From the sequence record OP172789: DNA of 64,000 bases. The stretch is one strand, 5' to 3'. Under the pieces are notes generated by a model. It ran no database searches. It was not told where the DNA came from and saw only the letters and a list, made by a program, of their open reading frames with translations. This document shows, one piece after another, positions 1 to 64,000 of this stretch (position 1 is the first letter of the stretch; each line of letters opens with the position of its first letter). The position numbers and the translations under genes are program-made. The DNA is from Escherichia phage ECO71P1.

Positions 1-110
1 TCGTCGAGTAGCTCTACCAGTGCCTTTGCATCGTCGAGTGTTAACACCACTGGCCGCGACCCATTAACGGCTTGTCGAAGCTTCCGCGCGGCAACGGCCA
101 ACTTAGTCAT
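1..110 (-). CDS. hypothetical protein, 5' part only (gene continues beyond the left edge of the window)
   Basis: ATG at 108-110 on minus strand with upstream AAGGG; open frame runs to window edge. Confidence 0.3.
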   Translation of the reverse strand, partial: MTKLAVAARKLRQAVNGSRPVVLTLDDAKALVELLD

Positions 111-121
111 CGGACCCTTGT

Positions 122-514
122 TCACGGCAACTCCTTATTCATTGGCGTAATGGAAAGCACCTTCACTTCAGTGATGTCACGGTTATATTCGCGCTTGATT
201 TGTAGAATCTGGGATTGGATGCGCGCGATAAAGTGCCACGTTATGCCTTCCTTAACGTTAATCCAGGCCGCAAGCTGCATCGAGTCAATGTCACTTCTCA
301 ATGTCATCGGTCTGTAAACAGCACTTGGTGCACCACTAGCACCGTAAGCCAGTTGCGCGTCATAAGCTGAATACTTGAATGACACCAGGAACATTCTTTC
401 TTCAAGTTGACTCTCGCTATTAGGATTCTTATCACAATTAGCCATATGCTGCACGAACTCTTCATGCGGAAGATGCATCACATCGTGGCAATACGGACAA
501 CGTTTCATTCTCAT
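122..514 (-). CDS. hypothetical early protein with Cys/His cluster (CPYCH...H..C), possible zinc-binding
   Basis: ORF track 130 aa; start overlaps stop of upstream gene (ATGA). Confidence 0.45.
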   Translation of the reverse strand: MRMKRCPYCHDVMHLPHEEFVQHMANCDKNPNSESQLEERMFLVSFKYSAYDAQLAYGASGAPSAVYRPMTLRSDIDSMQLAAWINVKEGITWHFIARIQSQILQIKREYNRDITEVKVLSITPMNKELP

Positions 515-747
515 TTTGCATACTCCATAGCATATTGCTGCAGCTTAAACGCAGCCTTTTGTAATTGTTTGTGGCGTTCAAATAACGTCTCACGCTTTTC
601 AGCATGGCAATCGGCGCGAAGCATTGTTATGGCAACGCTTGACATAGCATTCAATAAAAACTGAAAACGAGACACCATGCGCAGCTCATTGCGCTTGTTG
701 AAAGACAGCTTACCCAGCGCGGCATTCATAATTGCACCTCGACACAC
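511..747 (-). CDS. hypothetical protein
   Basis: 78 aa ORF in tight minus-strand array; 4-nt overlap with neighbour. Confidence 0.4.
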   Translation of the reverse strand: MCRGAIMNAALGKLSFNKRNELRMVSRFQFLLNAMSSVAITMLRADCHAEKRETLFERHKQLQKAAFKLQQYAMEYAK

Positions 748-1043
748 GATTCACTAGCCTTGAATCCCCAGCCTTCCAGACCGACTTCGCCGCAGCAGCG
801 CACCTTTGCCCAACCAGTCATGAGCCATTGGCGATACTTTTCGAAGTATGTTGGCTTTTCTGAATAACAATGAACAAGGCCGTCGTCATCAATGGCCACG
901 TAACGCGTCCAAGGCGCAACGGGTACAACTACGTCGGGGTGCGACTCTGGCCAAGGCTTGATGTGTACAGCTGTGTTCAAGTCTACGTTTAACACGCTGC
1001 CTAACCGCTCGTCTTGTTCCTGGTCAATGCCTAAGTAAATCAT
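726..1043 (-). CDS. hypothetical protein
   Basis: 105 aa ORF, co-oriented with neighbours. Confidence 0.4.
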   Translation of the reverse strand: MIYLGIDQEQDERLGSVLNVDLNTAVHIKPWPESHPDVVVPVAPWTRYVAIDDDGLVHCYSEKPTYFEKYRQWLMTGWAKVRCCGEVGLEGWGFKASESCVEVQL

Positions 1044-1127
1044 AATTCACCTCGCTTGTTAGTCTTGATGAACAGAGTATAAGTATTGATAAAAGAAAAG
1101 GCAAGCATTTAGCTCACCTTTTGATAT

Positions 1128-1460
1128 TCATTTTACATAGTGGAGTAGGTCAATCTCTATCTCGTGCCTTGTCCTTGTTATCTTTGTATCGCCCGTCCGG
1201 TGGGTGACTTGAGAGAAGAAAGAGTCTTTGTGAGCACATCTTTCAAACATCACGCTGGCAAATCTGCAGCCGCATATTGCATCAAGTTTTGCTCCGTTAG
1301 ACAAAAGGTTGAATGTCAATACAGTGTTATCCATCCTTGCATTTTGCTTGATGCAGGACTTTAAGAAGGCGTAAGAATCGGCAAATGATTTGTGCCTTTT
1401 ACAAATATCTTTAACCTTTTCACGTTCATACGCGGCGAGTATCTGATCACGGGTCATCAC
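1128..1460 (-). CDS. hypothetical protein
   Basis: 110 aa ORF. Confidence 0.45.
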   Translation of the reverse strand: MMTRDQILAAYEREKVKDICKRHKSFADSYAFLKSCIKQNARMDNTVLTFNLLSNGAKLDAICGCRFASVMFERCAHKDSFFSQVTHRTGDTKITRTRHEIEIDLLHYVK

Positions 1461-1696
1461 TGCACCTCTGTTATTCCGGTTATACGAACGATGACTGTGT
1501 CATCCAAATTAAACTGCTGCCGCGCAACGCGCTTGATGTCGTCCTTAAGGTCCGCAATCAACTCCCTTGTTAACACTGTACGCTCTGAGACGCCATATTG
1601 CACGTCAAAGGTATACTCGCCATAAAACACCGCGCCATTGGGAAGTTGCACGACATAGAATGCCATATACATGGCGTTGATATAATCTTCCATTAT
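1457..1696 (-). CDS. hypothetical protein (start trimmed to internal Met MEDYINAM)
   Basis: Longest ORF 1457-1807 overlaps next gene by 115 nt; internal ATG gives 4-nt ATGA overlap. Confidence 0.35.
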   Translation of the reverse strand: MMEDYINAMYMAFYVVQLPNGAVFYGEYTFDVQYGVSERTVLTRELIADLKDDIKRVARQQFNLDDTVIVRITGITEVQ

Positions 1697-2040
1697 ACAT
1701 TCTCCACGGGTCGACGAATGAGTTTGCGTAATCCTTCGGGCCAGACCTTCTTGATGACGGCCTTTGCTGGGCTGGATGAAAGCTTCTTCAGCTTCAATAG
1801 GACACAACCTTCATCATCGTTCGGTTGCACCTGGATAACGACTCGCGCTTGTCGGTCAATGACCATGACATCCCCAACGCGAATGTCTTTCACCAACACG
1901 CCCATCTCCTTCGTGCCGGATACGCCAATCACGTGGTCGCAACGGACTCGCGACGGTAGCAACGTGCCGCCTTCAGCCATCTCACGCACACGCTTCTTAA
2001 TCTCTGCGCCATACAGCGTTTCATCTTTAACATGAGCCAT
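1693..2040 (-). CDS. hypothetical protein (start trimmed to MAHVKDE)
   Basis: Internal ATG preceded by AAGG; avoids overlap with upstream gene. Confidence 0.4.
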   Translation of the reverse strand: MAHVKDETLYGAEIKKRVREMAEGGTLLPSRVRCDHVIGVSGTKEMGVLVKDIRVGDVMVIDRQARVVIQVQPNDDEGCVLLKLKKLSSSPAKAVIKKVWPEGLRKLIRRPVENV

Positions 2041-2521
2041 GTTCAAGTACCTTATAGAATTTAGTGGTGAATCGCTCGTCGCCATAGTAGCGATAATTTC
2101 CGCCACCTGTGTGATCAAACCTTACCCATTGAATTAAAGTCTGGTCAGCGTCATGCGACACGTGAATCACTCGGCCATTAACAGGAATTGCACCCTCTTC
2201 CGCGTCCTTGCTTATGATTGAGTCGCCGTTCTTTATGTCAAATATGTCAATTGGCTTAAGGCGCGGCTTGTTATCAGCATAAGTTTTAATAGGTAAGGCA
2301 ATGCAGCGAGAATTTGAATGATACACAGGTCTTGTTGCACCCTTGACGTTGCGCTTCAGCAATTCATCAATGGCATAGTCAACATCATCACTTTCAAACT
2401 CCTTCATGATGAAGTCTCTTACCCTTACACGAAGGTTGACATCTGCTTCTGCACGTCTCAATGCGTGTAAAATTTCTTTAGCTTCTTCTTTGTTTAACAT
2501 TAAAGGGCGATGAATGATCAT
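2027..2521 (-). CDS. hypothetical protein
   Basis: 164 aa ORF. Confidence 0.45.
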   Translation of the reverse strand: MIIHRPLMLNKEEAKEILHALRRAEADVNLRVRVRDFIMKEFESDDVDYAIDELLKRNVKGATRPVYHSNSRCIALPIKTYADNKPRLKPIDIFDIKNGDSIISKDAEEGAIPVNGRVIHVSHDADQTLIQWVRFDHTGGGNYRYYGDERFTTKFYKVLEHGSC

Positions 2522-2675
2522 AATTAACCTCTGATTTGTGACACAAAACGTTTATAATGTTCTTTGGCTAAGACGCGTGCACGCTCTTTCGTATGGCCAC
2601 TGGCTTCGAGTACGCGACGAAGCTGCTTGATTGCGTCCGCTTTACTAATCTTGTTATCGCTAAATTGATATTTAT

Positions 2676-2897
2676 TCATGCTTCACAAGCCGCCTTAATT
2701 TGACGTGGAGTAACGATGACCACTTCACCAACCAGTGACTTGTCGTCTTCTTTTACCGTGTCGATTCGAACGCGGTAATGATTGCGACCGCGCGAATCAG
2801 TAAGGTATTGATCCAGCTCAAGGATGGTGCCTGCGCGCATATTCTGTCCTGACATCCAACGGATGCGGTCCCCAGCCTTAAGAGTTTTCTTTCTCAT
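2676..2897 (-). CDS. hypothetical small protein (start trimmed to MRKKTLKAGD)
   Basis: Longest ORF would overlap the next gene extensively; internal start fits gene packing. Confidence 0.35.
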   Translation of the reverse strand: MRKKTLKAGDRIRWMSGQNMRAGTILELDQYLTDSRGRNHYRVRIDTVKEDDKSLVGEVVIVTPRQIKAACEA

Positions 2898-2904
2898 CTT
2901 CAAC

Positions 2905-3183
2905 TCACTTATAGTATTTAAACATAGCCGCGCAAAAGTCTTGCATGGCATTCTTAATCTGCTTCTTGAACAACGGGTCATGCATCGTTTCAACATTCGT
3001 CTTAATCCGAACGTGACCGATAACATCAAACGCAGTCGCTGGCATCGGCTCATAGATTTCATGATCGTTCAAGATTATATCTAGTTTTGACTCAGAAATC
3101 ACGGGATAATTCTTTCCAGCAGTAAACTGGTCATCAATCGATGACGTGCACTTGACAAAGAACACTTTGTATGTAGTAATCAT
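2905..3183 (-). CDS. hypothetical protein
   Basis: 92 aa ORF. Confidence 0.4.
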   Translation of the reverse strand: MITTYKVFFVKCTSSIDDQFTAGKNYPVISESKLDIILNDHEIYEPMPATAFDVIGHVRIKTNVETMHDPLFKKQIKNAMQDFCAAMFKYYK

Positions 3184-3389
3184 AGTGAGTCCTTCGGGCC
3201 GCAGTAGCGCCCGTCCAGGTAGCGGTCATATTGGATTAAGGCGAACGTTTTCAACGAAAGGTTACGGCGCTTAAACAGGTGACCCGTTGATGGATTCTGC
3301 TCGTGCGCCGTTGGATAAAGGCGTGACAGGTAGTGGATGAGGACTTGTAAAGCTCTACGTTGCTTTGTTATTCTCCCTTGTGTATTCAT
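3180..3389 (-). CDS. hypothetical protein
   Basis: 69 aa ORF, ATGA overlap with downstream gene. Confidence 0.3.
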   Translation of the reverse strand: MNTQGRITKQRRALQVLIHYLSRLYPTAHEQNPSTGHLFKRRNLSLKTFALIQYDRYLDGRYCGPKDSL

Positions 3390-3618
3390 GGCTGAATCTA
3401 CCCTCTGTCAATATCCGGTCGTGGATGACTATACCAGTGCAGCGCAGTCGGTTGGCATTGCTTCGCGCCTTTGCTGCTTGATGAGGATTGAACAAGCCAA
3501 ACAAACTAGCCTTAAAAGCAAACTGGTAATATTTGATTAAGGTACTAAGTGCTAACTCAATCCTGTCTAAATTAATCATAATATCACCTCGTCAGAAAAG
3601 CAAATATTTTGATGATAA

Positions 3619-4266
3619 TTATCCTGTGGCCTGCATATTGCGTACATACTTCTGCTCTAATGAATAGATGAAGTCGGCGACCGTCAATCCTTTGGTGTGC
3701 CACTCATACATTGTGTAGCCTGTATTCAGGAAATAGCCGCGCACCTTGTCCATTGCTTCAGATTCCTCCATGGAAGCCATCAGCGCGGCGACGTTATCAT
3801 AAGAAGGCACAAATCCCTTCTTGCGTAGCGCATTGCGCAAATCTTTAGTTCTGAATCCAATCTTGCACAGGTCATCACGGCCCGTTGAAGATGCAACCTT
3901 CGGCAGCGCAAGGAACTCTTTGAGGAACATTGAGATGTTCAAGTCGCCTGCGTCATCAAGCTTCTGGAGTCGGTTGCGACCGCGACCCTTGAATTCACTC
4001 GCACGAGGGTGAGCACCAAAGCAGTGCGCCCCTTCCAGTTTTGGGTCGATGATCATCAAATCTTTGCCTACGCGCAATTCAACATAGTAAAGGTATGTCT
4101 CATCGATAAGCTTCGTGCGCTTACAGTTGATGGAGTCCTTATCGTAACCAAAACCACGCAACACGGTTGAAATCATCCGGTTCATTTCTTCTCCGTGAAC
4201 GTCACTCTCTTTGTTCAGTTCACCAAGATGTTGAAAGAATTTAGCGATGTTGATTGCTTTATTCAT
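3619..4266 (-). CDS. hypothetical protein
   Basis: 215 aa ORF immediately upstream of the helicase gene, stop/start adjacent. Confidence 0.5.
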   Translation of the reverse strand: MNKAINIAKFFQHLGELNKESDVHGEEMNRMISTVLRGFGYDKDSINCKRTKLIDETYLYYVELRVGKDLMIIDPKLEGAHCFGAHPRASEFKGRGRNRLQKLDDAGDLNISMFLKEFLALPKVASSTGRDDLCKIGFRTKDLRNALRKKGFVPSYDNVAALMASMEESEAMDKVRGYFLNTGYTMYEWHTKGLTVADFIYSLEQKYVRNMQATG

Positions 4267-5936
4267 CAGAATTCATCCTTATCTCTTCCTAAAGAACGTT
4301 TGCGTTCAATAACCTTCTTCAAGAATTCAATATCTTCAGGGTCAGATTCATCGCGGATAAGATACGCCAAAATAGTCATCAGGTCAGAAATGTATTCCCC
4401 TGCTTCATTCTTAATCAGCGGCGTAAAGTAACCACGCTGGTTGCGATAGGTTGCAGGCTCAAATCCAAGCTTCGACATGTGCGGCGCAAGGGTACGTGAG
4501 AAAGGCGACTTGCCGCACTTAGCTCTGAAGCCCATAGCGATTGCACCACTAGTGATGTGCCAGCGTCCGCTGTGATGTCGGTCATAAGGCGCGGTGATGA
4601 CGACTTCAACAAGGTCGTTGTCGACCATCTCGTCACGGATAACGCCGCGAGCACGTTCCATTTCGTTCTTGCTGAACTCAGTAAGCATGCGAGACGTTTC
4701 ACCAACAAAAGCGTTGTAACCTGCTTCGCCGTGCTTCTCCATCCACGCAGCACACTCAGCCATCAACTGCCAAACATCTTCTTTCAAAGTGGAAAGGTCA
4801 GCTTGGAAGTCTTTCGACCAGTTCGGTTGCCCGTCCTTGTCTGCGAGTTGGCCAACAAAGATAGGATACACACGACGGTTGCCCGTATCGTCACGCTGCA
4901 TGCCTGCGTATTCGTTGCCGTCCATGATAGCAATCCACTGGCGCGGTTTAACCTGCGTATCTTCAAATTTGAAGTCCAGGTCATCTTCCGTCTTAGTCAG
5001 GAATGCTTTCATGTTTTCGATGTCGGCCTTTTTAAAGCCTGTCATCTCGCCAACGTTCGCGATAATTGAGCGACCCGTAATAGCTCGCAAGAACGGGTTG
5101 AAGTTCTGCGCGGCCAAGTTCAACGGAATCGGTGTTGCGTGGCGGTCGTTCATAATAGCTTCGCAAAGCAGCTTACTGAAATAACTCTTCCCTGCGTTCT
5201 GGCCGCCGATGAGCGCAATGGAGATTGGCGCTTGACAGCCAGGGTTGGTCAGGCGGTTATAGAGCGATAGCCAAAAATACACACCGATTTGTCGGTTTAA
5301 CTCTGTATCGAACGGTCGGAATAGCTCGATAAGGTATTTCTCAATGCGCGCAGTACCGTCCCATTCAGGCAGCTTCTTGTAGAAGAAGTCCATCAGGTCG
5401 TCGCGCTGATAACGCATGGCCCATTCCTTATAGGATTGAGCGACCTGACGTGAGTTTGGGTTGGACAGGCCTGCTGCGTCGACAGCGGCAACTATCTCTG
5501 TGACTTCCAACGTCCGGTCGGTGAATGTTTCTCCGCGATGGTCGACTAAGCGTCCACGAAAAGTATCTTTGTGAGGGAATGGGACAATGCCGCTTCCCTT
5601 ATCAAACAACGCGTCGAAAACCGCATAACGGTTCATGTCACTCGTCCGGTCCGCCTGAAGAACAAAATCATCTTTCGTCGGTTTGTAGTGAGGGAACTTG
5701 ATTACCTGAAGTGAGGCGAGCAAACGTGCTCTTTCAACCAAGTCTTCTTCACCGTAGCACTCCATGCGCTCTGCATCTTTCTCAACAGCCTTATGCTGGA
5801 GGCTGATTTTAGCTCTGGTGCCTTGCTGCTCTGCCGCTTGCATCTCTTCTGAAACACCAGCGTCTTGAATTTCGTCAAAGGTTGCACCAAATTCATCACC
5901 TGTATCCTCTGGAAGATTGTCATGTTCAATTGACAT
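4266..5936 (-). CDS. P-loop NTPase, putative replicative helicase (D5 / primase-C-terminal-like)
   Basis: Walker A-like IALIGGQNAGKSYFSKLL in 556 aa protein; strong AGGAGG RBS before ATG at 5936. Confidence 0.55.
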   Translation of the reverse strand: MSIEHDNLPEDTGDEFGATFDEIQDAGVSEEMQAAEQQGTRAKISLQHKAVEKDAERMECYGEEDLVERARLLASLQVIKFPHYKPTKDDFVLQADRTSDMNRYAVFDALFDKGSGIVPFPHKDTFRGRLVDHRGETFTDRTLEVTEIVAAVDAAGLSNPNSRQVAQSYKEWAMRYQRDDLMDFFYKKLPEWDGTARIEKYLIELFRPFDTELNRQIGVYFWLSLYNRLTNPGCQAPISIALIGGQNAGKSYFSKLLCEAIMNDRHATPIPLNLAAQNFNPFLRAITGRSIIANVGEMTGFKKADIENMKAFLTKTEDDLDFKFEDTQVKPRQWIAIMDGNEYAGMQRDDTGNRRVYPIFVGQLADKDGQPNWSKDFQADLSTLKEDVWQLMAECAAWMEKHGEAGYNAFVGETSRMLTEFSKNEMERARGVIRDEMVDNDLVEVVITAPYDRHHSGRWHITSGAIAMGFRAKCGKSPFSRTLAPHMSKLGFEPATYRNQRGYFTPLIKNEAGEYISDLMTILAYLIRDESDPEDIEFLKKVIERKRSLGRDKDEF

Positions 5937-6002
5937 TTAATCCTCCTGATACGGCTTTGTTATATTGTTGCATGGATATATCCTTTCAGGGTGCGGTAAA
6001 TA

Positions 6003-6022
6003 AACGCCAGAAATCTGGCGTT
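6003..6022 (-). terminator. putative rho-independent terminator for the minus-strand unit
   Basis: Hairpin AACGCCAGAAATCTGGCGTT; T-rich run follows on minus strand. Confidence 0.4.
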
Positions 6023-6072
6023 GTATATTAATATAGTAAAACTCAGTTTAAAGCAATATAACTGGTGAACTA

Positions 6073-6363
6073 TCAGCAAGGAAATTGGTCAGCGTATGCC
6101 TTTCTCAATTTGTTTACTGACTGAACAGAATGAAGGTATTGGCAATCGGTGAAGATGCGGCGCAAACAATCCATAGAAGACAGGTCATCGTTAGTAACCA
6201 CCAGAATCTCTTCCGAAGGGCAACCAGCTTCTTTGGCAATCTCATTAAGATTTGAGCCATTAATTTCTTCAACACGTTTCACCTCATCGATACCGTAAAC
6301 ATCAACGGCAACTTCGATGTCGTCATCGCTGATATTCTCACCATAAAGAATTACAATATTCAT
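6073..6363 (-). CDS. hypothetical acidic protein
   Basis: 96 aa ORF. Confidence 0.45.
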   Translation of the reverse strand: MNIVILYGENISDDDIEVAVDVYGIDEVKRVEEINGSNLNEIAKEAGCPSEEILVVTNDDLSSMDCLRRIFTDCQYLHSVQSVNKLRKAYADQFPC

Positions 6364-6464
6364 TTACTCACCCCTGCCAAATAATATGCCATATCCAATA
6401 CATATAATAGCCCCAGGATGATAACAAGGGAAATGATTAATGTGTATTTCTTTACGGCTTTCAT
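6360..6464 (-). CDS. small hydrophobic protein (about 34 aa, one predicted TM helix)
   Basis: Hand translation MKAVKKYTLIISLVIILGLLYVLDMAYYLAGVSK; stop overlaps next start (ATGA); below ORF-track size cut-off. Confidence 0.3.
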   Translation of the reverse strand: MKAVKKYTLIISLVIILGLLYVLDMAYYLAGVSK

Positions 6465-6482
6465 ATGTATCTATACCTAAAT

Positions 6483-6746
6483 TTACTGTTGAGGATCACC
6501 GATGGAGCCTGTCGCATCCCATTCAACGCGTGCTGAACGGTCTGCTGGTGGACAACCTTCTCCGGCGTAAAGCTCCACCACGCCTTCGTGAGAGCAGCAC
6601 TGGCACTCTACAAGGTCGCCGTCCTCCCAGGCACCTTCCTCTGCATTGCGATGCTGCCGCACCTTGATCACATCGCTTGCACAGTTAGGACAAGTCGAAA
6701 GACTGCTTGTGACGTTCCAAACAAACTCGTTGCGGAAAGCACCCAT
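6483..6746 (-). CDS. hypothetical protein with zinc-ribbon-like Cys pairs (CPNC...CQCC)
   Basis: Start trimmed to MGAFRNEF to abut upstream gene. Confidence 0.4.
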   Translation of the reverse strand: MGAFRNEFVWNVTSSLSTCPNCASDVIKVRQHRNAEEGAWEDGDLVECQCCSHEGVVELYAGEGCPPADRSARVEWDATGSIGDPQQ

Positions 6747-6747
6747 G

Positions 6748-7038
6748 CTACACCTCTTGATCTCGCTGTTGTTGAATCGCGGCTGCAGCTTCTTCAAAAT
6801 TCACTGGCTCAACGGTAAACGTTGCACTGACAGTGAAGTTGTTAATCGTCAGCAAAGTATTGAAACGCTCTGCATTCAGATTCATCGCCACGTGAGTCGA
6901 AACATTAAGGATTGCGCCAACAACTTCTTCAACCGCATAGCCTTTAAACAGAGGAAGAATTTCATTGACAAGCTTCAGCTCGTTCTCCACGCGAAGTTTT
7001 TGCGCTTCTTCAGTGGTCATCATTTTTGGTTCGTTCAT
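6748..7038 (-). CDS. hypothetical protein
   Basis: 96 aa ORF. Confidence 0.45.
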   Translation of the reverse strand: MNEPKMMTTEEAQKLRVENELKLVNEILPLFKGYAVEEVVGAILNVSTHVAMNLNAERFNTLLTINNFTVSATFTVEPVNFEEAAAAIQQQRDQEV

Positions 7039-7040
7039 TT

Positions 7041-7187
7041 TTATTCCTTAACAAATTCAGAGTAGTGTTTGGCCGCAGCCGATTGGTGGTGAGCCATAAC
7101 ACCTTCAAGGGTGGGAAGCTCTACGTGCTTAGGTTCTGACGAATTTAACAGACCTTCAAGCTCGATGTTCAATTCTTCGCTTTGCAT
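7041..7187 (-). CDS. small hypothetical protein (48 aa)
   Basis: Hand translation MQSEELNIELEGLL...; GAGGTG RBS before ATG; below ORF-track cut-off. Confidence 0.35.
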   Translation of the reverse strand: MQSEELNIELEGLLNSSEPKHVELPTLEGVMAHHQSAAAKHYSEFVKE

Positions 7188-7245
7188 AAATCACCTCTGC
7201 TTCAGTTCATAAAATGATTATAGTTGCTAGAAAAATAAAAGCAAA

Positions 7246-8328
7246 CTATTTTATGCCACCTGCGCGACGATTTATCATATCAAGTTGATTCTCAATATAA
7301 GGCATTACTACTGCTTCGACAAAAGCGGTCCATCCTTTCTTGCCTTCCCCTTTCCGGTGACAGTCGTGAGCGCAACCGAAAACGAATTCATGTTCAGCGC
7401 CAGGGATTGGGCCGCGAAAATAAGCGCCGTATGGGTCGCCGTTGGTGTGCTCTTCACCCCAAGGACAGATGATGCGGCATTTACCTGACATGTTTTCAAC
7501 CACATCGCCATCGGACCCTTCGCCCATCTTATTGCGCGCAAGGATTTGCTGGGCTATCTTATACCAAACAGCGTCATATTTGTATTCGTCAACGTCGATT
7601 TGAATTTCACGCTTTTGCGGCATAACGACGTGGAAACCGAAGGCTTGGCAAATCTCTTCGATTGTGTAGCGCAAAGAATAGTCTGCATGAACAAGTCGGC
7701 AGCGGAACGGGTCGCCGTTCTCATCGACATATTTATAGGGGCCGTCGTGAGTCACACGCTTATTGTTGATGCACCCAGGAACACGACCCACGCGTGTCAC
7801 ATCTTTAATCGTATTGTCGCCGCCCTTCTTGAGTACCATGTTTACGAAAGACCCAAGGAATGCTTTGAACTGAATAAGATGGTCAATCGGTTCTTTAAAG
7901 AAGTACCACAGCTGATGGTTGTTCGGTGAAGTCTCAACAATGACGGTGGGCTTCAGGCGCTCGAAAAAGAATTCCAAATCTAAATCGCCCTTTGACCCTT
8001 TACCGTGTCCGATGTCGTCGACCATCATCGCCATGCCATGACCGAAAGCCGATTCCGTGCGCCAGTATCGCATCTCGCCTGTCTTTGGGTTGGGAGACTT
8101 ACGCATTGAACTTATGCAGGCGTAACCGTTCTGATGTTGCATCAGCGGCTTGCCAAGCTTCCAAGGCTTAGGCCAGAAGCTGCTGTTAATCTTTTTGCCG
8201 CGCTCGTCGGTCTGCACCGTTGCTTCAGGCGCAAACACTGTCATGACGCGTTCATCTTCTGGAATGCCTCTTTGGAGTTCCGTCAAAAACTCTTCGATTA
8301 TTTTTGCTTCTTCTCTTAAACTAGCCAT
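7246..8328 (-). CDS. putative primase-like replication protein (AEP/prim-pol-like DxD motif plus C-terminal Cys/His cluster)
   Basis: MMVDDIGHG acidic motif, C-terminal CPWGEEH...GCAHDCH; GAAGGAAAG RBS; sits beside helicase gene. Confidence 0.4.
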   Translation of the reverse strand: MASLREEAKIIEEFLTELQRGIPEDERVMTVFAPEATVQTDERGKKINSSFWPKPWKLGKPLMQHQNGYACISSMRKSPNPKTGEMRYWRTESAFGHGMAMMVDDIGHGKGSKGDLDLEFFFERLKPTVIVETSPNNHQLWYFFKEPIDHLIQFKAFLGSFVNMVLKKGGDNTIKDVTRVGRVPGCINNKRVTHDGPYKYVDENGDPFRCRLVHADYSLRYTIEEICQAFGFHVVMPQKREIQIDVDEYKYDAVWYKIAQQILARNKMGEGSDGDVVENMSGKCRIICPWGEEHTNGDPYGAYFRGPIPGAEHEFVFGCAHDCHRKGEGKKGWTAFVEAVVMPYIENQLDMINRRAGGIK

Positions 8329-8488
8329 CTTTCTTTCCTTCGGTGATCAATACCTGCAGTATAATATTGAGTGATACAAAGTCAACAATATTTACCATTT
8401 AGTTCACAATTTCGATTTACTTTGCTTTATACTATATCTGCAATTATACTATCAGAAAATATTTCCGCACTAACAAAGGTCGCCTGAA
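8329..8488. promoter_or_regulatory. divergent intergenic region with three TGC-N-TATA(A/C)TAT boxes, candidate host-RNAP promoters
   Basis: Switch point between minus-strand and plus-strand gene blocks; repeated -10-like hexamers. Confidence 0.3.
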
Positions 8489-8815
8489 ATGAACGAAAAA
8501 GATACGAAGCAACGAGAACGTGCAACACACGTCGGCATCGTTGAGTCCTTCCTTAATACAAGACTGAATTCAAGTCTTACAATTATGCGATTCCTGGGTC
8601 AACCAGACAGAATCAAATTCATCTTTGCCGCAAATCCGGTATCGCTTTACATCCCTGTTGAATCCATGGCGTACCTGGTGCGCGACGAGCAAGGGTGGAA
8701 GATACCAAACACGACTGTTTTCTTCAGTCACGTTGACGGTGAGATGTTTGAACGAAAAGAAGATTGCCATTTTATTCCAGTATATCTGGACCTTGAAAGC
8801 GTAGTGGAGTTATAA
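8489..8815 (+). CDS. hypothetical protein
   Basis: 108 aa ORF, first gene of plus-strand block. Confidence 0.45.
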   Translation: MNEKDTKQRERATHVGIVESFLNTRLNSSLTIMRFLGQPDRIKFIFAANPVSLYIPVESMAYLVRDEQGWKIPNTTVFFSHVDGEMFERKEDCHFIPVYLDLESVVEL

Positions 8816-9999
8816 TGAACATTCCAGAATTTAATAATGAGCCAGTGATTCAGTTCAACGCGCAACAGATTGATGCCATCGAAAAGGCCGTTGCATGGTA
8901 CAAGCGATTGCAGGACGGTAAAACGACGAAGCGCGTGTTTTTCATCGCTGGCTATGCAGGAACAGGTAAAACCTCTATTGCGCGTGAGATTGTGCGCCGT
9001 TGTGTCGGTGAGTACGGTGCCATTTATATTGCGCCGACCGGAAAGGCAGCCAGCCGATTGAAGCAGAAAGGGTGTCGTGGCGCGAAGACACTTCACCAGT
9101 TCATCTATAACGTGCGCGGCGTAAATGACGACAATGAGCCAATATTTTCGAGAAAGTCAAAGCTGGACGAAAAGCCGCATCTTGTAGTCCTTGATGAAGC
9201 TTCAATGGTTGGCGAGTGGGATACAGAGCGCCTTCTTGATCACCGCATCCCTGTGCTGGCATTAGGCGACATTGGACAAGTCCCTCCGGTAAAAGCCGCC
9301 GCCTACTTTACTGAAGATGCCGTTGACGTACTGTTAACCGAAATCATGCGGCAAGGGAAAGAGTCCAACATAATCCGCGCTTCCTTCTTCGTGCGACAGG
9401 GCAACCGACTTCCTCCGCGTGAATACGATGACGTCAAGGTGTTGGCTGAATCGCCGCGCGTTACCGCACTGAAGAAATTCATGGGCGAAGATGATCAGAT
9501 TATTTGTTCATATAACAGCACCAAAGATAAATGGAATTCATTATTGCGGCAAGTGAGCGGACGTATAACGCCAATGCCAGGAATCGGTGAGAAAGTTATT
9601 TGCACATTCAACCAACACGGTCCAGGATTCTGTAATGGCGAGCAAGGGATTGTTATTAGTTATGAGCCAGTACCGGACTTTGAAAGGGATGAAGATGAGT
9701 CCAATGAAATAATGTATGTAAATTTGCGCTCGCTTACCGATGGCAAAGATATAAAGGTCAAGATAAATCCTCTTTCCTTCTCTACTGATCAGGAAGTGCG
9801 CAAAGAGGCTCAACGCGCTGTTGGAGGAATGGACTATGGCTATGTCATAACGGTGCACAAATCGCAAGGCAGCGAGTGGGATAATGTGTGCGTTCTGGAA
9901 GAAATCTTGCGCGGCGTTCCGTATGCCAAGATGATGTACACAGCCATCACCCGTGCTAAGAAGAATCTGACTGTGTACCGTGATTTGAAAGCGCGTTAA
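8815..9999 (+). CDS. Dda/RecD-like superfamily 1 DNA helicase
   Basis: Walker A GYAGTGKTS, Walker B VLDEASMV, C-terminal YVITVHKSQGSEWD motif. Confidence 0.75.
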   Translation: MNIPEFNNEPVIQFNAQQIDAIEKAVAWYKRLQDGKTTKRVFFIAGYAGTGKTSIAREIVRRCVGEYGAIYIAPTGKAASRLKQKGCRGAKTLHQFIYNVRGVNDDNEPIFSRKSKLDEKPHLVVLDEASMVGEWDTERLLDHRIPVLALGDIGQVPPVKAAAYFTEDAVDVLLTEIMRQGKESNIIRASFFVRQGNRLPPREYDDVKVLAESPRVTALKKFMGEDDQIICSYNSTKDKWNSLLRQVSGRITPMPGIGEKVICTFNQHGPGFCNGEQGIVISYEPVPDFERDEDESNEIMYVNLRSLTDGKDIKVKINPLSFSTDQEVRKEAQRAVGGMDYGYVITVHKSQGSEWDNVCVLEEILRGVPYAKMMYTAITRAKKNLTVYRDLKAR

Positions 10000-10152
10000 T
10001 GTTGACGTAAATTTACGAAAAATAAAACTGAAAATCAGTTTAATTAAAGTGGCATTGCCGCCAGAGTTTTTAGTTGCTACTGGCGGCGACTGAAGGCATA
10101 ATTAAGTTATCCCAAACGGGGAATATAAAATAAACTAATTTATTTAAGGACT

Positions 10153-10998
10153 GTGAATATGGCCGAAGCAATCAAAGTATTATCTAAAGAAGAAAAACAA
10201 GCAGCTGCAGCAGAACGTCGTCGCGTGGCTGAAGAAAAACGCCTGGCTAAAAAGAAAGAAGCCGAAGAAAAACGCCAGAAGCGTGAGCAGGAAAAACAAG
10301 CCAAGCGTGAAGAAGCTGCACTGAAACGCAAGCAGGCCGCTGATGAGAAAGCACAGAAACGTGCTGAAGAAGCAGCGAAGAAAGCCAAAGAGCGTGCAGA
10401 AAAAGCTGCTGCTAAGAAAGCAGAGCGTGAAGCCGCTAAAGCAGCAAAAGAAATCGAAAAGGCAAAGGCTAAAGAAGAAGCCAAGCGCCTGAAAGCTGAA
10501 CAAGCTGCTGCTAAGAAAGCAGAGCGTGATCAAGCCCGTGCTGCAGCGAAGGCCGAAAAAGAGAAGGCCAAAGAAGAAGCTAAAGCGAAACGCAAGGCAG
10601 AGCGTGAAGCTGCTAAGATTGCGGCTAAAGAAGCTGCAGAAAAGCAGAAAGAACAGCGTAAGAAAGAAGCTGAAGAACGTCGCAAAGCCATCGCAGAACG
10701 TAAGGCTGCTAAAAAGGCAAACGGTCAGCGTCGTGCAAAAGCAACCCACTTCATCTACACTGGCAATGGCCTGAGCCAGCCGCAAGAGCATTCCACCCGT
10801 GGACGCGTTCTGGCGGCGATCAAAGAAGGCGAAGTTGGCGTGGCGCAGTCTATCGATGAGCTGGGCGAAAAAGTTAAAGATCAACTGTTTGGCGCTTCCG
10901 TTCGCTCCTACCTGAGCAAGCTGGAAGAGATGGGCCACATCGAGTTTGTCGATGTTGAATCCAACGAAGATGCCGAAGACGGTGATCAAGCGGAATAA
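10153..10998 (+). CDS. Lys/Ala/Glu-rich charged repeat protein with C-terminal globular domain
   Basis: About 180 aa of KAE low-complexity repeats (AAKKAERE-type), then about 90 aa non-repetitive tail; AAGGA RBS. Confidence 0.6.
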   Translation: MNMAEAIKVLSKEEKQAAAAERRRVAEEKRLAKKKEAEEKRQKREQEKQAKREEAALKRKQAADEKAQKRAEEAAKKAKERAEKAAAKKAEREAAKAAKEIEKAKAKEEAKRLKAEQAAAKKAERDQARAAAKAEKEKAKEEAKAKRKAEREAAKIAAKEAAEKQKEQRKKEAEERRKAIAERKAAKKANGQRRAKATHFIYTGNGLSQPQEHSTRGRVLAAIKEGEVGVAQSIDELGEKVKDQLFGASVRSYLSKLEEMGHIEFVDVESNEDAEDGDQAE

Positions 10999-11025
10999 CC
11001 TTAGGACGGTTATGCAGCGGTAATT

Positions 11026-11052
11026 GACCCACACTTGTTGTGGGTCTTTTTT
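11026..11052 (+). terminator. rho-independent terminator
   Basis: GACCCACACTTGTTGTGGGTC hairpin followed by TTTTTT. Confidence 0.65.
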
Positions 11053-11130
11053 CATCTGTACTAAATAAAATGACTTGTTGCTGTAAAATAATTTAGCTAT
11101 TATACTTATCATATCACCCACAAAGGACAA

Positions 11131-12126
11131 ATGAACATGAAACAACCTGTAATGATTATCGGCGGCGGACTGGCAGGACTTATCACCGCTTGTCACTTCC
11201 CGAACTCTGTTGTGTACGAAGCAGGGGAACGAGCGCAACAGCACAAGGCGCTGCTACGCTTTCGCAGCGAAGAAGTAAGCCGTATTACCGGAATCCCTTT
11301 TAAGGCTGTGACAGTTGACAAGGCTGTGTATTTTCGCGGCCACTACTACCACGACCATTGCCCAATCAACCTTGCCAATATGTATTCCATGAAGGTCACC
11401 AATCAATTTGGCAGCCGTTCAATCATGAAGCTTAAGACTGCAACGCGTTATATTGCGCCTGATGACTTTTATGATCAGCTTGTCGACAAACTGGGTGACC
11501 GAATATTCTTTAATACTCCGGTTGATACTCTTTGCGGCTATAGCGAGACGCCAATCATCAACACGTCGCCGCTGCCAGTCATGATGAAGCTGGCTGGGAT
11601 TGATCAAAAGCTTGATTTCTCATTTGATAAAGCAAACATTCGTGTTTACCGCTTTAAGATTAAACGTAAGTGTGATTTGTATCAGACAATTTACTTCCCT
11701 GACTACTCCGTCAGAACTTACCGCGCATCAATTACTGGTGACACGCTTATCATTGAAACAATTCCTTTGGTCAGCGTGAGTGAAGCTGCAGTTGAAGCCG
11801 CTGGCGGCATCACTCGTTACCGTGACATGAAGCTGCGCGCAGAAGTCGACGAAGTGTTGACAGCCTTTGGCCTCTCATGGAGCGACATCGCTCTTGAAGA
11901 AGTTGAAAAGGTCGACCAGAAATATGGCAAGATTGTCGACATTCCGAAAGACTTGCGACACGCCCTACTCCTGCAGCTGACTATGGATTTGAACGTGTTC
12001 AGTGTCGGTCGATTTGCTACCTGGCGCAACATTTTGCTTGATGACGTTGCCCATGACCTTGTTGAAGTTGAAAAACTCATCAAAGCAAATAACTATCAAA
12101 AATTTGCTTATATTGCTAATAAATAA
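11131..12126 (+). CDS. FAD/NAD(P)-binding Rossmann-fold protein, function unknown
   Basis: N-terminal VMIIGGGLAGL dinucleotide-binding motif. Confidence 0.5.
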   Translation: MNMKQPVMIIGGGLAGLITACHFPNSVVYEAGERAQQHKALLRFRSEEVSRITGIPFKAVTVDKAVYFRGHYYHDHCPINLANMYSMKVTNQFGSRSIMKLKTATRYIAPDDFYDQLVDKLGDRIFFNTPVDTLCGYSETPIINTSPLPVMMKLAGIDQKLDFSFDKANIRVYRFKIKRKCDLYQTIYFPDYSVRTYRASITGDTLIIETIPLVSVSEAAVEAAGGITRYRDMKLRAEVDEVLTAFGLSWSDIALEEVEKVDQKYGKIVDIPKDLRHALLLQLTMDLNVFSVGRFATWRNILLDDVAHDLVEVEKLIKANNYQKFAYIANK

Positions 12127-12191
12127 TTTGCTTTCTGCTTCAATGGGCGTATACTTTAATCATTGAAGCAGAACTCATAGAGGAAACGAAA

Positions 12192-12638
12192 ATGAAACGA
12201 ATCACTGGAATCGCGCTTGCCGCTACTGCTATTCTCGGCACCATGTATATGGAAGCAACTGAAGCTGCCATCCGCACTTCCGATTCAGTCGCTGTTTACG
12301 ATTGCGAAGCGATGGACGGTAAGACCGCAGCAACGACTGGTGCGAAGATTACCACTTACATCGGTGTGAATGAGCAAGAAGGTCTGAATATTCAGATTCA
12401 GGGATTCACAGGGAAAGGTGCCAACCGTACTCCGTGGATGCAACGTTTCACTTTCGTCCAGCCTCGTTCAACTGGCGGCTTTATCAATCTGATTGGTGAA
12501 AACCGTTCTGGTGCAGAAATCTTTACATCAATGAGTTCTAATAATGAACCAAAGAAAAGTTTTCAGTTGCTTTATAACGCACAATTCGTTTATCATTGCA
12601 CCTTCTCTGGTGATCAGCAACTAGTGAATTACCGTTAA
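12192..12638 (+). CDS. secreted protein (signal peptide), function unknown
   Basis: MKRITGIALAATAILG hydrophobic leader; GAGGA RBS. Confidence 0.5.
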   Translation: MKRITGIALAATAILGTMYMEATEAAIRTSDSVAVYDCEAMDGKTAATTGAKITTYIGVNEQEGLNIQIQGFTGKGANRTPWMQRFTFVQPRSTGGFINLIGENRSGAEIFTSMSSNNEPKKSFQLLYNAQFVYHCTFSGDQQLVNYR

Positions 12639-12651
12639 TAGGACAATTAAA

Positions 12652-13425
12652 ATGAAAGTTGAATTAATTCGATACACCCAAGATGCACTTGACCTTTTGC
12701 TGGAAACAAAGAACACGCGCATGACTGGTAAGCCTGTCTCTGAGATGACGGAATCAGAGAAGCAAGAGCATTGGCGCTACATGCTTGATACAATCAAGTC
12801 ACCTTTTGACTTTGTGGACTATATCTTTGACATAACCGTTGTTTCAAAGAATATGACTCATCAGATGGTCCGAACACGCGCAGGCGCATATCAAGAACGC
12901 ACCAGTCGCGCTCAGGAATCTTCTGCATTTGATGCGATTCGCCCTAAAGCATTTGAGCACCCTGACGGCTCCACAAGCGAGCTTGGCGAGAAGTGGGATG
13001 ATGCGATGGCGACTATTGATGCCATATATCAAGAGCTTCGCGCGGCTGGCGCAGAGATTCAGGATGCGCGTGCCGTGTTGCCTTCTAATATGCAAACGCA
13101 TATCATGGCAAAGTTCAACTTGCGCACGCTGCAGCAGATGGCGTCAAACCGCTTGTGCACGCGCACTCAAGGCGAGTATCAAGAAGTATTCCGCGCAATG
13201 GTTGCGGAAGTCCTCAAGGTGCACCCGTGGGCTAATCCTTTGCTGCAGCCGCAATGCATCGGTATGGGTAAGTGTGCGTTTCCTCGTCACGGTAAAGCCC
13301 ATTGCCCTTGGTATCGTGATTGGATGGATACCACTGCACAGCAGGAAGAGTTGCGCATTCAGTTTTGGGATGCCGCGCCAATCACCAACAATCCAGTTGC
13401 TAAAGATGGAGTATCAAAAGGATGA
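12652..13425 (+). CDS. ThyX-like (flavin-dependent thymidylate synthase family) protein with variant signature
   Basis: HQMVRTRAGAYQERTSR resembles ThyX RHR-X7-S region but with RTR in place of RHR. Confidence 0.45.
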   Translation: MKVELIRYTQDALDLLLETKNTRMTGKPVSEMTESEKQEHWRYMLDTIKSPFDFVDYIFDITVVSKNMTHQMVRTRAGAYQERTSRAQESSAFDAIRPKAFEHPDGSTSELGEKWDDAMATIDAIYQELRAAGAEIQDARAVLPSNMQTHIMAKFNLRTLQQMASNRLCTRTQGEYQEVFRAMVAEVLKVHPWANPLLQPQCIGMGKCAFPRHGKAHCPWYRDWMDTTAQQEELRIQFWDAAPITNNPVAKDGVSKG

Positions 13426-14294
13426 GTTTTAAAAATAACCAAATCTTGAACGTATTCGACCTTGACGGAACTCTGTTTGATGACCGTTGGCGCTTAGACC
13501 GCATCAAGATTGCAGGTCCGTTGTCAGACTATGATGACTATCACAGCGGTATTGGTTATGATCAGTTCTATCCTCACATTGCAGCAGCAGTAGAGTCAGC
13601 ATCTCTTCGCGGTGAGGCGGTTGAATATTGGACTGCAAGGCCAGAAAAATACAGACAAGTGACTTTTGAACGTCTGGACAATGTTTTTCCTTTTGATGAA
13701 TTTACAATCAAGATGAGAGACTCTGGCGACAAACGTCCATCAACTATTATGAAATCTGAATGGCTATCGCACGCTTTGCGGCACGGCGATTATCGAATCA
13801 TCAATATATTCGACGACCGACAAGACGTACTCGCGCGGATGCAAGATGAAGCCTTGTATTATAATTCCGTTGCTCAAAATAAAATCGCTTTTACGTTTAA
13901 TCTTTGCAAGGCAGGTGAAGTGGTGCAACAATTAGCAATTGATCCAAGCGCAACGGGGCAAGAAGAGACTAAGGCTGTGGAAATTGAACAATCTCCGGCA
14001 ACCGCCGCCGATATTCTTGATGCGATGGCAGCAACCTTCCGTGAGCGCAACGCTGTCTATGGCGATAACGCTGTGATGGTAGGCCAGGTTATGCAGGTGC
14101 TTTTCCCTAATGGCGTAACGTTGAAAACGCCGGAAGACTACCACATGTGGCATCTGTTCGAGCTTAAGATTGTCAAGCTTACACGCTTTGCAATCAGCGG
14201 CCTGAAGCACGAAGACTCTATACACGACGATGGTGTTTACAGCGCCATGTGTGAACGTCTTGTCAACACCCATAATATTAATTTCAATAAATAG
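13422..14294 (+). CDS. HAD-superfamily phosphatase domain protein with extra C-terminal domain
   Basis: N-terminal VFDLDGTLFDD (DxDGT) motif; 290 aa. Confidence 0.5.
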   Translation: MSFKNNQILNVFDLDGTLFDDRWRLDRIKIAGPLSDYDDYHSGIGYDQFYPHIAAAVESASLRGEAVEYWTARPEKYRQVTFERLDNVFPFDEFTIKMRDSGDKRPSTIMKSEWLSHALRHGDYRIINIFDDRQDVLARMQDEALYYNSVAQNKIAFTFNLCKAGEVVQQLAIDPSATGQEETKAVEIEQSPATAADILDAMAATFRERNAVYGDNAVMVGQVMQVLFPNGVTLKTPEDYHMWHLFELKIVKLTRFAISGLKHEDSIHDDGVYSAMCERLVNTHNINFNK

Positions 14295-14359
14295 TTTACT
14301 TGTGCGTTTCGATGAGTTATATTTATCTCATCGAAACGAAGTCCAAAAAGGATAAATAA

Positions 14360-15043
14360 ATGAAAAAAGTAATTGTTGTAACTGGCTGCAATTCCGGTCT
14401 TGGTAAATCCATTTTTGACACCCTTGGCGCTTACGGTCACGAAGTTGTCGGTATTGATTTGGACAACGGTTATGACATCCGTAACGCGAAACAGATGAAA
14501 GAGCTTCTCTCTCAATACGACGTAGAGGGCTTGATCAACTGCGCTGGCGTCAACTCCAACAACTGGTTTGAAGACGTTAACTACGAAGAGTTTAATCGCG
14601 TTATGCACACCAACGCCTTCTCTTTCGTTAACACGACTCAGGCCGCGCTGAAAAGTCTTATTGACAACAAAGGTTTTGTGATCAACATCGTTTCCAACGC
14701 TGCGCATATTCCTATGACGTCCAGCTTGTGTTATAATGCTTCCAAGGCCGCTGCGCTTATGATTAGCAAGCAGATGGCTCACGAGCTTACGCCTAAATAC
14801 GGGATCACGGTCTTCTCTATTAGTCCTAACAAGTTGCGTGGCACTGGTATGTCTAAACAGATTGAAGATGCTGTTTGCGCGACTCGCGGCTGGACTCCTG
14901 AGTATGCTGCTGAATACCAGAAAAAGGCGTTGATGAATGGATTGGAGACTGAGCCGCAAGTAATTGCTGACTTCATTCGCCATATCTTAATTACGGGCGC
15001 ATGGCGCTTTATGTCTGGTACTGATATTCCATTTGGGAAATAA
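14360..15043 (+). CDS. short-chain dehydrogenase/reductase (SDR) family oxidoreductase
   Basis: VTGCNSGLGKS cofactor motif and YNASKAA catalytic YxxxK. Confidence 0.65.
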   Translation: MKKVIVVTGCNSGLGKSIFDTLGAYGHEVVGIDLDNGYDIRNAKQMKELLSQYDVEGLINCAGVNSNNWFEDVNYEEFNRVMHTNAFSFVNTTQAALKSLIDNKGFVINIVSNAAHIPMTSSLCYNASKAAALMISKQMAHELTPKYGITVFSISPNKLRGTGMSKQIEDAVCATRGWTPEYAAEYQKKALMNGLETEPQVIADFIRHILITGAWRFMSGTDIPFGK

Positions 15044-15046
15044 ATC

Positions 15047-15262
15047 ATGAACAAAGCCTGGGTAGCGGTAATCGGTTTAGTGCTTCTTGTTGTATTAGGA
15101 TACACAATCAAATTTGAAGTTCCAAATCCTGTTGAGCCTGACAAAAAGATTGTCGTTGAAGTCCCAGGCGCTAAAGGTGAATTACCAAAACCTAAATTTG
15201 AAGTTGTCACACCCGCTCCTGAAAAGCAACAGGACGAAGACAACACAGTAATTAATCAATAA
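15047..15262 (+). CDS. small membrane-anchored protein
   Basis: N-terminal VAVIGLVLLVVLGY hydrophobic segment; 71 aa. Confidence 0.4.
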   Translation: MNKAWVAVIGLVLLVVLGYTIKFEVPNPVEPDKKIVVEVPGAKGELPKPKFEVVTPAPEKQQDEDNTVINQ

Positions 15263-15282
15263 TATTTAATTAAGGAAACAAA

Positions 15283-15834
15283 ATGCCACACTTTAAAATT
15301 GAACAAATCGCCCTGTCAATTCCAGATGCTCAGCGTGCACAGGATTTTCTGGCTAAAATCGGCCTGACAGAATGGTTCCATGATCATGTTGTTGCTACTG
15401 GTCGCGTATTTGAAAATGACGAGTTTAAAGGTCGTCGCGACGATTGCACCAACGAAGCTGACTTGCGATTCAACTATCAGGCTGGCAACGGCACCGATGG
15501 CGGCGCTGGTAAGCCTCTTGAGCTTGAAATCCTTGACTACACAATGGGTTGCAACTGGATCAACGAAAACATCGACATGCTTGATGCGCACGATAATCAG
15601 GTCAGCCATCTTGGCATGCATGTGACTGCCGCTGAACTTGCTGAATGGCGTAAGTTCTTTAAAGAAGAAGGCATTCAGGTTGCGCAGGAAGTCGTAACTG
15701 ACTCTCACACCAACCCAAATATTGCTGGTCAGCGTCGTTACAACTATGTGATCTTTGATACGCGTGAAATCATCGGTGTCGACCTTAAGTTCATTGTGCG
15801 GTTGAATCAAGACGGTACTCCGTACACTGCATAA
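15283..15834 (+). CDS. hypothetical protein, possibly glyoxalase/VOC-like fold
   Basis: 183 aa; weak resemblance only; AAGGAAA RBS. Confidence 0.35.
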   Translation: MPHFKIEQIALSIPDAQRAQDFLAKIGLTEWFHDHVVATGRVFENDEFKGRRDDCTNEADLRFNYQAGNGTDGGAGKPLELEILDYTMGCNWINENIDMLDAHDNQVSHLGMHVTAAELAEWRKFFKEEGIQVAQEVVTDSHTNPNIAGQRRYNYVIFDTREIIGVDLKFIVRLNQDGTPYTA

Positions 15835-15849
15835 CGAATCGTGAATCTG

Positions 15850-15875
15850 TGGCCGTCCTAATGGGCGGCCTTTTT
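15850..15875 (+). terminator. rho-independent terminator
   Basis: GGCCGTCCTAATGGGCGGCC hairpin followed by TTTTT. Confidence 0.65.
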
Positions 15876-15888
15876 GTAGGAGGCCAAT

Positions 15889-16431
15889 GTGTTATTTCTT
15901 CCTTATGACTTCGAAACAACCGGATTAACCGTGCACCCGAAAGCGCCGCTTGGGATGCAGCCGCGCCCTATTGAATTTGCAGGCCTGTTGACGGACGGCA
16001 AAGAGATTCTTGAAACGTTCGAGTTCATAATCAACCCTGAAATCGTGATTGAAGAAATCATCACAAAGATTACCGGATTAACAAATGAAGACCTTGAGTG
16101 CAATCCGCCATTCATCAATTTTGTTCCGCAGCTAAAAGAAATCTTCAAGAAGACTGATGCCACTATCGCGCACAACCATGCGTTCGATAAGAACATTCTT
16201 GATTATGCACTACAGCGCGAAGGACTTACACTTGATGATGTTAATTTCCCAGAAATAAACATCTGTACAGTTGAGCAAACCTTGCCTATTTTTGGCCGAA
16301 GAGTTAAGCTTCAAGAGCTGTATGAATTATATTTCGGAAAATATGAACAGAAGCACCGTGCATTAGACGACGTAATATTACTGCACAAAGTCTGCCAACA
16401 AATTGGCGTATATGACATCTGGAGTAAATAA
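15889..16431 (+). CDS. DnaQ-like 3'-5' proofreading exonuclease
   Basis: Exo motifs DFETTG, HNHAFD, HRALDD; GTG start after AGGAGG. Confidence 0.8.
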   Translation: MLFLPYDFETTGLTVHPKAPLGMQPRPIEFAGLLTDGKEILETFEFIINPEIVIEEIITKITGLTNEDLECNPPFINFVPQLKEIFKKTDATIAHNHAFDKNILDYALQREGLTLDDVNFPEINICTVEQTLPIFGRRVKLQELYELYFGKYEQKHRALDDVILLHKVCQQIGVYDIWSK

Positions 16432-19328
16432 TGTTTCCACAATTGAGAGTTCGCAGCGGTTACACGTTCAAAGAAGTATATGGACGGCATCCTGAAATTA
16501 TAGCACGGCTCAAAGAGTTGGGCTGCGAAGTCGCGGCATTAGTTGATAACAATACATGGGGTCACGTTCGCTGGGAAAAGGAATGTCAGAAGAATGATAT
16601 CAAGCCTATGTTCGGCATGGAAATTCCAATCATCGACCCTGATGCGGACCCGAAAAAGGGATTCAAACCGAAGGCTTGGATATTGGCGCTTGACCTGAAA
16701 TCTTTTTACAACGCTACGACACTTGCAACACAGCGCGGCGGACTGACCCGTGCAGAGTTCGGGGCGCTGGATGGCGTCGTTAAATTCTGTGGCGGGGCTG
16801 TGGAGTTGCTGCGACCAGAGGACTACGATTATATAGACGTCAACCCATCATCGTTCCTTTTGGCCAAGCGCCAGGTATTGGCTCACCGCAACAACGGAAG
16901 GCCGCTGGTTTTAACCGGATACAACCACATGCCTTCACCTGAGCACGTTGACTTTGCTTATGCTTGGGAAGTGCGCGACACGGTCAAGCCGCACTGCATC
17001 GTTGACGCGGAAGACTTGTGCAAACAGCTTAAAGGAATCCTGACCGAAGATGAGTTGAATCAAGCAACGGCCAATGCGGTTGATATTGCAAACGGAATCG
17101 TTGGGCTTGGCCTGAAGCTGCGCAAGGCACCGATTATCCACCTTGCTGGTGACATGGTAAAGCTTGCTCGTGAGGGTATGGAGTACCGCCTTAAGGCAGG
17201 TCACATCAAAGAATGGACTCAGGAATACGAGGACCGATTCAACGAAGAGATTCACCAGATTCAGCTGAAAGACTTTGACTCATACTTTCTGGTGGTAGCG
17301 GACCTTGTACGATTCGCAAAAACAAAAATGCTTGTCGGACCCGCTCGCGGCTCATCGGCTGGTTCACTGGTTTGTTATTGCCTCGGCATCACGGAAGTTG
17401 ACCCAATCCCGTATAAGCTGCTGTTCGCCCGATTCATCGACGTAAGCCGCGCCGACCTTCCTGATATTGATATTGACTTTGAGGATACCAAACGCTATAT
17501 GGTGTTTGATTACCTTAAAGAAAAATACGGCGAAATGAACGTTGCAAAGCTTGGCAACATCAACACTCTTAAGGCCAACTCAGTAATGGCTCAGGTTGGT
17601 AAGAAATTCAACATTGGATATCACGAAACGGCCAACATTAAAAACGCATTGCTTGAATACTCATCTGGTGACGCCCGTTATGGTCACGGCCTGGAGGATA
17701 CCTTTGCAACAACTACCACGGGTCAAGAGTTTGTGGCGAAATATCCTGACGCCGCGCGTTGCATGGGTGACCTTGAGATTCACCCGTCCCACACAGGTGT
17801 TCACGCAGCGGGAATCATCGTGTGTAATGATCCAATCTCTGATTACTGTACTGTAACGGCGGAAGGGATTGCGCAAATTGATAAGCCTGACAGCGAATAC
17901 CTTAACCTTTTGAAGCTTGATGCATTGGGTCTTCGCACCCTCGGAATCATTTCTGATACTGGCGTGATAGACGCTGAAACGCTGTACGGAATCAAGCTTG
18001 ATGATCAAAGCGTCCTTGACATCCTTAACGAAAACAAGATGTCAGGAATATTCCAGTTTGAAGGCGACGCTGTACGCTCAGTAACCAACTTTGTGCACGT
18101 TGATAACTTTAACAAAATCGATAACCTGACAGCACTTGGCAGACCTGGCCCGTTGTCATCCGGTATGGCCCAGAAATACATCGAACGCGCGGCAGGACGT
18201 GCGCCGATTGAGTACGACGTGCCGCAGCTTGAGCCGTACTTAAAAGAGACTTACGGCGTGTTTCTTTACCAAGAGCAAATCATGGCCGTGGTTAAAGAGA
18301 TTGGTTCATTCGACTGGGCGAAAACATCAGCTGTACGTAAGGCAATGTCAGGTCGTAAGGGTGAAGAATACTTTAACAAGCTTGGCGAAGACTTCGTTGC
18401 AGGCGCAATAAATAACGGCGTACCGGAAGCGGATGCAAGAAAGCTTTGGCAGGCGATGGCGACGTTCGGGTCATGGGGCTTTAACAAGTCACACTCCGTG
18501 TCATACGCGGTCGTGACTTACTGGACCTTGTGGCTTAAACGACACTACCCGCTGGAATTTGCCGCTGCTTGCTTACGCGCTGCTAAGGACGAAGACCAGA
18601 CGATTGCGATATTACGTGAACTTGCAAAGGAAGGCGTGGATTATGTGCCAATCGACCCTGATCACTCTTCAATGAACTGGACCATCGCTAACGGAAAGCT
18701 AATCGGCGGCATCATGAACGCTAAAGGGTACGGAATGGTAAAAGCGATGAAGTACATCGAAGCACGTGAAGCCGGAACCTTAACGCAAAAACAAAAGGAC
18801 GCATTGGCCAATGCTGAAGTCAAATACGGCGACCTTACAGAGATGCACACCAAGTTCGGTTGGGCGTATAATGACCCCTATCTGATTGGCGTTACTTCCG
18901 GTGCTTCAATACGCCAGATGAAGGAAGTCGGTGATGACGAGCGTGCAATAGTGATCGGCAAGCTGACCAAGAAAGTGCTGGCTGACGAGAACGAAGCAAC
19001 ACGCATCCGTAAACGTCTTGAGCGCGGCATTTATACAAAGCACGGCAAACTTAAAAAGGGTCTTCAAGCTGATGGTCGCTACGCAGAGTTTGACCAGTAT
19101 GGAAACAAGCTTGAGACTCAGTTCATTGACCTTATGTGCAAGGACGATTCGACCGACTCGCCAATGCGCTTCAGGATTCGCCCAGAGAAGTTCCAGAAAT
19201 ACGGTAAATACATTGCAGAGAACGTCGGGAACGGCGCATTCTTCCTGATGAAAGGCCGCAAGCTTGAAGGTATTGACATGTTTATCGTCGACGTGATCAA
19301 ACAGGTGTATCCAGATGGCAACAAATAA
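16431..19328 (+). CDS. DnaE-type (Pol III alpha / family C) DNA polymerase catalytic subunit
   Basis: PARGSSAGSLVCYCLGITEVDP...PDIDIDF and GFNKSHSVSYAVVTYWTLWLK match hallmark DnaE segments. Confidence 0.85.
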   Translation: MFPQLRVRSGYTFKEVYGRHPEIIARLKELGCEVAALVDNNTWGHVRWEKECQKNDIKPMFGMEIPIIDPDADPKKGFKPKAWILALDLKSFYNATTLATQRGGLTRAEFGALDGVVKFCGGAVELLRPEDYDYIDVNPSSFLLAKRQVLAHRNNGRPLVLTGYNHMPSPEHVDFAYAWEVRDTVKPHCIVDAEDLCKQLKGILTEDELNQATANAVDIANGIVGLGLKLRKAPIIHLAGDMVKLAREGMEYRLKAGHIKEWTQEYEDRFNEEIHQIQLKDFDSYFLVVADLVRFAKTKMLVGPARGSSAGSLVCYCLGITEVDPIPYKLLFARFIDVSRADLPDIDIDFEDTKRYMVFDYLKEKYGEMNVAKLGNINTLKANSVMAQVGKKFNIGYHETANIKNALLEYSSGDARYGHGLEDTFATTTTGQEFVAKYPDAARCMGDLEIHPSHTGVHAAGIIVCNDPISDYCTVTAEGIAQIDKPDSEYLNLLKLDALGLRTLGIISDTGVIDAETLYGIKLDDQSVLDILNENKMSGIFQFEGDAVRSVTNFVHVDNFNKIDNLTALGRPGPLSSGMAQKYIERAAGRAPIEYDVPQLEPYLKETYGVFLYQEQIMAVVKEIGSFDWAKTSAVRKAMSGRKGEEYFNKLGEDFVAGAINNGVPEADARKLWQAMATFGSWGFNKSHSVSYAVVTYWTLWLKRHYPLEFAAACLRAAKDEDQTIAILRELAKEGVDYVPIDPDHSSMNWTIANGKLIGGIMNAKGYGMVKAMKYIEAREAGTLTQKQKDALANAEVKYGDLTEMHTKFGWAYNDPYLIGVTSGASIRQMKEVGDDERAIVIGKLTKKVLADENEATRIRKRLERGIYTKHGKLKKGLQADGRYAEFDQYGNKLETQFIDLMCKDDSTDSPMRFRIRPEKFQKYGKYIAENVGNGAFFLMKGRKLEGIDMFIVDVIKQVYPDGNK

Positions 19329-19737
19329 CCGTGAACAGAAATACATATTCGTGCCTTTGAAGAAGCATTCAGAATCAATATTGAAGCTTCAACGAATCGA
19401 ATCGATGACTGGTGATGGCGTGCCGGACGTAATCGGCACCAACCGGAAAGGTCGCGGCTTTTGGCTTGAAATGAAGTTCTTTGAATCGTGGCCTGCAAGG
19501 GCCAACACTGCACCTTTCAGAAATGCATTTGAGAAAGGTCAGTGCAGCTTTCTTTCTTCGTGGAATGATTGGAAATACCCATCATTTGTTTTGCTTAAAG
19601 TCGATTCTGAGAAGATGTTTTATTTAGTCCACCCTTCGATTGAATTAAAGCGTTATAATATTGCAGACGTTCAACGTGAGATAATCGTGAAGGGAACTAT
19701 TCATCACATCATCAAGTATTTAGAGGAATTGTCATGA
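19315..19737 (+). CDS. VRR-NUC family (PD-(D/E)xK) nuclease
   Basis: GVPDV...EMK motif; directly upstream of SNF2 ATPase. Confidence 0.5.
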   Translation: MATNNREQKYIFVPLKKHSESILKLQRIESMTGDGVPDVIGTNRKGRGFWLEMKFFESWPARANTAPFRNAFEKGQCSFLSSWNDWKYPSFVLLKVDSEKMFYLVHPSIELKRYNIADVQREIIVKGTIHHIIKYLEELS

Positions 19738-21257
19738 AAACACAAGGGATGCGCCACCAGCTTCTGGCGCTTGATAAAGCAGGCCGCAGAAAATACTTTG
19801 CCTATTTCATGGAACAGGGTCTTGGTAAAACTTGGACCGCTTTGGCAGAGTTTGAAAAGCACTTCGCCGCTGGCGCGTTCGATGCCATGGTCGTCATCGC
19901 TCCAAACGGTGTCCACTCAAACTGGATTCGTCGTGAAGCACCAGAACACCTTTCCATCAAGTGGATTGGGCACTACTGGCGCGGCAATGACAAGATGAAG
20001 ACTAAAAAGGGCAAGGCGCTTTGGGAGAAGATGTTTGCTGATCACTACCCTGAAGGCGAAGTGCCTGCGCGCATCTTCTCATTCAACATTGATACCGTCA
20101 ACACACCAGTCGGTTATCAACACATAGAGTCGGTCTTGAAGAAATACCGCTGCCTGATGATCATCGACGAATCAACGCGCATCAAGAATAACACAGCCAA
20201 ACGCTCCATCAAGGTTGTGGAATTGGGACGGCTGGCAAAGGCCCGTCGAATCCTTTCCGGTACGCCGTTGCCGCGCTCGCCTGCGGATATTTACATGCAA
20301 TACCACTTCCTTGAAGCAGGATTGCTCGGCACCAAATCATTCCGTGCCTTTAACTCTGAATTCACGGTGCTACTTGAAGCGCACGACCCAGAGATGCAAG
20401 CCATCCTCAAGAAAATCGGCGGCAATGGCTATGGGATTCCGCAAGTGCCGCGCAAAGACCAGTTTGGCCGACCGATGTACAAGAACCTTGACAAGCTTAT
20501 CCGGCTGATGGAACCGCACTATTTTCGTGCAACAAAAGCAGAATACTTGCCTGACCTTCCAGAGAAGGTGTATAAGTTTATCGACTTCGAGTTGTCGCCT
20601 AAACAACGCGATGTTTACGATGAACTCAAGAATGAGTACAACTATTTGATGGAATACAAGGGCGAAGAAGAAAACGTCAAGTTTGAGATGATCGCATCGC
20701 GCACCAAGATGAAGCAGGTTACATCCGGCTTTGTCAAGGTGTATGATGAGATGGTCTACATGGAAGACAACCCACGCTTCACGGCCTTTAAGGATTATGT
20801 GGAAGGGGTGTTGGAAGACGACCCAGAGCGCAAATTCATCGTTTGGGCCATCTTTAAGGAAGAGATGAACCAGATTAAGGAATGGCTTGAGTCTGAAGGC
20901 GTGGTCACTGGTGTATACAACGGTGAAACATCAAAAGAGCAGCGCGAGTTCTTGATTGATGACTTCCAGAAAAACACAGTCGCGAATGGTGGAACACAGG
21001 TATTGGTTTGCCACGCTGCAGCGGCAGGCATCGGCATCACACTTACCGCCGCTGACTTGGCAATCTATTATTCTTGCAACTATGACAATGAGTTGCGCAA
21101 GCAATCCGAAGACCGAAATCACCGCATCGGCACCAAATCAAGCGTGTTGTATGTTGATTTTATTGGTGTTGATACCATCGACGAAGAAATTCAGCGTTCA
21201 CTCAGTATGAAGTCAATGCTTGCTGATCACATCCTCGACGGCAAAAAGATGAATTAA
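19734..21257 (+). CDS. SNF2-family helicase-like ATPase
   Basis: GLGKT Walker A, IIDEST DExx box, C-terminal helicase-like region. Confidence 0.8.
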   Translation: MKTQGMRHQLLALDKAGRRKYFAYFMEQGLGKTWTALAEFEKHFAAGAFDAMVVIAPNGVHSNWIRREAPEHLSIKWIGHYWRGNDKMKTKKGKALWEKMFADHYPEGEVPARIFSFNIDTVNTPVGYQHIESVLKKYRCLMIIDESTRIKNNTAKRSIKVVELGRLAKARRILSGTPLPRSPADIYMQYHFLEAGLLGTKSFRAFNSEFTVLLEAHDPEMQAILKKIGGNGYGIPQVPRKDQFGRPMYKNLDKLIRLMEPHYFRATKAEYLPDLPEKVYKFIDFELSPKQRDVYDELKNEYNYLMEYKGEEENVKFEMIASRTKMKQVTSGFVKVYDEMVYMEDNPRFTAFKDYVEGVLEDDPERKFIVWAIFKEEMNQIKEWLESEGVVTGVYNGETSKEQREFLIDDFQKNTVANGGTQVLVCHAAAAGIGITLTAADLAIYYSCNYDNELRKQSEDRNHRIGTKSSVLYVDFIGVDTIDEEIQRSLSMKSMLADHILDGKKMN

Positions 21258-21331
21258 TATCAAAAATAATTTGACTTGTCAGGTAAGATGAGTCATAATT
21301 ATTTCATCGAAACGAAACAGAGGAATACAAA

Positions 21332-21595
21332 ATGGTACGCATCCTTGAACGTTACAAAAATGAAGCTACTGGCGCAATCGCGTTCAAACGTCTTTTGGTC
21401 AAAGAAATTGACGGCATGTTCCGCGTTGTAAAAGAGTTTGATTATGGAAACGGTGCTGGGGTGAATACCGTCATTATGCCTGGCATCAAGGCATATAAAA
21501 CTTTGAAAGGCGCTGAGAAGGCTTTGGCGGCTTGGAAACCTGAACGTTATCAAATGACCCGTGTTGAAGGGCTAATGCAAGAAGGTAAAATATGA
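21332..21595 (+). CDS. hypothetical protein
   Basis: 87 aa ORF with GAGGAA RBS. Confidence 0.45.
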   Translation: MVRILERYKNEATGAIAFKRLLVKEIDGMFRVVKEFDYGNGAGVNTVIMPGIKAYKTLKGAEKALAAWKPERYQMTRVEGLMQEGKI

Positions 21596-22149
21596 GCAAT
21601 ATTAATTGGGAAGATGATTTGCCGCAGGTCGCTCCTGAGAGCATCCAAGAGCGCCTTGCGCGCTTAGTATCGGAATTGGCAGAACGCCAAGAAGCTTTGA
21701 CAGAGCTTGAAGATGAAGCTGATATGCAAAAGCAGCGCATCAGTGAAATCAAAACTGTTTTGCTTCCTGGCGTTATGGATGAGCTTGGCGTGTCCGAAAT
21801 CAAGCTTGAAGACAAGACCAAGATCAAGGTCGAGTCAAAAGTTAATGCTTCAATTAAGAAAGAAAATGAATTGAAGGTATTCGATTGGCTTGTCAACAAC
21901 GGTTACGGCGGCTTGATCAAGTCCAGCGTCACGGCTGAGTTCGGTCGCGAAGAAATCGAACAAGCGCAAGAGATTGTTGCCGCGCTGCGTGAAGACGGTG
22001 TTGAAGCCACGTTGAAACAAGGTGTTCATTCTGCTACACTGAAGTCATTTGTAAAAGAACAGCTGGAAGCGGGTAATCCAGTTAGTGAAGATATTAGCGT
22101 TTTTGAGTATAAAGAAGCTAAAATAACCTTGCCTAAAAGCAAAAAGTAA
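21592..22149 (+). CDS. hypothetical acidic protein, possibly recombination-associated
   Basis: 185 aa, coiled-coil-like N-terminus; position next to SSB-like gene. Confidence 0.4.
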   Translation: MSNINWEDDLPQVAPESIQERLARLVSELAERQEALTELEDEADMQKQRISEIKTVLLPGVMDELGVSEIKLEDKTKIKVESKVNASIKKENELKVFDWLVNNGYGGLIKSSVTAEFGREEIEQAQEIVAALREDGVEATLKQGVHSATLKSFVKEQLEAGNPVSEDISVFEYKEAKITLPKSKK

Positions 22150-22208
22150 TTTAACCTTTATCTTGAAATCAGGTTGCCACGAAACTTGATACTATAGGAA
22201 AACATCAA

Positions 22209-23069
22209 ATGTCTAAGAAAGAAACTACCGAAGTTGCAGTGAAAAACACCCAGATGTCCGCTATGGCTGATTTTGTCGATATGACCGATTTTGGCGCTGG
22301 TTTTGAAGGTGCCGATGCCGACGCTTATGCCATTCCTTTTATCGTCGTACTGCAAAAGATGTCTCCGATGGTCGACGAAGATGATCCAAAACACGTTCCT
22401 GGCGCAAAAGCTGGCATGTTGTACAACACCGTTACTGGTGAGTTGTATGACGGCAAGAAAGGCGTGCAGATCATCCCTTGCGCATTCAAACGCACCTTCA
22501 TCCTTTGGGGCGGTCGCGAGTCCGACGATAAAGGCTTTAAAGGTGAATTCACCAAAGAGCACGTTGATGCAGAAGTCGCGGCAGGCCGCGCTGTTGAAAT
22601 CAACGGTAAGGTATTCGTGCCAGACGAAAACGGCAAAGTGCACGAGAAGAAATCACCTTACTACGCAGATACACGTAACCACTTTGTGATCCTGTTAAAC
22701 GAAGAGACTGGTGAATTTGGTAGCGCAATGCTGTCTCTGACTTCTTCCATGATCAAGCCGTCTCGCATGCTGATGACCGCTCTGCAGCAGAAGAAAGTTC
22801 AGACTCCGCAGGGCCTGAAAACTCCGCCGACCTTCATGAACATCGTTCGCATGGGTACTGCGTCTCAGTCCAAAGATGGCAACACCTGGTCAGTTCTGAA
22901 GTTTGAGCTGGAAGGTCTGGTGCAGGATAAAGGTCTGTATGAAGTCGCCAAAGCATTCCACAACGACGTAGTTGGCGGCAACGTTAACATCGACCGCAGC
23001 AAGCAGGAAGAAGCAAGCGGTGCCGCTGGTCCTGTCAATGAAACTCCGACCGACGCAGAAGAGTTTTAA
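22209..23069 (+). CDS. putative single-stranded DNA-binding protein (acidic C-terminal tail ending in Phe)
   Basis: C-terminus ...TDAEEF resembles the acidic tails of T7 gp2.5 and bacterial SSB; inference only. Confidence 0.3.
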   Translation: MSKKETTEVAVKNTQMSAMADFVDMTDFGAGFEGADADAYAIPFIVVLQKMSPMVDEDDPKHVPGAKAGMLYNTVTGELYDGKKGVQIIPCAFKRTFILWGGRESDDKGFKGEFTKEHVDAEVAAGRAVEINGKVFVPDENGKVHEKKSPYYADTRNHFVILLNEETGEFGSAMLSLTSSMIKPSRMLMTALQQKKVQTPQGLKTPPTFMNIVRMGTASQSKDGNTWSVLKFELEGLVQDKGLYEVAKAFHNDVVGGNVNIDRSKQEEASGAAGPVNETPTDAEEF

Positions 23070-23087
23070 TCGACAATCAAATCAACA

Positions 23088-23112
23088 AGGCTGCCGATTG
23101 GCGGCCTTTTAT
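23088..23112 (+). terminator. putative terminator
   Basis: AAGGCTGCC-loop-GGCGGCCTT imperfect hairpin followed by TTTATTT. Confidence 0.4.
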
Positions 23113-23126
23113 TTATCTGGTGCATC

Positions 23127-23645
23127 ATGATAGAAAGAATTGTACCGTTACTGAAGATTCTTGCCCTTGTTGGCGCGTTCGCCGCTGGGTCATACGTTGA
23201 AGACCTTAAGCAAACCAACGCATCACTGGCCAAGGATAATCAATATCTTACATCGCTTAATGAGCGTAAGGACAAGATAAATGTACTCGAAGAGCAAATT
23301 GCATCTTTACAGGTTGAATCGGCATCGGCATATGAGAAGGGTCGCCAGGAAGCGCAACTGGTTGCTGATGACACTATTGCTCGTTACAAGTCTGGGAATA
23401 TCAAGCTGCGCGAGCAACTCAGCTGCTCCCGTGAATTACTCAGGAGTGTGCCCGACTCTGCGACCACTGGACGCCTCTCTATCCCAGAAGGAAACTGTGG
23501 ACTATCAGAAGAGGATGTCAGATTTCTTGTTCAGTTCGCCGCAGAAACAAACCGATTAAAAGAGAAGGTTAATAGCTTGATTGATACTTATAATCAGGCT
23601 AAAATTAAAATCGACCAATTCAACGCATCAAAGGAAAATAAATGA
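23127..23645 (+). CDS. putative i-spanin (Rz-like): N-terminal TM anchor plus coiled coil
   Basis: IVPLLKILALVGAFAAGSYV TM then heptad-like region; contains an embedded +1 frame lipoprotein ORF. Confidence 0.4.
   Translation: MIERIVPLLKILALVGAFAAGSYVEDLKQTNASLAKDNQYLTSLNERKDKINVLEEQIASLQVESASAYEKGRQEAQLVADDTIARYKSGNIKLREQLSCSRELLRSVPDSATTGRLSIPEGNCGLSEEDVRFLVQFAAETNRLKEKVNSLIDTYNQAKIKIDQFNASKENK
23332..23559 (+). CDS. putative o-spanin (Rz1-like) lipoprotein embedded in the i-spanin gene
   Basis: Embedded ORF with LLLVTSLGISSC lipobox-like signal; start codon uncertain. Confidence 0.35.
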   Translation: MRRVARKRNWLLMTLLLVTSLGISSCASNSAAPVNYSGVCPTLRPLDASLSQKETVDYQKRMSDFLFSSPQKQTD

Positions 23646-24235
23646 ACCAGATTTATGCAAACATTCGCCAGTGGGCTTCTGACCGTAACATCATCAAAGG
23701 TTGCGACCTTAAGGACCAATACCCGAAGCTTATTAGCGAGTTTGGGGAGTTGACCGACCACGTGGATCAACTCCATGACCTTGTGTTCTTTGACCCTGAA
23801 ATCGGATATACAGAGCAGGCCATCTGTGATTTACAAGCCGCAATCAAGGACGACATCGGCGATTGCCTTGTTGTGTTAACTATCCTTGCCGCGCAAAATG
23901 GTGCAAAAATCGAAGACATCAACGGCGGCGGTTGCGCCGACAAAGGTGCCCACCCTCACTCGTTTATCCTTCGCTTGGCAAAGACTCTCGGACGGCTTGG
24001 TGATGCCATTGCTAAAAATCAGAGTATGGATATTGATGTCACCATCATGGCCGCAGTCGATTACCTTTCCGGCGTAGCACATGATTATGGACTTCGACTG
24101 TCTGATTGCGCTCAGGCCGCCTATGAAGACATCAAGGACCGTAAAGGCGTGATGTACAACGGAACGTTCATCAAATCGACTGATCAGGCTTACGCCTATG
24201 CGCTGGAACAAGTGATGAATAAGGAGTTTGAGTGA
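23642..24235 (+). CDS. MazG-like nucleoside triphosphate pyrophosphohydrolase (all-alpha NTP-PPase)
   Basis: ISEFGELTDHV and DDIGDCLVVLTILA resemble MazG EExGEL / DxL motifs. Confidence 0.45.
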   Translation: MNQIYANIRQWASDRNIIKGCDLKDQYPKLISEFGELTDHVDQLHDLVFFDPEIGYTEQAICDLQAAIKDDIGDCLVVLTILAAQNGAKIEDINGGGCADKGAHPHSFILRLAKTLGRLGDAIAKNQSMDIDVTIMAAVDYLSGVAHDYGLRLSDCAQAAYEDIKDRKGVMYNGTFIKSTDQAYAYALEQVMNKEFE

Positions 24236-25209
24236 TGGCAGGAGAAATCAAAGCACTAAAACCGATGAAAGGTTGCCAGCGTAAACAAATCATTGAGCGC
24301 GGCGAAGACGTGCCGCTGCCTTGCGGGTTGTCATTCAAGGTCGATGGCATACGCGCGATGGCGTATGACAACTTGCCAATGGGTACGTCCGGCATGGCGT
24401 TGCGAAACGTTCAGATTAAAAAAGAGTTCCTCTTTTTGGGTGAATTGATTCACGGCCTTGATGGAGAGCTTATTGACGGCAATCCGAATGATAAGAACGT
24501 CATGCAGCAAGCCTATACCGCATGCATGAATACCGATGCTATAACAAACTTCACATGGTGGGTGTTTGATGACTTTAGCGACCCTGATTTGCCTTTCTCG
24601 GCACGTTATGAGCAATACAATCGACGCGTTGCTGAGGTCAATCAATACCTCATTGACCATGGCCGACGTCCATTCCTTCGCGCTCTCGAATATCGCAACA
24701 TCGAAAATATGGAACAGTACGCGGCAATGCAAATCGAAGCAGACCAGCTTGGCTATGAAGGCTTGTATGGCAAGTCTTGGACGGGCAAATACAAGCATGG
24801 CCGCGCGACGCCAAAGTCACGTGATGTGTGGAAGGACAAGCCGTGGACCGATGAAGAAGGACTGATCATAGACTTCGTTGAGATGATGGAGAACAACAAC
24901 GAAGCGTTCATTGATGAGTTGGGTCGCACTAAGCGTTCAAAAGAGGCTGAAGGCTTAGTCGCAAAAGGATACCTTGGCTCATTCGTAGTTGTCAATCCAA
25001 AGTATGTGGATGAGAAAGGTGAAATGATTCCTTTCCGCGTCTCCGCTGGTTCAATGCCTATGGCAGAGAGAAAAATGCTTTGGGAGAATCGCGAGAATTA
25101 TCGCAACAAATATCTGACATATAAATTCTTTAACTTTGGCATCGTTGACGTGCCGCGCTCTGCCTTGTATAAGTGCTTCCGTGATATTACCGATATGGAG
25201 TATTTTTAA
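24235..25209 (+). CDS. ATP-dependent DNA ligase
   Basis: Adenylation motif I FKVDGIRA (KxDGxR); size similar to small phage ligases. Confidence 0.6.
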   Translation: MAGEIKALKPMKGCQRKQIIERGEDVPLPCGLSFKVDGIRAMAYDNLPMGTSGMALRNVQIKKEFLFLGELIHGLDGELIDGNPNDKNVMQQAYTACMNTDAITNFTWWVFDDFSDPDLPFSARYEQYNRRVAEVNQYLIDHGRRPFLRALEYRNIENMEQYAAMQIEADQLGYEGLYGKSWTGKYKHGRATPKSRDVWKDKPWTDEEGLIIDFVEMMENNNEAFIDELGRTKRSKEAEGLVAKGYLGSFVVVNPKYVDEKGEMIPFRVSAGSMPMAERKMLWENRENYRNKYLTYKFFNFGIVDVPRSALYKCFRDITDMEYF

Positions 25210-25282
25210 CACACTGGATAAATAATTGGTGCGTATAATCTATCGCGCCGTTTTCTAGAATTTAATATACAGTGTATACATA

Positions 25283-25305
25283 AAGCCGGAAATTTCCGGC
25301 TTTTC
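25283..25305 (+). terminator. rho-independent terminator
   Basis: AGCCGGAAATTTCCGGCT hairpin followed by TTTTCTTTT. Confidence 0.65.
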
Positions 25306-25384
25306 TTTTATTTACTTTCGGCGTATTTACTTTCAAAACCTTGAGCCTATACTATTAATATTCATAATCAAAAGGTGAATTATA

Positions 25385-25927
25385 ATGAAAGCGAACAAAT
25401 TAAAGATTGTTTTGATCATCATCATGGCTATGCTGACAGTTATATTCTTCACCAAGACTGCATCGGCTGAAAATATGTTTGCGCCGCCGAATGGAAGTGC
25501 AAAAGTTTTGACAAGATATTTCAACAATGGGCAATCCTTTGAGTTCTGCTGGAGCAAATACGACGTAATAAAAGAAAGATTTGACAAAGAAAAGATGTGC
25601 GTAATGAATGATCGCGGTCGACAAGTCGTGTCGTTTGTGTTCGGAATGTCAATGGCAAAAGTTGATGCCCCTGAAATCGTTGTCAGGTATAATACATTGG
25701 ACAGCGGCCTTGTCGACAAGACATACCCTGTTGCAGTAGACAGCAGGACAGGCGGCGCACTAATACTCACTCCAGAAGATAAATCAGATGTCGTTAACAT
25801 GCTCATCAACAGCAAAGACGTAATCGTGTTTTATCACATTGAAGGCGTATCAGACTACCAAATGGCCTACTATCCACTGCCCTTGAGAGATGCTTCAGGT
25901 AATGTTAAGACACAGGAAGTGCGTTGA
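25385..25927 (+). CDS. secreted or periplasmic protein (signal peptide)
   Basis: KIVLIIIMAMLTVIFFTKTASA leader; 180 aa. Confidence 0.5.
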   Translation: MKANKLKIVLIIIMAMLTVIFFTKTASAENMFAPPNGSAKVLTRYFNNGQSFEFCWSKYDVIKERFDKEKMCVMNDRGRQVVSFVFGMSMAKVDAPEIVVRYNTLDSGLVDKTYPVAVDSRTGGALILTPEDKSDVVNMLINSKDVIVFYHIEGVSDYQMAYYPLPLRDASGNVKTQEVR

Positions 25928-25941
25928 CATGGGTGGTAGTT

Positions 25942-26154
25942 ATGCAGAAAGATTTGGAAGAAAACAAAAGGCTGAAAAAGGCTTTGACGTCTCAAATCTT
26001 ATCCCTGTTGGTAAAGCTTATTGGGGAGTCAATTAGCAGCAAGGTGGCACGGGCCGCGATTGTAGGCGTGATTGGCATGGCGGGGTATTACTTCGACTTG
26101 CCAGACATTGATACAAGTTCCGCTCCGCCCGTCCAAGTTGAAGCCGTAAAATAA
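25942..26154 (+). CDS. small single-TM membrane protein, holin candidate
   Basis: AAIVGVIGMAGYYF TM; start moved to ATG after GGGTGG (track used TTG at 25924). Confidence 0.3.
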   Translation: MQKDLEENKRLKKALTSQILSLLVKLIGESISSKVARAAIVGVIGMAGYYFDLPDIDTSSAPPVQVEAVK

Positions 26155-26157
26155 ACA

Positions 26158-26179
26158 AAGGCCCATATGGGCCTTTTTC
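26158..26179. terminator. bidirectional terminator between converging units
   Basis: AAAGGCCCATATGGGCCTTTTT perfect palindromic hairpin flanked by A and T runs. Confidence 0.7.
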
Positions 26180-26824
26180 TTACATAACTGCTAATGCATC
26201 CTTGTAACGCTTTCTTCGCAACTCACCGTGGTTTGCTGCGTTCGGCGCGGCCCCGTTAATCCGCTTAACGGTTGAATCAAAATTACCTGCGTCAGCAAGA
26301 GGAATACATCCGCTATTCTTGAAGAACCATGCCGCGCTGTCTGCAATATATTTTGGTTCAGTCAGAATATCAGGGTTGTTCAATGCGTCATAGCCTGATT
26401 GGCGTGTATATTCCGCATAGTTTGCCTTGCCAGTCAGCTGAATGGCACCACGGCCACGGTACTTCCAACCGTCGCCAGATGCTACCGAACCGTTGCCCAT
26501 GCGGTTTGCATATGTATTATTGGCGATTTCCATAGGTTTACGTGCAATCGACAGGGCCAATGAGTTCGGGGCGCTTCCAGAACGACCGTTGACGCTGTAA
26601 CGACTAGGCCATGTATTGGCAAGACCTTGAGCAGAGTAGTTGAGATTTTCCACAAATGTTTTCAAGCTGCCTGTCTCCACTCCTACGTTTGCAAGGAATG
26701 CCGCGATGGCATTCTTGCTTTTGATTCCGTAGTGCTCACACGCCTGCTTGAAAGGGTCCACCCATTTCTCTGCGACATCCATGCTGCATCCGGTCCCTTT
26801 AGATATTACGTTTGCGTTAATCAT
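26180..26824 (-). CDS. endolysin, glycoside hydrolase family 19 (chitinase-like lysozyme)
   Basis: FLANVGVETG...GDGWKYRGRGAIQLTGKANY matches GH19 catalytic core. Confidence 0.75.
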   Translation of the reverse strand: MINANVISKGTGCSMDVAEKWVDPFKQACEHYGIKSKNAIAAFLANVGVETGSLKTFVENLNYSAQGLANTWPSRYSVNGRSGSAPNSLALSIARKPMEIANNTYANRMGNGSVASGDGWKYRGRGAIQLTGKANYAEYTRQSGYDALNNPDILTEPKYIADSAAWFFKNSGCIPLADAGNFDSTVKRINGAAPNAANHGELRRKRYKDALAVM

Positions 26825-26832
26825 AAATCACC

Positions 26833-28620
26833 TTATGCGCTTCTGTACCAGCCATTCAAAACAACGTATCGCGGCAAAGTCGCAACAGCCGTTGGCACCG
26901 ACTGCCCTGCGTTGCCAGTGTTACCGACCACATCGTGAGTGTGAGCGGGAAGGGTATAACTGTGGCTGTGATTGCCAGCGTAATTTATATTCAACCCATG
27001 GGTGTGTGATCCAGAAGATTGAATATTATGTACGTGATTGCCATTAGTTGAAGTGTTGTATTTGTAGTTATCCCAGTCGCCGCCTTTGCGACTTCCGAAG
27101 TTGTTGTGTGTCCCATCATAAACGCCGTACCGCGCATCACTAATATTGGATTCACCCCAGCTGCTGTCATGGTGGTGGTTGCCTGCCGTGCTCATTCCGT
27201 GCACGTGAGCGCCGTTTTGGCTGGTATCGCCTGTGTGGTTGTGGTTGCCTGCGTCTCCAGTGGTATTGGACCATGGACCGCTTTGTCGCGTGGTAATGTT
27301 CACGCTGTGATTGTGGAGAGGAAGCATAGCGGCGGTAAGAGTAACAGAGTCCGCGCCACCAGTGGCAAGACCGTTTCGTGCCGTGCCGGACGTGCGAATA
27401 ACCATGTTATCAGGCAGCCGTGTCCAAACCTGACCGTAAGCACCCAGCTTGGTATTTGGGTTGGTCCCGTTTGTCAAGAATCGAGTCTCACCTACTTCGA
27501 ATACATCACCCATAGTGATCAACTTCGCAGCCAAAGCATCGAGTTGGCGCTTTGTAACAAAATGTTGCGGCTCAGTAGCGTCAACGCCGATTTGCGCCGC
27601 GCCAAACGCCTGAAGGAGACGCCAAACAGTGCCGTCATAAATGATGGTGAATGGCAACAAGCCTACGATAGCGCCAGCTGGTAACTCGCCGCCGTCGAAT
27701 CCAAGAACGGCAACTTTGTTTACACCAATGGTCACGGTGACAGGTCCGGTAGTAGTCAAGTCATTGACGATTGTCAAACGACTACCCGCAGAAGGTGGCC
27801 ATGAATACCCTGCTGGAACGGTAAGGATTATATCTTGCGCTCCTTTACCAGATGCAAGGTTTGGAGTTCCGATTTGCACGTCTTGAACAGTGGCATTTTG
27901 AATCCAAGCACTCCAAGCACCAGAAGTGTAAGAGCGAGTAAACAAATAGCCATTCATTGATGTATATTGCTGCAGCGCAAACGTTTGTGCATCGACCTGC
28001 CAAGCGCAAACCTGAAGGCGACCTGCAACCTTCGTCGCGCCAACCGCATTCGGGATGTTAGAACACAGAGCGGCGACGGCATCGGACTGGATGACGATAG
28101 TTGTGGAAGTCGTAATATTATCGAAGTCCACAAAGCTTGAAATCAATCCGCGAACGAAGTACGGGTTTTGCGCATCGCCGCCAGCAGGCATTGGAATGTA
28201 TTTTCGCGCTTCGCTGGGCAGTGTTAATTCCTGCCAAGATTCCGTTTCTCCGTTGGCTGGCACGGCACTTGTGTTGCCGTCGACCACGCTTTGAAAAATG
28301 CGCCACTCAGGCGCTGAAGGCGTTCCAGAGTTGCTGACAACAATGGCGTTTTTCGGGTATCCATCCGGCTTCAAGTCAGAAGAGAAATATTGTTGAGCGC
28401 CATGATCTTGAATAAACATAAGGTTGTCTGTAATCAAATTCAGCAACCAGTTCATTGATTCGCGCTCAACAGCTTTCGCGGCGACGTTTCCGGCCTCCAG
28501 AGCAAGCGCATAGTCAGGAGTGTAGCCGCGCTGGAAGTTCACATAACCGCTTGGGCTTGCATCCGGCACCACGGATACATCACCGCTTTGCGCGAAAGGT
28601 CTGTTAATAAGTGTTGGCAT
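26833..28620 (-). CDS. tail fibre protein, T4 gp12-like, with His-rich HxH repeats in the C-terminal region
   Basis: VVPDAS N-terminal motif and GSRKGGDWDN plus HNH/HVH/HHH/HTH/HSH repeats; start trimmed to MPTLIN after GAGGAA. Confidence 0.6.
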   Translation of the reverse strand: MPTLINRPFAQSGDVSVVPDASPSGYVNFQRGYTPDYALALEAGNVAAKAVERESMNWLLNLITDNLMFIQDHGAQQYFSSDLKPDGYPKNAIVVSNSGTPSAPEWRIFQSVVDGNTSAVPANGETESWQELTLPSEARKYIPMPAGGDAQNPYFVRGLISSFVDFDNITTSTTIVIQSDAVAALCSNIPNAVGATKVAGRLQVCAWQVDAQTFALQQYTSMNGYLFTRSYTSGAWSAWIQNATVQDVQIGTPNLASGKGAQDIILTVPAGYSWPPSAGSRLTIVNDLTTTGPVTVTIGVNKVAVLGFDGGELPAGAIVGLLPFTIIYDGTVWRLLQAFGAAQIGVDATEPQHFVTKRQLDALAAKLITMGDVFEVGETRFLTNGTNPNTKLGAYGQVWTRLPDNMVIRTSGTARNGLATGGADSVTLTAAMLPLHNHSVNITTRQSGPWSNTTGDAGNHNHTGDTSQNGAHVHGMSTAGNHHHDSSWGESNISDARYGVYDGTHNNFGSRKGGDWDNYKYNTSTNGNHVHNIQSSGSHTHGLNINYAGNHSHSYTLPAHTHDVVGNTGNAGQSVPTAVATLPRYVVLNGWYRSA

Positions 28621-28630
28621 TGCCGTTCCT

Positions 28631-31369
28631 CTACACGATGTATTTAATTTTTGATAAAAGGGTTGATGCCCAATCACCAGTTAAGTCAGTTATATTCATG
28701 CTTGAAACATAACCACCAGCAGCACTTCTTGGAAAGTTTACTGTCGCTACAACATCCCCATTCGAAGCTATCAATTGAACTCCAGTAGCCAGTGACCCTG
28801 GGTTTTTGATGTATATAGAAGTTGCAGTTTTCTTTGCAAAATCTTCGCTTGTTGAAATAGCAAGCGCATTCATCGTATCACCAGACACAAGCATCAAGCT
28901 TAAAATGTCAAGTTCAAGAGTTGTGCCAACTTCGGTCGGCAAGTCTTTCCCTGATATCAAGCCAATACTGATTCCACCTGTCGACCCGTCCCAAGTCGCT
29001 CCTTCAACAATCTCAGCGGCAAGGTCAATTTCGATACGCTGCAAATCGCCTACGCCTATGTTGTAGAATTTAGGAATATAGCCGCCCATCCCATCCGGTA
29101 CAGTCACAAAAAGTTTTTGACCGTTAACCGTGTTGTTTTTGACTATTGCGATAAACGACAAAGGGCCAGTCAGGGTGCCAGTGTATTTAGTGGCCAGTAC
29201 GGCGCGTGCATAACCGGATGCTGGCACAGTCCCTATTGTAGCGGAAAGCTTGAATGATGGGAACTGGTTGGGAACACCGCTGATTGGCGTTGCCGTTACC
29301 GTGTTAGCTCCGTCCTTGACGATATTGCCAAAAGATGTGCCGTCATTGGGCTGTGTGTATCGCCAGTAGTTTGTGATTGCGGCACGTGGGATTTCACGAC
29401 CAAAGTCATCTCTTGATGCTTTTGAGATTGAATAATCGTTGACAAGTGCGCCGTCGATGACTTGGTTTACACCTTTCAAAGATTCAAGCTGTCTTATGAC
29501 ACCGTTAAAGTTGTTCAACGGCCACTCGTTAATGCCGCCAACTCTGATTATCCCGTCAGTGTTAATCCATGCAACACCTTCCGTTTCAAATCCGATTCTG
29601 GTGTCTGTGATGTCGCTTACTGTCAAGTCAATATCTGAAAGGTCTGCTTCTTCCTGGTAAAGTTGCCAACGTATCCCAGCGTTTGCTGGCAAGAATCCTT
29701 CACTCCTGTCGCCAACTAGCGTCTTAAAGTTATCAGACAAGTTGTTGGCAAAATAAGGCCCGATGACATATTCCATGTAATAGGCAGCGGTCGGCGGCGG
29801 CGGTACTCCGTCCAATCGGCTAACGTTCCATGAGCGTCTGATGCCGTCTGTTTCTGCGATCAGAGTGGCGTTGCCTGGGTACGGATAGCCGCCGATTGAA
29901 CCAGAGTACGCAAGCGATGAGCCAGGCTGCATGAATGACTCGCCTACCACGCCATCTCTTGTTGTCAACGGCCCGTTCGCGCAAGAGATGTTGTTGAGCG
30001 TTCCTGCCGTAACAGACAAGATTGCCGTTCCATCTGCAGGAGGATTTTGAGTCCCATAGAAATAAGGCTCAGGCCCATTAGGATTCTGAACAGGGTCGCA
30101 AACGCAAATGGAGTATCCAAAAAGAAGTGCATCAGACCCTTCAGGCAATTCGCGAGTCTGGGTTGATCCAGCGGCAGTTGCTTTCAACTCAATTGAAAAG
30201 CTTGTTTTCACCCCAGCTGTCGCGTTTGCAGTTTGCTCTACAATCCAGATTCTGTACCAATCGCCGCCGATGGCCTTGATGCCACCACGGCTTGATTCCC
30301 TTCTCACACCGTCGAACTTTCCTGTGATGAAATAACTCAAAGAAGGGTCAAGGTTGAATTGACCAGTAACTGGGTCGAAAAGCTTGCCATTACTCGATGC
30401 ATCACTGTTCTCTGTTACGGAAACAGAAGCCACGTTTTCAGAAAGCACTTTTATGTAGAAGCTATAGCAAACGTTGACACCAGCCTGAGAAGGAAGCGCA
30501 ATAGATTGGGCGCTTGGATTATTGGCCAAAGAATACACAGGCTCGCCGCTGGAAGCGGTCTTGATGACCCGTACTGCGTTGGCGAAATTCTCTATGGCCT
30601 CTCCTGGGTAATCACCGCACAGTTGGCCGTAATAGTCAGGGCCGCCATATTGTCGTGTATCACCGCCGACAATGCCAGCGTCGGAACCATTGCCCCATGA
30701 ATACCAGTCTGGGTGTGCCATTCGCGAAACGGTCCCTGCCACCCCACTTATGGTAAGTCCTGCGTTGTTGCCGTGACTCAAAAGAACTTGTTTATAATCG
30801 TGCTGAATCTCAGTTGACCCCTGCCAGTCGTACAGAAGGAATGAACCGTTTGTTGATTCAGAAGAAGACACTGCGCCTTGAGTATTGTCTGTCACGTATG
30901 CGTAGCGCGATGAAGAGTAATCCCAATCTTCTCCACGGTTAAAAATCCACTTAAGCATACGGTTGATGCTTTCTATGCGGCCATCGCTTGTGAGCGTCAA
31001 ATAACGAAGCTTAAGAAGGATTCGCGCTTCTTCAATGTTTTTCACAACCTTTCCGCCAGCACCAAAGAAGTTGCCGCCGATGTTGTCCGGCCCTTCGAAG
31101 TTGTCGCGTGTGGGTCCAAATGCCCAGTTGTGCTCATAGTTGCTTAAGTCAACAAAATCCCTTGGTATGCATAGGATGTCACACCAAATATAGATGCCCA
31201 TTGCATCGCAAGTATCAATGTTGAATATGTTTTTGTACCAGTCAATCCAAAACTGATCTTGATATCGCTCATACCAGTCACTTTTCTTTTGAACCAAAGA
31301 TGTGATGTTTGGCGCGTTGTTCTGCATCCACTTAAGGTTTTGCAACAGGTTTGTGTCAAACTTTTGCAT
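28631..31369 (-). CDS. large tail fibre or baseplate wedge structural protein
   Basis: 912 aa Gly/Ser/Thr/Asn-rich protein between baseplate genes and fibre; GAGGAA RBS. Confidence 0.5.
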   Translation of the reverse strand: MQKFDTNLLQNLKWMQNNAPNITSLVQKKSDWYERYQDQFWIDWYKNIFNIDTCDAMGIYIWCDILCIPRDFVDLSNYEHNWAFGPTRDNFEGPDNIGGNFFGAGGKVVKNIEEARILLKLRYLTLTSDGRIESINRMLKWIFNRGEDWDYSSSRYAYVTDNTQGAVSSSESTNGSFLLYDWQGSTEIQHDYKQVLLSHGNNAGLTISGVAGTVSRMAHPDWYSWGNGSDAGIVGGDTRQYGGPDYYGQLCGDYPGEAIENFANAVRVIKTASSGEPVYSLANNPSAQSIALPSQAGVNVCYSFYIKVLSENVASVSVTENSDASSNGKLFDPVTGQFNLDPSLSYFITGKFDGVRRESSRGGIKAIGGDWYRIWIVEQTANATAGVKTSFSIELKATAAGSTQTRELPEGSDALLFGYSICVCDPVQNPNGPEPYFYGTQNPPADGTAILSVTAGTLNNISCANGPLTTRDGVVGESFMQPGSSLAYSGSIGGYPYPGNATLIAETDGIRRSWNVSRLDGVPPPPTAAYYMEYVIGPYFANNLSDNFKTLVGDRSEGFLPANAGIRWQLYQEEADLSDIDLTVSDITDTRIGFETEGVAWINTDGIIRVGGINEWPLNNFNGVIRQLESLKGVNQVIDGALVNDYSISKASRDDFGREIPRAAITNYWRYTQPNDGTSFGNIVKDGANTVTATPISGVPNQFPSFKLSATIGTVPASGYARAVLATKYTGTLTGPLSFIAIVKNNTVNGQKLFVTVPDGMGGYIPKFYNIGVGDLQRIEIDLAAEIVEGATWDGSTGGISIGLISGKDLPTEVGTTLELDILSLMLVSGDTMNALAISTSEDFAKKTATSIYIKNPGSLATGVQLIASNGDVVATVNFPRSAAGGYVSSMNITDLTGDWASTLLSKIKYIV

Positions 31370-31375
31370 AGTTCC

Positions 31376-32647
31376 TCACACAAATTTAACGTTGATGAAG
31401 CCGCGCATGGTATTGGCCTTATCCCAAGGATTTGCAATCCACTCGCTGCCATAATCGGAAGGATAAGTTGGCGCTGCCTGTCCGCTTTTAACTGCTGCAA
31501 TTTTGCAATCTTTGATATAAAGTCCTGGATATTCGCATGATACTGCTGAAGCAATTTCAAAAGAAGATTGAGATTGACCTACTGCATACCCCTGCTCACC
31601 GTTGAAATTGCCATTGCCGTAATTCAGTACAGCGGCAATAATAGACTCTGCATCAGCGGTCGCCGTTCCTCTTGAAACGGTTATGTCAACATACAAATCA
31701 TATATCACTGCAGTGTTAAATTTGACGAAATAAGACAGTTGTGATTCTGAATCAACCACTTCGATTCCATCAGGCGAGTTTACCGGATTGCCTTGATTAG
31801 TAGCGCCAAAGTCCCAAGGTTGACCGCCCATCTTCGCCTTGAATATCGTCTCCGCAAACACTTGCTTGTCAAATGTTCCGCTTGCGCATACCCAAACACC
31901 GTTAGGCGTTGAGAAGGTGATGCCGCGCACCGTTCCAGGGACTCCCGTGTCATTCTCCACGACCATCACAGACTCTACACCGTCGACCGACATGGCGCGA
32001 GCGCGTATGGCACCAAGCGATGCGATGCCCTGCTGGTAAAGACGCTTAACGCGAGCGGCCTTTAATGCTCCGTCGCCCATGTATTGTGTTCCTGGCACGG
32101 TTGTCGTTGCCGACGTTGAATAAGTTCTTGACCATCCGATGACGTCATAACCTTGCACCACTGTGAACTCTTCATCAGGTGCAACAGTGAATGATCCATA
32201 GTCTTTTGACGCAAGAGTCATGTTGCTTGTCTTGCCAGTCGAAGTGATTTGAACGTCTTCCAGCACATACCAGTATGTGCCATTTGAATCAGTAAGAAGA
32301 CTTCCAGCAGGAATTTCCAACAGCGGCGTTCCCTCTGCAGTCACACCTTTCAGCATCGTGCTTACGTTCTTTGTTCGCTCGATACCAAGAAGCGCCGCGA
32401 TTGCATCAAGATATACTCCATATGAGTAGTTAGGGTTGATGAGGCTTCCCAATTCGGCATTGTTCTTCATCACTGAAGTTCTTGCCAACGTCTCTGTTGC
32501 GATTAGCGTGCCTTGCGGCGTCGAAGCATCAACATCAAGCCCGACCCCTAAAGACTCAATCCATTCACCTTGAACATCAGCCAATAAATCTGCCGTGTCA
32601 ATGGTGATCACACCAGTGCTTACTATGTAAGAATATTGTGCACTCAT
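31376..32647 (-). CDS. baseplate wedge protein (baseplate J-like)
   Basis: 423 aa; position and size in baseplate module. Confidence 0.4.
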   Translation of the reverse strand: MSAQYSYIVSTGVITIDTADLLADVQGEWIESLGVGLDVDASTPQGTLIATETLARTSVMKNNAELGSLINPNYSYGVYLDAIAALLGIERTKNVSTMLKGVTAEGTPLLEIPAGSLLTDSNGTYWYVLEDVQITSTGKTSNMTLASKDYGSFTVAPDEEFTVVQGYDVIGWSRTYSTSATTTVPGTQYMGDGALKAARVKRLYQQGIASLGAIRARAMSVDGVESVMVVENDTGVPGTVRGITFSTPNGVWVCASGTFDKQVFAETIFKAKMGGQPWDFGATNQGNPVNSPDGIEVVDSESQLSYFVKFNTAVIYDLYVDITVSRGTATADAESIIAAVLNYGNGNFNGEQGYAVGQSQSSFEIASAVSCEYPGLYIKDCKIAAVKSGQAAPTYPSDYGSEWIANPWDKANTMRGFINVKFV

Positions 32648-33396
32648 TCTATCATATTCCCAGTTCTGTTTCCAGGCCCGTTACCGATATGCCCGTGAGT
32701 GGATACATCAATGCCGCCGACCGTTGTGCCAGTCGGAAGCGTTGCCGTCGTTCCTTCTTTGCCTTCTATCCCGCCATTGAATGTTGCCTTTCCATTTACT
32801 ATCAATTGTTGATCGATAGTGGTTATCGGGGTCTTGACGTTTACTCCAGCAGATGCAGTAATGTTTATTGAGTCATCACTTAGTGCAATTCTCACAGCGC
32901 CGCTGAGGGACTGGATTACCATTGACCCTGCATCCTCTCCGCTTATGGTGTATTTTCGGAATACATCCGGTATGAACAGCCCATCAGCGAAAGTTTTTAC
33001 ACGGCCATTGGTAGGCGCTGTCGGCTTCAATTCTTCAAGGAATGTCGACAACTCGCGGTCGCCAGCGAATATCCAGCCCAAGTCGCCTTCCTTCAAAGGG
33101 AAGTTGATCACGAATCCGCCGCCGCCGATTGCCAATACCGGAATTGACACCAAAGGTTGACGCTCCACTGGCTTATCATCAAGACTTACGAAATGAATAA
33201 CAGGTTTTATGACTGCTAAATTTTTCTTGCGGTCATAAGATATTACTTGCGCAGGAATCATGCCATCAGTGGTATACTTGCCACGGTCCAGCATTCCCTG
33301 AAGCGCGGCAAACATACTTGATTTGTCAGTTTGGTTGGGGCTTGTAAGTTGGGTTAACTTTTCTGCCATCATAGACTCCTTATATCTGATCAACAA
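32644..33396 (-). CDS. baseplate central spike or assembly protein (gpV-like)
   Basis: 250 aa with Gly-rich beta-like segment; synteny. Confidence 0.35.
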   Translation of the reverse strand: MLIRYKESMMAEKLTQLTSPNQTDKSSMFAALQGMLDRGKYTTDGMIPAQVISYDRKKNLAVIKPVIHFVSLDDKPVERQPLVSIPVLAIGGGGFVINFPLKEGDLGWIFAGDRELSTFLEELKPTAPTNGRVKTFADGLFIPDVFRKYTISGEDAGSMVIQSLSGAVRIALSDDSINITASAGVNVKTPITTIDQQLIVNGKATFNGGIEGKEGTTATLPTGTTVGGIDVSTHGHIGNGPGNRTGNMIE

Positions 33397-33429
33397 ATTA
33401 TAATCTATAAGGAGTCTATAAGCAATATT

Positions 33430-33951
33430 TTAGCGATTTGACTTTGATTCTTTAATGGCAGCTTCGTTTGAGTAGGCTTCATTAAGTGATTTTGCTATTA
33501 AACCATCAAACATAGCAAATGCATCACGCAGTGAATAGTATTCTTCCAACTCCTTTAAAGATGCAAGGCCGTTATTTATTAGACTTGCAACCATTGGCTC
33601 AAGATAATTAGGCTCTACTGTCGGTGCATCCGCCAAGAATCTATTTGGAATTTTGGTGCTTTTCCAATCGCTAAGGAATCCAAAGTTGTGCTTTTTAACG
33701 GCTTCCATTAACACTTTCAACACAAGATTAGGCGGCAAGTGATTAGGAATACTTTTCACTTCTTCACTAATTACTTTTTCAGAATTAAGCCTTACTTTGG
33801 ACCCGTCGTATTTTATTACATAACATTCACTCAATAATTCAAGTGGGGTTAATATACTTATGTCATCGACCATTTCAAATGCATCTATTGCGCTGAATTG
33901 ATGAATTTCATAAGTTACGCCAAACAAGTCGATTATTTTATTCTTTCTCAT
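33430..33951 (-). CDS. hypothetical tail/baseplate protein
   Basis: 173 aa ORF in baseplate module. Confidence 0.4.
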   Translation of the reverse strand: MRKNKIIDLFGVTYEIHQFSAIDAFEMVDDISILTPLELLSECYVIKYDGSKVRLNSEKVISEEVKSIPNHLPPNLVLKVLMEAVKKHNFGFLSDWKSTKIPNRFLADAPTVEPNYLEPMVASLINNGLASLKELEEYYSLRDAFAMFDGLIAKSLNEAYSNEAAIKESKSNR

Positions 33952-33953
33952 AT

Positions 33954-34826
33954 TTATGCCGATGGTGCAACGCCGCCCGTCACCGTAAATATGTCATCAC
34001 GACTCGCTAAATCATATTCAAGTTGCATGATGACAAATGTGGTGTCGTTCAAGCTTGGGTTTAAGACTGATTTGAATTTAACACCTTGTGCAAGCTTCAA
34101 ATCTGCGTTATACATACAAGTGAAGTCTGCACCCCACTCGTTCCACATCGGTATTCCGACAAATTCCTCAATGACCGTAATCTGGTCTGGATTTAGAATT
34201 TTGTCTTTATCCTTAACAATTAACGTATCGTCATCAATGTATGCCGCGATGGAGTTGCGTTGATAGTTCTGGATCTCAAGCAGCAGCGCAGCAGCAACAT
34301 ATGTCGTTCTTCCTGGGTTTACAAGGCGCTGATTGTTAATCGACGTGTCGCAAATAACAGTATCAATGTCCATTTGCTTTGCAGACCATTCCACAAACTC
34401 TTTGAAAGTCGGGTTGGATGGCGCGGCTTGAGTTATGAACTTCGTTCTGTTTATTTGGTTTGTATAACACGTGATTCTGATGACGATATTCGGCGGCGGC
34501 GCTGTTATCTCCACCGTAGTCACCTGTCCCTTGTATACCAAGTTGCTGCTGATTACGCTCCCCTCTCTGTATCCAGCTTCAATAGTCACGTTAACGTAGT
34601 TCGCCGCCAACTGACCTTGGTCACGCAGACGTTTGTTGAATGCCGTGAAGTTGGAAAGCAGATACTCTCTCAAGTACCCTGTCAATCCTGCGACTTCAAT
34701 CGTGGCCTTATTCTGAACGGAAAGTGCTGCCTTTTTGATTCGGCATCTGAGCATCAATCCTTCATCAAGAACTTGGCTTGTGCCATCCGGCATAGATAAG
34801 GTGACCTTAAGGATTCTCTTTTTCAA
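33954..34826 (-). CDS. baseplate hub / tail-associated protein
   Basis: 290 aa, immediately downstream of tape measure gene. Confidence 0.4.
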   Translation of the reverse strand: MKKRILKVTLSMPDGTSQVLDEGLMLRCRIKKAALSVQNKATIEVAGLTGYLREYLLSNFTAFNKRLRDQGQLAANYVNVTIEAGYREGSVISSNLVYKGQVTTVEITAPPPNIVIRITCYTNQINRTKFITQAAPSNPTFKEFVEWSAKQMDIDTVICDTSINNQRLVNPGRTTYVAAALLLEIQNYQRNSIAAYIDDDTLIVKDKDKILNPDQITVIEEFVGIPMWNEWGADFTCMYNADLKLAQGVKFKSVLNPSLNDTTFVIMQLEYDLASRDDIFTVTGGVAPSA

Positions 34827-34830
34827 ATTA

Positions 34831-37011
34831 TCACCACTTCAAAGGTGTAGCAGTAAGGTTGTTTATGTCGTTGATATCATCTTGTTCAAGCACACGCTTA
34901 GTCTCAATCGCCGTGCTTCTTGGGTCTTGAGCGCCGTTGACGTTGATGACAACGTTTTTCTGACCCATAGTAATATCACGCCCACCAGGTCGACTATTCG
35001 CGGAAAGGTCGCCGCCGTATTTCTGGAATGCTTCAAGCTGGAATGCCGCAAGACGAGCATTCTTCATGGCTTCGGCCTGAATGTTCGGCCTTACACCTGG
35101 AGTTGAAGCCAGCTGCATGTTTTTAATATAATCCCTTTGCGTTCCAAGTTTAAGGTAAGTTTGAGCAAAGTCAATATCACCTTTGTTGACTTGTCCTTGC
35201 ATCAGCTGCTCAACTGGCACGTTGAGGTATCCTGCAATAGCTTCTTGCAGCTGTCTATATTGCACCGTTTGGCGGGATTGGCCCTGTACTGGAGCGTAGC
35301 TGCCTTTTGGCGCTTCTACTCCGCTACCGCTAAGCACTGGAGTAACTGGTGCACCTTGCGGCGCTCCCGTGGCGTATTCTCCATTCGCCTGTCGTTCGAG
35401 AGCGGCCATCACCTTGCCAGGGTATGCACGGGTGTTCTTTCCCCATCCGCTGCGGTCATATCCGCCGTGATACATAGTCAGTGCAAGATTCCAATCGCCA
35501 TTGGCAGCAGTTAAATATTCCTTGAGAAGTTGAGCGCCGCCCATAATGTTTTGTCTTGGGTCATTACCGTCTGTGATACCAAGTCCCTTGAAGTTGGAAG
35601 GCATTATTTGCATCAGTCCGGTCGCGCCTGCTCCGCTTACGGCATTAGGGTTGAATCCAGATTCGACTTCTGTGACGGCCTTCATCATCGCAACAGGGAT
35701 TCCATAACGCTTGGAGGCTTCCTCATAGATTGAGTCATATGCAGTCGGATTTCCTGACCCCAAGTTGTTGCCTACGGTCGCACCAGTGCTTAGTGCTGGC
35801 GTGCCAGGCATTGCGGATTGGCCTGCGCTTCGTCCTATCTCACCAGCCCATGCAGCCCACGCTTGTCGCTCATCAATAACACCAGCAAAGGTTGAAACGG
35901 CGCTTGAAAACAGGTTTATATCGCGAGTGAAAAGTGCTTGCGCAGAACGTTGTTCAGCCGCGTTTTGCTCCTGATTCCTCTGGCGTTTCACATCGCCGTC
36001 AGCCATCTGGGTGATCCATCTATCAACGGCACGCTCGTGGCGCTCGTTGACAGCCGCCTGTTTATCAAACGGGTGCTTCAAGTCAGCAATGAAATTGTCG
36101 ACAAATTCGGACCATCCATCAGACATTCTTTGGAACATCATCTGGAATCCTTCGACTGTATCGGCGGTTTTGCTGACAAGCGTCGAGAATGCAGGCATCA
36201 CGTTCTCACCGATTACCAGTTCAATGCGTCGCCAGTCTTCTTGAATTTGGCCCATGCTGTTTCGTATCGTTTCAAGAGCGGCCTGCTGTCTTTGCAGCTT
36301 CGCGGTTTCTTCGTCGCTTATACGGGTGCTTTCTTTGACTGATTGATTTCGCTCACGAAGCGCACGGACTTCATCGGCGGTAAAACCTGCCAGAGCACCA
36401 ATAGCACGAGCGGTTTGCTCATTCACACTTCTCAGCTTTGTGCCAATTTCATCAAGAAGCTGGTTTGTGTCTTTGATGCCGCCGTTACTGTTGAAAGGAC
36501 TAGTGCCCATCTTGTTCAGCAACAAGTTGTCCTTGTTCATCACATCTGGGTTGGTGTATGCGTTGAATGCGAGATTAGAAGCTTTGCTGATCAAATCCCT
36601 TGACCCCTGCGCACCAAGAATGCCACCTGAACTTTCATTCAATTGTCGCTGTAATTGCTCCACGCCAATTGGTGAAAGACCTGCTTCAAATCCCAGCTTC
36701 CTTTGCGCTTCATATTCTTTTCGAACATCAACAATGGATTTGACGACGACGGCCAATCCTGCGACAACAGGAACGAGCGCGGCAAAGCGGTAAGTAAGCC
36801 GCGCAAGGATTCCGTCAATGGACCCCAGTTCAGCTGTGAGAGGCTTCAGCTCACCAAACACATCTTTGAATGCTCCGGTGAAGTCCTTACCAGCGGCCTT
36901 TGCCTTTTTGTTTGTCTGATCAACCTTATCTTGCAATTGCTCAAGACGATTGATGGACTCTTTCAAGTCCACCGTATATTGAAGAACAAATTTTTCTAAT
37001 GAGTCAGACAC
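34831..37011 (-). CDS. tail tape measure protein with lytic transglycosylase (SLT) domain
   Basis: 726 aa, coiled-coil-rich, SGAGATGLMQIMPSNF motif; GTG start after AAGGGG. Confidence 0.7.
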   Translation of the reverse strand: MSDSLEKFVLQYTVDLKESINRLEQLQDKVDQTNKKAKAAGKDFTGAFKDVFGELKPLTAELGSIDGILARLTYRFAALVPVVAGLAVVVKSIVDVRKEYEAQRKLGFEAGLSPIGVEQLQRQLNESSGGILGAQGSRDLISKASNLAFNAYTNPDVMNKDNLLLNKMGTSPFNSNGGIKDTNQLLDEIGTKLRSVNEQTARAIGALAGFTADEVRALRERNQSVKESTRISDEETAKLQRQQAALETIRNSMGQIQEDWRRIELVIGENVMPAFSTLVSKTADTVEGFQMMFQRMSDGWSEFVDNFIADLKHPFDKQAAVNERHERAVDRWITQMADGDVKRQRNQEQNAAEQRSAQALFTRDINLFSSAVSTFAGVIDERQAWAAWAGEIGRSAGQSAMPGTPALSTGATVGNNLGSGNPTAYDSIYEEASKRYGIPVAMMKAVTEVESGFNPNAVSGAGATGLMQIMPSNFKGLGITDGNDPRQNIMGGAQLLKEYLTAANGDWNLALTMYHGGYDRSGWGKNTRAYPGKVMAALERQANGEYATGAPQGAPVTPVLSGSGVEAPKGSYAPVQGQSRQTVQYRQLQEAIAGYLNVPVEQLMQGQVNKGDIDFAQTYLKLGTQRDYIKNMQLASTPGVRPNIQAEAMKNARLAAFQLEAFQKYGGDLSANSRPGGRDITMGQKNVVINVNGAQDPRSTAIETKRVLEQDDINDINNLTATPLKW

Positions 37012-37014
37012 AGT

Positions 37015-37431
37015 TTACCCCTTGTTTGGAGTCTCGCCGCTGAGGAATGGCGCGATTAATCGCATCGATTCGCCAATAAATGCTGCAGCCATTTCGCCGC
37101 CAGCTTGTTCCCAGTATCCTTCACGTTCAGCGTGAGTCTCTGGGTTTATTCCGTTTTCCATCAACACTGCTTCGAAAACCAATTTTAAGTTTTCCCAGTC
37201 GCCAAGATGGTTGTCAATAAGTGCGCCAGTGCTCAGAGGAATTTCTTGCCCGACATCAAGTTCAACCTTCGCAAAGCTTAATACTTCCATTGTGTATTCT
37301 GAACGAAAGGCAGGGTCTTTTGACATCGCAAATTCGATGAATCGGCGCTGTATGTTCCAACCTTCCATCGCAGTCATTTTGCTGATTTTAATTTCTACTT
37401 TACGACCAGTTTGTTTATTGGTGATCTTCAT
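37015..37431 (-). CDS. putative tail assembly chaperone
   Basis: 138 aa acidic protein immediately upstream of tape measure. Confidence 0.35.
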   Translation of the reverse strand: MKITNKQTGRKVEIKISKMTAMEGWNIQRRFIEFAMSKDPAFRSEYTMEVLSFAKVELDVGQEIPLSTGALIDNHLGDWENLKLVFEAVLMENGINPETHAEREGYWEQAGGEMAAAFIGESMRLIAPFLSGETPNKG

Positions 37432-37432
37432 T

Positions 37433-37993
37433 TTATATTCCTACTGTTGATTTTATTTTATTATATAACGAACTCACAGTTGTAGTCAAACTGACTGGCT
37501 CTTTAATAGCCACGCCATTTGACGATTCATCTGCGGACTGTTTAGGGTCAAAGCTTCCCTGAATACTAAATGACGTCTGTTCAAATGTTATTACAATTGA
37601 GACTCCATTCAGGTTTTCTTCTGACTGAGTTATTTCGACATCAGACATCGACATTTTGCTTGCAATTATGCTTCGAGAAGTTATTGAAAATGTAACTTCA
37701 TCATTGTCGAATGTATTAATTATGTTTTCAATAGTCGATTGGTCGTTGCAAATTACGTTTAGCGCCATGTGCGCTGGCATTATTACTTTTGCCGCCTGTA
37801 GATTGCTTACTGAGGATGTGCTTGATACTTCCACCACCTGCATCGCCGTTCCAGCAAGTGGAAATTGAGTAGTTTCTGCTGGTGATGTTATTTCTGCAGA
37901 TACTGGAGAAAGCTTTGTCCATACAGGAATCCCTGTTGACTCATTCGTTATGGTCAGAGATTGACCAGAGAGCAGAATCGAAACAAAGTCCAT
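37433..37993 (-). CDS. hypothetical tail protein
   Basis: 186 aa ORF in tail module. Confidence 0.4.
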   Translation of the reverse strand: MDFVSILLSGQSLTITNESTGIPVWTKLSPVSAEITSPAETTQFPLAGTAMQVVEVSSTSSVSNLQAAKVIMPAHMALNVICNDQSTIENIINTFDNDEVTFSITSRSIIASKMSMSDVEITQSEENLNGVSIVITFEQTSFSIQGSFDPKQSADESSNGVAIKEPVSLTTTVSSLYNKIKSTVGI

Positions 37994-38526
37994 CAGAACA
38001 TCCCCTTGATGCCATTCATCACCTTTGTTGCAACGCCAGTGACGCTGGCAGTAGTCTCTTTTATATAAGCGATGCCGCGCTCAATGACAGTGGAGTCGGC
38101 TGCTTGCGCTGTTTGAATAGACACATCCTGCTGTGTTAATATCTCATGGAAGACCAGTTGTATGGGTTGTGAGGTTATATTGTCAGCATCTTGGCTGAAA
38201 TTGTTATTTTGCAGCACCATACGTTCAAAGATTAGCCCACGAGAATTTATTGTGTATATCGTGGACCTGTTCTGCAACATCTTTGCGATTGCGTCGGACG
38301 CGCTTTTTGTCTGTGCTATTACAGTCACAGTCAATATTCTAGGCATTTTGACTCTGCCATCGACGATATAGCTTCCGTCTTCCCTTTGGTTTTTGAATAT
38401 CTTTGCTTGGAGTCTTATTTTTACGTTAACAATAGCCCAACCAAGCGTTGACACTTCCCCAAGGTTGAAGCTTCTTATTTTGAAGCTTCTGTTTGAAAGA
38501 CTATATGACAATAAATCGATAGCCAT
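37993..38526 (-). CDS. hypothetical tail protein
   Basis: 177 aa ORF. Confidence 0.4.
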   Translation of the reverse strand: MAIDLLSYSLSNRSFKIRSFNLGEVSTLGWAIVNVKIRLQAKIFKNQREDGSYIVDGRVKMPRILTVTVIAQTKSASDAIAKMLQNRSTIYTINSRGLIFERMVLQNNNFSQDADNITSQPIQLVFHEILTQQDVSIQTAQAADSTVIERGIAYIKETTASVTGVATKVMNGIKGMF

Positions 38527-39023
38527 TAAATTGACCCCAATATGCTCTGCACCACGCCTTTTGCAATTTGCGATGTGCTCTGTGCGCCGCCGTAGCTGGC
38601 AAACACGAATGTGTATCTGTTTGTCTTGCGACGACCTGATTGCTCAATGGAGTCGCCAAGCGGACCGCTGATGATGGTCCCGTTCGAAAATGCTACTCTG
38701 CCGCCGTCAGGATATGTAATAAGCATTGATGTGACATCCTGGATAGGAAGCCACTTGAATCCGCCTTTACGAGCGGAAAGCAAAAGCTTTAGGTTTATGT
38801 CGTCTTCAGTGTTTGGGATCACTGCAATGGATACGCGAACGACGGCGGCCTTGTCATAAATACAAATGCCGCCGTCGTAAGTAAGTTGATAGCCTACTGA
38901 TTCAACTTCCTCAATAATTAGCGAATCCTGGTCATCAGACAAAGAACTGATATTCAGCCCAACAGGAAAAGATTGGAGAGCGACAATTCTAATGCTTGTG
39001 CCAAATCCACTAATATTGACCAT
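38526..39023 (-). CDS. tail tube-family protein, paralogue A
   Basis: MVNISGFGTSIRIVALQSFP... paralogous to the 39974-40441 product. Confidence 0.45.
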   Translation of the reverse strand: MVNISGFGTSIRIVALQSFPVGLNISSLSDDQDSLIIEEVESVGYQLTYDGGICIYDKAAVVRVSIAVIPNTEDDINLKLLLSARKGGFKWLPIQDVTSMLITYPDGGRVAFSNGTIISGPLGDSIEQSGRRKTNRYTFVFASYGGAQSTSQIAKGVVQSILGSI

Positions 39024-39025
39024 GT

Positions 39026-39292
39026 TTACTCCGCAGATGCAGATTTAACTGCTGCAAGAATTTCATCCTTATAAGAAAGACCTTTGATGTCAATCTCATG
39101 TTCCTTTGCATAAGCCTTCAATGCAGAGACGCTCATTGAATCAAAATCAACTTTCGATTCTACTGCCCTCTCTTCAACCTGTTCTTTCTTCTCCGCAACA
39201 GGGTTTGAAGTCTTTTTGAATAATTCCGATGCGTCTTCAAATTTTTCGCCAAATTTCATGACGCCATTAGCAAAATGAATTACTTGTGCCAT
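39026..39292 (-). CDS. hypothetical protein
   Basis: 88 aa ORF. Confidence 0.4.
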   Translation of the reverse strand: MAQVIHFANGVMKFGEKFEDASELFKKTSNPVAEKKEQVEERAVESKVDFDSMSVSALKAYAKEHEIDIKGLSYKDEILAAVKSASAE

Positions 39293-39648
39293 TATTGATT
39301 ACTCACCTTTATACGTTCGCCATAAATAGTCACCACTTCAGCGGTGAATCCAAGAATACCGTTTTGGATGGTGACAGTCAATGAGTCGATTCCGGCAACG
39401 TCTGCTTTCTTCAGAATAGCATCTGCAATCGACTTTCTCGCACCGTCTTCATCAACGGGCGATTTGAAAACAGTGCCTAAATAATCGACTCCGTTTTCAA
39501 CATCGTACAAGTCTTCACCAAGTCGCATTTGATGCGCTGCCTTGATAACTTGTACCATGGCCTTTTCTCCTGACAGAATATTCAAATTTCTTCCATCAGG
39601 CAGAAACAGGTCGTTGTTATCATTAACTTCAATCGTTAGAGTTGTCAA
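39292..39648 (-). CDS. hypothetical tail protein
   Basis: 118 aa ORF. Confidence 0.4.
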   Translation of the reverse strand: MTTLTIEVNDNNDLFLPDGRNLNILSGEKAMVQVIKAAHQMRLGEDLYDVENGVDYLGTVFKSPVDEDGARKSIADAILKKADVAGIDSLTVTIQNGILGFTAEVVTIYGERIKVSNQ

Positions 39649-39974
39649 ATTGCAAACTCCGCTTCAGCAGTTTTCTGGAATTCAGCCAACTCAGATTCTG
39701 ACATGTAATATAAATTACAGCCACCAGAGTTAAAATTCTCATAATCGGGTGCGCTGTCAAAAATAAAATTGCCGTACCCAATCATGAGATATTTATAAGG
39801 CACCATTGGTATACCACCAAAACAGCGCACCCCTTGAATCAACAATTCGCCATTGCGGTAAACATCTGCGCACATGTGCTCAATTGCGGCGAATATGTGC
39901 AGCTGCCAATAAGCCCCGTCAACGTTAAAGCTGATATTCTGGTTAGGTACGCTGTCAAGTGGTATTTGATACAT
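39645..39974 (-). CDS. hypothetical protein
   Basis: 109 aa ORF. Confidence 0.4.
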   Translation of the reverse strand: MYQIPLDSVPNQNISFNVDGAYWQLHIFAAIEHMCADVYRNGELLIQGVRCFGGIPMVPYKYLMIGYGNFIFDSAPDYENFNSGGCNLYYMSESELAEFQKTAEAEFAI

Positions 39975-40441
39975 TATAAAATCTCTTGGTTGCTCACGCC
40001 AGTTTTGACTACGTTCTCAAACTTAAAGCGATATTGACGTGTTTTTACACGACCCTGAGACTGGATGCCAGGAATTACTGAACCAGTCGTCAAAGTGCCC
40101 TTGTTCAGTGTAATGACCATGCCAGAAGGGTAGGTCAGAATAAGGGTGATCACGTCTTTCGCAGAGTTCTTGCGCTTGCCTACACGGTTAGCCGCAGCCA
40201 GAACATCTAAGTTCACATCGCTTTCAGAAGTAGGGATGATGTTGACGCCTACTTCAAGAGGGTTGGCACGGTTCCAGACTACCAGGTCACCGTTCAATCC
40301 CATTGCCGCTTCAGAGATTTGAAGATCAGGCGCGTCAATCGGATCAGCATCATCTGCGAAATCAGAAAGAGTTACACCATTTGGAAAAGTGCTTGATGCC
40401 ACTAAACGAATCGAAGCGCCAAAACCGGAAACGTTAATCAT
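39974..40441 (-). CDS. tail tube protein, paralogue B (likely the main tube, adjacent to sheath)
   Basis: MINVSGFGASIRLVASSTFP...; directly downstream of sheath gene. Confidence 0.45.
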   Translation of the reverse strand: MINVSGFGASIRLVASSTFPNGVTLSDFADDADPIDAPDLQISEAAMGLNGDLVVWNRANPLEVGVNIIPTSESDVNLDVLAAANRVGKRKNSAKDVITLILTYPSGMVITLNKGTLTTGSVIPGIQSQGRVKTRQYRFKFENVVKTGVSNQEIL

Positions 40442-40488
40442 TACAGATTCCTCTCAGAGAGATGGCCGCCAGTTACGGCGGCAATTAT

Positions 40489-42027
40489 TTAGATAAGAAC
40501 GTCACGACCTTCAACGCGACGCACAGCATCATCTTTAGAGTAGATTAGCGTGTATGTTGCATAGTATTCGGTGCGCCCATCGGAAGTGGTTTCAGTATCA
40601 AAATCTACAGTCAGCCAGTAACCGATAGTTTCAACCTGCCGCCAAGCGGTGTTGTCACCGGAAGTTTGCGTGATGTATTGTTTCTGAATCTCAGTCAGCG
40701 CCTTGCCAACAGAGATGGTGCCGTTAACCTTCGCATTGTCAACAGCAACTTGAATCATGGCTTGTACAGTCGCTTTACCTTCTTCGTTTGCAGGCACGCG
40801 ACCAAGATTCAAGAACATGCTGAACAGCTGAGAAGTGATAGCAGATTTAAGCCACATCTCGTTGGCATAAGTGTTCATGTCAACTGCTGCGGTAGACCCG
40901 CCCATCAATACGCCGCGCTGGAAGAATGCCAAGGTTTGTCCGGCCTGCTGAGTAGCACCGATGTAGTTCGCACGGTTTTGATCAGCAGTATCTGCGCGAG
41001 AGTCAGTTGAAACAGTCACGTTGCGAGTATCAAACTGATAATACATGTAGTTTTGAGTCGCATTCACAGTATTATAGTTTGTTGCCGCGAGGATTTCAGC
41101 AGGTGCTTGGTCGATGTAATCGTTTGCAAGGTTAGTTGCGCGAATCATCATGCCAACGCCTGAGTACCCTTTCAGAGCGGTGTAGTATGACCCGATATTA
41201 GCGAACGAAGTCGAGAATAAATACATGTACATATTATTCTGCGAATGAGTCCACGCTGCCACAGCGGTAATTTCTTCCAGAGTTCGGTCAGCCCCAGCAA
41301 AAAGGAATGAGCCAAAGTTGTTGGAGATTTCCACAGATGCCGCGATGGCTTCTACCGGACTTGAAACGCCCTGGCCTGCAACGGTTACGGTGCCAGTGGT
41401 GGTCCAACCCAATGCCTGAGACGGGTCGGTCGGTTGGCCTGTGACGTTGATAGACAGATTGCCTGCACCAGCGGTCGACGGCGCTGCTTCCAGCGTGAAC
41501 TGCTGAGTATTAGCGTTCCAATACACTTCTGCATCAGCAAGTGCAGGCACCGACGTGCCACCTTCTGCTGCAAATTTAGTATTGATTGCCGTTTCCAGAA
41601 GTTCAGCCACATTTGCCAGGCTTGTTGCCGCTGAAAGGTTAATTGCGTCAGTCAGGTAGTCTGTGCCATCATAAGTGATGCTTAAGATAGCGCCAGTGAA
41701 TGCTTGAAACGTAGCAAGCACTTTAGGCTCAGTATCACCGATGACCATTGCTGGAATCGCAGTTGAAACAATACGCGAGAAGCTGATTGAATCAGGCGAG
41801 TTAATTTGCTTGCTGATGAATCCAAAATATAATGCTGCGCGCTTATATTCTTCGGAAGAATAACCGAAATATGATCCAACAGCATCAGCCGTTGAAAATT
41901 CTGCTACAATGCCTGGCGGCAGAACTGTATTAGAAGTCATGACGCGAAGCGACAGTTTGCGAACTGCAACAGCCGCGCCTGCTCCGACCCCTGATACAAT
42001 TTTAATATAACGAGATTGACTGATCAC
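40489..42027 (-). CDS. tail sheath protein
   Basis: 512 aa, position before the tube gene, size typical of contractile sheath. Confidence 0.5.
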   Translation of the reverse strand: MISQSRYIKIVSGVGAGAAVAVRKLSLRVMTSNTVLPPGIVAEFSTADAVGSYFGYSSEEYKRAALYFGFISKQINSPDSISFSRIVSTAIPAMVIGDTEPKVLATFQAFTGAILSITYDGTDYLTDAINLSAATSLANVAELLETAINTKFAAEGGTSVPALADAEVYWNANTQQFTLEAAPSTAGAGNLSINVTGQPTDPSQALGWTTTGTVTVAGQGVSSPVEAIAASVEISNNFGSFLFAGADRTLEEITAVAAWTHSQNNMYMYLFSTSFANIGSYYTALKGYSGVGMMIRATNLANDYIDQAPAEILAATNYNTVNATQNYMYYQFDTRNVTVSTDSRADTADQNRANYIGATQQAGQTLAFFQRGVLMGGSTAAVDMNTYANEMWLKSAITSQLFSMFLNLGRVPANEEGKATVQAMIQVAVDNAKVNGTISVGKALTEIQKQYITQTSGDNTAWRQVETIGYWLTVDFDTETTSDGRTEYYATYTLIYSKDDAVRRVEGRDVLI

Positions 42028-42039
42028 GTCGGTGTCCTC

Positions 42040-42525
42040 TTATTTAATGACTTGGCTGCTGACAGATTGCCACATGAGGCTAGTGTGAATCAAAGGCTTG
42101 TCGAATCCCTTCACACGTACAGTATATCTGGCGTTTGGTTGCCACGGTCCGTTTTTAATTGATTCGACAATCTTTGCTTCCATCGCAAGCCCAATTTGAC
42201 CCAATGCCTGTCTAGCGTCTATTTTACCGGAAAAAATCTTTTTAGCAATTTTATTCTCTATTTCACTGCGCTCACTAACGAATAATTCATAGGCATATCT
42301 CATGAATGGTCTGGGTGGCACTTCTACCCTGACTGGGCCTTGTCCAAAGTTCAAAACGGCTATGTGACCAAACTCGTTAAGCCGCGCGACTTCTGACACC
42401 AGCATGCCTTCTCCACCAGTTTCTGAAGGGTATCTGGTAGAATCAAACCATCCTGCCTCAACAGTAAGACCCTTCATAGATTGAAGTGCCTTAATCTGTT
42501 TTTCTATCATTTTTGATTTTGTCAT
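42040..42525 (-). CDS. head-tail joining / tail completion protein
   Basis: Start trimmed to MTKSKMIEK; synteny between head and tail modules. Confidence 0.35.
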   Translation of the reverse strand: MTKSKMIEKQIKALQSMKGLTVEAGWFDSTRYPSETGGEGMLVSEVARLNEFGHIAVLNFGQGPVRVEVPPRPFMRYAYELFVSERSEIENKIAKKIFSGKIDARQALGQIGLAMEAKIVESIKNGPWQPNARYTVRVKGFDKPLIHTSLMWQSVSSQVIK

Positions 42526-42526
42526 A

Positions 42527-43102
42527 TTACACCGGAACGTCACCCAAATCATTATTAACAGCTCTTGCCACTGCAGGAGTATCAATTGAAATTGCGTTTC
42601 TGTGAAGTATTACTAAATCAAAAGAAGGGAATGATTCGAATTGTGACATGTCATCATAAAACTTTTCATTATTATTCATGTCGATTCGATATACTGATGC
42701 CTGATGCTTTTTGAACCAATCTCTCAGATTAGCTTTATGAGTTATGAATCTTGCCAAATAAGTCAATACGTCATTAGCAGTAGGCTTTTCTGGGTCGCCA
42801 GGGACTTCTGGAAATAAGCCACTAATTTGAAAACGTGTTGCGTATATCTGATCTTCAATGTCTTTAAATTTGCCGTTTACAAATTGAGACTCATCATTGA
42901 CAAATTCACTTTTCCTCATGGACCATCCAAAAGGAACTGAGAATAAAAGGTTAAACCAAATTTGATCACCAGTCGGAATGCCCTGTTGAGTCGGTTGATA
43001 CTTTTTCTGGACCGGAACAGCAGAAAGGTCTGCACGACTATACGCCGCCAGACCTTCTTCAATTCGCGTTGCCAGCATGTCAATCAGGTCGACATCTGTC
43101 AT
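42527..43102 (-). CDS. hypothetical head-tail connector protein
   Basis: About 191 aa; GAGGTG RBS before internal ATG. Confidence 0.35.
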   Translation of the reverse strand: MTDVDLIDMLATRIEEGLAAYSRADLSAVPVQKKYQPTQQGIPTGDQIWFNLLFSVPFGWSMRKSEFVNDESQFVNGKFKDIEDQIYATRFQISGLFPEVPGDPEKPTANDVLTYLARFITHKANLRDWFKKHQASVYRIDMNNNEKFYDDMSQFESFPSFDLVILHRNAISIDTPAVARAVNNDLGDVPV

Positions 43103-43109
43103 ATACACC

Positions 43110-43496
43110 TCAAGTAGACACTGGAAAGCTTTGTTTTACTTCCACGGCAAGGCAAGACGTCCAACCATCTTGGTCAAACCATGTCGTTTCATCTTCCATT
43201 TTATACGTTTTCCCACCAAACACAAAATAGTCGCCGGAAGCGTCGCGGTCAAGGTCAACAATGTCTTTGTCTACCCAGATTTTGACATAGTTCTTTTGAA
43301 GCTCTAATCCAAGCTCGACGTATTGATTTCGAAGAACAGCCTGCACCGAAGCAAGTAGCGTGATTGGTTCTTCATAAGTGGTAACGTAGTTGCGCATTTT
43401 ATCAAGAGTGCGCCCCTTGTACATGTAATATTGAATCGGTTGGCGACCGATGACCTTTGTCGCAACTCGATATAAGTTTACGCCAGGAATCCTCAC
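43110..43496 (-). CDS. hypothetical head-tail protein
   Basis: 128 aa ORF. Confidence 0.4.
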   Translation of the reverse strand: MRIPGVNLYRVATKVIGRQPIQYYMYKGRTLDKMRNYVTTYEEPITLLASVQAVLRNQYVELGLELQKNYVKIWVDKDIVDLDRDASGDYFVFGGKTYKMEDETTWFDQDGWTSCLAVEVKQSFPVST

Positions 43497-43957
43497 CAGA
43501 ATACCCCACCAATTTTACGAAATCCTTCGCGCTCTGGAAGCCCACCGAATGACAAGCCGCCAACGGCCAGTGCTTGAAGAAGCGCCCACAGCGCCATGCC
43601 ATAAGGAGTGCTTGACAGCCAGTATTCCCAACCATCACTCGCAGGCGGCGCTACCTTATTCACAGTGATGTCACCGATTGTTGCACCAGTTACGAAGCCG
43701 CCTTGTTCAACTCCGTCACCAGAAGACACAGACACCTGTTGGTCTGCGGCTATGCATAAAAGATGAGCCGTCATATATTCCAATGCCAGCTCCAATTTAC
43801 TGCCATTCAAAACACGACAAGGACTGTCTTGTGATTCAATAAATTCACATGCCATGTCATAGAATACTTGAAGCGTTGTGTCAGGGAATTTTACCTGATC
43901 GGCAAACTGTGGAAATTTTATTCTGAACTTTTCGTAATCTAATGACATGGCATTCAC
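43493..43957 (-). CDS. hypothetical head completion protein
   Basis: 154 aa ORF. Confidence 0.4.
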   Translation of the reverse strand: MNAMSLDYEKFRIKFPQFADQVKFPDTTLQVFYDMACEFIESQDSPCRVLNGSKLELALEYMTAHLLCIAADQQVSVSSGDGVEQGGFVTGATIGDITVNKVAPPASDGWEYWLSSTPYGMALWALLQALAVGGLSFGGLPEREGFRKIGGVFW

Positions 43958-43962
43958 CTTAT

Positions 43963-44427
43963 TTAAACGCGGAACAAATCATCTTCTTGTTCGCCGCTCA
44001 ATTTAACCTTGATGCGCTTGTCAGCCGTCTCACGCGTCATAGGTGCGAACGGGTCATCTGACATGCCGCGCACCTCTTTAGCGACAGCTTTGTGATTGCC
44101 AACAATGTCGTGGTTTACGACTTTAACCAGACCTTTTTCAAGGTGTTGCTTGAATACGTGATGATCTTTTAAATGTTCAAAATCAGCATCGCTTACAACG
44201 GTGACGATTCCTTCAGGAGTCCACAAAGGTGCACCATCAGCGCCTTTTGCCATTTCACCAAAGCCGGAAGTTGCAGAAGTAAGACCCGCGCCGCCCTTAA
44301 TCAGAATCTGTTTGCGAATATTTGGAAGAGCGCCTGAACCAGCTTTTGCGTTCGGGTTTTCTTTCACTTCCGTATAGAAAGTGTAGTTGACTGACATAGA
44401 CATAGTTGAAACGATGTATTTTGGCAT
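43963..44427 (-). CDS. hypothetical structural protein
   Basis: 154 aa; AGGA RBS. Confidence 0.4.
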   Translation of the reverse strand: MPKYIVSTMSMSVNYTFYTEVKENPNAKAGSGALPNIRKQILIKGGAGLTSATSGFGEMAKGADGAPLWTPEGIVTVVSDADFEHLKDHHVFKQHLEKGLVKVVNHDIVGNHKAVAKEVRGMSDDPFAPMTRETADKRIKVKLSGEQEDDLFRV

Positions 44428-44487
44428 TTTGTAGTCCTATTTATATAAGCCTCAGATAAGCCCCTACAGCCCTTGAGGTCTATTGAT

Positions 44488-44517
44488 ATGGGGCGAAGCC
44501 TTTCGACCACGCCCCAT
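44488..44517 (-). terminator. stem-loop immediately downstream of the putative capsid gene
   Basis: ATGGGGCG ... CGCCCCAT 8-bp stem with long loop. Confidence 0.3.
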
Positions 44518-44542
44518 GTGTTTTACTGTGTAATCACAGCAA

Positions 44543-45682
44543 TTAGATACCAGTCATACGGACGACTGCGAAAGGACGCTTAAGCAGAACGCCTGCTGTT
44601 GCGTTTGCGTAGTCTTCAACGTAGCTCTTAGCACGTTTCTCAACGCCCAGAGTCATGAACTTAGTCTGAACCAGCTGGCTGAATACGGAACCATCATCGC
44701 TTGAGCCATCAATTGAGGAATCGATGTGATCAGCGTACAGATATGCCACGTTCAGGAAAGTCGGGTCACTGCCAAGTGCGCCGTTGAGTTCCGGTGCAGA
44801 TTTGATCTTCATCTTCGGATAAGTCTGGGTGATCCAGTCACGTACAGAAATACCGAAGTCGGTGGTGTTTGACAGCCAATCAATAGAGTTGGTCGGCAGC
44901 GCCAGAGTCATATCAACCTTCTCTGGATCAATCTGGTCCTGAGAGTTGACACGGATTTGACGAACCATCAAACGGATGTCTGCAGTCACCTGTTGGAAGG
45001 TCGCAGTAGCCCAGCCGGAAGTGGTGTTTGAAGTCATTGCCGCTGGCAGGTTTGGATCATTCAGGAAGCCGAACGTGCGGTTGTTCCCGTTATACCAACC
45101 ATAGAAGCCGATTGCGTTACGCATGATTTCCAGAGATACAGCAGCCTGCTGGCGCTTGGTCTCTGCAGAGTTCAGACGCATCGCAGACGCGCGGCCTTCT
45201 TCCAGCATGCCGACTGCCATGCCCATTTCACCGCGAACGATGGAACGGCGTTCAAAGTTCACGTTCCAGCTTGCCAGAGGAATAGAGGTGAAATCACCAT
45301 ATTCAACTGCGGTGCCAGCTGGTTCAACGATGCCCTGAACGATTTCTGCATCTTCCCACTGACCAACGGTGTCAATACCAACCAGCTCGTCAATTTTACG
45401 GGCAGCGGTCATGATTTTGACGAAGCCAGGCAGCCACTGTTGCAGGAACTGCAGCGGGGTCGGGATTGATGGCGTGGTCTGCGGCGCAGTAAATGCGGCG
45501 TCACCTACGCGGAAAGCGCCTGCACGGTTTAAGTGCTCAATCTGATCACGCACAATCGCGGAATCAAACACAATACCGATACGCGCAAGCTGGGAAACAG
45601 CCGCGTCGGTCACGGATTGCATATCAAAAGGGCGCACCTTGCTCGCTGGGAGGCGAGAGTGTGTTTGGCTAATGCGAGTCAT
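44543..45682 (-). CDS. putative major capsid protein
   Basis: 379 aa; position after scaffold gene; downstream hairpin. Confidence 0.45.
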
Positions 45683-45696
45683 TATTCACCTGCCTA

Positions 45697-46314
45697 TTAA
45701 CGAGTCAATTGTACAATGGTATAAGTGGAAGACTGGACGCTTGGGCCGGAAAGGGCAATAGTCGTCGGGTCAATCACAATACCGCCTGGGATGGCAACCA
45801 TGCCAGTTGGCAATGAGCCAGTATAGGCGATAATTGCACCAATAGGCAAGTTGTTCGGGTTGTTACCGCTGGAAATGCCTTTAGGTACATAAGCAAGCAG
45901 GTCGCCATAGTTAAGCGTCTGCGGACTGGTGCTTGGGTTGAATACTTCAACTACGAGGCCCGTGCACATATCATAGAACTCGCCTTCGCTATATTGAGGC
46001 AGAACCATGCTGGCACCCAAAGGACCAGTAGAGTTGCCATACAGCGCGTAACGCTTGCTATTGCCGAGGATGCCGTAGTAGTTAGTGCCGCCCAGCTCAA
46101 CTTCAAAGTCCTGCGCGCCCAAAGTTTTGGTTTGACCAGTACCCATTAAGGATACGTCAGTCTTAAAACCGAACACACGGCTGATGGCGTTTACGTTTGC
46201 GCCTTCGTTAGCGTTGGCAATTCGGCCTGGCTTCCCACGCTGTGGGCCGTCGCGAACGATGTCGCCAGGAAAGCCAGTTGTATATTGACGGCCTACACTA
46301 GTTTGGAAAGTCAT
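45697..46314 (-). CDS. hypothetical head protein (decoration or accessory)
   Basis: Start trimmed to MTFQTSVG to abut scaffold gene. Confidence 0.35.
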   Translation of the reverse strand: MTFQTSVGRQYTTGFPGDIVRDGPQRGKPGRIANANEGANVNAISRVFGFKTDVSLMGTGQTKTLGAQDFEVELGGTNYYGILGNSKRYALYGNSTGPLGASMVLPQYSEGEFYDMCTGLVVEVFNPSTSPQTLNYGDLLAYVPKGISSGNNPNNLPIGAIIAYTGSLPTGMVAIPGGIVIDPTTIALSGPSVQSSTYTIVQLTR

Positions 46315-46316
46315 GT

Positions 46317-47735
46317 TTATTCCCCTTTCAACCAAGCTTCAAATGCTTCGTCAGTTGCTGCAGAATCCGCAGCGGCCTTTTGTTTTGCGACTACACGCTG
46401 TTTTTGACCGTGTTCAACGCCGCGCAGATAATTATCCACCACGTCAAACTCAGCACCATCAACGCACTTCAAGCCTAACTTTTTAGCGCCATATTTCGCT
46501 ACGGACTTGGAGTCCATAGTTGCATGATCAAAGGCACCAACAACTTTAGACAGGCGCTGGTAGAGGCTATTCTTACGAGCAGAATCAGCGTAGAAAGCAG
46601 CAACTGCTGAATCAGATGCCATTGAGTGTTCCCCTTTTGCTGGACCTGGCGACGCTTTCGCCGCTTTTGTCGGTTTGTCATCTTTTTCGACCGAAGCCCC
46701 CTTTACGTTGCTGTTTTGCAGGCCGCTAACCACATCTTCAGCTTTGTCGCAAGGTGATACATCTTCAGCCTTGACTTCAACTTCTTCGTCTTTGACTTCG
46801 GCTTCAACTTCTTCTTCATCACCTACCGCGCCACCTTTAAGTTTTGCAATAAGTGCTTCGATTTGGCTGATCAGTTGCGGAAGCTCGCCGCCAGCGTGAG
46901 ATTCAGTTTCAACTTCAAACTTCTCTTCACCTTCTGGAGTCTCTTCAGCTTCTGCTTTAACTTCTGGATCAACCATCACTTCTTCACGTTCTTCGGTTGA
47001 ATCCTTCTCTTCTGCTTTCACTTCAACTTCGTCCTGATGAGCAGCTTCGGTGCTCTCTTCATTCAGAAATTGTTCGAGCGCAGGGATCAGTGATTTCAGC
47101 TGTTCAACAGCATTATCACGCGCTTTACCTTTTAACGGTTTTGGCATGTCTAAATCCTCGTTGGATGGTGTTACAGTCGTCAAACAAAGATGGTCAAAGC
47201 AACGACCATCCAGCACCCGTGCACCTGGTACTCGACCAACGTCCACGAGAGCAATGTGGTTGCCGCGAAGAGTTGTCTGTACCACTTCATACGGCTGCCC
47301 GTCAAACTCTCCAGACTGTATGATGAATTCACAGTCATAGCCCAAAGACAAGTCAACCTTTCCAGAATCGATGGCCTTCTTCAGACGACGGCTAAAAACT
47401 TTAAGGTCGCCGCGCATCCATGGCTTGTCATAATAAACATTGCCAGTTAGAACGCCATCAACGCCATACTCTTCGGGTGCTGTGTTATCCTCATCACCTT
47501 CGAATCCAGAAAGCATTTCGTGATTGTCGATGAAAGGGATATTTTTGAATGAATCTATCGCTTCGGGGTCTTTCACCGCTGACTCTGGGCGATAAACTTT
47601 TACGATGCGATTCGGATCACCATCAAGTCCAACCTGACCTGCAGAATAATCAAAAATGCCAAATGACGAAATGGGACAACCCACAATCGTCAAGAATCCA
47701 TTTTTGTCAATTTCGCGTGCCGTTTGCATTCGCAT
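46317..47735 (-). CDS. prohead scaffold/protease-like protein with long acidic Glu-rich linker
   Basis: 472 aa, central EEVEAEVKDEEVEVKAED-type acidic region; GAGGGTGG RBS. Confidence 0.45.
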   Translation of the reverse strand: MRMQTAREIDKNGFLTIVGCPISSFGIFDYSAGQVGLDGDPNRIVKVYRPESAVKDPEAIDSFKNIPFIDNHEMLSGFEGDEDNTAPEEYGVDGVLTGNVYYDKPWMRGDLKVFSRRLKKAIDSGKVDLSLGYDCEFIIQSGEFDGQPYEVVQTTLRGNHIALVDVGRVPGARVLDGRCFDHLCLTTVTPSNEDLDMPKPLKGKARDNAVEQLKSLIPALEQFLNEESTEAAHQDEVEVKAEEKDSTEEREEVMVDPEVKAEAEETPEGEEKFEVETESHAGGELPQLISQIEALIAKLKGGAVGDEEEVEAEVKDEEVEVKAEDVSPCDKAEDVVSGLQNSNVKGASVEKDDKPTKAAKASPGPAKGEHSMASDSAVAAFYADSARKNSLYQRLSKVVGAFDHATMDSKSVAKYGAKKLGLKCVDGAEFDVVDNYLRGVEHGQKQRVVAKQKAAADSAATDEAFEAWLKGE

Positions 47736-47845
47736 CCACCCTCAAATAAGTATTGTGTATTATATCTAATGAAAAAAACTTAGGCAAACAATAATTATGG
47801 TTTGAATATGTATAACAACCGATATAGCCGCGCCTTAATTAGTGT

Positions 47846-48107
47846 GATACGGATGATACGGATAAAATGAGGCGTATTTTTATCCGTATCGGTGTATAAG
47901 CCGCGCTATCACTGGTGTGCTACGGATGATACGGATGATACGGATACTTTTCATATATAAGAGTTTATAAAAAAATAAAATTAAATTAGATATATAATTT
48001 TAAATTAATTTATTTGAATTCCTATAAAGTATCGCGGCAACGCGTATCATCCGTATCATCCGTAAGATTCTTTTGAAAACAACTACTTACTTGATACGGA
48101 TGATACG
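47846..48107. repeat. iteron cluster: direct and inverted copies of TACGGATGATACG flanking an AT-rich core
   Basis: 47846-47863, 47921-47947 (triple), inverted copy 48043-48064, 48093-48107; AT-rich 47948-48030. Confidence 0.7.
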
Positions 48108-48151
48108 TCATTATACGCGTAAAATCCTGCGGCAATCCATTGCCAGGCGAT

Positions 48152-48289
48152 TCAGTGAATATTAAAAAGCACTCCAGCAACTAAAACGCCAATCAGCATC
48201 GAGTCGTAAACAGCCCATTTCCAAGAAAGCAAAGAGTTGCAATTAATATTTCGCACTTTAACGTAACGTGACTGAATAATCTTTTGCAT
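48152..48289 (-). CDS. small hydrophobic protein (45 aa)
   Basis: Hand translation MQKIIQSRYVKVRNINCNSLLSWKWAVYDSMLIGVLVAGVLFNIH; AAAGAGGAAG RBS. Confidence 0.3.
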   Translation of the reverse strand: MQKIIQSRYVKVRNINCNSLLSWKWAVYDSMLIGVLVAGVLFNIH

Positions 48290-48299
48290 AACTTCCTCT

Positions 48300-49220
48300 T
48301 TAGTTCAACTTAATTGCGGTGATCTGTCCGTAAACGGTAGATGTCAATTCGTCTGTGCATTGATAGTTTAGATACACGTTGCCAGGCGCGGCAAGAGTAA
48401 TTATCTTTGTTGGAATATTGCCGCCGAAACGACCTGCAGCCCGAATGCCAGCAGACATCGTGAATGCATCATCCGTAATATCTGAATTACTTGTTGACAA
48501 TTTTACTGTAATTCCGGTATTCGCTTGAACTCCTTCTGTTGCGACAGTCAACTGACTTGCTGTCACAAGCCATTTCCCTGCAGGCAGGTTTAATGTTGCC
48601 AGATTCACCAGAGTTGTCGGAGGATTGCTTACACTATTGCTTGTGTTTTGCACATTGCTTGCAGCAGCATTAAGAACTCCAGAACCATCAATTGATAGTG
48701 TCGCTCCTACTTTTACGCCACCCAAGGTTGATGCTGATGCAATCGGTAACGAGTATTGAGTAACACTAATTGTACCGTCACCTGCAACACTTATGCCACT
48801 TCCTATCTTGACGCCGCCGAGAACAGAAGCCGTTGCCGCTGGTAACGTGTATTGGTTGCCGCTGGATTTGACTACCTTAACGGCGACAGCATTCTTGGAC
48901 CCTCCAGACTCCATGCCTATAATCACCGCTTCTCCAAAAGCGATGGTGATTGTAGATGCAGTTAAACCAGTCTGCACGTCTGTTATGTCCATTTTGGGAA
49001 CTGAAAGTGTCAGATTCGGCTTGCTGGTAGAATCGCCATCATTACCGATCATAAAGAATTGGCCGACTGAATTGTATCCAGATGCCAATGGCGGACTCAA
49101 TGGAACAATCAAATTTTTATCGGATGTAAATTCTGAAACAATCGCCAAACCGTTCGCATATACAGCAGGTAATACTGGCGTTTGTCCAGATATAGGAAAC
49201 GTGCTGATTGGTATCGTCAT
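48300..49220 (-). CDS. fibre-repeat protein in the head module (LPxAxASxLGGVKxG repeats)
   Basis: QYTLPAATASVLGGVKIG and QYSLPIASASTLGGVKVG tandem motifs; GAGG RBS before internal ATG. Confidence 0.4.
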   Translation of the reverse strand: MTIPISTFPISGQTPVLPAVYANGLAIVSEFTSDKNLIVPLSPPLASGYNSVGQFFMIGNDGDSTSKPNLTLSVPKMDITDVQTGLTASTITIAFGEAVIIGMESGGSKNAVAVKVVKSSGNQYTLPAATASVLGGVKIGSGISVAGDGTISVTQYSLPIASASTLGGVKVGATLSIDGSGVLNAAASNVQNTSNSVSNPPTTLVNLATLNLPAGKWLVTASQLTVATEGVQANTGITVKLSTSNSDITDDAFTMSAGIRAAGRFGGNIPTKIITLAAPGNVYLNYQCTDELTSTVYGQITAIKLN

Positions 49221-49227
49221 AATGACC

Positions 49228-50079
49228 TCAAATGATTGGTATTTTCCTGCACTTGCAGTGTATTGCCCATCCAGGAGGACCGATGTCACCCTTTTTGAAC
49301 TTCAATTCTCCGCCAACTTCCCATAGGCGCTTGTCATCAAGTTTAAATCTCATTCCGTCGACGTGTTCATGAGAGATTCGCGGCTCCTTTCCTGCTCCTG
49401 AGTGCGCCCATTCAAATTCTTCAACTCCATTCTGGCGCATCCTTTCATCGCTTAGAACGCAATACAATTTGCTTGTCTGGTCTTTAGCGATTAAGTCGAC
49501 TCTCTTTGCAGAGAAGTGTTTTACGTTTCGCAGCGCCGCCTGAATGCCTGACGTGCCTTGCTGGGCTGGGTCGGGCGAAGTCAGCGAAAGCATTACTGCT
49601 TCGTACACTCTGTTGTGAATATCCTCGCCGACCTTAGTCACTAGAGTCGTGTTAAACGTCTCGCTTGTTCTAAGAGTGTTCTCAACGAATTTGTTATATG
49701 TGGCCTTTGGCGCTTCTATGCCTGCGGACTTAAGGCTGGCGAATGTAGCAGAAGTAGCACCCTTTTCGACCGATTTGATAAAATCAGCGGCAATCTTTGA
49801 CCCAACACGAGCAAACGCCCTTGCCCATTTCAGCTGCAGACGTTTCATAAGAGTTTGGAATGTTGAATCAGCAGAGTCTTGCGCAAAGAACTTCTGCACC
49901 TGCTTCTTTTCAAGCCACTCTGAAATTCCTGCCTGATAGTCATCAATCATCGCATAGCAAAGACCTTTCATCTCACGACGGTAGGCCATTGCAATAGCGT
50001 TTGATGGGATTATCGGACTGCCGCGCCCGATTCTATCGGGTGAGCGGCGTTCACGTTTTTTCGAAGCTTTAAAAGCCAT
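49228..50079 (-). CDS. head morphogenesis protein (Mu F / SPP1 gp7-like)
   Basis: Position directly after portal; start trimmed to MAFKASKK. Confidence 0.45.
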   Translation of the reverse strand: MAFKASKKRERRSPDRIGRGSPIIPSNAIAMAYRREMKGLCYAMIDDYQAGISEWLEKKQVQKFFAQDSADSTFQTLMKRLQLKWARAFARVGSKIAADFIKSVEKGATSATFASLKSAGIEAPKATYNKFVENTLRTSETFNTTLVTKVGEDIHNRVYEAVMLSLTSPDPAQQGTSGIQAALRNVKHFSAKRVDLIAKDQTSKLYCVLSDERMRQNGVEEFEWAHSGAGKEPRISHEHVDGMRFKLDDKRLWEVGGELKFKKGDIGPPGWAIHCKCRKIPII

Positions 50080-50080
50080 A

Positions 50081-52456
50081 TCAACCTTGCTTCGGTGAAT
50101 TAGTAGGATTATTGAGTGCTCCGTATGCTTGAGAGCAATCACCCTTCAACCACTCCTTGAATGAGTTCACATCTAATTCGTGGATTGAGTCGAATCCATT
50201 CCAACCGTTACCAAATGATGCTTGATAAGCTTCTTTCGCTTCTTCTGCTGAATCGAATCCAAGCATACACTTGTGTTCATCAAACTCGCCAGAGTAGTTA
50301 TCGTTTTGGTTCACGATAAAGACTTTCGGCGACTTCAGATTTGGACCCACAAAGCAGTCTACTTCATCACCGTCTGCACCCTTGGTGCCCTTGATGAATC
50401 CGTAGTGGTGCGGCATCTTCACGGCCCATTCACCGTCAAGGCTGTTTCCTCTACGAATGCTGTTGCGCGGATTCTCAATGCCAAGAATCATTCCGTGCAA
50501 CTTCATCTTAGGTAATGATGCTGCGTCCATTTTACCAACGTTGTGGCGTAAGTTGACGACGTGTCCTTTAACGCTTGGAAGGGTAGACGGTTGCACCGAC
50601 CGTGAATCTTTTTGAGGGTCAAAATCCACATCCTGACCTTCTTTCAGGTAGTAATCCGCAATACCCTCCAGACCTTCTTTCAACTGCGTTAGGACATCAA
50701 CCTGATGGCTTGATTCATCATCGGTGTCGTCCATGTTGATTTCGACAGGTGCTCTGTCAGGGTTTTCTGCCAACTCACCACGCGCGGCACCCTCTGGCAT
50801 AATACCTGTTTCGCTATAGAACTGGCCGCCCATCTTGACAACATCAGCTTTCGCCTGTTCAATATCGGCCTTACCTTGCAGGACTTCACCAGCAGACTTG
50901 CCAAGCAATGCCATATTCTCTGGAGACATCCCTGGGGTTTCTTCTGCTGCGTCTTCCGGCAGACGGTTGTAGCCGCTGTTTTTGTCGTCTTTGATGCGGT
51001 CGCGCTCTTCATCAGGAGAAATGACGCCAGCATCAATAAGAGTTTTGCCAGTGTTGGCTCGCTTATCATTGATTTCTGCAAGTTGAGTAGCAGTAAGTGA
51101 GCCAACTGGTTCCCATGCAACCTTAACATCGACATCCACCCCTTCTGATTTGAGAAGGATTTTGTAATGGCGGTCGAGAATTTTTGTCAGGTCATGCTGC
51201 TGGCACGTTTCCAACTCTTCGTGATAGCTGACCATCTCGAATTCACCAGTAGCGTTAAAGCCTTTCGGCGAAGTCCCAAGTAGTTTGGTTGACGGAACTT
51301 TTGCGATTGCGGCCACCAGCTGGTACTGGTTCATGATGATGCTGTCGAAGTCTGACAAGTTGATGTCGAACTGGTCCATCTCTTCTTTTTGGCCAAGCAC
51401 TTTGACTGCATAGTTATCGCGGTACTTGATCCACATCATCAGACGTTCTGCAAAAGACCGCTCATTGGCAATCGCCTTGTCAACGTCGGTCCGCAGCGTG
51501 GTTGTACGCTTGGACATCGCCAGCAATGGCGCTTCGTTAGCGGTACGTTCAGCGGCATAGATGCGTTCATAAATCTGCTGAGTCAGAGGAATGCCGCCGT
51601 AAATATAAGTTGGCTTGAGAATATCAGCTGGCTCATCATTGCGCAAGATGATGAGGTGACTGCGATGATAACGTTGTCCGCTGATCACCCAGTATTCTGG
51701 ATCATAGAAGTGCTGTGATGCAGGGTCGGCGGTGTTTTCAGACGTTAAAAATGGCATCATCCAATAAGGGTCAACCTGAATGATTCCCTTATAAGACCCC
51801 TTTGTCACACCATCAATGTTAAAAGGCTTGCTGTAATATTCTGGATCATCGCTACGCACATCAAATATGATGACGCGGATACCAAAAATATTTTTGAATC
51901 GTTCGGCTTCAACTAAGTGCTCTTTGATATTAAATTCTTTATCAATTTGCTTTAGGCGTTCGCTTGCCTGCACTGACAATTCTGACTCAGAACTGGATTT
52001 GACTTCCCAACCTTTACGGACCGCATCGCGTCCTACCATGGAACACGCCTTGTTCACCAGCCAATGCTGTGCGATGATGGCACAAGCTTGATAGCCGATG
52101 AATGACTGTGACAAATACCAGTTTTGAAGTTGAATAGGTACTGTGTATGGGTTGACCTGCCCTTCTGAACTGATGTTCTTCAAGGCATTATCCATGACTT
52201 TTTTGGATACTGTTGCGGAATCGACTGAACGGCCTTTTATGATAGCAACACCGTCGCCATTAATATCAGGCTCATATAAAGGGAAGTCATCAACCGTTTT
52301 AAAGGTCGGTCGATTGCTTTCAGTCTTTTCCCAGCGTTGACCGCTGCCGCGCCTTTCAAGGCGTTCAAACGGTGCCAATGGGTCGCCTGGCGGCATCTCC
52401 GCTGGTTCGGCTTCTGGTTGCGTCTTCTCCCAGAGTTTTATGCCAAGAATTTTCAT
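50081..52456 (-). CDS. portal protein with C-terminal extension domain
   Basis: About 790 aa, between terminase and head morphogenesis genes; AGGTGG RBS before MKILGIK. Confidence 0.55.
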   Translation of the reverse strand: MKILGIKLWEKTQPEAEPAEMPPGDPLAPFERLERRGSGQRWEKTESNRPTFKTVDDFPLYEPDINGDGVAIIKGRSVDSATVSKKVMDNALKNISSEGQVNPYTVPIQLQNWYLSQSFIGYQACAIIAQHWLVNKACSMVGRDAVRKGWEVKSSSESELSVQASERLKQIDKEFNIKEHLVEAERFKNIFGIRVIIFDVRSDDPEYYSKPFNIDGVTKGSYKGIIQVDPYWMMPFLTSENTADPASQHFYDPEYWVISGQRYHRSHLIILRNDEPADILKPTYIYGGIPLTQQIYERIYAAERTANEAPLLAMSKRTTTLRTDVDKAIANERSFAERLMMWIKYRDNYAVKVLGQKEEMDQFDINLSDFDSIIMNQYQLVAAIAKVPSTKLLGTSPKGFNATGEFEMVSYHEELETCQQHDLTKILDRHYKILLKSEGVDVDVKVAWEPVGSLTATQLAEINDKRANTGKTLIDAGVISPDEERDRIKDDKNSGYNRLPEDAAEETPGMSPENMALLGKSAGEVLQGKADIEQAKADVVKMGGQFYSETGIMPEGAARGELAENPDRAPVEINMDDTDDESSHQVDVLTQLKEGLEGIADYYLKEGQDVDFDPQKDSRSVQPSTLPSVKGHVVNLRHNVGKMDAASLPKMKLHGMILGIENPRNSIRRGNSLDGEWAVKMPHHYGFIKGTKGADGDEVDCFVGPNLKSPKVFIVNQNDNYSGEFDEHKCMLGFDSAEEAKEAYQASFGNGWNGFDSIHELDVNSFKEWLKGDCSQAYGALNNPTNSPKQG

Positions 52457-52618
52457 TGTTAACGCCACCTGACAGTGAAAGGGAATCAATCTATATTATA
52501 AATATTCATGTGTTTGTAAGCAAATGATATGTATGGTGATCATAAATAGTTCATAAAATATTTTGCTTTTGTATCATTTTGAGTTATATTTTAGTTAACC
52601 AAACGAAAGGAGATTGAA

Positions 52619-53035
52619 ATGAGCACAACAATTGTATTTGTCGTCCTGCACAACGGCGAAGTCGTTAACGTATGTGAATGTGAAGAACTGGCAAAGGCCA
52701 CTGCCGCGCGATACGAAGGTGCTACTATTGACCCGTGGATTTTAGATGCGCGAAACGTCTTGCAGGCGACTTTGGATGAGTGGCTGTTGGGTCGCAAAGT
52801 CTATCCAGTAGACAATATCGACTCCATTCAAGGTGAAACAGTATACTTTGAAGATGAATGCGTTCGCGGAATCGGCAAATTCATGGGATTGTGCCCATCT
52901 TCATCCAAAAACAAATTTTATCGTATTCAAGTTGAAGAAAACGATATGTTTGACAAAGTCACGCGCTCGATTGTTCCTGGCGGCGGCACTCCAATTTTTA
53001 TGGCAGAATCAGACATCAAGGGGATTATCAAATGA
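52619..53035 (+). CDS. hypothetical protein
   Basis: 138 aa; AAGGAGA RBS. Confidence 0.45.
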   Translation: MSTTIVFVVLHNGEVVNVCECEELAKATAARYEGATIDPWILDARNVLQATLDEWLLGRKVYPVDNIDSIQGETVYFEDECVRGIGKFMGLCPSSSKNKFYRIQVEENDMFDKVTRSIVPGGGTPIFMAESDIKGIIK

Positions 53036-53271
53036 GAACTTTAACCGAACTCGATGTTCTGAAAGATGTTGCAGCCGCGCTGGGCGTTGAAGTCTCCGAA
53101 AAGTCGACACTGGGCGCGCTGCGTCGCGATTTACTCGAAGCCGTCGACCGCAACGATTTTGACCGTAAGTGTTTGCAAAAGAAGATTCGACAGGCAGTAA
53201 GGGCGGGTAAGCGATTCCGTGCCAGGTCGTTTGCCGCGAGAAAACTCGACCTTCAGCACGGAATGCTTTAA
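53032..53271 (+). CDS. hypothetical protein
   Basis: 79 aa; ATGA overlap with upstream gene. Confidence 0.4.
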   Translation: MRTLTELDVLKDVAAALGVEVSEKSTLGALRRDLLEAVDRNDFDRKCLQKKIRQAVRAGKRFRARSFAARKLDLQHGML

Positions 53272-53274
53272 TTG

Positions 53275-54735
53275 TTAAAGGTTAGAGAAGAAGCCGGATG
53301 CTGCAACAATTGGTTTCATCAATGCCATGATTGCTGCGTCCGCTTTGTTAGGCGATTTGACTCCACGCTTTGCCATATCCTTTTTCGATTCAACTTTGAA
53401 CTTGCCAAGTACAGACGTGTCTTTGCGCGGCGCTGACATTTCAAAAAGAAACGTCTCAATTTCTTCCGCAGACCAAGCAGGAATCCCAAGTTCTGGGATG
53501 CCGTCTGTGTCGATGGAAATCAACTCATCAGTCGGGTATACGGCCTGCCCTGTTGCATACTCATATGTCTTCCTGAATCGTTCGGCAATCTCAGTCCATT
53601 TTTGCGCTTTTATGTTTGCGAAATGGTCTTTATTGAGTATTTCAACGTGTGGTAACTCAAGGAAAACGTCATCAGGATCATCAACAGCACCTTGCGCGTT
53701 GAACGCATTAAATTCGATTCTTGGGAATGTTGGATTTTCATGGATTGCATACTCATTGAGCTCATCAAATTTTGAACCAGCAAATGCACCAACACCGATT
53801 GCGTCATAGGTAATTGATGCGCCGAATGTCAATGCGTCTTTCCAAACTCCGCTTGCGGACTTAAGCAATTCATCTTCCAGACCTTCCCATGTCTTGATGC
53901 CGCGCAATACGTTGCCCGTGACAAATGCTGTGGCGTTTAAGTCGTCGCCGTCGTCCGCCACGTCAAAGCCTATACGGTTAGACCCTGACAAGCTCCATCC
54001 CAGCGTAGGGTGTTTGTGGAGGTTTAGCGCGGCCTTGACGAATGCACGGTTAATGACCGACTTGTCGCCGCCTGTCTTCGGTACTCCGCCATAAACGTGC
54101 TCTGCCTTTTTCGGGTCGCGCTCATACATGCCAGCAATAACGTCCAGCATTGTTTGCGACAAGAATGGGTTGTCTTGCCAGTTGATCTTCTTAACGATGG
54201 CATTCTTCGGCGGTCGCATGACAAAGTTCTGGTAAACGAAATCGGCCTCTTCATCAGGGTTAAATATGATCCATATTTCGGACCCTTCCTTACGAATTGT
54301 CGGCTCAATAATGTCCCACTGCTCTTCAGTCAGTGCGTGCGCTTCCTCAAGCCAAAGAACATCAACGCCTTCGGTTGATTTGATTTCGTCAACGTTGCGT
54401 GCGATACCGTAAAATAAGAATTCAGATTTTGTTCTTTTATGCTCAATGGAGTTTTTTAATAAGTTGAACTCGTCTTTAAAATCAGAAATCTCTATCTTAT
54501 CTTTTAATAGCGTATATACTGATTCAGAAATCTTGTTCTGGAATTGTCGAACGCAAAGGAATTTTAATTTAAAGTTTGCCGCCAAATAAATAGCAAAACC
54601 AGCGGCATCATGCGATTTGGAAGATGCACGACCGCCGTATATAACTTTGTATCGCGCTTTCGTCTTCCAGACTTCTCTTAAAGCAGGATTCAACTGGTAC
54701 ATGACTTTCCAATTATGTGTTAATATTTTATTCAT
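53275..54735 (-). CDS. terminase large subunit
   Basis: N-terminal Walker A VIYGGRASSKS; 486 aa with C-terminal nuclease-like acidic residues. Confidence 0.75.
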   Translation of the reverse strand: MNKILTHNWKVMYQLNPALREVWKTKARYKVIYGGRASSKSHDAAGFAIYLAANFKLKFLCVRQFQNKISESVYTLLKDKIEISDFKDEFNLLKNSIEHKRTKSEFLFYGIARNVDEIKSTEGVDVLWLEEAHALTEEQWDIIEPTIRKEGSEIWIIFNPDEEADFVYQNFVMRPPKNAIVKKINWQDNPFLSQTMLDVIAGMYERDPKKAEHVYGGVPKTGGDKSVINRAFVKAALNLHKHPTLGWSLSGSNRIGFDVADDGDDLNATAFVTGNVLRGIKTWEGLEDELLKSASGVWKDALTFGASITYDAIGVGAFAGSKFDELNEYAIHENPTFPRIEFNAFNAQGAVDDPDDVFLELPHVEILNKDHFANIKAQKWTEIAERFRKTYEYATGQAVYPTDELISIDTDGIPELGIPAWSAEEIETFLFEMSAPRKDTSVLGKFKVESKKDMAKRGVKSPNKADAAIMALMKPIVAASGFFSNL

Positions 54736-54812
54736 ATTATAGTTTGCTTGAGACAGCTATATCAAGTAAAATTATGATTCCAGCTTAGTAGTGGATAAAG
54801 GGTGATCTTTTT

Positions 54813-54840
54813 GGCCAGATTATTTCTGGCCATTTTTTTA
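54813..54840. terminator. hairpin terminator / insulator at a strand switch
   Basis: GGCCAGATTATTTCTGGCC flanked by T runs on both sides. Confidence 0.5.
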
Positions 54841-54913
54841 ATTTAAATTCACAAAAAGTTTGCCTTTCTGAAATTCTGCATTATAATCATATTAACTCAA
54901 AACCGGAGGTAAT

Positions 54914-55129
54914 ATGAAACTCATCGACCGTGCCATCAAAGCCATTGATAACCACTCCACCGCGCTTGCTTTCGTGATGGGATTTTGTTTTACTGCTGCG
55001 TTTGGCGACGTTCACACATTCAAGTCTGTCATCTTGTGCTGGTCCATTTGGTCACTTATTTCTCTGGTTTTGATTCTTCCGATGACGTGGCTTGTTCTTA
55101 CTTGTCTGGAATCTCAAGGTGAAGACTGA
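54914..55129 (+). CDS. small membrane protein (two hydrophobic segments)
   Basis: 71 aa; GGAGG RBS. Confidence 0.4.
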   Translation: MKLIDRAIKAIDNHSTALAFVMGFCFTAAFGDVHTFKSVILCWSIWSLISLVLILPMTWLVLTCLESQGED

Positions 55130-55350
55130 TGAGACTATCAATCAAAGAGCGGGCGAAGCGGCCCAAAAGGAGTGAGCCAAAGGCCAAATACGCATGCATC
55201 GGCGGACCATTCGACGGTCAAGCGATGTGGCTTTCAAAATCTAATCCATCGACGGTTGAGTTTAGCCTTCATGGAATGCGCGGCAGATACCTGCTAAATA
55301 GAGAAACAAGTGGCAGTACATTTGTGGAGTGGAAAGAAAATGGCAAATGA
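55129..55350 (+). CDS. hypothetical small basic protein
   Basis: 73 aa ORF. Confidence 0.35.
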   Translation: MRLSIKERAKRPKRSEPKAKYACIGGPFDGQAMWLSKSNPSTVEFSLHGMRGRYLLNRETSGSTFVEWKENGK

Positions 55351-55573
55351 ATTGACTTTAACAGTACCAAAAGAAGTGCTAGACAAGGCATATGCAGATT
55401 CTGTAAAAGAATTAGCTGGAGTGCTTGGAATTGAAAATGAATTCAACGTTCAGCTGCAATTCCTTAAGGATACTCTTCAAATCAAAGAGAATAGAGAAGC
55501 TGGAAGTGGTGCGCCTTTAGCTTTAGCAATCCTCTATGCGGGACTTGTTTTGCAATCTGGAGATGAACTGTGA
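55340..55573 (+). CDS. hypothetical small protein (start trimmed to MANELTL)
   Basis: Internal ATG with GGAAAG RBS. Confidence 0.35.
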   Translation: MANELTLTVPKEVLDKAYADSVKELAGVLGIENEFNVQLQFLKDTLQIKENREAGSGAPLALAILYAGLVLQSGDEL

Positions 55574-55768
55574 ATCGTTGGTGCAGTTGGAAGCTTAAAC
55601 GACTCGCCTGGGCCAATGCCGCCAATTCTGCTGGACCAATCGCTGCTGGTGTTGGGTCGATATGGGATGGTGAGGGCCGTTGGGACTCGCTGTGTGGCAC
55701 GCGCCTATTCTTTCGCGTAAAATAATATTTGCCCTTCCCGATATGGGAAGGGAATTAAAGAGGTTATC

Positions 55769-56110
55769 ATGAACAACACTTTATCACAACTGCTAATCTG
55801 GACAATCGCTGCTATCATTGGCACCGTTATTATGATGTCAAGCGCAAAGGCTGAAACGGATATTTGCGGCAGGCTTATTTCTGAGAATGGCGAGATTTAT
55901 TATGGCAACTCAAAAGGCGATTATATATCACCTGAAGTCTGCGCTCAGAAGAAAGCAGAAATGCAAAAGCAGTATCATGAAGATCAATCCATATCTCAAG
56001 CCGCGCTGATTGAATTAAGTATATCAGCCATCATCTTTCTAATCGTTTTTATGCTCATTATTAAACCAAATAATGACAGCAACCGTCATATTCCTCTCAA
56101 AAGAAATTAA
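55769..56110 (+). CDS. membrane protein (N-terminal signal/anchor and C-terminal TM)
   Basis: 113 aa; preceded by hairpin 55732-55752. Confidence 0.45.
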   Translation: MNNTLSQLLIWTIAAIIGTVIMMSSAKAETDICGRLISENGEIYYGNSKGDYISPEVCAQKKAEMQKQYHEDQSISQAALIELSISAIIFLIVFMLIIKPNNDSNRHIPLKRN

Positions 56111-56148
56111 GGTTATAATACGGTTGTCGACAAAACGAGGACCGTAAA

Positions 56149-58464
56149 ATGCCAAGGCTAATATTCAAAAACAACTTTGAGGTCGCGCTGGCTCAACCAA
56201 CGACGACTTCAGACACCACAATCACAATTCGCTCAGGGTCGGGCTTTCCGACCTTGGGCGCAAACGAGCGTGTAGTGGCGACAATCGTCGATGCTGCAAC
56301 AGGCCTCCAATTCGAAATCGTCACAGTAACAGCCGTTGTTGGAAACGTCCTGACCGTGCAGCGTGCACAAGAAGGAACTGCAGCGCGTGCGTGGTCGGCT
56401 GGTGACATGCTTTCCATTCGAACTACTGCTGCGACACTGACAAATTCTTTTCGAAACTTCGGGGAAATTCCTAGCGGAATAAATCTTAATGCTTTGACTG
56501 GCACTTGGTTTGGCATATATTATCAAACTCAAGATTCAAACGCATCAACGACTCTAAATTACCCCATTGCAGTTGGTGGATCACTTGAGGTGTTTACAAG
56601 TGGTGCAGGGCAAGAAGGTTGCATCCAAGTTTATAAAGTAAGGAACTCGGCCAGGTCTTATACCAGGACTTACAATCCACAATCAGGATGGACTAGTTGG
56701 AATTCATACAGGATGACTGATGACACCGTGCCTATTCAATTTGGCGGAACGGGGCAAACCACAATTCAGGGAATGAAAACAGCTTTTGGATTCGGAACGG
56801 TTGCTGATCAGAACATCGTTCCAACTTCAATGGGCGGCACCGGATCAGGGGATAATGCTCAGGCTTGGCTAAACATCCGTCCACAAGGATCAACACCGCT
56901 GGCTGGTGACCCAGTAAACGATTATGATGCCGCGACTAAGCGTTGGGTTGAGAACTTGGTGAATACAGGCACCGTTGGTCCAAGTATGAACGGTGTTATG
57001 AACTATGGCGTCGGTGATTTCCACTTACGGGACAGCCGTGCTTATATTCAACCTTATGAAGTCGTTTCTGACGGACAATTGTTAAATCGTGCAGACTGGC
57101 CTGAGCTTTGGGCTTATGCGCAAATGCTTACCCCTATTGCTGATGCTGACTGGCTTGCCGATGCATCCAAGCGCGGCAAATATTCTTTGGGCAACGGAAC
57201 GACAACATTCCGCGTGCCAGACCGTAACGGCGTCCAAGCAGGGTCCATTCCTGGCCTATTTGGTCGAGGTGATGGTGGAGTGTCTTCTTTTGACGGTCGC
57301 GTAAGACAAAACGCAGCGCCAAACATAACCGGTTCAGTTGGCACTTCAATATCAACGCAATATAACACGGCAGGTAACACAGGGACAGGGGCAATAGTTC
57401 CAGCACCTGTTGTTATTCCAGGCCTAAGAGTTGGTCCAGAAGGAGGTACAACAAGCCTTAACTATAGGAACGGATTGAACATTGATGCAAGCCTTTCCAA
57501 TGCTGCTTATGGTCGAGATGGCTCCGCAGAGGTTCGACCTAATGCTTTTGAAGGCGTTTGGGTGATTCGTGCATCTGGTGGATTTGTCGCGGCGAATACG
57601 CAGTGGAGTGTAATTACTGGTGACTCATCCCGTCCATCAACAGGGGTGACAACGGATGGCGGTGAAATAATTTCAAGATACAATATTGGAACGGCACAGG
57701 AAGCCCAAATGAGCTGGCGCGTTCGCGCTTTAATTGGAGGTACATATTATGCTCGCCTTAATGTGTCAAACGCCACAAAAGGCACAACTACTGTATTTGA
57801 TTTTGATGATACTGGTGCAATGGCTGCTCCTGGCCCAATTTCTGCTGGTGCTGCTGGTTCAAATTTCAAAAGCACAATAGAAGTAAATAATGTCTCTTAT
57901 CCAGGACTTTTGTTCAAGCCTACGTACACCAATGGAAACGTGATACCTGATACTGTTGTTGGAGGGAATACATTCTTTGAGTGCTCATTCATCCAGGGGC
58001 AGATATCAGGTGTTCAATTGTATCGTAGGAGGAAAGACGGAAATGCCACAGGACAAATAGCGATTTCCTTCCCGACTACTGCCGGAACGATTGCGCTTCA
58101 AGGTACATCAGGCATTGAATATAAAAAGGACGTTGTAGATGCAGATGCCAAGGAAGCGATGGATAGAATCAATTCACAGCGCCTTGTCAATTTCGTTTAT
58201 AAGGATGATGAGCAAGAGCGTGTGAGATTTGGTATAATCGCTGAAGAAGCGGAATTGATTGCGCCACAATATATCAAGCACAATCAAGAAAACATTTCTG
58301 ACATTCTTGATGAAGAAGGAAACAAGATAGGTGAAGAGACTCGTGACAGACCTTCAGTTGACACAAACCCAATCGTCATGGACTTGATGGGCTGTGTGCA
58401 GTATCTCAATAAGCAAATTGAAGATTTGAAGGCAGAGATAGCCGCGCTAAAGGCAGCAAAATAA
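56149..58464 (+). CDS. tail fibre/spike protein with C-terminal intramolecular chaperone (S74-like) domain
   Basis: C-terminal GTSGIEYKKDVVDADAKEAMDRINS...IEDLKAEIAALKAAK typical of auto-cleaving chaperone. Confidence 0.6.
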   Translation: MPRLIFKNNFEVALAQPTTTSDTTITIRSGSGFPTLGANERVVATIVDAATGLQFEIVTVTAVVGNVLTVQRAQEGTAARAWSAGDMLSIRTTAATLTNSFRNFGEIPSGINLNALTGTWFGIYYQTQDSNASTTLNYPIAVGGSLEVFTSGAGQEGCIQVYKVRNSARSYTRTYNPQSGWTSWNSYRMTDDTVPIQFGGTGQTTIQGMKTAFGFGTVADQNIVPTSMGGTGSGDNAQAWLNIRPQGSTPLAGDPVNDYDAATKRWVENLVNTGTVGPSMNGVMNYGVGDFHLRDSRAYIQPYEVVSDGQLLNRADWPELWAYAQMLTPIADADWLADASKRGKYSLGNGTTTFRVPDRNGVQAGSIPGLFGRGDGGVSSFDGRVRQNAAPNITGSVGTSISTQYNTAGNTGTGAIVPAPVVIPGLRVGPEGGTTSLNYRNGLNIDASLSNAAYGRDGSAEVRPNAFEGVWVIRASGGFVAANTQWSVITGDSSRPSTGVTTDGGEIISRYNIGTAQEAQMSWRVRALIGGTYYARLNVSNATKGTTTVFDFDDTGAMAAPGPISAGAAGSNFKSTIEVNNVSYPGLLFKPTYTNGNVIPDTVVGGNTFFECSFIQGQISGVQLYRRRKDGNATGQIAISFPTTAGTIALQGTSGIEYKKDVVDADAKEAMDRINSQRLVNFVYKDDEQERVRFGIIAEEAELIAPQYIKHNQENISDILDEEGNKIGEETRDRPSVDTNPIVMDLMGCVQYLNKQIEDLKAEIAALKAAK

Positions 58465-58471
58465 TTCACTC

Positions 58472-58499
58472 AAGGCGCTGAAAAGCGCCTTTACTTTAT
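58472..58499 (+). terminator. rho-independent terminator
   Basis: AAGGCGCTGAAAAGCGCCTT hairpin followed by T-rich tract. Confidence 0.55.
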
Positions 58500-58533
58500 G
58501 CGCTATTAAGTTATACTCATTATACGTTAACAA

Positions 58534-58755
58534 GTGAGGTGTATTATGGAAATTAAATTGTTGTCCGATTTCGTAAAAAGTATTGAAGCCAAAGGCATGA
58601 CAATCAAGGCTAAGAAAGGCGGCATTGTCTGCATTGACAAACAACAAAGCGATCAAGGCATATCACTTGATGATATCAAAACTATGCAAAAGCTTAATAA
58701 GAAAGGCGACTTGCACAAGTTCTTGAAGGATATTGGGGCGGTGGACAATGGATAA
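58534..58755 (+). CDS. hypothetical protein
   Basis: 73 aa; GAGGTG RBS. Confidence 0.4.
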   Translation: MRCIMEIKLLSDFVKSIEAKGMTIKAKKGGIVCIDKQQSDQGISLDDIKTMQKLNKKGDLHKFLKDIGAVDNG

Positions 58756-58848
58756 AGAGTCACGACGCTTTGCATTTTGGGGCACGGTATGCATTGCCGC
58801 GCTGTTTGGAATTGCTTATGCAATTGTTTACGCTGCAGCGGCATAATT

Positions 58849-59244
58849 ATGATCATCGATATTGAAAAGGCACTCAAGCGAGAATTGACGCCAGGTGCGA
58901 CTCCTGGCGAAGAAGCCTACTACCGACCGAAAGCGCAGCGCACCAATGAGATTCCGGTCGTTAAGCGGACAGTGAATAAGAACGGTCAGCGGTCGCGACT
59001 GCGCTCTATCCGGTCCGGTGAAAGGATTAAAACGATTCGCCAGTGTCTACAACGACTCGAAATCATGGGTTGTCGCGCTTATATCGACCCTGATGGAAAG
59101 GTCATGGTGAGAATTGGCAATAGTACACAACTACAAGACGGATTGCCTTGCGGAGAATCCAGACCCATAGCAAAGACCGACCGTGTGGCTACTGGCCGCG
59201 AGGTTGAGGAAAGTTGGTTGGGTGCTTTCTTATTAAAATATTGA
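58849..59244 (+). CDS. hypothetical basic protein (start trimmed to MIIDIEKAL)
   Basis: Longest ORF has implausible Cys-rich N-terminal extension. Confidence 0.35.
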   Translation: MIIDIEKALKRELTPGATPGEEAYYRPKAQRTNEIPVVKRTVNKNGQRSRLRSIRSGERIKTIRQCLQRLEIMGCRAYIDPDGKVMVRIGNSTQLQDGLPCGESRPIAKTDRVATGREVEESWLGAFLLKY

Positions 59245-59251
59245 GGTTAAT

Positions 59252-59446
59252 ATGAATAAAAATGAATCAGTAGCATTCTTACAATGGCTGGAAGGTGTGG
59301 TGGAGTATCGCGCGGCAAGCGACCGTTTCATCTTTCAAGGCAAAAGCTTCAAGCGCAAAGGACAAGCCCAGAAAGCAGCCCGTAAATACTGGAAGGAAGT
59401 TTATTCAGAGTTCTTTCAGCACATCGGCTCAGTTGGTATCGATTGA
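59252..59446 (+). CDS. hypothetical protein
   Basis: 64 aa; GAGG RBS. Confidence 0.4.
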   Translation: MNKNESVAFLQWLEGVVEYRAASDRFIFQGKSFKRKGQAQKAARKYWKEVYSEFFQHIGSVGID

Positions 59447-59483
59447 TGAATCCAATCGTTACAATTAACAAACCGATTTGAAT

Positions 59484-59505
59484 GCCGCGCTATGCGGCTT
59501 TATTA
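59484..59505 (+). terminator. putative terminator
   Basis: GCCGCGCTATGCGGC hairpin followed by TTTATTAT. Confidence 0.45.
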
Positions 59506-59543
59506 TAGTTATTGTTAATCACCCAAATATTGAAGGTAATGAT

Positions 59544-59957
59544 ATGCCAAATAAAAATGATTCTATTCACAATACATATACTAAAGGCAGCGGAATGGCC
59601 TTTGGTGGCAGCATCAAAATTGACGCTCCTGGGATTCACATCCATAATGTTGATGCAAGTTCTGATGTAAGCAGTCGTGATTTGTCCTTGGTCCTCAAGA
59701 ATCAACTCGCTTTGGAATCGCGGTTGGATAGCATCGAGAAATCTCTCGAAAGTCTGCGCGACCAGCTTTATGGGCCTTGCCCCGTTGCGGATGAGTCTAA
59801 GACTGTTAATGTCAACTACGGTCTGATTGACAATATGCTTGGTGCTACATCACGCTCTGCCGTTAAGGCGTATAACATCGAGAATCTGATTGGGCAGATT
59901 TCTGATGGATTTGGCACATCTTGTGTTGCAGGTCGTGAAAGCGATTGTGGTGAGTAG
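59544..59957 (+). CDS. hypothetical protein (start trimmed to MPNKNDS)
   Basis: GAAGG RBS before internal ATG. Confidence 0.4.
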   Translation: MPNKNDSIHNTYTKGSGMAFGGSIKIDAPGIHIHNVDASSDVSSRDLSLVLKNQLALESRLDSIEKSLESLRDQLYGPCPVADESKTVNVNYGLIDNMLGATSRSAVKAYNIENLIGQISDGFGTSCVAGRESDCGE

Positions 59958-59988
59958 ATTTGATCGTTAGTCTTGGATAGTGAATCGT

Positions 59989-60015
59989 GGGTCGCTGTTG
60001 GCGGCCCTTTCTTTT
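59989..60015 (+). terminator. rho-independent terminator closing the plus-strand late unit
   Basis: GGGTCGC-TGTTG-GCGGCCC stem (one G-U pair) followed by TTTCTTTT. Confidence 0.5.
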
Positions 60016-60605
60016 GCCTGCCGCGCAGGAGTGTACTGAAAATTTACTGTGGGTACAAAATAGTACGGTACTGTCTGGGACTTTTTCTTTGAAAAGTTAG
60101 TGGACCAAATGTGTCGTATTTTGATTAGTGTACTGCAAATTTCATCAAGTACCAAAACGCACCAAAAGACCCATGCCCTAAAAACCACACGAACGCAATA
60201 ATCAATCGCCGTTACAGTTTCCAGCGTTACAATTCGAAAGAGAATGATTCGACGCATAATAACATGAAGCATAATGATTCAAAAGCGAATGATTGCGTGT
60301 AGGATAATATCGGTGGGGATTATTCTAGATGTCGGTAATTTCGCATGCGTACTATTTTCGGGCGAAGGGTCGGCATATTTCTCGTTTTAGTTCGGAACGA
60401 AGGGAAAGTTTTGCGCCTTTATAAAACAACGACTTACGCGACCCTCCCTAACGGTCCGATATAGGTGTCTATATAAAACAACGACTTACGCGATGTTCTC
60501 CATTTAACGTAATACCTGTTATGCGAACTAAGGCGCATCTAGACGAAGATTATGCGACGACGAAGGGAAGGATAAAGGAGTTTTCTCGTAGGAGCGCATC
60601 GAGAT

Positions 60606-60637
60606 AGGGACGAAGAAAAGCCGCGACTAAGCGCGGC
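60606..60637 (-). terminator. rho-independent terminator downstream of the 60658-60948 gene
   Basis: GCCGCG-ACTAA-GCGCGGC hairpin; TTTTCTT follows on minus strand. Confidence 0.5.
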
Positions 60638-60657
60638 CTATTAGTAACGGAAGGGTA

Positions 60658-60948
60658 TTATAAGGAGGCGATTTTAAAATAAGTTACTTCGCCGCCGAGT
60701 TGCGGTACAGCGATATATTCGCCGCCGATTTCGGTAATCGTATAGACGAAGCCGTTAATCGTTACGCGGTAGGATACTACGTCCTCGTCGCGATACTTGT
60801 AAAGGTCGAGGAAGTTGATCGGTTCATAAATAGACTCGATAGTTGCGTCTACGTTAGAGAGATAAACGCTCTCTAAAGTCTCGCCAAATACGTTAGAGTT
60901 TTCGGAAGTCTCGACGCGAGCGGAACGGATAGCGGCTAAAGTAATCAT
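60658..60948 (-). CDS. small acidic protein, island paralogue 1
   Basis: 96 aa; paralogous to 61758-62042 product; AGGAG RBS; CG-rich codon usage. Confidence 0.5.
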   Translation of the reverse strand: MITLAAIRSARVETSENSNVFGETLESVYLSNVDATIESIYEPINFLDLYKYRDEDVVSYRVTINGFVYTITEIGGEYIAVPQLGGEVTYFKIASL

Positions 60949-61054
60949 AATATTCTCCTAGTTAGTCGGGAGGGTAGCGACCTATTCGCTACCTCACCCC
61001 TCTCGATATAAATAAGTATAATCTTAGTGTACGGATAAGTAAAGCACTTTTTTT
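60949..61054 (-). promoter_or_regulatory. promoter-leader cassette copy 1 (TTTACT / TATACT sigma70-like boxes, leader stem-loop, anti-SD CTCCC)
   Basis: Aligns with copies at 61537-61618 and 61654-61757. Confidence 0.5.
60973..60993 (-). ncRNA. 5' leader stem-loop (transcript GGTAGCG-AATAGGT-CGCTACC)
   Basis: Covaries with 61713-61733 stem while loop AATAGGT is conserved. Confidence 0.45.
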
Positions 61055-61063
61055 CGTTTTTTT

Positions 61064-61216
61064 CTATTTATTTAAAGCGCGTCTTCCAAGTTCGACGACC
61101 CAAGCGGCGGCATCTTCCGCCTTATTAAATTCGTATAGATGCTTCTTATCTTCGAAGACGTAAAATAAAATACGTCCGAACTTATTAGCCTTCGCGCTTA
61201 ACTCGATAGTTTTCAT
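61064..61216 (-). CDS. small hypothetical protein (50 aa)
   Basis: Hand translation MKTIELSAKANKFGRILFYVFEDKKHLYEFNKAEDAAAWVVELGRRALNK; AAGGAG RBS. Confidence 0.3.
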   Translation of the reverse strand: MKTIELSAKANKFGRILFYVFEDKKHLYEFNKAEDAAAWVVELGRRALNK

Positions 61217-61233
61217 CTTCTACTCCTTTTTCG

Positions 61234-61536
61234 TTATTTTGCGATAAAATATTTATAAGCCTTATCGCCTTCTACGTCGATATACTCGACGATAATTAAC
61301 GCTTCGCCGCGCGGCGTAACCGACTCGATAAGGGTAACGGCTTCGTCGTCGGTCTTCGCGAAGCGGATGGCGCTACGTTCGGCGTACTTTATATCGTCGA
61401 AGGATAATCCGACGAAGGCGACGGCGCGCGCTTTAATAATTCCCTTTTCGAGTTCCGCGTTAACGGCGGCGATAAGAGAGCGAACGGTTAAGCGGTCTTC
61501 GTCGTAAGTAAGAATAGAAGAAATTAAAGTAGCCAT
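61234..61536 (-). CDS. small acidic hypothetical protein
   Basis: 100 aa; AGGAG RBS; leader shares cassette with the paralogue genes. Confidence 0.45.
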   Translation of the reverse strand: MATLISSILTYDEDRLTVRSLIAAVNAELEKGIIKARAVAFVGLSFDDIKYAERSAIRFAKTDDEAVTLIESVTPRGEALIIVEYIDVEGDKAYKYFIAK

Positions 61537-61618
61537 AATAAAACTCCTAATGCTAGTAAGGGAGAACGCCTCCCGTCTCGATATAAATAAGTATACGCGA
61601 GTGTACGAAGAAGTAAAG
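61537..61618 (-). promoter_or_regulatory. promoter-leader cassette copy 2 (drives the 61234-61536 gene)
   Basis: Imperfect inverted repeat with copy 3 around a 35-bp spacer. Confidence 0.45.
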
Positions 61619-61653
61619 AAAAAAGATAAAATAATTTATCGCATTTTTATCGA

Positions 61654-61757
61654 AAAAGTGCTTTACTTTTTTCTACACTATATTATAATGTACTCATATC
61701 GGGACGGGATGAGTTAACGAATAGGTCGTTAACGCCTCTCCCAACTAGGAGTTTAAA
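61654..61757 (+). promoter_or_regulatory. promoter-leader cassette copy 3 (TTTACT-N17-TATTATAAT, leader stem-loop, anti-SD, AGGAG)
   Basis: Strong -10 at 61681-61689; hairpin 61713-61733; SD 61747-61751. Confidence 0.5.
61713..61733 (+). ncRNA. 5' leader stem-loop (GTTAACG-AATAGGT-CGTTAAC)
   Basis: Compensatory stem changes relative to the 60973-60993 hairpin. Confidence 0.45.
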
Positions 61758-62042
61758 ATGGCTATTCTTAACGTTTCTTCTATCCGTAACGCTATCGTCG
61801 AGAACTACGGCGTAAAACAAAATTTATCCGAAGTCTACGCCGCGAACGTAGACCAAACTATCGAAGCGGGTGGGGTAACGGTCGCCGAGGCTTTTAAACT
61901 TTACGCGGCGTTACCGGAATCGGACCGCGAAGCCTTCGAAGTAAACGTTAACGGATACTTCTTCGAAGCGGTCGAAATCGGTAATATTTTACTCGTTATG
62001 GGCGAAGAAGAATTTGAGACCTTCTCCCTCGTCGAAGCGTAA
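61758..62042 (+). CDS. small acidic protein, island paralogue 2
   Basis: 94 aa; shared MxxLxxxSIRxAxVExxxxxxxLxxVYxxNVDxTIE pattern with paralogue 1. Confidence 0.5.
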   Translation: MAILNVSSIRNAIVENYGVKQNLSEVYAANVDQTIEAGGVTVAEAFKLYAALPESDREAFEVNVNGYFFEAVEIGNILLVMGEEEFETFSLVEA

Positions 62043-62122
62043 GAGAGGATTTTTAGAGCGTCGTGCGCGGCGCTTTAATAAAATTCTTTCGCGCCTAGCG
62101 CCCTAACAAATAGGAGTTTATT

Positions 62123-62749
62123 ATGGTTAGCTTAAATCGCTTCTCGACTAGCGGCGACGTTATCGCAACTAAGACCGCCGACCTCGTTGCATTCTATAAT
62201 GCAAATTCCGGCTCAAAACCGATTAAGAAGTTTGCGGACCGCCGGACCGCCGAGACTCGCGTAATCGCGTTAATCGAGTCCTTAAACGCGCTCGATGAGC
62301 CGTCCAACGAATCGCCCATCCCCGACGCGAAGCCGCGCGAGGAAGTGCCCAGCGATGTAAAAACGCATAAGGCGCGTGCGGTCGTTAAAAAGGCCGAGCC
62401 GACTCAGGAAGAACTCGACGCGATGACCGACGAAGAGTATGAAGCCTTCGTTAAAAGCGGCCTAAACGATAGTGCAAATTGCGTAGTGCAAAATGGAACT
62501 CCTTCTCATCGCCGTTCGAATAGCGAAGGTATTGCAAAAAGTTGGGATAACAAGGAAGTAGCGCAAAAGCGTCTCACCCGTAACGCCGTTATGGTCGAGG
62601 GTGTAGGAGAGTTCAAATCGGTCCGCGTAGCGTTCGCCGCGCTGGGCTTACCGGATAGCAAGCACATTCGCTTCCGTATGAAGCTCAAGGAAGCTGGGCG
62701 CTTGAACTTTGAGTTCGGCAACAAGTCCTACACCTTCCAGATCATCTAA
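62123..62749 (+). CDS. hypothetical protein (contains two in-frame copies of the TAGTGCAAA repeat)
   Basis: 208 aa; AGGAG RBS; CG-rich codon usage. Confidence 0.45.
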   Translation: MVSLNRFSTSGDVIATKTADLVAFYNANSGSKPIKKFADRRTAETRVIALIESLNALDEPSNESPIPDAKPREEVPSDVKTHKARAVVKKAEPTQEELDAMTDEEYEAFVKSGLNDSANCVVQNGTPSHRRSNSEGIAKSWDNKEVAQKRLTRNAVMVEGVGEFKSVRVAFAALGLPDSKHIRFRMKLKEAGRLNFEFGNKSYTFQII

Positions 62750-62755
62750 TCGAAT

Positions 62756-62778
62756 GGCGGCCCTTCGGGGTCGCTTTT
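62756..62778 (+). terminator. rho-independent terminator with UUCG tetraloop
   Basis: GCGGCCC-TTCG-GGGTCGC followed by TTTTC. Confidence 0.55.
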
Positions 62779-62799
62779 CATAGTGCAAATTGGTGGCTT

Positions 62800-63063
62800 A
62801 TGAATACGCTTATTCTCATCGCTACGTTGTCCATCGGAAGTGGTCGCACCTTATCCCTTTATGATCATAGTGCAAATTGCGCTTACCCAACGCGAGTTGC
62901 GGCGATAGTTAATAGTGCAAATCGAATGCTATTCGAGACTTGTTGGCGGGTTGATAACGAGAAAGGGCGCATCGTCTTAGGTTATAGTGCAAATCTGCTG
63001 GTGGAGTCGTTCGACTGGACGGCGGAAGGTCGTAAATTGTTACGTAAAGTGACTAAAAGATGA
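62800..63063 (+). CDS. questionable ORF spanning three repeat copies
   Basis: 87 aa ORF whose SAN tripeptides are encoded by the repeat; may be non-coding. Confidence 0.2.
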   Translation: MNTLILIATLSIGSGRTLSLYDHSANCAYPTRVAAIVNSANRMLFETCWRVDNEKGRIVLGYSANLLVESFDWTAEGRKLLRKVTKR

Positions 63064-63124
63064 CTTATAATAATACACTTTCTAACGCGTTTATGGTTGT
63101 AACCTTCCCCGTCGTATTACCGAT

Positions 63125-63165
63125 GGCCCTAGAAGTGGAGAAAATGTGTTCTAGGGCCGTTTTAT
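63125..63165. terminator. hairpin between converging transcription units
   Basis: GGCCCTAG ... CTAGGGCC 8-bp perfect stem, followed by GTTTTA. Confidence 0.4.
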
Positions 63166-63177
63166 AGTGCAAATTGG

Positions 63178-63650
63178 CTAGTGGCGGGAGAATTGCTCAC
63201 CCTCTTTGGCAGCCTCTCCAAAATCCTTGTAGAAATCGTCCATGGAACGGCCCATTTTACTATTGCCGTTTTCATCAATCATCGTGATGCCGTAGATGAT
63301 ATTCAGTTCACGAATGGCATTAAGCTTGGCTGAAGCCGCGACTTCTGGATCACGCACAAGCTTCACTAAATTGTGGATGGAACTCTTTACGCTCCACAAT
63401 TCCTTCAATGGCATCTCTTCCATACGCTTCTTGTAGCGCATCTTGTAGTACGGATTGCGTTGCGTGCACAGGATTCGCTGGCCAGTGTAGTTATCGGTCG
63501 CAACCTCCATGCCAAATACTAGTGCAAAAGCTGCGCGCATGTCATGGCCCTGAATAACAAGGTCAATGAACTCATCGAATAATGCCTGATTATGCTCTGC
63601 AAATCGTGGGTCTTCAAAGTCTTCAGGCATTGCTACATAATCTTGACTCA
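63178..63650 (-). CDS. hypothetical protein (start set to MSQDYVAMPEDF; start codon lies inside a repeat copy)
   Basis: ORF track extends via TTG through the repeat array; ATG start favoured. Confidence 0.4.
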
Positions 63651-64000
63651 TAGTGCAAATCCCATAGTGCAAATTAATAGTGTGAATTATACAATGATTG
63701 AACATTATATTCAAGTGCAGATTGATGTTCAAATTGGCTGTAAACGTACACAAATCATAGTGCTAAATGAATATCGGACCGTGGTGCGTGGTGTACTGTT
63801 TGATACGTATAAAAGAAATCCATCCCTTTCGCCGCTTGTTATGCAAATCAATGACTTAGCCGCTGCTGGCTGGTTGAAGCGTATCATGACGTATCATCCG
63901 TATTGCCGCAAGTCTTTGTTTTTACTTATATCTTACGGATAATACGTATAAATATAAGTTTAGTATAAGTATGAGGATGTAGAAAAAATTAATTTAAATT

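Follow-up and report, generated by a model that had tools for sequence, protein, structure and literature searches.

Fusions of a phage portal protein with a pyrophosphatase-like (InPase) domain are already known, having been published in 2017, and the domain is represented in Pfam. In that work, Iyer and colleagues named a portal-InPase fusion in BcepF1.124, proposed injection into the host, and treated portal fusions as simple relatives of the polyvalent proteins; the background on head-packaged, injected enzymes is given in the same study (Iyer et al. 2017, PMC5512222). The InPase modules of polyvalent proteins (DarB-like and giant virion proteins) belong to the same Pfam domain and have the same predicted cargo role. 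Polyvalent proteins carry 2-15 domains, whereas in the fusion described here the portal is the carrier and InPase is the sole effector-type domain, the Pfam content being one structural and one enzymatic-type domain. Furthermore, the chain has no processing peptidase domain, while some of its orthologues add an ADP-ribosyltransferase. T4 Alt and the MuF-effector fusions offer a parallel in that a head component brings an enzyme into the capsid for the start of the next infection, a likeness that is a functional analogy only, without sequence relationship. In the literature we found no experiment on any member of the InPase family PF18823.

Cryo-EM structures are available for the portals of E217 (gp19, 8fvh) and Pa193 (gp19, 9b41), which are orthologues of the protein studied here and form a dodecameric ring at one capsid vertex. 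Both models stop at residue 528 of 765, with no density for residues 529-765 (PMC10329688; Pa193 paper), and beyond this missing density the C-terminal domain is left undiscussed in the two papers. We have analyzed the corresponding gene of Escherichia phage ECO71P1 in a window of 64,000 nucleotides (record OP172789). Its product is a full-length orthologue of BcepF1.124 (YP_001039808.1) and of the E217 and Pa193 portals, with 52-54% identity, and it has in common with them the Pfam pair PF06381 and PF18823 and the order terminase/portal/MuF/protease. It differs from them in host (E. coli) and genus (Wifcevirus), as well as in a diverged linker and N-terminal region. Since the identity of the domain and the hypothesis about its role have been published since 2017, the ECO71P1 window adds another orthologue and supporting comparative detail, not a new kind of system.

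The gene and the portal fold

The initial annotation had placed a portal gene of about 790 codons at 50081..52456, and both the coordinates and the length (791 aa) proved correct on the evidence of the open reading frame, the Shine-Dalgarno sequence and the GenBank start. The minus-strand frame itself spans 50081..52489, and the 791-residue product begins at the ATG at 52456, the annotated start of Bas99_0004 of Escherichia phage ManiWeber_Bas99 (genus Wifcevirus), to which the protein is 99.9% identical. In the window the gene follows the terminase large subunit and two small reverse genes, with MuF directly downstream and the protease further on; the order terminase, portal, MuF, protease is common to the window and its relatives. 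Scans of the entire window for Rfam families and tRNA genes gave 0 matches. The features of the locus are collected in Table 1.

Residues 122-468 match PF06381 (E = 3e-88; 296 bits against a cut-off of 33.8), and the identity of the protein to the solved Pbunavirus portals (gp19) is 52%, the match to 9b41 having E = 6e-251 and that to 8fvh E = 1e-189 over residues 107-538. The alignment of the latter segment takes in every one of the 431 residues modelled for the E217 portal, whose inward-pointing helical barrel has been described (PMC10329688). In an NCBIfam search the sole match was TIGR01555, which scored below its cut-off. By its sequence, the 791-residue protein is the portal protein of a Wifcevirus myophage and an orthologue of Pbunavirus gp19. 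The region ahead of the portal fold has a mean conservation of 0.3-0.4, with the exception of a DPLDP-type motif at residues 25-29. This N-terminal region is likewise absent from the cryo-EM models of E217 (PMC10329688) and Pa193, and the first 93 residues of the Pa193 portal were not detected by LC-MS (Pa193 paper).

Table 1. Features of the portal-InPase gene and of the head maturation protease gene in the ECO71P1 window (residues are those of the 791-aa portal).
Feature	Position	Strand	Remarks
Portal-InPase gene, complete	50081..52456	-	791 codons plus stop at 50081-50083; ORF list, GenBank annotation, checked translation
Shine-Dalgarno AGGTGG	52465..52470	-	8 nt upstream of the ATG at 52456
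N-terminal region, residues 1-106	52139..52456	-	predicted disordered, pLDDT < 50; poorly conserved
Portal fold, residues 107-538	50843..52138	-	with C-terminal helical barrel (helix 512-538); 8fvh, PF06381, AlphaFold
Linker, residues 539-645	50522..50842	-	acidic, poorly conserved, variable length, mostly disordered
Amphipathic helix within linker, residues 582-602	50651..50713	-	conserved; LxxLxxxL pattern
InPase domain, residues 646-775	50132..50521	-	OB-fold, family I pyrophosphatase-like
IENPR motif, residues 660-664	50465..50479	-	invariant E661 aligned to E20 of E. coli PPase
DGDEVD motif, residues 695-700	50357..50374	-	PPase signature Asp triad
FDEHK motif, residues 725-729	50270..50284	-	D726, E727, K729 invariant in 59 orthologues and in 34-member family alignment
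C-terminal tail, residues 776-791	50084..50131	-	disordered, unconserved
DUF2213 head maturation protease/scaffold gene	46317..47735	-	Pfam PF09979; phrog_3778 "head maturation protease"

A separate domain beyond the portal barrel

It had been suggested from the DNA sequence that the portal carries an additional C-terminal globular domain of about 200 residues. A separate domain is indeed present, with its own Pfam family, PF18823, and a high-confidence AlphaFold model over residues 646-778, but the size was not borne out: the domain has about 130 residues, and the whole extension beyond the portal fold has 253 (539-791), made up of a linker of 107, the domain of 130 and a disordered tail of 16. 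Nor does the domain begin at 'GEWAVKMPHHYGFIKG' (GEWAVK, G675), as had been claimed, since this stretch lies inside it, after the first three beta-strands, and the real start is about 30 residues upstream. PF18823 matches residues 649-771 with model positions 12-135 of 135 (E = 3e-46), and with 156.9 bits the match lies far above chance (gathering score, 26.8). The last modelled residue of the orthologous portals, 528, corresponds to about residue 538 of the ECO71P1 protein, and a related Bordetella phage portal lacks the whole C-terminal extension.

Two readings in which there would be no added domain at all were considered and rejected, and together we regard them as extremely improbable. 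The C-terminal region could be an extended crown or barrel of the portal itself, in favor of which the sole point is the long C-terminal barrel of some portals such as that of P22 (cited in PMC10329688). The fold and the family of the region are independent of the portal, however: among structural matches to the predicted fold, pyrophosphatases were the best and only consistent ones and 0 portal chains were matched, so that the region is not an integral part of known portal folds. The frame could also be an artefact in which two genes were joined; this was rejected because all of the 120 closest homologues, from many genera, share the same single open reading frame, as do deposited genomes.

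A free copy of the InPase domain made from an internal start was rejected as well, as no Shine-Dalgarno sequence precedes M643, M651 or M656 of the portal gene and no minus-strand promoter-like site was seen upstream of these codons.

Relation to the canonical pyrophosphatases

The InPase domain is a trimmed relative of the family I inorganic pyrophosphatases (E. coli PPA, 1faj/1ino; PF00719), with which it shares the OB-fold barrel and the YG-I...DGDxxD signature. Membership in the canonical family (PF00719, EC 3.6.1.1) was rejected, the score of 18.0 bits being below the gathering score of 23.5 and the match covering 25 residues only (679-703). The active site of E. coli PPase comprises about 14 residues, namely E20, K29, E31, R43, Y51, Y55, D65, D67, D70, D97, D102, K104, Y141 and K142. 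Six of these (E20, K29 as Arg, Y55, D65, D67 and D70) are aligned with support in the InPase domain. By hhalign (probability 88.5%), D695, D697 and D700 align to D65, D67 and D70, and Y685 to Y55, of the E. coli sequence, which was checked against 1faj; HMMER profile matches to PPases also cover the DGDEVD stretch. The pairing of E661 with E20, and of R668 with K29, comes from a permissive hhalign alignment, while the invariance of E661 was read from 59 orthologues. The PROSITE signature PS00387, D-[SGDN]-D-[PE]-[LIVMF]-D-[LIVMGAC], matches DGDEVDC at residues 695-701 and is found in 46 of the 59 orthologues.

D695 and D700 are invariant among the 59 orthologues, and D697 is kept in at least 90% of them. 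The residues E661, Y685, R668, D726, E727 and K729 are likewise either invariant or conserved at that level or above, and over residues 681-700 the conservation of the active-site stretch (0.84) equals that of the portal core. The acidic columns E661, D695, D697, D700, D726 and E727, putative metal ligands, are also invariant or nearly so in a 34-member PF18823 alignment. The FDEHK motif may be the counterpart of the D102/K104 region of E. coli PPase; this mapping follows strand order only, because the hhalign confidence drops to zero past DGDxxD. For the phosphate-binding residues R43, Y51, Y141 and K142 of the E. coli enzyme hhalign gave no equivalents in the InPase domain, and E31 is replaced by Gly; therefore, substrate and rate may differ from those of a true PPase. 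In the hairpin region the same alignment shows two gaps, of 6 and 2 residues, in the InPase domain compared with E. coli PPase, and a short hairpin is still present at 667-680 in the AlphaFold model. The initial annotation had guessed that the extension might have an enzymatic activity. This guess agrees with the fold, which is pyrophosphatase-like, and with the invariance of the catalytic-type residues, and the domain looks like a working enzyme, catalysis itself being a prediction from sequence.

Distribution and fusion partners

The PF06381 and PF18823 architecture was found in 120 of the 120 closest homologues, and within a large clade of phages the portal-InPase fusion is a fixed trait. 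In five of these 120, InPase is followed by an ADP-ribosyltransferase toxin domain (PF03496), and one such orthologue sits in the same terminase/portal/MuF/protease gene order. Outside the portals the domain is widespread: it is present in 12,276 representative clusters, with thousands of non-portal proteins, and 65 of the best 150 matches are giant proteins of more than 2,000 aa. It matches DarB-like and virion-protein PHROGs, and it is found fused, among others, to 2H phosphoesterase, LigD phosphoesterase, PBECR3 nuclease and SET domains, as well as to a different portal family, PF04860 (P0165).

Possible roles of the InPase domain

A packaged or ejected role for the InPase domain, as had been suggested from the DNA sequence, is plausible and matches the hypothesis of Iyer et al. 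2017 (PMC5512222). As a joint explanation we favor, with somewhat better than even confidence, an active hydrolase that is carried as portal cargo, released, and acts in the new host; we infer in this way the activity of the domain, its location in the capsid interior, its release, its delivery to the host and its substrate. Residues 107-538 form the portal fold and inward barrel, residues 539-645 a flexible, acidic and fast-evolving tether, and residues 646-775 the InPase domain. Because portals are dodecameric, twelve InPase copies, in total about 330 kDa of protein, would hang from the barrel into the capsid interior, judging by the topology that the solved orthologues have. We think it most likely that the domain is an active hydrolase, dependent on a divalent metal, which splits either pyrophosphate or a nucleotide-like phosphoanhydride. 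The portal would bring it into the capsid as cargo, and it would be released, probably by a cut within the linker, and then act in the newly infected cell. There, its effect might be to remove PPi, so that transcription and replication are favored early on, or to break down a signal of the nucleotide type. Against release, InPase is covalently bound to the portal, which remains in the capsid after ejection, and neither a cleavage site nor signs of processing were found; against delivery, a folded domain of 15 kDa would need to be unfolded to traverse the portal and tail channel.

A second explanation is that the enzyme is active but never delivered, remaining tethered to the portal and acting in the producing cell or procapsid, for example by local removal of PPi or nucleotides during late replication, assembly or packaging. 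We consider this a real though doubtful alternative. The covalent link to the portal in every one of the 120 closest homologues, the lack of an internal start or second promoter for a free copy, and a chain without a protease domain all agree with it, and the conservation of catalytic-type residues is explained equally well. However, host PPase is already abundant and efficient, and terminase yields Pi, not PPi. Moreover, it is in giant virion-packaged polyvalent proteins that the same domain is typically found, the ADP-ribosyltransferase toxin domain of some orthologues is most easily read as targeting host proteins early, and the long disordered linker suggests a tether or a site of processing rather than a means of fixed placement. 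It is also conceivable, if quite unlikely, that the domain is catalytically dead and has a structural role inside the head, as an OB-fold DNA or nucleotide binder that senses packaged DNA, an organiser of the genome end, or a part of portal-scaffold assembly. The OB fold itself, the PPase phosphate-binding residues that have no identified equivalent and the subthreshold PF00719 score point in this direction, as does the adjoining barrel of E217, which folds only with DNA present (PMC10329688). Nevertheless, neither the acidic metal-binding cluster as a whole nor the phosphate-binding residues of basic and aromatic type vary among the 59 orthologues or in distant family members, and such constancy across unrelated architectures is what a maintained active site typically shows; an acidic pocket would be a poor DNA binder, and related portals that have no InPase domain assemble normally.

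If the favored explanation holds, with an active domain that reaches the host, the portal would serve not only as a DNA channel but also as an early-enzyme carrier in a widespread group of myophages, among them the Pbunavirus phages employed in phage therapy against Pseudomonas, and some 330 kDa of unmodelled protein per virion would gain a function. A more specific version, which we regard as a long shot, is that the twelve InPase domains are cut free in the head, injected with or ahead of the DNA, and hydrolyse a nucleotide alarm or immune signal of the host instead of bulk PPi. Candidate signals would be a (p)ppGpp- or ppApp-like alarmone or a signalling nucleotide of a defence system. Such a reading is allowed by an active site that is conserved but lacks several PPi-specific residues, and by the other host-targeting enzymes that sister proteins bear on the same chain. 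If true, it would make the portal the delivery vehicle of a counter-defence enzyme.

The linker and the C-terminal tail

Among four genera the linker has 25% identity, compared with 67% for the portal core and 35% for the N-terminal region. In the orthologues its length varies from 101 to 151 aa and its median net charge is -5, and conservation falls to a trough of 0.22. The AlphaFold model has pLDDT < 50 over residues 527-579. A Pfam search found no protease domain within the portal-InPase chain. In the head module, the DUF2213 protein is the only candidate for cutting the portal extension. No conserved cleavage motif was seen in the conservation profile of the linker, which has only small islands of no assignable role. 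These are P571, the helix at 582-602, PEGxD at about 605-609 and R..xPS at about 619-625. The helix has block-mean pLDDT values of 69-89 in the AlphaFold model, and its LxxLxxxL pattern is visible in the consensus sequences. In the C-terminal tail, conservation is 0.17 and pLDDT is < 50 for residues 782-791.

Results

The portal gene sits in the head module (table below), and its start was placed at the ATG at 52456, which follows AGGTGG at an 8-nt spacer. The same ATG is the GenBank-annotated start of Bas99_0004 in Escherichia phage ManiWeber_Bas99, a gene that is 99.9% identical and belongs to a phage of the genus Wifcevirus, distantly related to the Pseudomonas Pbunavirus (PB1-like) phages (bioRxiv 10.1101/2024.09.12.612763). 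The product is 791 aa long, as was expected from the initial annotation, which gave about 790 aa for 50081-52456, and the public-record label of the gene is "minor head protein".

Features of the head module and of the portal protein (pLDDT, full-length AlphaFold model)
Feature	Nucleotides	Strand	Residues	Remarks
Large terminase gene	53275..54735			Head module, upstream of portal gene
Two small genes, no known function	52619-53271	+		Opposite to portal, between terminase and portal
Portal ORF	50081..52489	-		From the ORF list of the window
MuF-like head morphogenesis gene	49228..50079			Head module, next after portal
Gene annotated 'tail fiber protein' (Bas99_0006)	48300-49289	-		Between MuF and protease genes
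DUF2213 head maturation protease	46317..47735	-		Further downstream of MuF
N-terminal region	52139-52456	-	1-106	pLDDT < 50
Portal fold			108 to ~520	Ordered
PF06381 Phage_portal_3			122-468	Pfam, E = 3e-88
Barrel helix			512-538
Low-confidence stretch			527-579	pLDDT < 50, includes C-terminal end of barrel helix
Linker helix	50651-50713	-	582-602	Confident
Compact, beta-rich domain			646-778	pLDDT 86-95
PF18823 InPase			649-771	Pfam, E = 3e-46; 156.9 bits vs gathering score 26.8
C-terminal tail			782-791	Disordered
Portal orthologues bearing PF03496	L006:6001-9966 (P0209)			Also P0215, P0265, P0278, P0295

Two independent Pfam domains were found in the protein, and AlphaFold modelling of the full chain with 59 orthologues gave the layout listed in the table. 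The Pbunavirus portal gp19 is 52% identical to it over the full length. Residues 14-779 align to the 765 residues of the 9b41 chain, presumably Pa193 gp19, and residues 107-538 to the E217 gp19 chain (PDB 8fvh, 433 modelled residues). The published cryo-EM models cover residues 97-528 of E217 gp19 (PMC10329688) and 94-528 of Pa193 gp19 (PMC11456595), with no density for residues 529-765, and the C-terminal domain is not discussed in either paper. In Bordetella phage vB_BaM-IFTN5 the portal is only 491 aa, with a core that is 42-44% identical, and ends just past the barrel region without the extension. Across four genera identity is 67% in the portal core, 55% in the InPase domain and 25% in the linker (residues 539-645), which among the 59 orthologues is acidic in most cases and varies from 101 to 151 aa. 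For the same orthologues the portal core has a conservation score of 0.8-0.9, whereupon the score drops to 0.22 (residues 541-580) and recovers to 0.84 (residues 681-700), a profile that agrees with the predicted domain boundaries.

It had been proposed in the initial annotation that the portal carries a separate C-terminal domain of about 200 residues, which may be packaged into the capsid or ejected, as fusions of this kind sometimes have enzymatic or anti-defence activities. The independent Pfam family, the separate confident fold and the conservation trough between portal and domain all uphold its separateness, and the enzyme-like character is supported by a pyrophosphatase-like fold with invariant acidic residues. 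The domain is, however, about 130 aa long, the whole extension past the portal fold being 253 aa, and the suggested start at G675 ("GEWAVK...") falls inside it, about 30 residues past its beginning. As for the extension being integral to the portal fold, no portal chain was among the structural matches of the C-terminal domain in either of two fold searches.

AlphaFold modelling of residues 630-791 with 34 family members was confident (pLDDT 88.6, pTM 0.82), and the best 50 Foldseek matches were all family I inorganic pyrophosphatases (PPases; E from 2e-4, TM about 0.45). The family sequence profile also matches PDB PPases over the signature stretch, and its alignment to E. coli PPase, whose reference sequence was confirmed to be identical to 1faj/1ino, pairs Y685, D695, D697 and D700 with Y55, D65, D67 and D70 (probability 88.5%). 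The strict PPase signature pattern (PROSITE PS00387) matches DGDEVDC at residue 695. A permissive profile alignment adds E661 (E20) and R668 (K29), and since its confidence is zero past DGDxxD, the invariant D726-E727-x-K729 can be placed on the D102/K104 strand of the E. coli enzyme only tentatively, from strand order. Residues E661, R668, Y685, D695, D700, D726, E727, K729 and Y744 are invariant in the 59 orthologous portal fusions, where conservation of D697 is at least 90%. The family alignment of 34 members shows no variation at the equivalents of R668, Y685, G686, D700, D726, E727, K729 and A740, and conservation of at least 90% at those of E661 and D695. Identity as a canonical PPase was considered and rejected. 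Since the canonical model PF00719 stays below threshold on the window protein (18 vs 23.5 bits), and no counterparts were found for R43, Y51, Y141 and K142 of the E. coli enzyme, the InPase domain is taken to be a sister of family I PPases that has been trimmed and has diverged but has kept the predicted metal-binding core.

In an exhaustive profile search 12,276 representative clusters contained the domain, 9,338 of them at E ≤ 1e-30, and among the best 150 matches 65 proteins exceeded 2,000 aa and 9 had at most 300 aa. Its partners in mid-sized proteins include 2H phosphoesterase, LigD 3'-phosphoesterase, acylphosphatase, PBECR3 nuclease, SET and DNA ligase domains. Among PHROGs, the domain matched DarB-like antirestriction proteins, virion structural proteins and giant endolysin-containing proteins, among others. 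The PF06381 and PF18823 architecture is common to all of the 120 closest full-length homologues, most of which are on 66-74 kb contigs. Five of these (1,191-1,321 aa) continue past InPase with a spacer of about 250-370 aa, to which no domain was assigned, and end in a PF03496 ADP-ribosyltransferase exotoxin domain. The one such gene that was examined, from a metagenomic relative (L006), has its neighbours arranged as in the window (terminase/portal/MuF/DUF2213). In another protein (P0165, 742 aa) InPase is the C-terminal partner of a portal that belongs to a different Pfam family, PF04860 (HK97-type), which suggests at least two independent origins of the portal-InPase fusion.

Discussion

The portal-InPase fusion is real but already known, since it was explicitly described in 2017 with BcepF1.124 as the example (Iyer et al. 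2017, PMC5512222). Pfam has a curated family for the domain, and an identical protein in a public collection (P0194) has both Pfam labels. BcepF1.124 and the window protein share 53% identity over the full length, and a deposited orthologue from Luteibacter phage Pluto is named "inorganic pyrophosphatase". A literature search found no published experiments on any InPase (PF18823) family member.

Portals are dodecamers. As the barrel of the solved orthologues points into the head (PMC10329688), twelve tether-plus-domain units, together about 330 kDa, would be located inside the capsid above the barrel, in agreement with the lack of density there. The acidic cluster, being invariant, speaks for a phosphohydrolase that is functional and metal-dependent; a structural role without catalysis was ranked lower. 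Iyer et al. (2017) have proposed that the domain travels as cargo and is injected, so that at the outset of infection it would clear PPi or hydrolyse a nucleotide-type molecule. This proposal fits the recurrence of InPase in virion-packaged giant proteins, its fusion to two unrelated portal families, and the presence of a toxin-type ADP-ribosyltransferase on the same chain in sister phages. Its weak point is release, as the domain is covalently joined to the portal, which stays in the capsid. No evidence of cleavage was found, nor was an internal start in the portal gene that would yield a free InPase copy, and we can only speculate that the prohead protease of the module might cut the disordered linker. 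The enzyme might otherwise act only in the producing cell or procapsid, an explanation also considered less likely than the cargo proposal.

Small reverse-strand genes occupy the same terminase-portal position in a Pbunavirus relative, Pseudomonas phage crassa (L003), and in the metagenomic relative. The head module, in which Bas99_0006 lies, is an unusual location for a fibre gene, and the C-terminal half of the DUF2213 protease is long and very acidic. Upstream of the protease gene about 415 bp (about 47736-48150) lack both annotated genes and ORFs of at least 60 aa, and an Rfam search of this stretch gave no match; a comparable gap precedes the protease gene in crassa (about 6422-6933).

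The N-terminal region of the portal is predicted to be disordered and is weakly conserved apart from a few short stretches. These are a DPLDP-type motif (residues 25-29), conserved to at least 90%, and two small islands, DFP and MDS. Since the first 93 residues of Pa193 gp19 are absent from both cryo-EM and LC-MS (PMC11456595), the N-terminal end may be removed during maturation. The linker helix is conserved and amphipathic (LxxLxxxL), lying in mid-linker within disordered surroundings, and as some short metagenomic InPase proteins (P0001, P0002) start near it, it may be part of the InPase module.

Follow-up and report, generated by a model that had tools for sequence, protein, structure and literature searches.

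Phages T7 and T3 possess pac sites beside a terminal repeat, which is 160-230 bp long and does not contain genes. The cos site of phage lambda combines the nick site cosN with the terminase-binding repeats of cosB. In phage T5, the injection stop signal region occupies a large stretch of the left terminal repeat that is untranslated and rich in repeats (bioRxiv 10.1101/866236). For the Pbunavirus relatives of the myovirus studied here, circularly permuted genomes have been reported (PMC10913387, PMC12345254). The records of two other phages, Mansfield (MK903282) and MyoSmar (MN062189), provide PhageTerm coordinates only, with no motif, conservation pattern, or mechanism (PMC6753283, PMC6753285).

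We analyzed a stretch of 64,000 nucleotides from Escherichia phage ECO71P1 (OP172789), hereafter called the window, and studied the 700 bp between positions 59958 and 60657. The source phage belongs to the genus Wifcevirus, ~68-kb myophages of E. coli and Shigella. Our analysis makes it probable that this region is the junction between the unique genome and a direct terminal repeat (DTR) of ~3.8 kb, and that it holds the cut or nick site for one packaged end. The closest known kind of site is the terminus and packaging site of DTR phages of the T7/T3 type. The similarities to T7 and T3 comprise fixed, nonpermuted ends, a DTR, a defined end next to conserved elements just outside the repeat, and the presence of terminase genes. 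Unlike in T7 and T3, the Wifcevirus repeat is ~3.8 kb long and carries genes, including the one for the small terminase subunit (TerS), and the motif TTAGTGTAC-N24-CGCACCA at its boundary is unrelated in sequence. Like lambda cos, the locus places a cleavage point in noncoding DNA with repeated short elements that resemble protein-binding sites within 40-330 bp, but the ends are a long direct repeat instead of cohesive single strands, and the TerS gene is not adjacent but at a distance of 3 kb, at the opposite end of this repeat. A lambda-type cos site, which is defined by cohesive ends and no terminal repeat, was rejected, since relatives carry direct repeats of 3.5-3.9 kb. With T5, the locus has in common an untranslated segment of several hundred bp, conserved in relatives, that contains repeats in direct and inverted orientation and is located where a long terminal repeat with genes has its inner end. 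In contrast to T5, the region is devoid of DnaA boxes, the repeat lacks large genes of the A1/A2 type, and the repeat boundary itself is located in the region. Mansfield provides a homologous and MyoSmar an analogous position, and the DTR ends at the same CGCACCA.

The noncoding region and the boundary of the terminal repeat

The region is located between a gene on the + strand ending at 59957 and a gene on the - strand ending at 60658, and was left without gene annotation by most depositors. The orientation of the window is the reverse of that of the GenBank Wifcevirus records, 28 of which match the region at 90-97% identity. A sensitive blastn search with the 700 bp returned no DNA relatives outside this genus, and a search of IMG/VR added only one new genome to the GenBank records. 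Conservation and open reading frames (ORFs) were evaluated in an alignment of 22 Wifcevirus genomes. Eight ORFs of at least 30 aa are present in the region, none of which is intact in all 22 genomes. The window is the only sequence in which the longest one (101 aa, - strand) is intact, and single-base insertions and deletions are scattered over the region among the aligned genomes. Small-protein genes were ruled out, since no ORF is intact across all genomes, and the preliminary description of this DNA, which had reported no convincing ORF, was right in this respect: the region is noncoding. The five sequence features listed there are all present as well, with small errors in their coordinates. 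A search of the region for tRNA and tmRNA genes found nothing. Its GC content (0.43-0.47) resembles that of the rest of the genome, and an AT-rich stretch is absent.

Two convergent transcription units stop at intrinsic terminators that enclose the region, in agreement with the bounding terminators proposed before (59989-60015 and 60606-60637). The terminator on the + strand (59989-60017; stem 59989-60007 followed by a T-run) ends an operon consisting of the tail fibre gene and small genes. Its stem varies in relatives with compensating changes, and it is annotated in WFH and WFC. The terminator on the - strand (60608-60639; stem 60639-60618 followed by a T-run) belongs to the gene 60948-60658. 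Here, the stem is invariant in all 22 genomes, the terminator is annotated in Mansfield, WFH, and WFC, and the transcription that it stops heads for the DNA end.

Two side observations concern the edges of the region. The 3' end of the upstream gene (59930-59980) differs in the window from that of all 21 relatives, and near-identity begins abruptly with the terminator at ~59980. This pattern points to a breakpoint of recombination at the edge of the conserved noncoding block. On the other side, Ro157lw, ECML-117, FEC19, SP13, and F13 contain an extra 69-aa gene between the 96-aa gene and the noncoding region. It adjoins position ~60650 of the window, from which it is missing, and is annotated as 'transcriptional regulator' in F13. 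Its presence in some relatives indicates that genes are gained and lost in the DTR, whose length consequently ranges from 3.5 to 3.9 kb.

The DTR ends of Mansfield, WFH, Ro157lw, and SP13, which were deposited independently by different laboratories, all map between positions 60164 and 60165 of the window. The four phages finish their DTR with GGGCATGGGTCTTT, which is followed directly across the cut by TGGTGCG. The repeat of Mansfield (3,673 bp) was annotated as a feature by PhageTerm (PMC6753283). For WFH (3,701 bp), Ro157lw (3,533 bp), and SP13 (3,899 bp), we compared the two ends of records that hold both repeat copies. The deposited linear genomes of relatives carry a direct repeat of 3.5-3.9 kb at both ends, with 0 mismatches between the copies, and repeats of ~3.7 kb were reported for WFC and WFH by Korf et al. 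(PMC6563267).

In ECO71P1 itself, the boundary is placed by homology to relatives only. The inner boundary of the DTR (60164/60165) would represent one physical end of the virion DNA, which would start 5'-AAAGACCCATGCC on the + strand. Positions 59958-60164 are unique DNA just outside the repeat, and 60165-60657 are its innermost part, which also forms the first ~490 bp at one virion DNA end. The repeat (60165-64000 in the window) would reach ~64010, so that the other genome end would be located ~10 nt beyond the window. What the preliminary description called the 'island', downstream of the region, is this terminal repeat.

Two annotated boundaries deviate from this picture. The DTR of WFC (MK373777.1) ends 81 bp further out, between 60083 and 60084, and the annotated boundary of the Myosmarvirus MTx (MK618717.1) is located 14 nt further in than that of MyoSmar (between positions 646 and 647 of the MTx segment). 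Agreement on the cut to the single nucleotide is therefore not universal. The disagreement could be due to differences in method or to real variation. With some library types, the DTR calls made by PhageTerm can be wrong (PMC10913387).

Both terminase genes are encoded on the - strand. The TerS gene (63178-63753) is located inside the DTR near its other end; its product matches PDB entry 7UXE, 'Small terminase' (phmmer, E = 1.2e-32), and the gene is annotated as TerS in Mansfield. The gene for the large subunit, TerL (53275-54735), was recognized by the Pfam family Terminase_3 (E = 3e-37). Just outside the cut, 60033-60152 contains six GTAC sites, the densest cluster of this tetranucleotide in the window, where its average frequency is one per 561 bp; none of 300 random placements gave such a density. 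Neither this cluster nor the DTR boundary had been noticed in the preliminary description. A DNA hairpin at the cut site was also considered, but not found (z = +0.98).

A two-part motif at the cut and its occurrence in another genus

The module TTAGTGTAC-N24-CGCACCA (60125-60164, + strand) ends exactly at the cut. Both parts, TTAGTGTAC at 60125-60133 and CGCACCA at 60158-60164, are identical in all 22 Wifcevirus genomes; the 24-nt spacer between them occurs in six variants. A distal copy of the element AGTGTACTG(A/C)AAATTT is located at 60030-60045 on the + strand, 97 bp from the proximal copy (60127), to which it is identical in 18 of the 22 relatives. A degenerate variant of the same AGTGTAC-type element, TAGTGGACCAAAT (60099-60111, + strand), is less conserved and exists in six variants. 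Split TAGTG...CAAAT variants had been pointed out before, and they are indeed found as AGTGTACTGAAAATTT at 60030, TAGTGGACCAAAT at 60099, and TTAGTGTACTGCAAATTT at 60125.

In the whole window, AGTGTAC occurs at six sites, four of which are on the + strand between 60030 and 61600. Moreover, two σ70-like promoters (TTTACT-N16/17-TATACT) in the DTR (61002-61044 and 61578-61620, - strand) share an element of ~43 nt with GTACACT in the spacer. From the distribution of AGTGTAC and the GTACACT in these promoter spacers, one protein might recognize both the terminus elements and the promoters.

TerS homologues occur in other genera. For the Serratia phage MyoSmar, which belongs to a different genus (Myosmarvirus) and shares 17% nucleotide identity with ECML-117, a DTR of 3,559 bp was predicted by PhageTerm (PMC6753285). 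We rebuilt its boundary by joining the end of the record to its start. It consists of AGTGTACGTTTTG...TTAGTGTACGTGCCAATCCATTTTGTGTGAAATCGCACCA before and GCCC after the cut, and the corresponding sequences of the window are TTAGTGTACTGCAAATTTCATCAAGTACCAAAACGCACCA and AAAGACCC, respectively. Aligned on the annotated cuts, the two phages are 27% identical overall. The exact runs in register are the 9 nt of TTAGTGTAC at position -40 and the 7 nt CGCACCA at position -7, a result that was obtained in none of 5,000 shuffles if no offset was allowed. A second copy of AGTGTACGT is located outside the DTR end of MyoSmar, and a second AGTGTAC further out is common to both phages. Given MTx, in which the proximal AGTGTAC is mutated, we regard the sequence agreement between MyoSmar and Wifcevirus as strong but not perfect.

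A scan of IMG/VR for TTAGTGTAC-N24-CGCACCA recovered only Wifcevirus, MyoSmar, and two distinct chance matches in unrelated coding DNA. In Salmonella phage PCSE1, a more distant TerS relative whose ends are not mapped, the motif was absent from the first 7 kb, which were scanned. The papers that were found on Wifcevirus and Myosmarvirus phages give only repeat lengths and do not describe the motif. The two-part terminus motif appears to be undescribed; the DTR itself is already annotated in a relative.

Conserved and variable repeats and the other genome end

Pairwise diversity among the 22 genomes was 0.02-0.04 at 60000-60225 and 60350-60650, compared to 0.1-0.25 in the flanking genes. With the exception of a variable patch at 60225-60350, diversity in the region is 3- to 10-fold lower than in the genes next to it. 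Conservation across related genomes had been suggested as a check in the preliminary description, and on the 22 Wifcevirus genomes this noncoding DNA surpasses the genes that flank it. With respect to the repeats, this conservation applies to a pair of 22 bp inside a highly conserved block, but not to the AATGATT units, which are located in the variable patch.

The variable patch contains three copies of AATGATT and a 27-nt imperfect repeat with a spacing of 45 bp. The three AATGATT copies had been recognized before, but they start at 60243, 60273, and 60288, resulting in spacings of 30 and 15 bp instead of ~18 bp and in a span of 60243-60294 instead of 60250-60300. In 13 of 2,000 dinucleotide shuffles, any 7-mer was found three times within 60 bp, and over the whole window AATGATT is not enriched. 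Phage Bas100 (PQ850605.1) shows a clean 45-bp deletion (60232-60276), which corresponds to exactly one unit of the 45-bp-spaced repeat and takes out AATGATT copy 1 and most of copy 2. This deletion provides natural evidence that the AATGATT/27-nt units are not all essential.

The conserved block (60350-60650) harbors a pair of direct repeats of 22/25 nt on the + strand (60417-60441 and 60469-60493), which are 52 bp apart. Described initially as 21 bp long, this repeat is real and comprises 22 exact nucleotides, TATAAAACAACGACTTACGCGA, at 60420-60441 and 60472-60493, or 25 nt if one mismatch is allowed. By comparison, the longest exact repeat among 2,000 shuffles was 15 nt. No further copy of the 22-mer was found within the window at up to three mismatches. 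The 10-mer ACGAAGGGAA is present in two copies on the + strand (60397-60406 and 60560-60569), which individually constitute weak evidence. We also considered the repeats as genome-wide phage promoter motifs, and rejected this idea: the 22-mer, a 16-mer, and ACGAAGGGAA are confined to the region, and AATGATT shows no enrichment.

The 22-mer core may have a third copy, the inverted AAAACAAAGACTTGCG at 63907-63922 on the - strand, ~90 bp inside the other genome end. Five genomes have this copy in identical form, but it is made less convincing by a stray match at 48076. The latter, AAAACAACTACTTACT (48076-48091, + strand), matches the core with two mismatches in a coding region and is probably due to chance; altogether, the core has four matches versus 0.04 expected. 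Two further weak inverted matches relate the inner block to the other DTR end, namely ACGGTCCGATAT (60451-60462 and 63782-63771, - strand) and GTAC..ACGCACCA (63796-63782, - strand). All of these inverted matches are in the range obtained with shuffles or close to it, and the link that they would provide is suggestive only. A role as terminus does not account for three features, namely the 300-bp inner block, its 22-bp repeats, and the AATGATT units. MyoSmar has no counterpart of any of them, and no inverted matches above chance were found between the two end regions of its DTR.

The other DTR boundary is located outside the window and was therefore read in WFH. It is likewise found in noncoding DNA (~680 bp) with repeats of its own, four copies of ACGGATGATACG that flank the cut. 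Units similar to ACGGATGATACG are present in direct and inverted orientation, at 63890-63903 and ~63935-63948 of the window (both - strand) and at 1515-1537, 1646-1659, and 1692-1705 of the WFH segment. An AT-rich palindrome, AATTAATTTAAATTAATT, is located right at this genome end. A search for a cut-site sequence common to both DTR boundaries gave no convincing match; the best inverted one was the 22-mer core (z ~3.4, within shuffles).

About 90-100 bp outside the TerS-side boundary, we found a 21-nt element, TCTATGGTGCGCCGCGACTGGG, that is identical between WFH and MyoSmar, although the DNA is otherwise unalignable. It is located at 67478-67499 of the WFH record (1479-1500 of the WFH segment) and at ~3634-3656 (- strand) of the MyoSmar segment, which has a 92% copy at 3349-3372. 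The element is also present in other Wifcevirus, in Erwinia phage TropicalSun, and in the Serratia phages Spe5P4 and SMP. TCTATGGTGCGCCGCGACTGGG contains TGGTGCG, the reverse complement of CGCACCA. Read in the GenBank orientation, TGGTGCG is therefore found outside the repeat at either boundary, each time on the same strand. We regard TCTATGGTGCGCCGCGACTGGG as a likely site of packaging initiation.

The interior of the DTR contains 12 σ70-like promoters versus 5.6 ± 2.0 expected; the region 59958-60657 has none. Its proteins, the largest of which has 208 aa, gave no matches in Pfam, and their PHROG matches are only to families of unknown function. In MyoSmar, a strong σ70-like promoter (TTTACT-N17-TATAAT; 361-420 of the MyoSmar segment) reads inward from the equivalent terminal noncoding DNA. 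In Wifcevirus, by contrast, the adjacent gene reads outward to the DNA end and is stopped by the terminator. The Chi sequence of E. coli, GCTGGTGG, occurs five times in the window (6544, 19754, 28713, 51313, and 62997) versus 1.27 expected, and none of 100 shuffles reached five. One of the copies, at 62997 (+ strand), belongs to the terminal repeat. It is ~1 kb away from the TerS-side end and has the orientation in which RecBCD would read it upon entering from this end.

Possible functions of the region

Four other explanations were weighed against a genome terminus. The inner block (60350-60650) could be a replication origin, with the 22-bp repeats as iterons and the phage replication proteins starting synthesis near the end, which would be compatible with a terminus role of 60125-60165. 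This block is noncoding and strongly conserved, the exact 22-bp repeats are spaced by 52 bp, i.e., ~five helical turns, and the phage encodes a RepB-type primase (RepB_primase), a VapE-like helicase, and a DnaE-type polymerase (Pol III alpha). The primary origin of T7 is also located near a genome end. However, the repeat exists in two copies only, which are not in tandem, whereas iterons comprise at least three regularly spaced copies. Moreover, at a GC content of 0.43-0.47 there is no AT-rich unwinding stretch, DnaA boxes are missing from the region, the GC skew only tracks gene orientation, and MyoSmar does not have a counterpart. We therefore consider an origin rather unlikely. Even less probable in our view is an entry control as in T5, in which the repeat region would pause or organize DNA entry in such a way that the DTR genes are expressed first. 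The large untranslated, repeat-rich stretch 60165-60617 at the inner end of the DTR would suit such a function, and the abundance of σ70-like promoters in the DTR (12 versus 5.6 ± 2.0) fits an early region that is transcribed by the host. But the DnaA-box array is lacking, with no match to TTATCCACA at up to one mismatch in 59958-60657, the DTR proteins (at most 208 aa) match no family of known function, TerS, a late function, is located in the DTR, and no report was found that these phages use a two-step transfer, which in T5 depends on pre-early proteins.

The preliminary description had offered a small RNA locus as one of two candidate functions and had named a covariance-model search as a check. 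Noncoding transcripts made from the region would be in line with the conservation of noncoding DNA, and the segment 60360-60479 of the minus strand folds somewhat better than shuffles (z = -2.3 to -2.7, a marginal value). The search against Rfam, however, gave no match even at E ≤ 1, no σ70 promoter was found in the region at a standard or relaxed threshold, and the two terminators, which are those of the flanking genes, point inward, the wrong orientation for an internal transcript. Furthermore, 31 of 32 segments folded on the two strands were unremarkable (z near 0). The most frequent change among relatives, T>G at 60445, disrupts a base pair of the best fold without compensation, and this only candidate helix is lost in the majority of relatives. 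A small RNA is therefore very improbable; this reading is unsupported rather than disproved, as a divergence of 3-6% gives covariation little power. Finally, the region might be a functionless spacer, leftover DNA between convergent operons with repeats from slippage or duplication. The variability of the AATGATT patch, the loss of one 45-bp unit in Bas100, and the individual weakness of several short repeats would be expected in this case. But a region with a 3- to 10-fold lower diversity than its neighboring genes, and with core motifs that are invariant in 22 genomes and common to another genus at the DTR end, is hardly credible as such, and this explanation is already disfavored.

Taken together, this is a real, conserved, functional cis-acting region of a known kind. 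The second function offered initially, a protein-binding control region, pointed in the right direction, since a conserved cis-acting site with the DTR boundary at 60164/60165 was found. For the genome terminus that we favor, the following mechanism can be envisaged. The terminase, or a nuclease working with it, would recognize the two-part module and cut right after CGCACCA, with the other AGTGTAC element, at a distance of 97 bp, as a possible extra binding site. By analogy to T7, each concatemer junction would contain a single DTR copy, the duplication of which would start from staggered nicks at the two boundaries. In the packaged genome, 60165-60617 would form the outermost ~450 bp of one end, which are noncoding, and the terminator at 60639-60618 would halt early transcription before it reaches the DNA end. 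The 22-bp pair and the AATGATT units are probably candidate protein-binding sites for a function of this end, such as packaging, end protection, or DNA entry. As a tentative extension, the module and the 21-mer with TGGTGCG ~100 bp outside the other boundary might together constitute an undescribed, sequence-specific end-making signal common to Wifcevirus and Myosmarvirus, with the 300-bp inner block (the 22-bp repeats and their possible inverted counterparts near the other end) as a separate end-associated element, e.g., for end pairing, entry control, or replication start.

An unexplained repeat-rich gap would thereby turn into a defined landmark, a physical genome end with a candidate recognition signal for the cutting enzyme. 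The module would provide a concrete DNA substrate for studying a terminase with a solved structural relative (TerS of E217, PDB 7UXE), and with the two-part motif, the positions of DTR ends in this phage group may become predictable from the sequence alone. Exact ends are needed to assemble or reboot synthetic DTR genomes, which is relevant to Wifceviruses as phages under development for use as models and in therapy. Fixed-end packaging in Wifcevirus and Myosmarvirus would represent a feature of this lineage, as opposed to the circularly permuted Pbunavirus relatives. If the proposed end-making signal common to the two genera holds true, the evolutionary switch between headful and fixed-end packaging would be directly testable within the Lindbergviridae, whose best-known members, the Pbunaviruses, reportedly use headful packaging.

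Follow-up and report, generated by a model that had tools for sequence, protein, structure and literature searches.

A block of about 2 kb in the terminal repeat of Escherichia phage ECO71P1 (OP172789; genus Wifcevirus, an E. coli myovirus) is purged of the CA:TG dinucleotide step, and this purge is actively maintained at the DNA level. In the literature that we searched we found no earlier description of such a single-dinucleotide purge, and a fivefold, selection-maintained loss common to three genera appears to be undescribed. As two related genera show the same purge in the same location, it seems to be a hitherto undescribed means of concealing first-used DNA from the host. We tentatively favour, at a probability of roughly 40%, the reading that the block is a T5-like pre-early (first-used) module in which selection on the DNA itself keeps the CA:TG step near zero. 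The 2-kb block is likely the seat of the restriction resistance and the reported fast replication of Wifcevirus.

The terminal repeat and its purged block

The window, i.e. the whole stretch of 64,000 nt that was analysed, contains one copy of a direct terminal repeat (DTR); a second copy was not found within it. The features of the repeat are listed below.

60165-64000, no strand: DTR, one copy of about 3.8 kb; both boundaries mapped from the PhageTerm DTR of phage Mansfield
60165-60299, no strand: 135 bp adjacent to end B, ordinary CA/TG content in the CA+TG profile, three AATGATT repeats in the sequence
60300 to about 62300, no strand: CA/TG-purged core by dinucleotide rho; the purge fades at 62300-62750 within the 208-aa gene
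60417-60493, plus: 25-nt direct repeat CT(T/A)TATAAAACAACGACTTACGCGA, two copies in the ORF-free left part (repeat search)
60618-60639, minus: terminator-like hairpin 3' of the 96-aa gene; a terminator is annotated here in Mansfield and WFC
60658-60948, minus: 96-aa acidic protein, pI 4.2, paralogue of the 94-aa protein (ORF list, alignment)
61015-61043, minus: promoter-like TTTACT-17-TATACT for the 96-aa gene (consensus match; promoter and leader duplicated)
61064-61216, minus: 50-aa basic ORF, in only some strains (ORF list)
61234-61536, minus: 100-aa acidic protein, pI 4.8, lacking His, Gln, Cys and Trp (ORF list)
61590-61617, minus: promoter-like TTTACT-16-TATACT for the 100-aa gene (consensus match)
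61662-61689, plus: promoter-like TTTACT-16-TATAAT for the 94-aa and 208-aa genes (consensus match)
61758-62042, plus: 94-aa acidic protein, pI 4.05, Wifcevirus only (ORF list, protein searches)
62123-62749, plus: 208-aa basic protein, phrog_4730, a Pbunavirus-like core gene (PHROG, relatives)
62466-63769, plus: ATAGTGCAAAT repeat array in a single orientation throughout, with its onset where the purge ends (repeat search)
62756-62778, plus: hairpin 3' of the 208-aa gene, seen in the sequence; a terminator is annotated here in WFC
62800-63063, plus: 87-aa ORF of normal composition (ORF list, Mansfield comparison)
62997-63004, plus: Chi site GCTGGTGG, oriented for reading by RecBCD entering at end A
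63178-63651, minus: 157-aa protein, phrog_4783, small terminase by Mansfield annotation (PHROG match)

The DTR limits were transferred from the PhageTerm annotation in phage Mansfield, and both ends are predicted: end B at 60165 and end A about 11 bp past the end of the window. In WFC and WFH the repeat measures about 3.7 kb. The purged block starts 135 bp from predicted end B, and a location within the DTR holds for the blocks of MyoSmar and Kyle too. The ATAGTGCAAAT repeats occur as 6-7 exact copies in other strains. The Chi site is kept in 6/6 other strains examined, and the equivalent place in Myosmarvirus and Kyle holds clusters of 4-9 Chi sites. As the orientation of these sites is directed against RecBCD that enters at end A, this end may be the exposed one.

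Symmetrised rho values in the core (60300-62200) were 0.24 for CA/TG, 2.19 for CG and 1.30 for TA, compared to 1.19, 1.08 and 0.65 outside the block. Over 60300-62785 they were 0.34, 2.02 and 1.23, with 1.15, 1.12 and 0.68 for the whole window. CA/TG rho ranged from 0.16 to 0.27 in 1-kb intervals of the block (z = -14), while 590 other 1-kb intervals gave 1.19 +/- 0.07 and none fell below 0.96; this is the sole compositionally deviant segment in 64 kb. The compositional shift reported in the preliminary description is hence real and stronger than stated there. At its outer edge, at about 60300, CA+TG falls from about 30 to 1-10 per 200 bp. Recovery is gradual (62200-62750) and lies inside the 208-aa gene, of which the 5' third is purged and the 3' part nearly normal.

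What the block primarily shows is avoidance of the CA:TG step and not a preference for CG. The richness in CG and TA had been noted before, together with a preference of the ORFs for NCG codons. The block uses hardly any NCA, GTG, CTG or TTG codons, but NCC and NCT are still used, so that CG-seeking selection was rejected. The purge is strand-symmetric and hits all three codon phases including the junction between codon positions 3 and 1, it depletes His, Gln, Cys, Trp and Met 2-6 times in the block proteins, and it extends to the untranscribed -35 hexamers, which read TTTACT or TAGACT within the block and TTGACT outside. Taken together, this places the avoidance at the DNA level; selection at the tRNA or codon level was rejected in view of the purged codon junctions and -35 boxes. 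All eight trinucleotides containing CA/TG are depleted 3-30x, fairly evenly in two genera (CAG/CTG at 0.03x in the block), and the G+C content is unchanged. CTAG is enriched 11x as a by-product. General palindrome avoidance was discarded because TCGA, CTAG, CGCG and TATA are enriched, as was avoidance of RNA-polymerase pauses (Y-G) because CG is enriched. Beyond the dinucleotide model only the codon-driven words CGAAG and TCGAA were enriched, with no shared binding motif. The terminal-repeat context and CA/TG as the avoided step had escaped the preliminary description.

Genes and signals of the block

Downstream of three sigma-70-like sites (consensus matches only) lie AGGAG sites and ORFs, arranged in divergent units. 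The promoters, terminators and AGGAG sites postulated before can thus be recovered as three promoter-like sites, a terminator and ribosome-binding motifs visible in the sequence. The two proteins of about 95 aa (96 and 94 aa) on opposite strands are indeed paralogues (32% identity, E 1e-6), and the promoter and leader of their genes were duplicated as well. Of the proposed five-gene island the ORFs hold, but the 208-aa gene is a core gene of the Pbunavirus-like group and the 50-aa ORF varies between strains.

As had been stated, the small acidic proteins (pI 4.05-4.8) have no recognisable function, and they could not be matched to a known family, a known fold or a defence model. No match for the small block proteins was found in Pfam, PHROGs or PADLOC, and a PDB sequence search with the 100-aa protein and the profile of the 208-aa family gave none either. 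A word search of 5.8 billion proteins and an HMMER profile search of 1.8 billion representatives revealed no relatives outside Wifcevirus; beyond the Wifcevirus copies, the protein searches returned low-complexity matches and one weak 103-aa match. AlphaFold2 gave no usable model of the 208-aa protein (pLDDT 41) from an alignment of near-identical homologues only. Neither a nuclease nor a DNA-binding domain was detected in the block proteins. The 25-nt repeat region and the ORF-free part had no Rfam match and no tRNA hits. An early accessory or anti-defence role, as suggested at the outset, is plausible.

Conservation and maintenance across phages

A check for patchy presence in related phages found the block in 28/28 Wifcevirus records that match the segment. 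Serratia Myosmarvirus and Pantoea Kylevirus carry an equal purge at the equal place, with mostly different genes; in Wifcevirus, MyoSmar and Kyle the block starts 135-200 bp from the predicted end and extends over about 2 kb each. Among 74 related loci the purge is confined to these three enterobacterial genera, and it is absent in about 60 relatives from other hosts and in T7 and T5.

Polymorphism and divergence data both indicate that the purge is actively maintained. Among Wifcevirus strains, variants that create CA/TG numbered 29 against 81 expected (11 against 19 under a strict alignment filter), and CA/TG losses numbered 50 against 13.5 expected. The transition/transversion ratio is about 1 in the block and 1.4-2.2 in the flanks, or about 3 in the flanks under the strict filter. 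MyoSmar and MTx differ by 257 substitutions and nonetheless both keep 61 CA+TG where 121 +/- 7.5 are expected, and two thirds of the remaining CA/TG are common to the two. Drift towards the composition of the recipient genome (amelioration) was seen neither among the Wifcevirus strains nor between MyoSmar and MTx. Given the position shared across genera and the active maintenance, the block is not a recent foreign insert. Of the traits of a genomic island it shows the deviant composition; patchy presence was not found among the 28 records, and the flanks contain neither an integrase nor repeats as mobility-element edges.

Possible causes of the purge

If the block is a pre-early module as in T5, end B would enter the cell first, like the left terminal repeat of T5. 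Host RNA polymerase would then transcribe the genes of the small acidic proteins and of the 208-aa protein from the CA/TG-free TTTACT promoters, and the products as putative anti-restriction or takeover factors would protect the remaining genome and take over the host. The roughly 2 kb that stay naked until then may have evolved to show few recognisable motifs, with evasion of host defence as the presumed selective agent. Without CA/TG, about 40% of all 5-bp motifs would be gone, among them Chi, many type I half-sites and, of the type III sites of enterobacteria, CAGCAG, CAGAG and CACAG. The distance of 135-200 bp from the predicted end in three genera and the restriction of the purge to enterobacterial hosts both favour this reading. 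It is also in line with the one-orientation repeat array that begins at the end of the purge, which recalls the injection-stop region of T5.

Published phenotypes fit as well. Wifcevirus resists EcoKI, EcoCFT_I, EcoRI, EcoRV and EcoCFT_II without known genome protection and is very sensitive to EcoP1_I (PMC11990801). The genome contains sites for all six systems (EcoCFT_II taken as CACAG, identified from published site counts), but within the block only AGACC occurs (n=5, both orientations); only EcoP1 has block sites, and only EcoP1 restricts. The pattern fits 6/6 published systems, just one positive among them, and the sites of the five others are absent from the whole terminal repeat and not from the block alone. 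Similarly, T5-like phages are restricted only via sites in the first-step-transfer repeat (PMC10644984), and for Murciavirus the motifs that count are those of the leading region alone (PMC12455610). Wifcevirus phages have also been reported as unusually fast replicators.

The resemblance to the first-step-transfer repeat of T5/BF23 (Tequintavirus) comprises a long DTR, small genes without assigned function that are arranged divergently under host promoters, repeat-rich DNA after the genes, and phages that withstand restriction of types I, II and III with unmodified DNA; the dependence of restriction on sites in the first-step-transfer region can be likened to the pattern observed here. The T5 repeat, too, stands out in composition against the adjoining DNA (CG rho 1.34 vs 0.76), but it shows no CA/TG purge (rho 0.93), homologues of A1, A2 and dmp are absent here (Pfam, PHROG, PADLOC, PDB), and only about 2 kb of the 3.8-kb repeat are affected. 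Two-step injection is a feature of T5 and would be hypothetical in these myoviruses, and many T5-like phages, unlike Wifcevirus, resist EcoP1 despite sites in the first-step-transfer region. In Autographiviridae (T7 gene 0.3/Ocr, Murciavirus PMC12455610), too, the first-entering DNA carries anti-defence genes and only the restriction motifs of this region decide the outcome, yet the left end of T7 is normal in CA/TG and the block proteins show no similarity to Ocr. With 94-100 aa, pI 4.05-4.8 and a presumably early expression, the small proteins resemble the strongly acidic DNA mimics Ocr and ArdA in kind, but not in sequence or fold.

Several findings weigh against the pre-early reading: the normal CA/TG content of the T5 repeat and of the leading end of T7, Chi sites that suit an exposed end A, and the lack of resemblance of any block protein to a known anti-restriction protein. 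Moreover, no more than about 21% of type II specificities are lost through the purge, and the MyoSmar block carries five EcoRI sites. In favour of the pre-early reading, however, 271 of 618 REBASE specificities cut the block, compared to 345 +/- 14 for other 1.9-kb segments. Such a loss of recognisable motifs under selection is akin to restriction-site avoidance in phage genomes (Rusinov et al. 2018, cited in PMC8594841), which in its classical form removes certain 4-6-bp sites genome-wide; in the block, by contrast, one dinucleotide is reduced about fivefold in a 2-kb segment, at a cost in amino acids and promoters.

A less probable alternative is that one dedicated factor reads the CA:TG step and that the block is exempt because the target is missing. 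The fairly even depletion of CA/TG-containing tri- and tetranucleotides in two genera speaks against the pre-early reading in so far as it looks more like a single reader of the dinucleotide than like the sum of many different sites, and the purge is strong enough to alter amino-acid usage and promoter hexamers and is restricted to enterobacterial phages. How the first-step DNA of T5 survives the degradation of host DNA is an open question (PMC10644984), which would suit such a factor. It could be a frequent-cutting phage nuclease directed against host DNA, a DNA-coating protein made by the block, or a host factor of Enterobacterales. However, the searches with the block proteins revealed neither a nuclease nor a DNA-binding domain, and the remaining genome with its normal CA/TG would need separate protection. 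To our knowledge, no enzyme is specific for CA/TG. A new factor that targets this step in the first minutes of infection in Enterobacterales is, on balance, unlikely. If it exists, the terminal 2-kb block would be the sole DNA invisible to it, self and non-self would be told apart by the dinucleotide content of a phage DNA with ordinary bases, which would explain the restriction resistance without DNA modification, and a single CA/TG reader would represent a new principle of phage-host recognition.

Vertebrate RNA viruses evade defence at the dinucleotide level (CpG/ZAP, UpA/RNase L). There and in fungal RIP the pressure acts on a dinucleotide and not on a longer motif, as in the block; the sign is opposite, with CpG and TpA enriched here, and the comparison crosses kingdoms and remains an analogy. 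RIP, which changes CpA to TpA in repeats (PMC2621366), is also a precedent for a mutational or repair bias that turns CA/TG into CG and TA in this part of the DTR, possibly during end processing or recombination between repeat copies. In its favour, the block is part of a duplicated stretch, with a genome end on one side and Chi sites on the other, and CA/TG loss exceeds expectation (50 vs 13.5). Such a bias is nevertheless improbable, as it needs two transitions (A to G and C to T) that are both limited to the CA context, with unchanged G+C content and in just part of the repeat. Transitions are under-represented in the block, and two thirds of the residual CA/TG are shared by MyoSmar and MTx.

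Selection on early mRNAs, either against cutting by an RNase or toxin at UG or CA or for the removal of NUG starts in sense and antisense, would account for the stronger purge of coding parts (1-6 per 200 bp) than of non-coding ones (6-11), and UG occurs in every bacterial start codon. We consider it quite improbable, since the purge extends to untranscribed -35 boxes and promoter spacers, MyoSmar has lost CA and TG to about the same degree (23 and 32) although its genes all lie on one strand, and the Wifcevirus purge fades mid-transcript. Finally, the horizontally acquired or recently duplicated module of the preliminary description, with a donor of like composition, would explain a sole deviant segment whose small proteins lack relatives outside the genus, but it is very hard to reconcile with 28/28 records, a fixed place in the DTR, recurrence in Myosmarvirus and Kylevirus, an inner edge that is a gradient inside a vertically inherited core gene, and the lack of amelioration, and we know of no genome with a CG rho of about 2 and a CA/TG rho of about 0.2.

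If no single reader is at work, the block would be the most extreme 'stealth' leading DNA known to us, and predictions of restriction escape for therapeutic phages should weigh the purge. Synonymous changes that add or remove CA/TG or single restriction sites provide a recodable handle on it.

Position and composition of the block

Matches to the segment comprised 28 phage records (92-96% identity). Each belongs to the genus Wifcevirus, whose members are myoviruses of E. coli and Shigella and include WFC, WFH, ECML-117 and Mansfield. Pseudomonas Pbunavirus is a distant relative of these phages (PMC11990801). Phage Mansfield carries a PhageTerm prediction of a direct terminal repeat, which we transferred to the window. 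The repeat boundaries map to 60165 (end B) and ~64011 (end A). The CA/TG-purged block of small, presumably early genes therefore lies within the repeat, with 135 bp between end B and the start of the block. According to the predicted termini, end B of the second repeat copy is a physical genome end.

A compositional shift relative to the rest of the window, as claimed in the preliminary description, is real and extreme. Between 60300 and 62785, the symmetrised rho was 2.02 for CG, 1.23 for TA and 0.34 for CA/TG, compared to 1.12, 0.68 and 1.15 in the whole window. In the core (60300-62200) these values were 2.19, 1.30 and 0.24, with the remaining seven dinucleotide classes unaltered and a G+C content of 44% versus 46%. 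CA/TG rho was 0.16-0.27 in the block (z = -14) compared to 1.19 ± 0.07 (minimum 0.96) in 590 other 1-kb windows. At the outer edge (~60300), CA+TG drops from ~30 to 1-10 per 200 bp. The inner edge is a gradient, in which CA+TG rises back over 62200-62750 within the vertically inherited gene for a 208-aa protein (62123-62749, plus strand). The 1.2 kb from the block towards end A has ordinary composition and contains an 87-aa ORF, a gene annotated as small terminase and one Chi site. After the block, the stretch at 9500-12500 deviates most in the window, with a GC-dinucleotide rho of up to ~1.55 and a strong AT skew (0.41 at 10001-11000).

Target and maintenance of the purge

The target of selection is the CA:TG step and not CG richness, contrary to the CG and NCG-codon preference reported initially: in the four-codon families of the block NCC and NCT are common, whereas NCA is almost missing. 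GTG is used for 0 of 37 Val codons, CTG for 0 of 16 CTN codons, and TTG not at all versus 16 TTA. On the sense strand, CA and TG are both depleted at codon positions 1-2 and 2-3 and at the 3-1 junction, where the counts per 1000 are 7.5 instead of 92 for CA and 28 instead of 127 for TG. His, Gln, Cys, Trp and Met are 2-6x rarer in the block proteins than in those of the phage's other genes. All eight CA- or TG-containing trinucleotides are depleted (to 0.03-0.38x), and CTAG, TCGA and TAGA are raised as by-products. The purge is strand-symmetric (CA 27, TG 29) and extends to untranscribed DNA, as the -35 hexamer is TTTACT and not TTGACA at all three promoter-like block sites. Promoters of Serratia phage MyoSmar have TTTACT and TAGACT within its block and TTGACT just outside. 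Taken together, these data favour selection at the level of double-stranded DNA over selection through tRNA usage or mRNA.

The purge is maintained and is not inherited debris. We compared minor alleles among eight Wifcevirus strains with a random-mutation expectation. In the block, 29 alleles create CA/TG (81 expected) and 50 remove it (13.5 expected), while gains in the flanks are on expectation (left 59 versus 62, right 40 versus 41). With a strict alignment filter, there were 11 gains in the block versus 19 expected, and the transition/transversion ratio was ~1 in the block and ~3 in the flanks. Between the Serratia phages MyoSmar and MTx, 257 of the 1795 positions in the block are different, and still each has a CA+TG count of 61, compared to 121 ± 7.5 (minimum 101; 300 trials) in a random model with the same number of substitutions. 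Gene content of the block also varies between strains, the 50-aa gene being frequently missing, and all variant cassettes are purged:

ECML-117, 1865-2074: extra 69-aa gene, purged
WFC and Bas98, 2781-3099: 104-aa gene replacing the 94-aa gene, purged

Together with the gradient inside an inherited gene, the allele counts, the MyoSmar/MTx comparison and the purged cassettes exclude a recent foreign insert drifting back to phage composition and thus contradict the previously proposed recent acquisition.

Block genes and occurrence in other phages

The ORFs and AGGAG sites listed initially were found in the sequence, and the 96-aa and 94-aa proteins are paralogues (32% identity), with a duplication that also includes promoter and leader. 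Function assignment was tried for each block protein and none was obtained, which bears out the earlier statement of no recognisable function. Their small size and acidity would fit DNA-mimic or other anti-defence roles, although this is only a resemblance.

Among 74 viral contigs encoding the 208-aa family, the purge occurs in three enterobacterial groups only. In Myosmarvirus (Serratia SMP, MyoSmar and MTx), the block spans 1.8-2 kb with a CA/TG rho of 0.12-0.25 and a CG rho of 2.0-2.6. The terminal repeat annotated in MyoSmar is 3559 bp long, and the block covers its positions 150-2000, so that 150 bp separate it from the physical end. In Pantoea phage Kyle (Kylevirus), the terminal duplication is exact (3603 bp) and contains a weaker block (rho 0.42, ~1600-3400), 200 bp from the inner repeat boundary. 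Only two proteins, the 208-aa and the terminase-like protein, are common to the genera; the remaining block genes encode differing small acidic proteins. MyoSmar has a second 208-aa family copy, gp001, which falls entirely within the block.

The other ~60 contigs with this family showed no purge (minimum 1-kb rho 0.6-1.16), and none was seen in Pbunavirus PA_LZ7, Xanthomonas phage XcP1 or the T7 left end. The first-step-transfer repeat of T5 is not purged either, yet it is compositionally distinct in other dinucleotides: compared to only 5.7 kb of neighbouring DNA (1-10219 versus 10300-16000), CG was 1.34 versus 0.76 and GC 1.58 versus 1.06, with AG/CT and GA/TC lowered and CA/TG normal. Block-less relatives have mild intergenic CA/TG dips of 200-400 bp near primase and terminase-like genes, which may be only AT-rich regulatory DNA:

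XcP1, 4400-4800
PA_LZ7, 6000-6200 and 7100-7300

Restriction, genome ends and candidate explanations

Wifcevirus phages have similar EcoCFT_II site numbers and are nevertheless resistant, a published but unexplained restriction resistance (PMC11990801). The literature searched describes this resistance and the ~3.7-kb repeat, but not the purge. We identified the EcoCFT_II site as CACAG, since no other 5-mer occurs in T7 (81) and lambda (83) in numbers that agree with the published table.

Restriction sites in the window
EcoRI: 16
EcoRV: 7
EcoKI: 3
EcoAI-type: 3
CACAG: 91
AGACC: 77

The block contains AGACC alone of these sites (three forward, two reverse), and the Bas98 repeat shares this pattern. 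In T5-like phages only sites within the first-injected repeat mediate restriction (PMC10644984), and the Wifcevirus pattern agrees with this rule and also with Murciavirus (PMC12455610). This fit is a correlation over six systems with one positive, and not a test.

Our preferred explanation (probability roughly 0.4) sees in the block a T5-like pre-early module, whose DNA would have to work before it is protected and would have evolved towards the fewest possible features. The block would then belong with leading, pre-early regions. The purge leaves 271 of 618 known enzyme specificities able to cut the block, compared to 345 ± 14 in other segments, and takes away a quarter of all 5-mers (coverage 0.74 versus 0.91). 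The benefit is modest. Nor does the purge keep all restriction sites to a minimum, because the MyoSmar block (150-2000) contains five GAATTC (EcoRI) sites versus 0.85 expected, which apparently stem from Glu-Phe codon pairs. The even depletion of every word containing CA/TG suggests one reader of the dinucleotide itself, a possible but less probable alternative. There is a real chance that a new recognition principle lies behind the purge. Mutational bias, mRNA-level selection, against which the purged untranscribed hexamers speak, and horizontal transfer, at odds with the allele counts, are less likely.

Chi sites (GCTGGTGG) complicate the polarity. In all three genera they lie between the block and end A, always in the orientation that halts RecBCD coming in from end A:

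Wifcevirus: 1 copy, window 62997
MyoSmar: 4 copies, 2107-2447
SMP: 5 copies, 45615-46793, and 0 elsewhere in 50 kb
Kyle: 9 copies within 1.7 kb, 255-1972

Either end A is the exposed end, with Chi shielding the block behind it, or it trails as the free end and Chi helps RecA to join the two repeats.

An array of ~12 one-orientation copies of ATAGTGCAAAT, also written (A)TAGTGCAAAT, starts at the end of the purge (62197-63770, plus strand; also 60131). These copies are limited to the terminal repeat, and Chi or Chi-like octamers come after several of them. In other Wifcevirus strains, 6-7 exact copies occur. The repeats may serve terminase binding, stop injection or have a regulatory role. The ORF-free 350 bp from end B to the first gene contains a 25-nt direct repeat (60417-60441 and 60469-60493) with GAAGGGAA-like words nearby; this region had no match in Rfam. 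The 135 bp at the predicted end (60165-60299) hold three AATGATT repeats and the 150 bp at the MyoSmar end CCAC-rich repeats, both possible terminase or end-recognition sites.

Follow-up and report, generated by a model that had tools for sequence, protein, structure and literature searches.

Stable hairpins lying a few nucleotides from the 5' end of a message accompany high expression in the ompA 5' UTR and in the leader of T7 gene 10 (class III), where the Shine-Dalgarno (SD) sequence after the hairpin is unstructured and the stem sequence is free to vary. The unpaired 5' length that such stem-loop stabilisers tolerate is said to have been put at ~2-4 nt by Emory, Bouvet and Belasco in 1992. 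In lambda (nutL/nutR boxB) and HK022 (putL/putR), paralogous hairpins with compensated stems follow divergent early promoters. The T7 early region (A1-A3, R0.3, gene 0.3 ocr) has strong host-type promoters near the genome end, and a hairpin between promoter and first small acidic early gene. The first-step-transfer (pre-early) region of T5 carries early genes and strong sigma-70 promoters in a long direct terminal repeat; T5 DNA enters the cell in two steps, and its pre-early DNA is not known to contain any EcoRI site.

Here we describe a locus that resembles each of these systems in part. The window, by which we mean the whole 64,000-nt stretch analysed (Escherichia phage ECO71P1, record OP172789), belongs to a Wifcevirus, an E. 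coli myovirus. In the direct terminal repeat (DTR) of this genome lie three promoter-leader cassettes, A, B and C, which are homologous copies of one Wifcevirus-specific, putatively early expression unit. In their predicted layout cassettes A and C resemble the ompA and T7 gene 10 leaders; unlike those stabilisers, they keep an invariant loop between paralogous copies, and their predicted unpaired tail may be too long. The likeness to T7 extends to restriction resistance, which has been reported for a Wifcevirus phage (PMC11990801), but here the promoters are triplicated and divergent, and the orphan proteins show no similarity to Ocr. Unlike the lambda nut and HK022 put arrangement, one of the two units here has nothing downstream of its terminator. 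The T5 terminal repeat, for its part, lacks the CA/TG exclusion that marks the Wifcevirus zone, and Wifcevirus is not known to share the two-step entry of T5.

Promoters and genes of the three cassettes

An initial annotation of this DNA had described three genes, each preceded by a homologous cassette. All three ORFs were found where it had placed them (Table 1), and an alignment of the three upstream regions bore out the homology, with a mean column identity of 71%. The TTTACT and TATACT/TATAAT hexamers that it had listed are carried by every cassette at spacers of 16-17 bp, and TATCGAGA or TATCGGGA is present behind the -10 in 3/3, as described; the start sequence common to the cassettes is ATATCGRGA. 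Sigma-70 hexamer features (16-18 bp spacing; A2 and T6 in the -10) were seen in all three, which a sigma-70 scan of the sequence also lists. The window has 5 sites of the pattern TTTACT-N16-18-TATAMT where 0.05 would be expected, the cassettes supplying three. Since the leaders of the other two TTTACT promoters of the genome (25326 and 58490) are short and unstructured, the hairpins described below are a property of the cassettes and not of the promoter type. In A and C of all genomes an A-tract, GAAAAA(A)GTG, adjoins CTTTACT and resembles, as a sequence match only, the proximal UP subsite AAAAAARNR; cassette B has a T-tract in its place. The -10 region of cassette A in this window is of the B type, and recombination between cassettes therefore clearly occurs.

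Table 1. Positions of genes, promoters, leaders and other features of the cassette region within the window.
Feature	Position	Strand	Details
CA/TG exclusion zone	60346..62300	none	holds all three cassettes and their genes
Intrinsic terminator of leftward unit (genes B, s50, A)	60618..60639	-	annotated as terminator in phages Mansfield and WFC
Gene A	60658..60948	-	96 aa, pI 4.2, orphan protein; paralogue of gene C, 32% identity
Leader A	60949..61008	-	UAUCGAGA 61001-61008; SD AGGAG 60955-60959; spacer GACUAACU; predicted dG -20.7 kcal/mol
Hairpin A core (predicted)	60968-61000	-	GGGG/CUCCC basal helix, UGA internal loop, GGUAGCGA/UCGCUACC apical helix, loop AUAGG
Cassette A promoter	61009..61056	-	UP-like A-tract CGAAAAAAAGTGC; discriminator TATTTA
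Cassette A hexamers	61038-61043; 61015-61020	-	-35 TTTACT; 17-bp spacer with GTACAC; -10 TATACT
Cassette A predicted start	A61009	-	placed only by distance to the -10
s50	61064..61216	-	extra 50-aa ORF between gene B and cassette A; only in the window, AV128 and RCIP0363
Gene B	61234..61536	-	100 aa, pI 4.8, orphan protein
Leader B	61537..61583	-	UAUCGAGA 61576-61583; SD AGGAG 61544-61548
Leader B hairpin (predicted)	61560-61574	-	short; GGGAG-GCGUU-CUCCC
Cassette B promoter	61584..61640	-	T-rich upstream region; predicted start A61584
Cassette B hexamers	61612-61617; 61590-61595	-	-35 TTTACT; 16-bp spacer with GTACAC; -10 TATACT
Cassette C promoter	61645..61696	+	divergent from B; CGAAAAAGTGC; predicted start A61696
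Cassette C hexamers	61662-61667; 61684-61689	+	-35 TTTACT; 16-bp spacer with CTACAC; -10 TATAAT
Leader C	61697..61757	+	UAUCGGGA; hairpin, then AACU, SD AGGAG 61747-61751; predicted dG -17.1 kcal/mol
Hairpin C, two-tier (predicted)	61701-61742	+	GGGA.GGG / CCU.CUCCC basal helix, GUUAACGA/UCGUUAAC apical helix, loop AUAGG
Gene C	61758..62042	+	94 aa, pI 4.05, orphan protein
208-aa gene	62123..62749	+	phrog_4730; second gene of rightward unit
Terminator-like hairpin after 208-aa gene	~62757-62779	+	terminator annotated in WFC

No terminator separates gene B and s50 from cassette A, and hairpin A should therefore form part of longer messages begun at promoter B. What follows cassette C elsewhere in the genus is either an unrelated gene of 104 aa or, with no gene in between, the 208-aa gene itself. 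Gene B showed no paralogy when compared with genes A and C. Pfam and PHROG gave no function for the downstream proteins, a search of 5.8 billion proteins returned near-identical orthologues only, and an exhaustive profile search returned orthologues together with low-complexity-like partial matches to long proteins. Of five AlphaFold models one was confident, and that model had no PDB match.

The comparison set comprised 37 related genomes and contigs with 18 unique A/C leader variants, and its diversity is low, orthologues being 90-96% identical. No relative of the cassette turned up outside the genus. Phage BLAST, run for near and for distant matches, gave 28 records, all of them Wifcevirus. 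Pattern scans of IMG/VR and metagenomes gave Wifcevirus-like contigs only, plus chance matches in GC-rich coding sequence. Remote homologues of the 208-aa gene do occur on other viral contigs, but cassette and CA/TG zone are both absent there.

Leader structure, covariation and the CTCCC box

The stems given by the initial annotation, GGTAGCG/CGCTACC in A (60973-60993) and GTTAACG/CGTTAAC in C (61713-61733), both with the loop AATAGGT, are exactly as claimed. With the closing A-U pair counted, each apical stem has 8 bp and the loop is the pentaloop AUAGG. Together with an imperfect, bulged basal helix this makes a two-tier hairpin of ~40 nt, and the fold is identical in the leader-only minimum-free-energy structures of 18/18 A/C variants (dG -16 to -23 kcal/mol), all of which leave the SD free. 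By stability alone the hairpins stand out just modestly from dinucleotide shuffles (z: A, -2.3; C, -1.5; B, -0.2). AGGAG, described as ~7 nt before ATG, stands 6 (A), 7 (B) and 6 nt (C) away from it. We rejected a terminator as an identity for the hairpin, a U-run after it being missing on both strands.

Leader B is of another kind. Relatives carry GGGC-GAUG-GCCC or GAGAGGC-GAUGG-GCCUCUU in place of the window's hairpin, and every B leader keeps some small 5' hairpin despite its differing sequence; the hairpin of cassette B is only a generic small one. Likewise, the CTCCC box attributed to all three cassettes holds for the window, but its B copy is peculiar to the window and reads GGCCCTTCC or GGGCCTCTTC in the other 36.

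Compensating substitutions had been claimed between the A and C stems, and we find that the two differ at 4/16 stem positions, all four of which fall in two compensated pairs. Phage EC150 adds a U-A to A-U swap in the apical stem, and three single stem changes give G.U wobbles on the mRNA-sense strand. Because MAFFT puts a gap of the 3' arm in the wrong place when A and C are aligned together, apical-stem scoring used an ungapped sub-alignment, and whole leaders were tested separately for each type. The set holds about 8 distinct apical stems. The covariation score was 0.32 against 0.16 +/- 0.04 for shuffles, 1/500 of which reached 0.32, a result that rests on few events (two compensated pairs from the A/C split, one from EC150) because the orthologues are so similar. 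In the apical stem alignment 96% of cells are paired. Uncompensated stem variation, which according to the initial annotation would refute its reading, was seen in two variants, Bas98 (C.A) and kaset (A.A).

Cassettes A and C are 77% identical, and their coding DNA matches at 62%, shuffles giving 58 +/- 3%. An inverted duplication that took in promoter, leader and gene produced the A and C units, and the comparison shows that selection has kept the hairpin paired even as the coding DNA drifted to shuffle level.

The initial annotation had further proposed that CTCC could sequester the SD, a role that the analysis did not support. Leader-only minimum-free-energy folding has CUCCC paired to the 5' GGGG/GGGA in 18/18 A/C variants, with the SD left open; the CUCCC box of A and C is the 3' strand of the hairpin's basal helix. 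CUCC does complement GGAG and lies 6-9 nt upstream of it, and a switch can be envisaged in which CUCC(C) throttles translation as an anti-SD while the upstream hairpin competes for it. Folding with 30 nt of coding sequence gives this idea some support, the ensemble probability of CUCC:GGAG pairing rising to 0.42 (A), 0.70 (C) and 0.98 (EC150 A), and in EC150 and contig L019 a second C-box, CCCGCCCUCCC, leaves CUCC free. The mini-helix is weak, however, at -2.3 to -3.4 kcal/mol and only -0.7 in the CGCCC variant. CUCC is changed to CGCC in 9 A copies and to CGUCGAGA in 4 C copies with no compensating change in the SD, and the basal helix is kept or rebuilt in all 13, for instance as GACGGG/CCCGUC in TH35-type C leaders. 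CUCCC is also missing from most B leaders, and the upstream hairpin would be expected to fold first during transcription. We consider such a switch quite improbable; CUCC:GGAG pairing may still have a minor, non-conserved effect.

Candidate functions of the leader hairpins

The reading that we favour, and to which we give about an even chance of being correct, is that each cassette joins an early promoter for host RNA polymerase to a cis-acting structured 5' UTR that would stabilise or insulate the mRNA. A strong host sigma-70 promoter would start transcription at the A of AUAUCGRGA, with the hairpin 3-6 nt from the 5' end and an unpaired AGGAG after it, 6-7 nt before AUG. A search for a transcriptome of any Wifcevirus returned none. 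Acting in cis, the hairpin would cap the message near its 5' end and so retard 5'-end-dependent decay; by locking the G-rich 5' end it would let the SD stay open. The outcome would be immediate, high expression of small acidic early proteins. Two observations go against a pure stabiliser. The predicted unpaired tail is 3-6 nt, depending on the starting A and on outer A-U/G-C pairing, and a start at A61009 or A61696 would leave 5-6 nt before the hairpin, compared with the ~2-4 nt limit given above. An invariant 11-nt loop block common to A and C is also left unaccounted for. The initial annotation had read the structure as consistent with a translational operator or processing site, either of which it may be.

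Across all 37 genomes and contigs A and C carry this block, the loop with its closing pairs (CGAAUAGGUCG), without a single difference, while the stems change with compensation. It occurs exactly twice in the 64-kb window and is absent from cassette B; no further exact copies were found in the window, where 2-mismatch matches stay at chance level. An invariant loop on compensated variable stems is the classic signature of operators of the coat-protein or boxB type, and the pattern suggests that the loop may additionally be recognised by a factor, as a possible protein-binding site. In its strong form this would make the A/C hairpin an operator for a trans-acting protein that reads the AAUAGGU loop on a variable stem, the binder being either a phage early/middle protein that shuts off the early genes or a host RNA-binding protein, and the effect being that A and C transcripts, but not those of B, are controlled in their translation or decay. 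We regard this as somewhat unlikely. Pfam, PHROG and structure comparison offered no function or match, and hence no RNA-binding candidate, among the neighbouring proteins, both SD and AUG lie outside the hairpin, and loop invariance carries little weight at the observed orthologue identity, all the more where cassettes recombine.

A processing or read-through role can be considered by the same comparison with known systems. Hairpin A would be internal to the predicted read-through transcripts of promoter B, as an RNase III site of the T7 early-region type might be; the rightward terminator has further same-strand ORFs beyond it, and paralogous elements with compensatory stems after divergent early promoters recall HK022 putL/putR, so that a put/nut-like element acting on the terminator of the 208-aa gene could be imagined. 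In the T7-type RNase III site an internal loop accompanies ~20 bp of coaxial double-stranded RNA, about two helical turns in canonical sites, whereas the A/C hairpin stacks 11-15 bp (8 bp apical, 3-7 bp basal). The lambda and HK022 elements consist of boxA plus a 5-bp boxB with a GNRA-like pentaloop, or of two stem-loops of ~70 nt; here we find a single hairpin with the loop AUAGG and no CGCUCUUUA-like box. The leftward terminator, moreover, has nothing beyond it to read into, and an Rfam 15 covariance-model scan of 59000-64000 gave no match for the hairpins, just two sub-threshold chance matches elsewhere in that interval. Both roles appear very improbable indeed.

The CA/TG exclusion zone

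All three cassettes and their genes lie in a zone from which CA and TG are nearly excluded (3.0% of dinucleotides vs 14.7%, P ~1e-68). The initial annotation makes no mention of this zone, which is a bigger oddity than the hairpin. The exclusion is strand-symmetric and thus indicates a constraint on double-stranded DNA. The zone also holds 6 perfect inverted repeats of at least 7 bp, compared with 1.6 +/- 1.3 in dinucleotide-preserving shuffles, including one at a similar position in each paralogous coding sequence (60854-60876 and 61833-61853).

These features raise the alternative that the inverted repeats of the leaders act on the DNA itself, either as palindromes that form cruciforms or hairpins or as an operator, at +10 to +45, for a protein, and that template-switch (quasi-palindrome) mutation maintains or symmetrises them within the zone-wide palindrome enrichment; selection on the RNA would then play no part. 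A single template-switch event is enough to carry a substitution over to the opposite arm. Against this, a dimeric DNA operator predicts conserved half-sites around a variable spacer, and what we see in A and C is the opposite, arms that differ around an invariant, non-palindromic spacer. Single-arm changes occur in five variants (Bas98, Bas99, kaset, ECML-117, Eco4M-7), and in three of them the result is G.U on the mRNA-sense strand, which entails an A.C mismatch on the other; the bulged basal helix is tolerable in RNA and poor for a cruciform; and the element sits exactly within the 5' UTR in either orientation. We therefore hold a purely DNA-level origin to be highly doubtful, but a palindrome-generating process at the DNA level may contribute to the hairpins.

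Restriction sites in the repeat were examined alongside. The DTR segment has no EcoRI, EcoRV, EcoKI or Dcm sites, and the EcoP1 site AGACC, itself without CA/TG, occurs 8 times in the repeat. The T5 first-step-transfer region, checked as a precedent for the zone, showed no exclusion (0.8-1.08) and just a raised CpG, and a literature search for such a dinucleotide zone in phages gave nothing relevant. For Wifcevirus, an infection cycle of 3-5 min and immunity to restriction have been reported (PMC11990801).

Taken as a whole, these properties could be drawn together in a broader and, in our judgement, distinctly unlikely reading, in which the cassettes and genes would make up a 2-kb module specific to Wifcevirus and located at the terminal repeat's inner end, combining constrained DNA, first entry, anti-restriction proteins and operator hairpins. 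A strand-symmetric constraint would remove CA/TG and favour CG, TA and short palindromes, strongly enough to deplete His, Cys, Trp, Gln and Met in the acidic proteins. The module would be the first DNA exposed and expressed, and its composition would hide it from host DNA-targeting systems. The orphan proteins would provide the resistance of the genus to all tested restriction systems except EcoP1 (AGACC), and the invariant-loop hairpins would serve as operators timing the shut-off of the module.

With the cassettes, Wifcevirus gains its first early-promoter candidates together with a conserved cis-RNA element, and the value of the cassette itself is modest. It is a compact, modular and portable unit of strong promoter, insulating leader (as predicted) and SD, found in front of at least three unrelated first genes across isolates. 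The CA/TG zone, if adaptive, would amount to a dinucleotide-level camouflage confined to one early module; it would then outweigh the cassette in importance and would offer a direct handle on restriction evasion by these phages.

Three promoter-leader cassettes in the Wifcevirus terminal repeat

The 2.4 kb around the cassettes matched 28 phage records in GenBank, with identities of 90-96%, and all 28 are Wifcevirus, myoviruses of E. coli and Shigella with genomes of 66-72 kb. In the phage Mansfield, the homologous stretch lies within the direct terminal repeat (DTR) predicted by PhageTerm (1-3673 of the record). The genes of this region are annotated as hypothetical throughout, and a literature search found no transcription studies of Wifcevirus.

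The three ORFs of the initial annotation (genes A, B and C) were recovered at the positions it had assigned to them, and their upstream regions, which it had described as homologous cassettes, align with a mean column identity of 71%. Where 0.05 sites would be expected in the 64 kb, the promoter pattern TTTACT-N16-18-TATAMT was observed at five. The cassettes account for three of them; the remaining pair, at 25326 and 58490, lies downstream of terminators and has short, unstructured leaders. Next in every cassette comes (A)TATCGRGA, whose A, 6-7 nt past the -10 element, is the predicted transcription start site. This start sequence is followed by a hairpin and then by the Shine-Dalgarno sequence (SD) AGGAG, 6-7 nt ahead of the ATG. 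In cassettes A and C an A-tract, GAAAAAGTG, adjoins the -35 element and resembles a proximal UP subsite. In all isolates, all three cassettes combine a strong sigma-70 promoter with a conserved sequence at the start of the transcript, a hairpin of varying sequence close to the 5' end and an open SD. Outside Wifcevirus the cassette was not found by phage BLAST, in IMG/VR and metagenome scans, or in contigs carrying distant homologues of the 208-aa gene, the second gene of the rightward unit; nor was an Rfam family found for the leader.

Features of the cassette region and its surroundings
Feature	Coordinates	Strand	Remarks
Direct repeat, 25 nt, CTWTATAAAACAACGACTTACGCGA	60417-60441 and 60469-60493		52 nt apart, non-coding, beyond gene A terminator
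CA/TG exclusion zone	60346-62300, fading to about 63000		also in compared loci L001 (2800-4700), L002 (2800-4700) and L016 (3300-5000)
Gene A	60658-60948	minus	
Perfect 7-8 bp hairpins in genes A and C	60854-60876 and 61833-61853		about nt 73-96 of each CDS
50-aa ORF, an insertion separating gene B from cassette A	61064-61216	minus	window, AV128 and RCIP0363 only
Gene B	61234-61536	minus	
Leader B, GGGAG-GCGUU-CUCCC with SD AUUAGGAG	61537-61583		unique among 37 genomes and contigs
Gene C	61758-62042	plus	
208-aa gene	62123-62749	plus	
ATAGTGCAAAT(T), eight copies	62466-63769	same strand	near genome end and small-terminase gene

Leader hairpins and the ribosome binding site

Cassettes were taken from the window and from 36 genomes and contigs related to it (GenBank, IMG/VR and metagenomes), which gave 11 distinct leaders of type A, 10 of type C and 14 of type B. 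Eighteen of the 21 A and C leaders were folded; the three omitted C leaders differ from the folded ones only between SD and AUG. The stems of hairpins A and C and their common loop were just as initially described, and all 18 leaders were observed to share one two-tier structure, in which an 8-bp apical helix on the pentaloop AUAGG is followed by an internal loop or bulge and a basal G:C helix, 3-7 bp long, with free energies of -16 to -23 kcal/mol. RNAalifold returned this structure for type A and for type C, and standard pairs fill 96% of the cells of the apical stem.

The compensating substitutions claimed for the stem were confirmed, with A and C differing in both bases of two pairs (G-C to U-A and G-C to A-U). 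Covariation scored 0.32 against 0.16 +/- 0.04 in shuffles, a value attained by 1 of 500, and the structure was lost when partner columns were slid. By our own estimate, four random substitutions in 16 stem positions would give two exact compensated pairs with a chance of about 0.002. Relatives show further changes: in EC150, U-A is swapped to A-U with a one-base bulge present; three changes, in the ECML-117 type, Eco4M-7 and Bas99, yield G.U on the mRNA-sense strand; and mismatches occur in Bas98 (C.A) and in kaset (A.A), apparently a recombinant. Since the wobbles are on the sense strand, the basal helix is bulged and the hairpin occupies a 5' UTR position in both orientations, these observations favour an RNA structure over a DNA structure; the numbers are small, and taken by itself the stability of the hairpins stands out only modestly (z = -2.3 for A and -1.5 for C).

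The 5' arm and loop of hairpin C, GUUAACGAAUAG (61713-61724), also match, as a complement, the stretch GCUAUUCUUAAC at codons 2-6 of gene C (61761-61773), in an 11-bp pairing with one bulge which RNAfold prefers in a 95-nt context. The different first gene of WFC opens with the similar GCUAUCGUUACC.

The CTCCC box had been proposed as a means by which the leader could sequester the SD, and this part of the initial annotation was not supported. In every leader-only fold CUCCC forms the 3' strand of the basal helix, with GGGG or GGGA as its 5' partner, and the SD is unpaired; the rival pairing of CUCC with GGAG, a mini-helix, yields -2.3 to -3.4 kcal/mol. Nine A copies have CGCCC, the substitution hitting a bulged U of the hairpin, and four C copies have CGUCGAGA, which leaves no CUCC; their basal helix is built anew as GACGGG/CCCGUC, closed by UC/GA pairs. 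Among the 37 genomes and contigs, cassette B has the box in the window only; B leaders of relatives carry GGGC-GAUG-GCCC or GAGAGGC-GAUGG-GCCUCUU, and all B leaders other than that of the window, with GGGC-GAUG-GCCC or a similar hairpin, have the SD AUCGGGAG. With 30 nt of coding sequence added, the ensemble gave CUCC:GGAG probabilities of 0.42-0.98 in some variants, a prediction that is non-discriminating because the SD gains partners in box-less variants too. Since the box is lost in some related copies, the SD is free in leader-only folds and the ensemble does not discriminate, an anti-SD role is not conserved and is at best marginal.

Composition of the terminal repeat

The cassettes lie in a CA/TG exclusion zone, where 58 of the 1954 dinucleotides are CA or TG, a share of 3.0% compared with 14.7% for the first 59.8 kb of the window (binomial P about 4e-68), and where CA/TG-free runs reach 166 nt. 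Observed/expected ratios (elsewhere in brackets) are 0.30 (1.19) for CA and TG, 2.15 (1.08) for CG and 1.23 (0.65) for TA, the remaining twelve dinucleotides being the same inside the zone as elsewhere. CA and TG are depleted to an equal degree on the sense strand of each gene, so the constraint works at the level of double-stranded DNA. In the 303 nt of gene B there are two CA and a single TG, that of the start codon. His, Cys and Trp are missing from proteins A, B and C, and Gln and Met nearly so, reflecting the strength of the constraint. Enrichment is about ninefold for CTAG and for TCGAG and extends to TCGA, CGCG and TTAA; depleted motifs are AGCT, CATG, TGCA, GATC and GGCC. Perfect inverted repeats of at least 7 bp number 6, against 1.6 +/- 1.3 expected from dinucleotide shuffles, and the hairpins within coding sequences A and C have similar positions and different sequences.

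The zone was found in every Wifcevirus locus examined. It starts near the inner boundary of the DTR (by Mansfield coordinates about 30 bp within it, about 180 bp when mapped onto the window) and fades within the 208-aa gene. Non-homologous genes at its position are also depleted (the WFC 104-aa gene, at 0.23, and the inserted 50-aa ORF), and composition is normal where other viral contigs carry a distant homologue of the 208-aa gene, so the signature is positional and not passed on with genes.

Several ATAGTGCAAAT(T) copies fall inside an annotated 87-aa ORF (62800-63063), which for this reason may not be a gene. The copies could be candidate binding sites for a terminase, packaging or replication protein.

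No CA/TG exclusion was observed in the first-step-transfer region of phage T5. Through most of its terminal repeat (L037, 1-10219) CpG observed/expected values are 1.3-1.5, compared with 0.5-0.9 for the 20 kb next to it, a shift in the same direction as in the Wifcevirus zone but milder, and T5 keeps CA/TG. Within the DTR segment 59800-64000 there are eight EcoP1 sites (four AGACC and four GGTCT) but none for EcoRI, EcoRV, EcoKI or Dcm, a suggestive parallel to the reported resistance of Wifceviruses to every tested restriction system but EcoP1 (PMC11990801); since only about 1 EcoRI and 0.5 EcoRV sites are expected, the pattern is statistically not strong and is a lead, not a result.

Modularity and likely function of the cassette

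Genes A and C are paralogues (32% amino-acid identity), gene B is unrelated to them, and cassettes A and C with their genes are arms of an inverted duplication (repeats I1, I2 and I4). Between A and C, identity is 62% for the coding DNA, which is at noise level (58 +/- 3% in shuffled controls), but 77% for the 108-nt cassettes, with long identical blocks at the UP/-35 region, TATCG, CGAATAGGTCG and AACTAGGAG. The constraint on the cassette is thus much stronger than that on the proteins it serves. The proteins encoded downstream are acidic orphans (pI 4.05-4.8). Cassette C precedes an unrelated 104-aa gene in WFC, WFH, Bas98 and Bas101, and stands immediately ahead of the 208-aa gene in ECML-117, RCIP0319, Ro157lw and Eco4M-7; the cassette is modular, with first genes that differ between isolates. 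The -10 element and discriminator of cassette A in the window (61009-61020) are of B type, TATACTTATTTA where TATAATGTTTTA is usual, and likewise in kaset, which indicates that the cassettes recombine with each other.

The cassette is most economically read as an early promoter whose structured 5' UTR acts in cis: the hairpin would shield the 5' end of the transcript and, by locking up its G-rich start, would keep the SD accessible. A pure stabiliser does not account for the 11-nt loop block, which is invariant, common to A and C and found exactly twice in the window, and this keeps alive the alternative that hairpin A/C is an operator for a protein. An RNase III site, a nut/put element and a DNA operator were also considered; each fails at least one defining feature. 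With no terminator in between, transcription from promoter B should continue through hairpin A, so this hairpin could also act internally. The cassette is genus-specific to Wifcevirus and of a kind already known, the phage early promoter with a structured leader.
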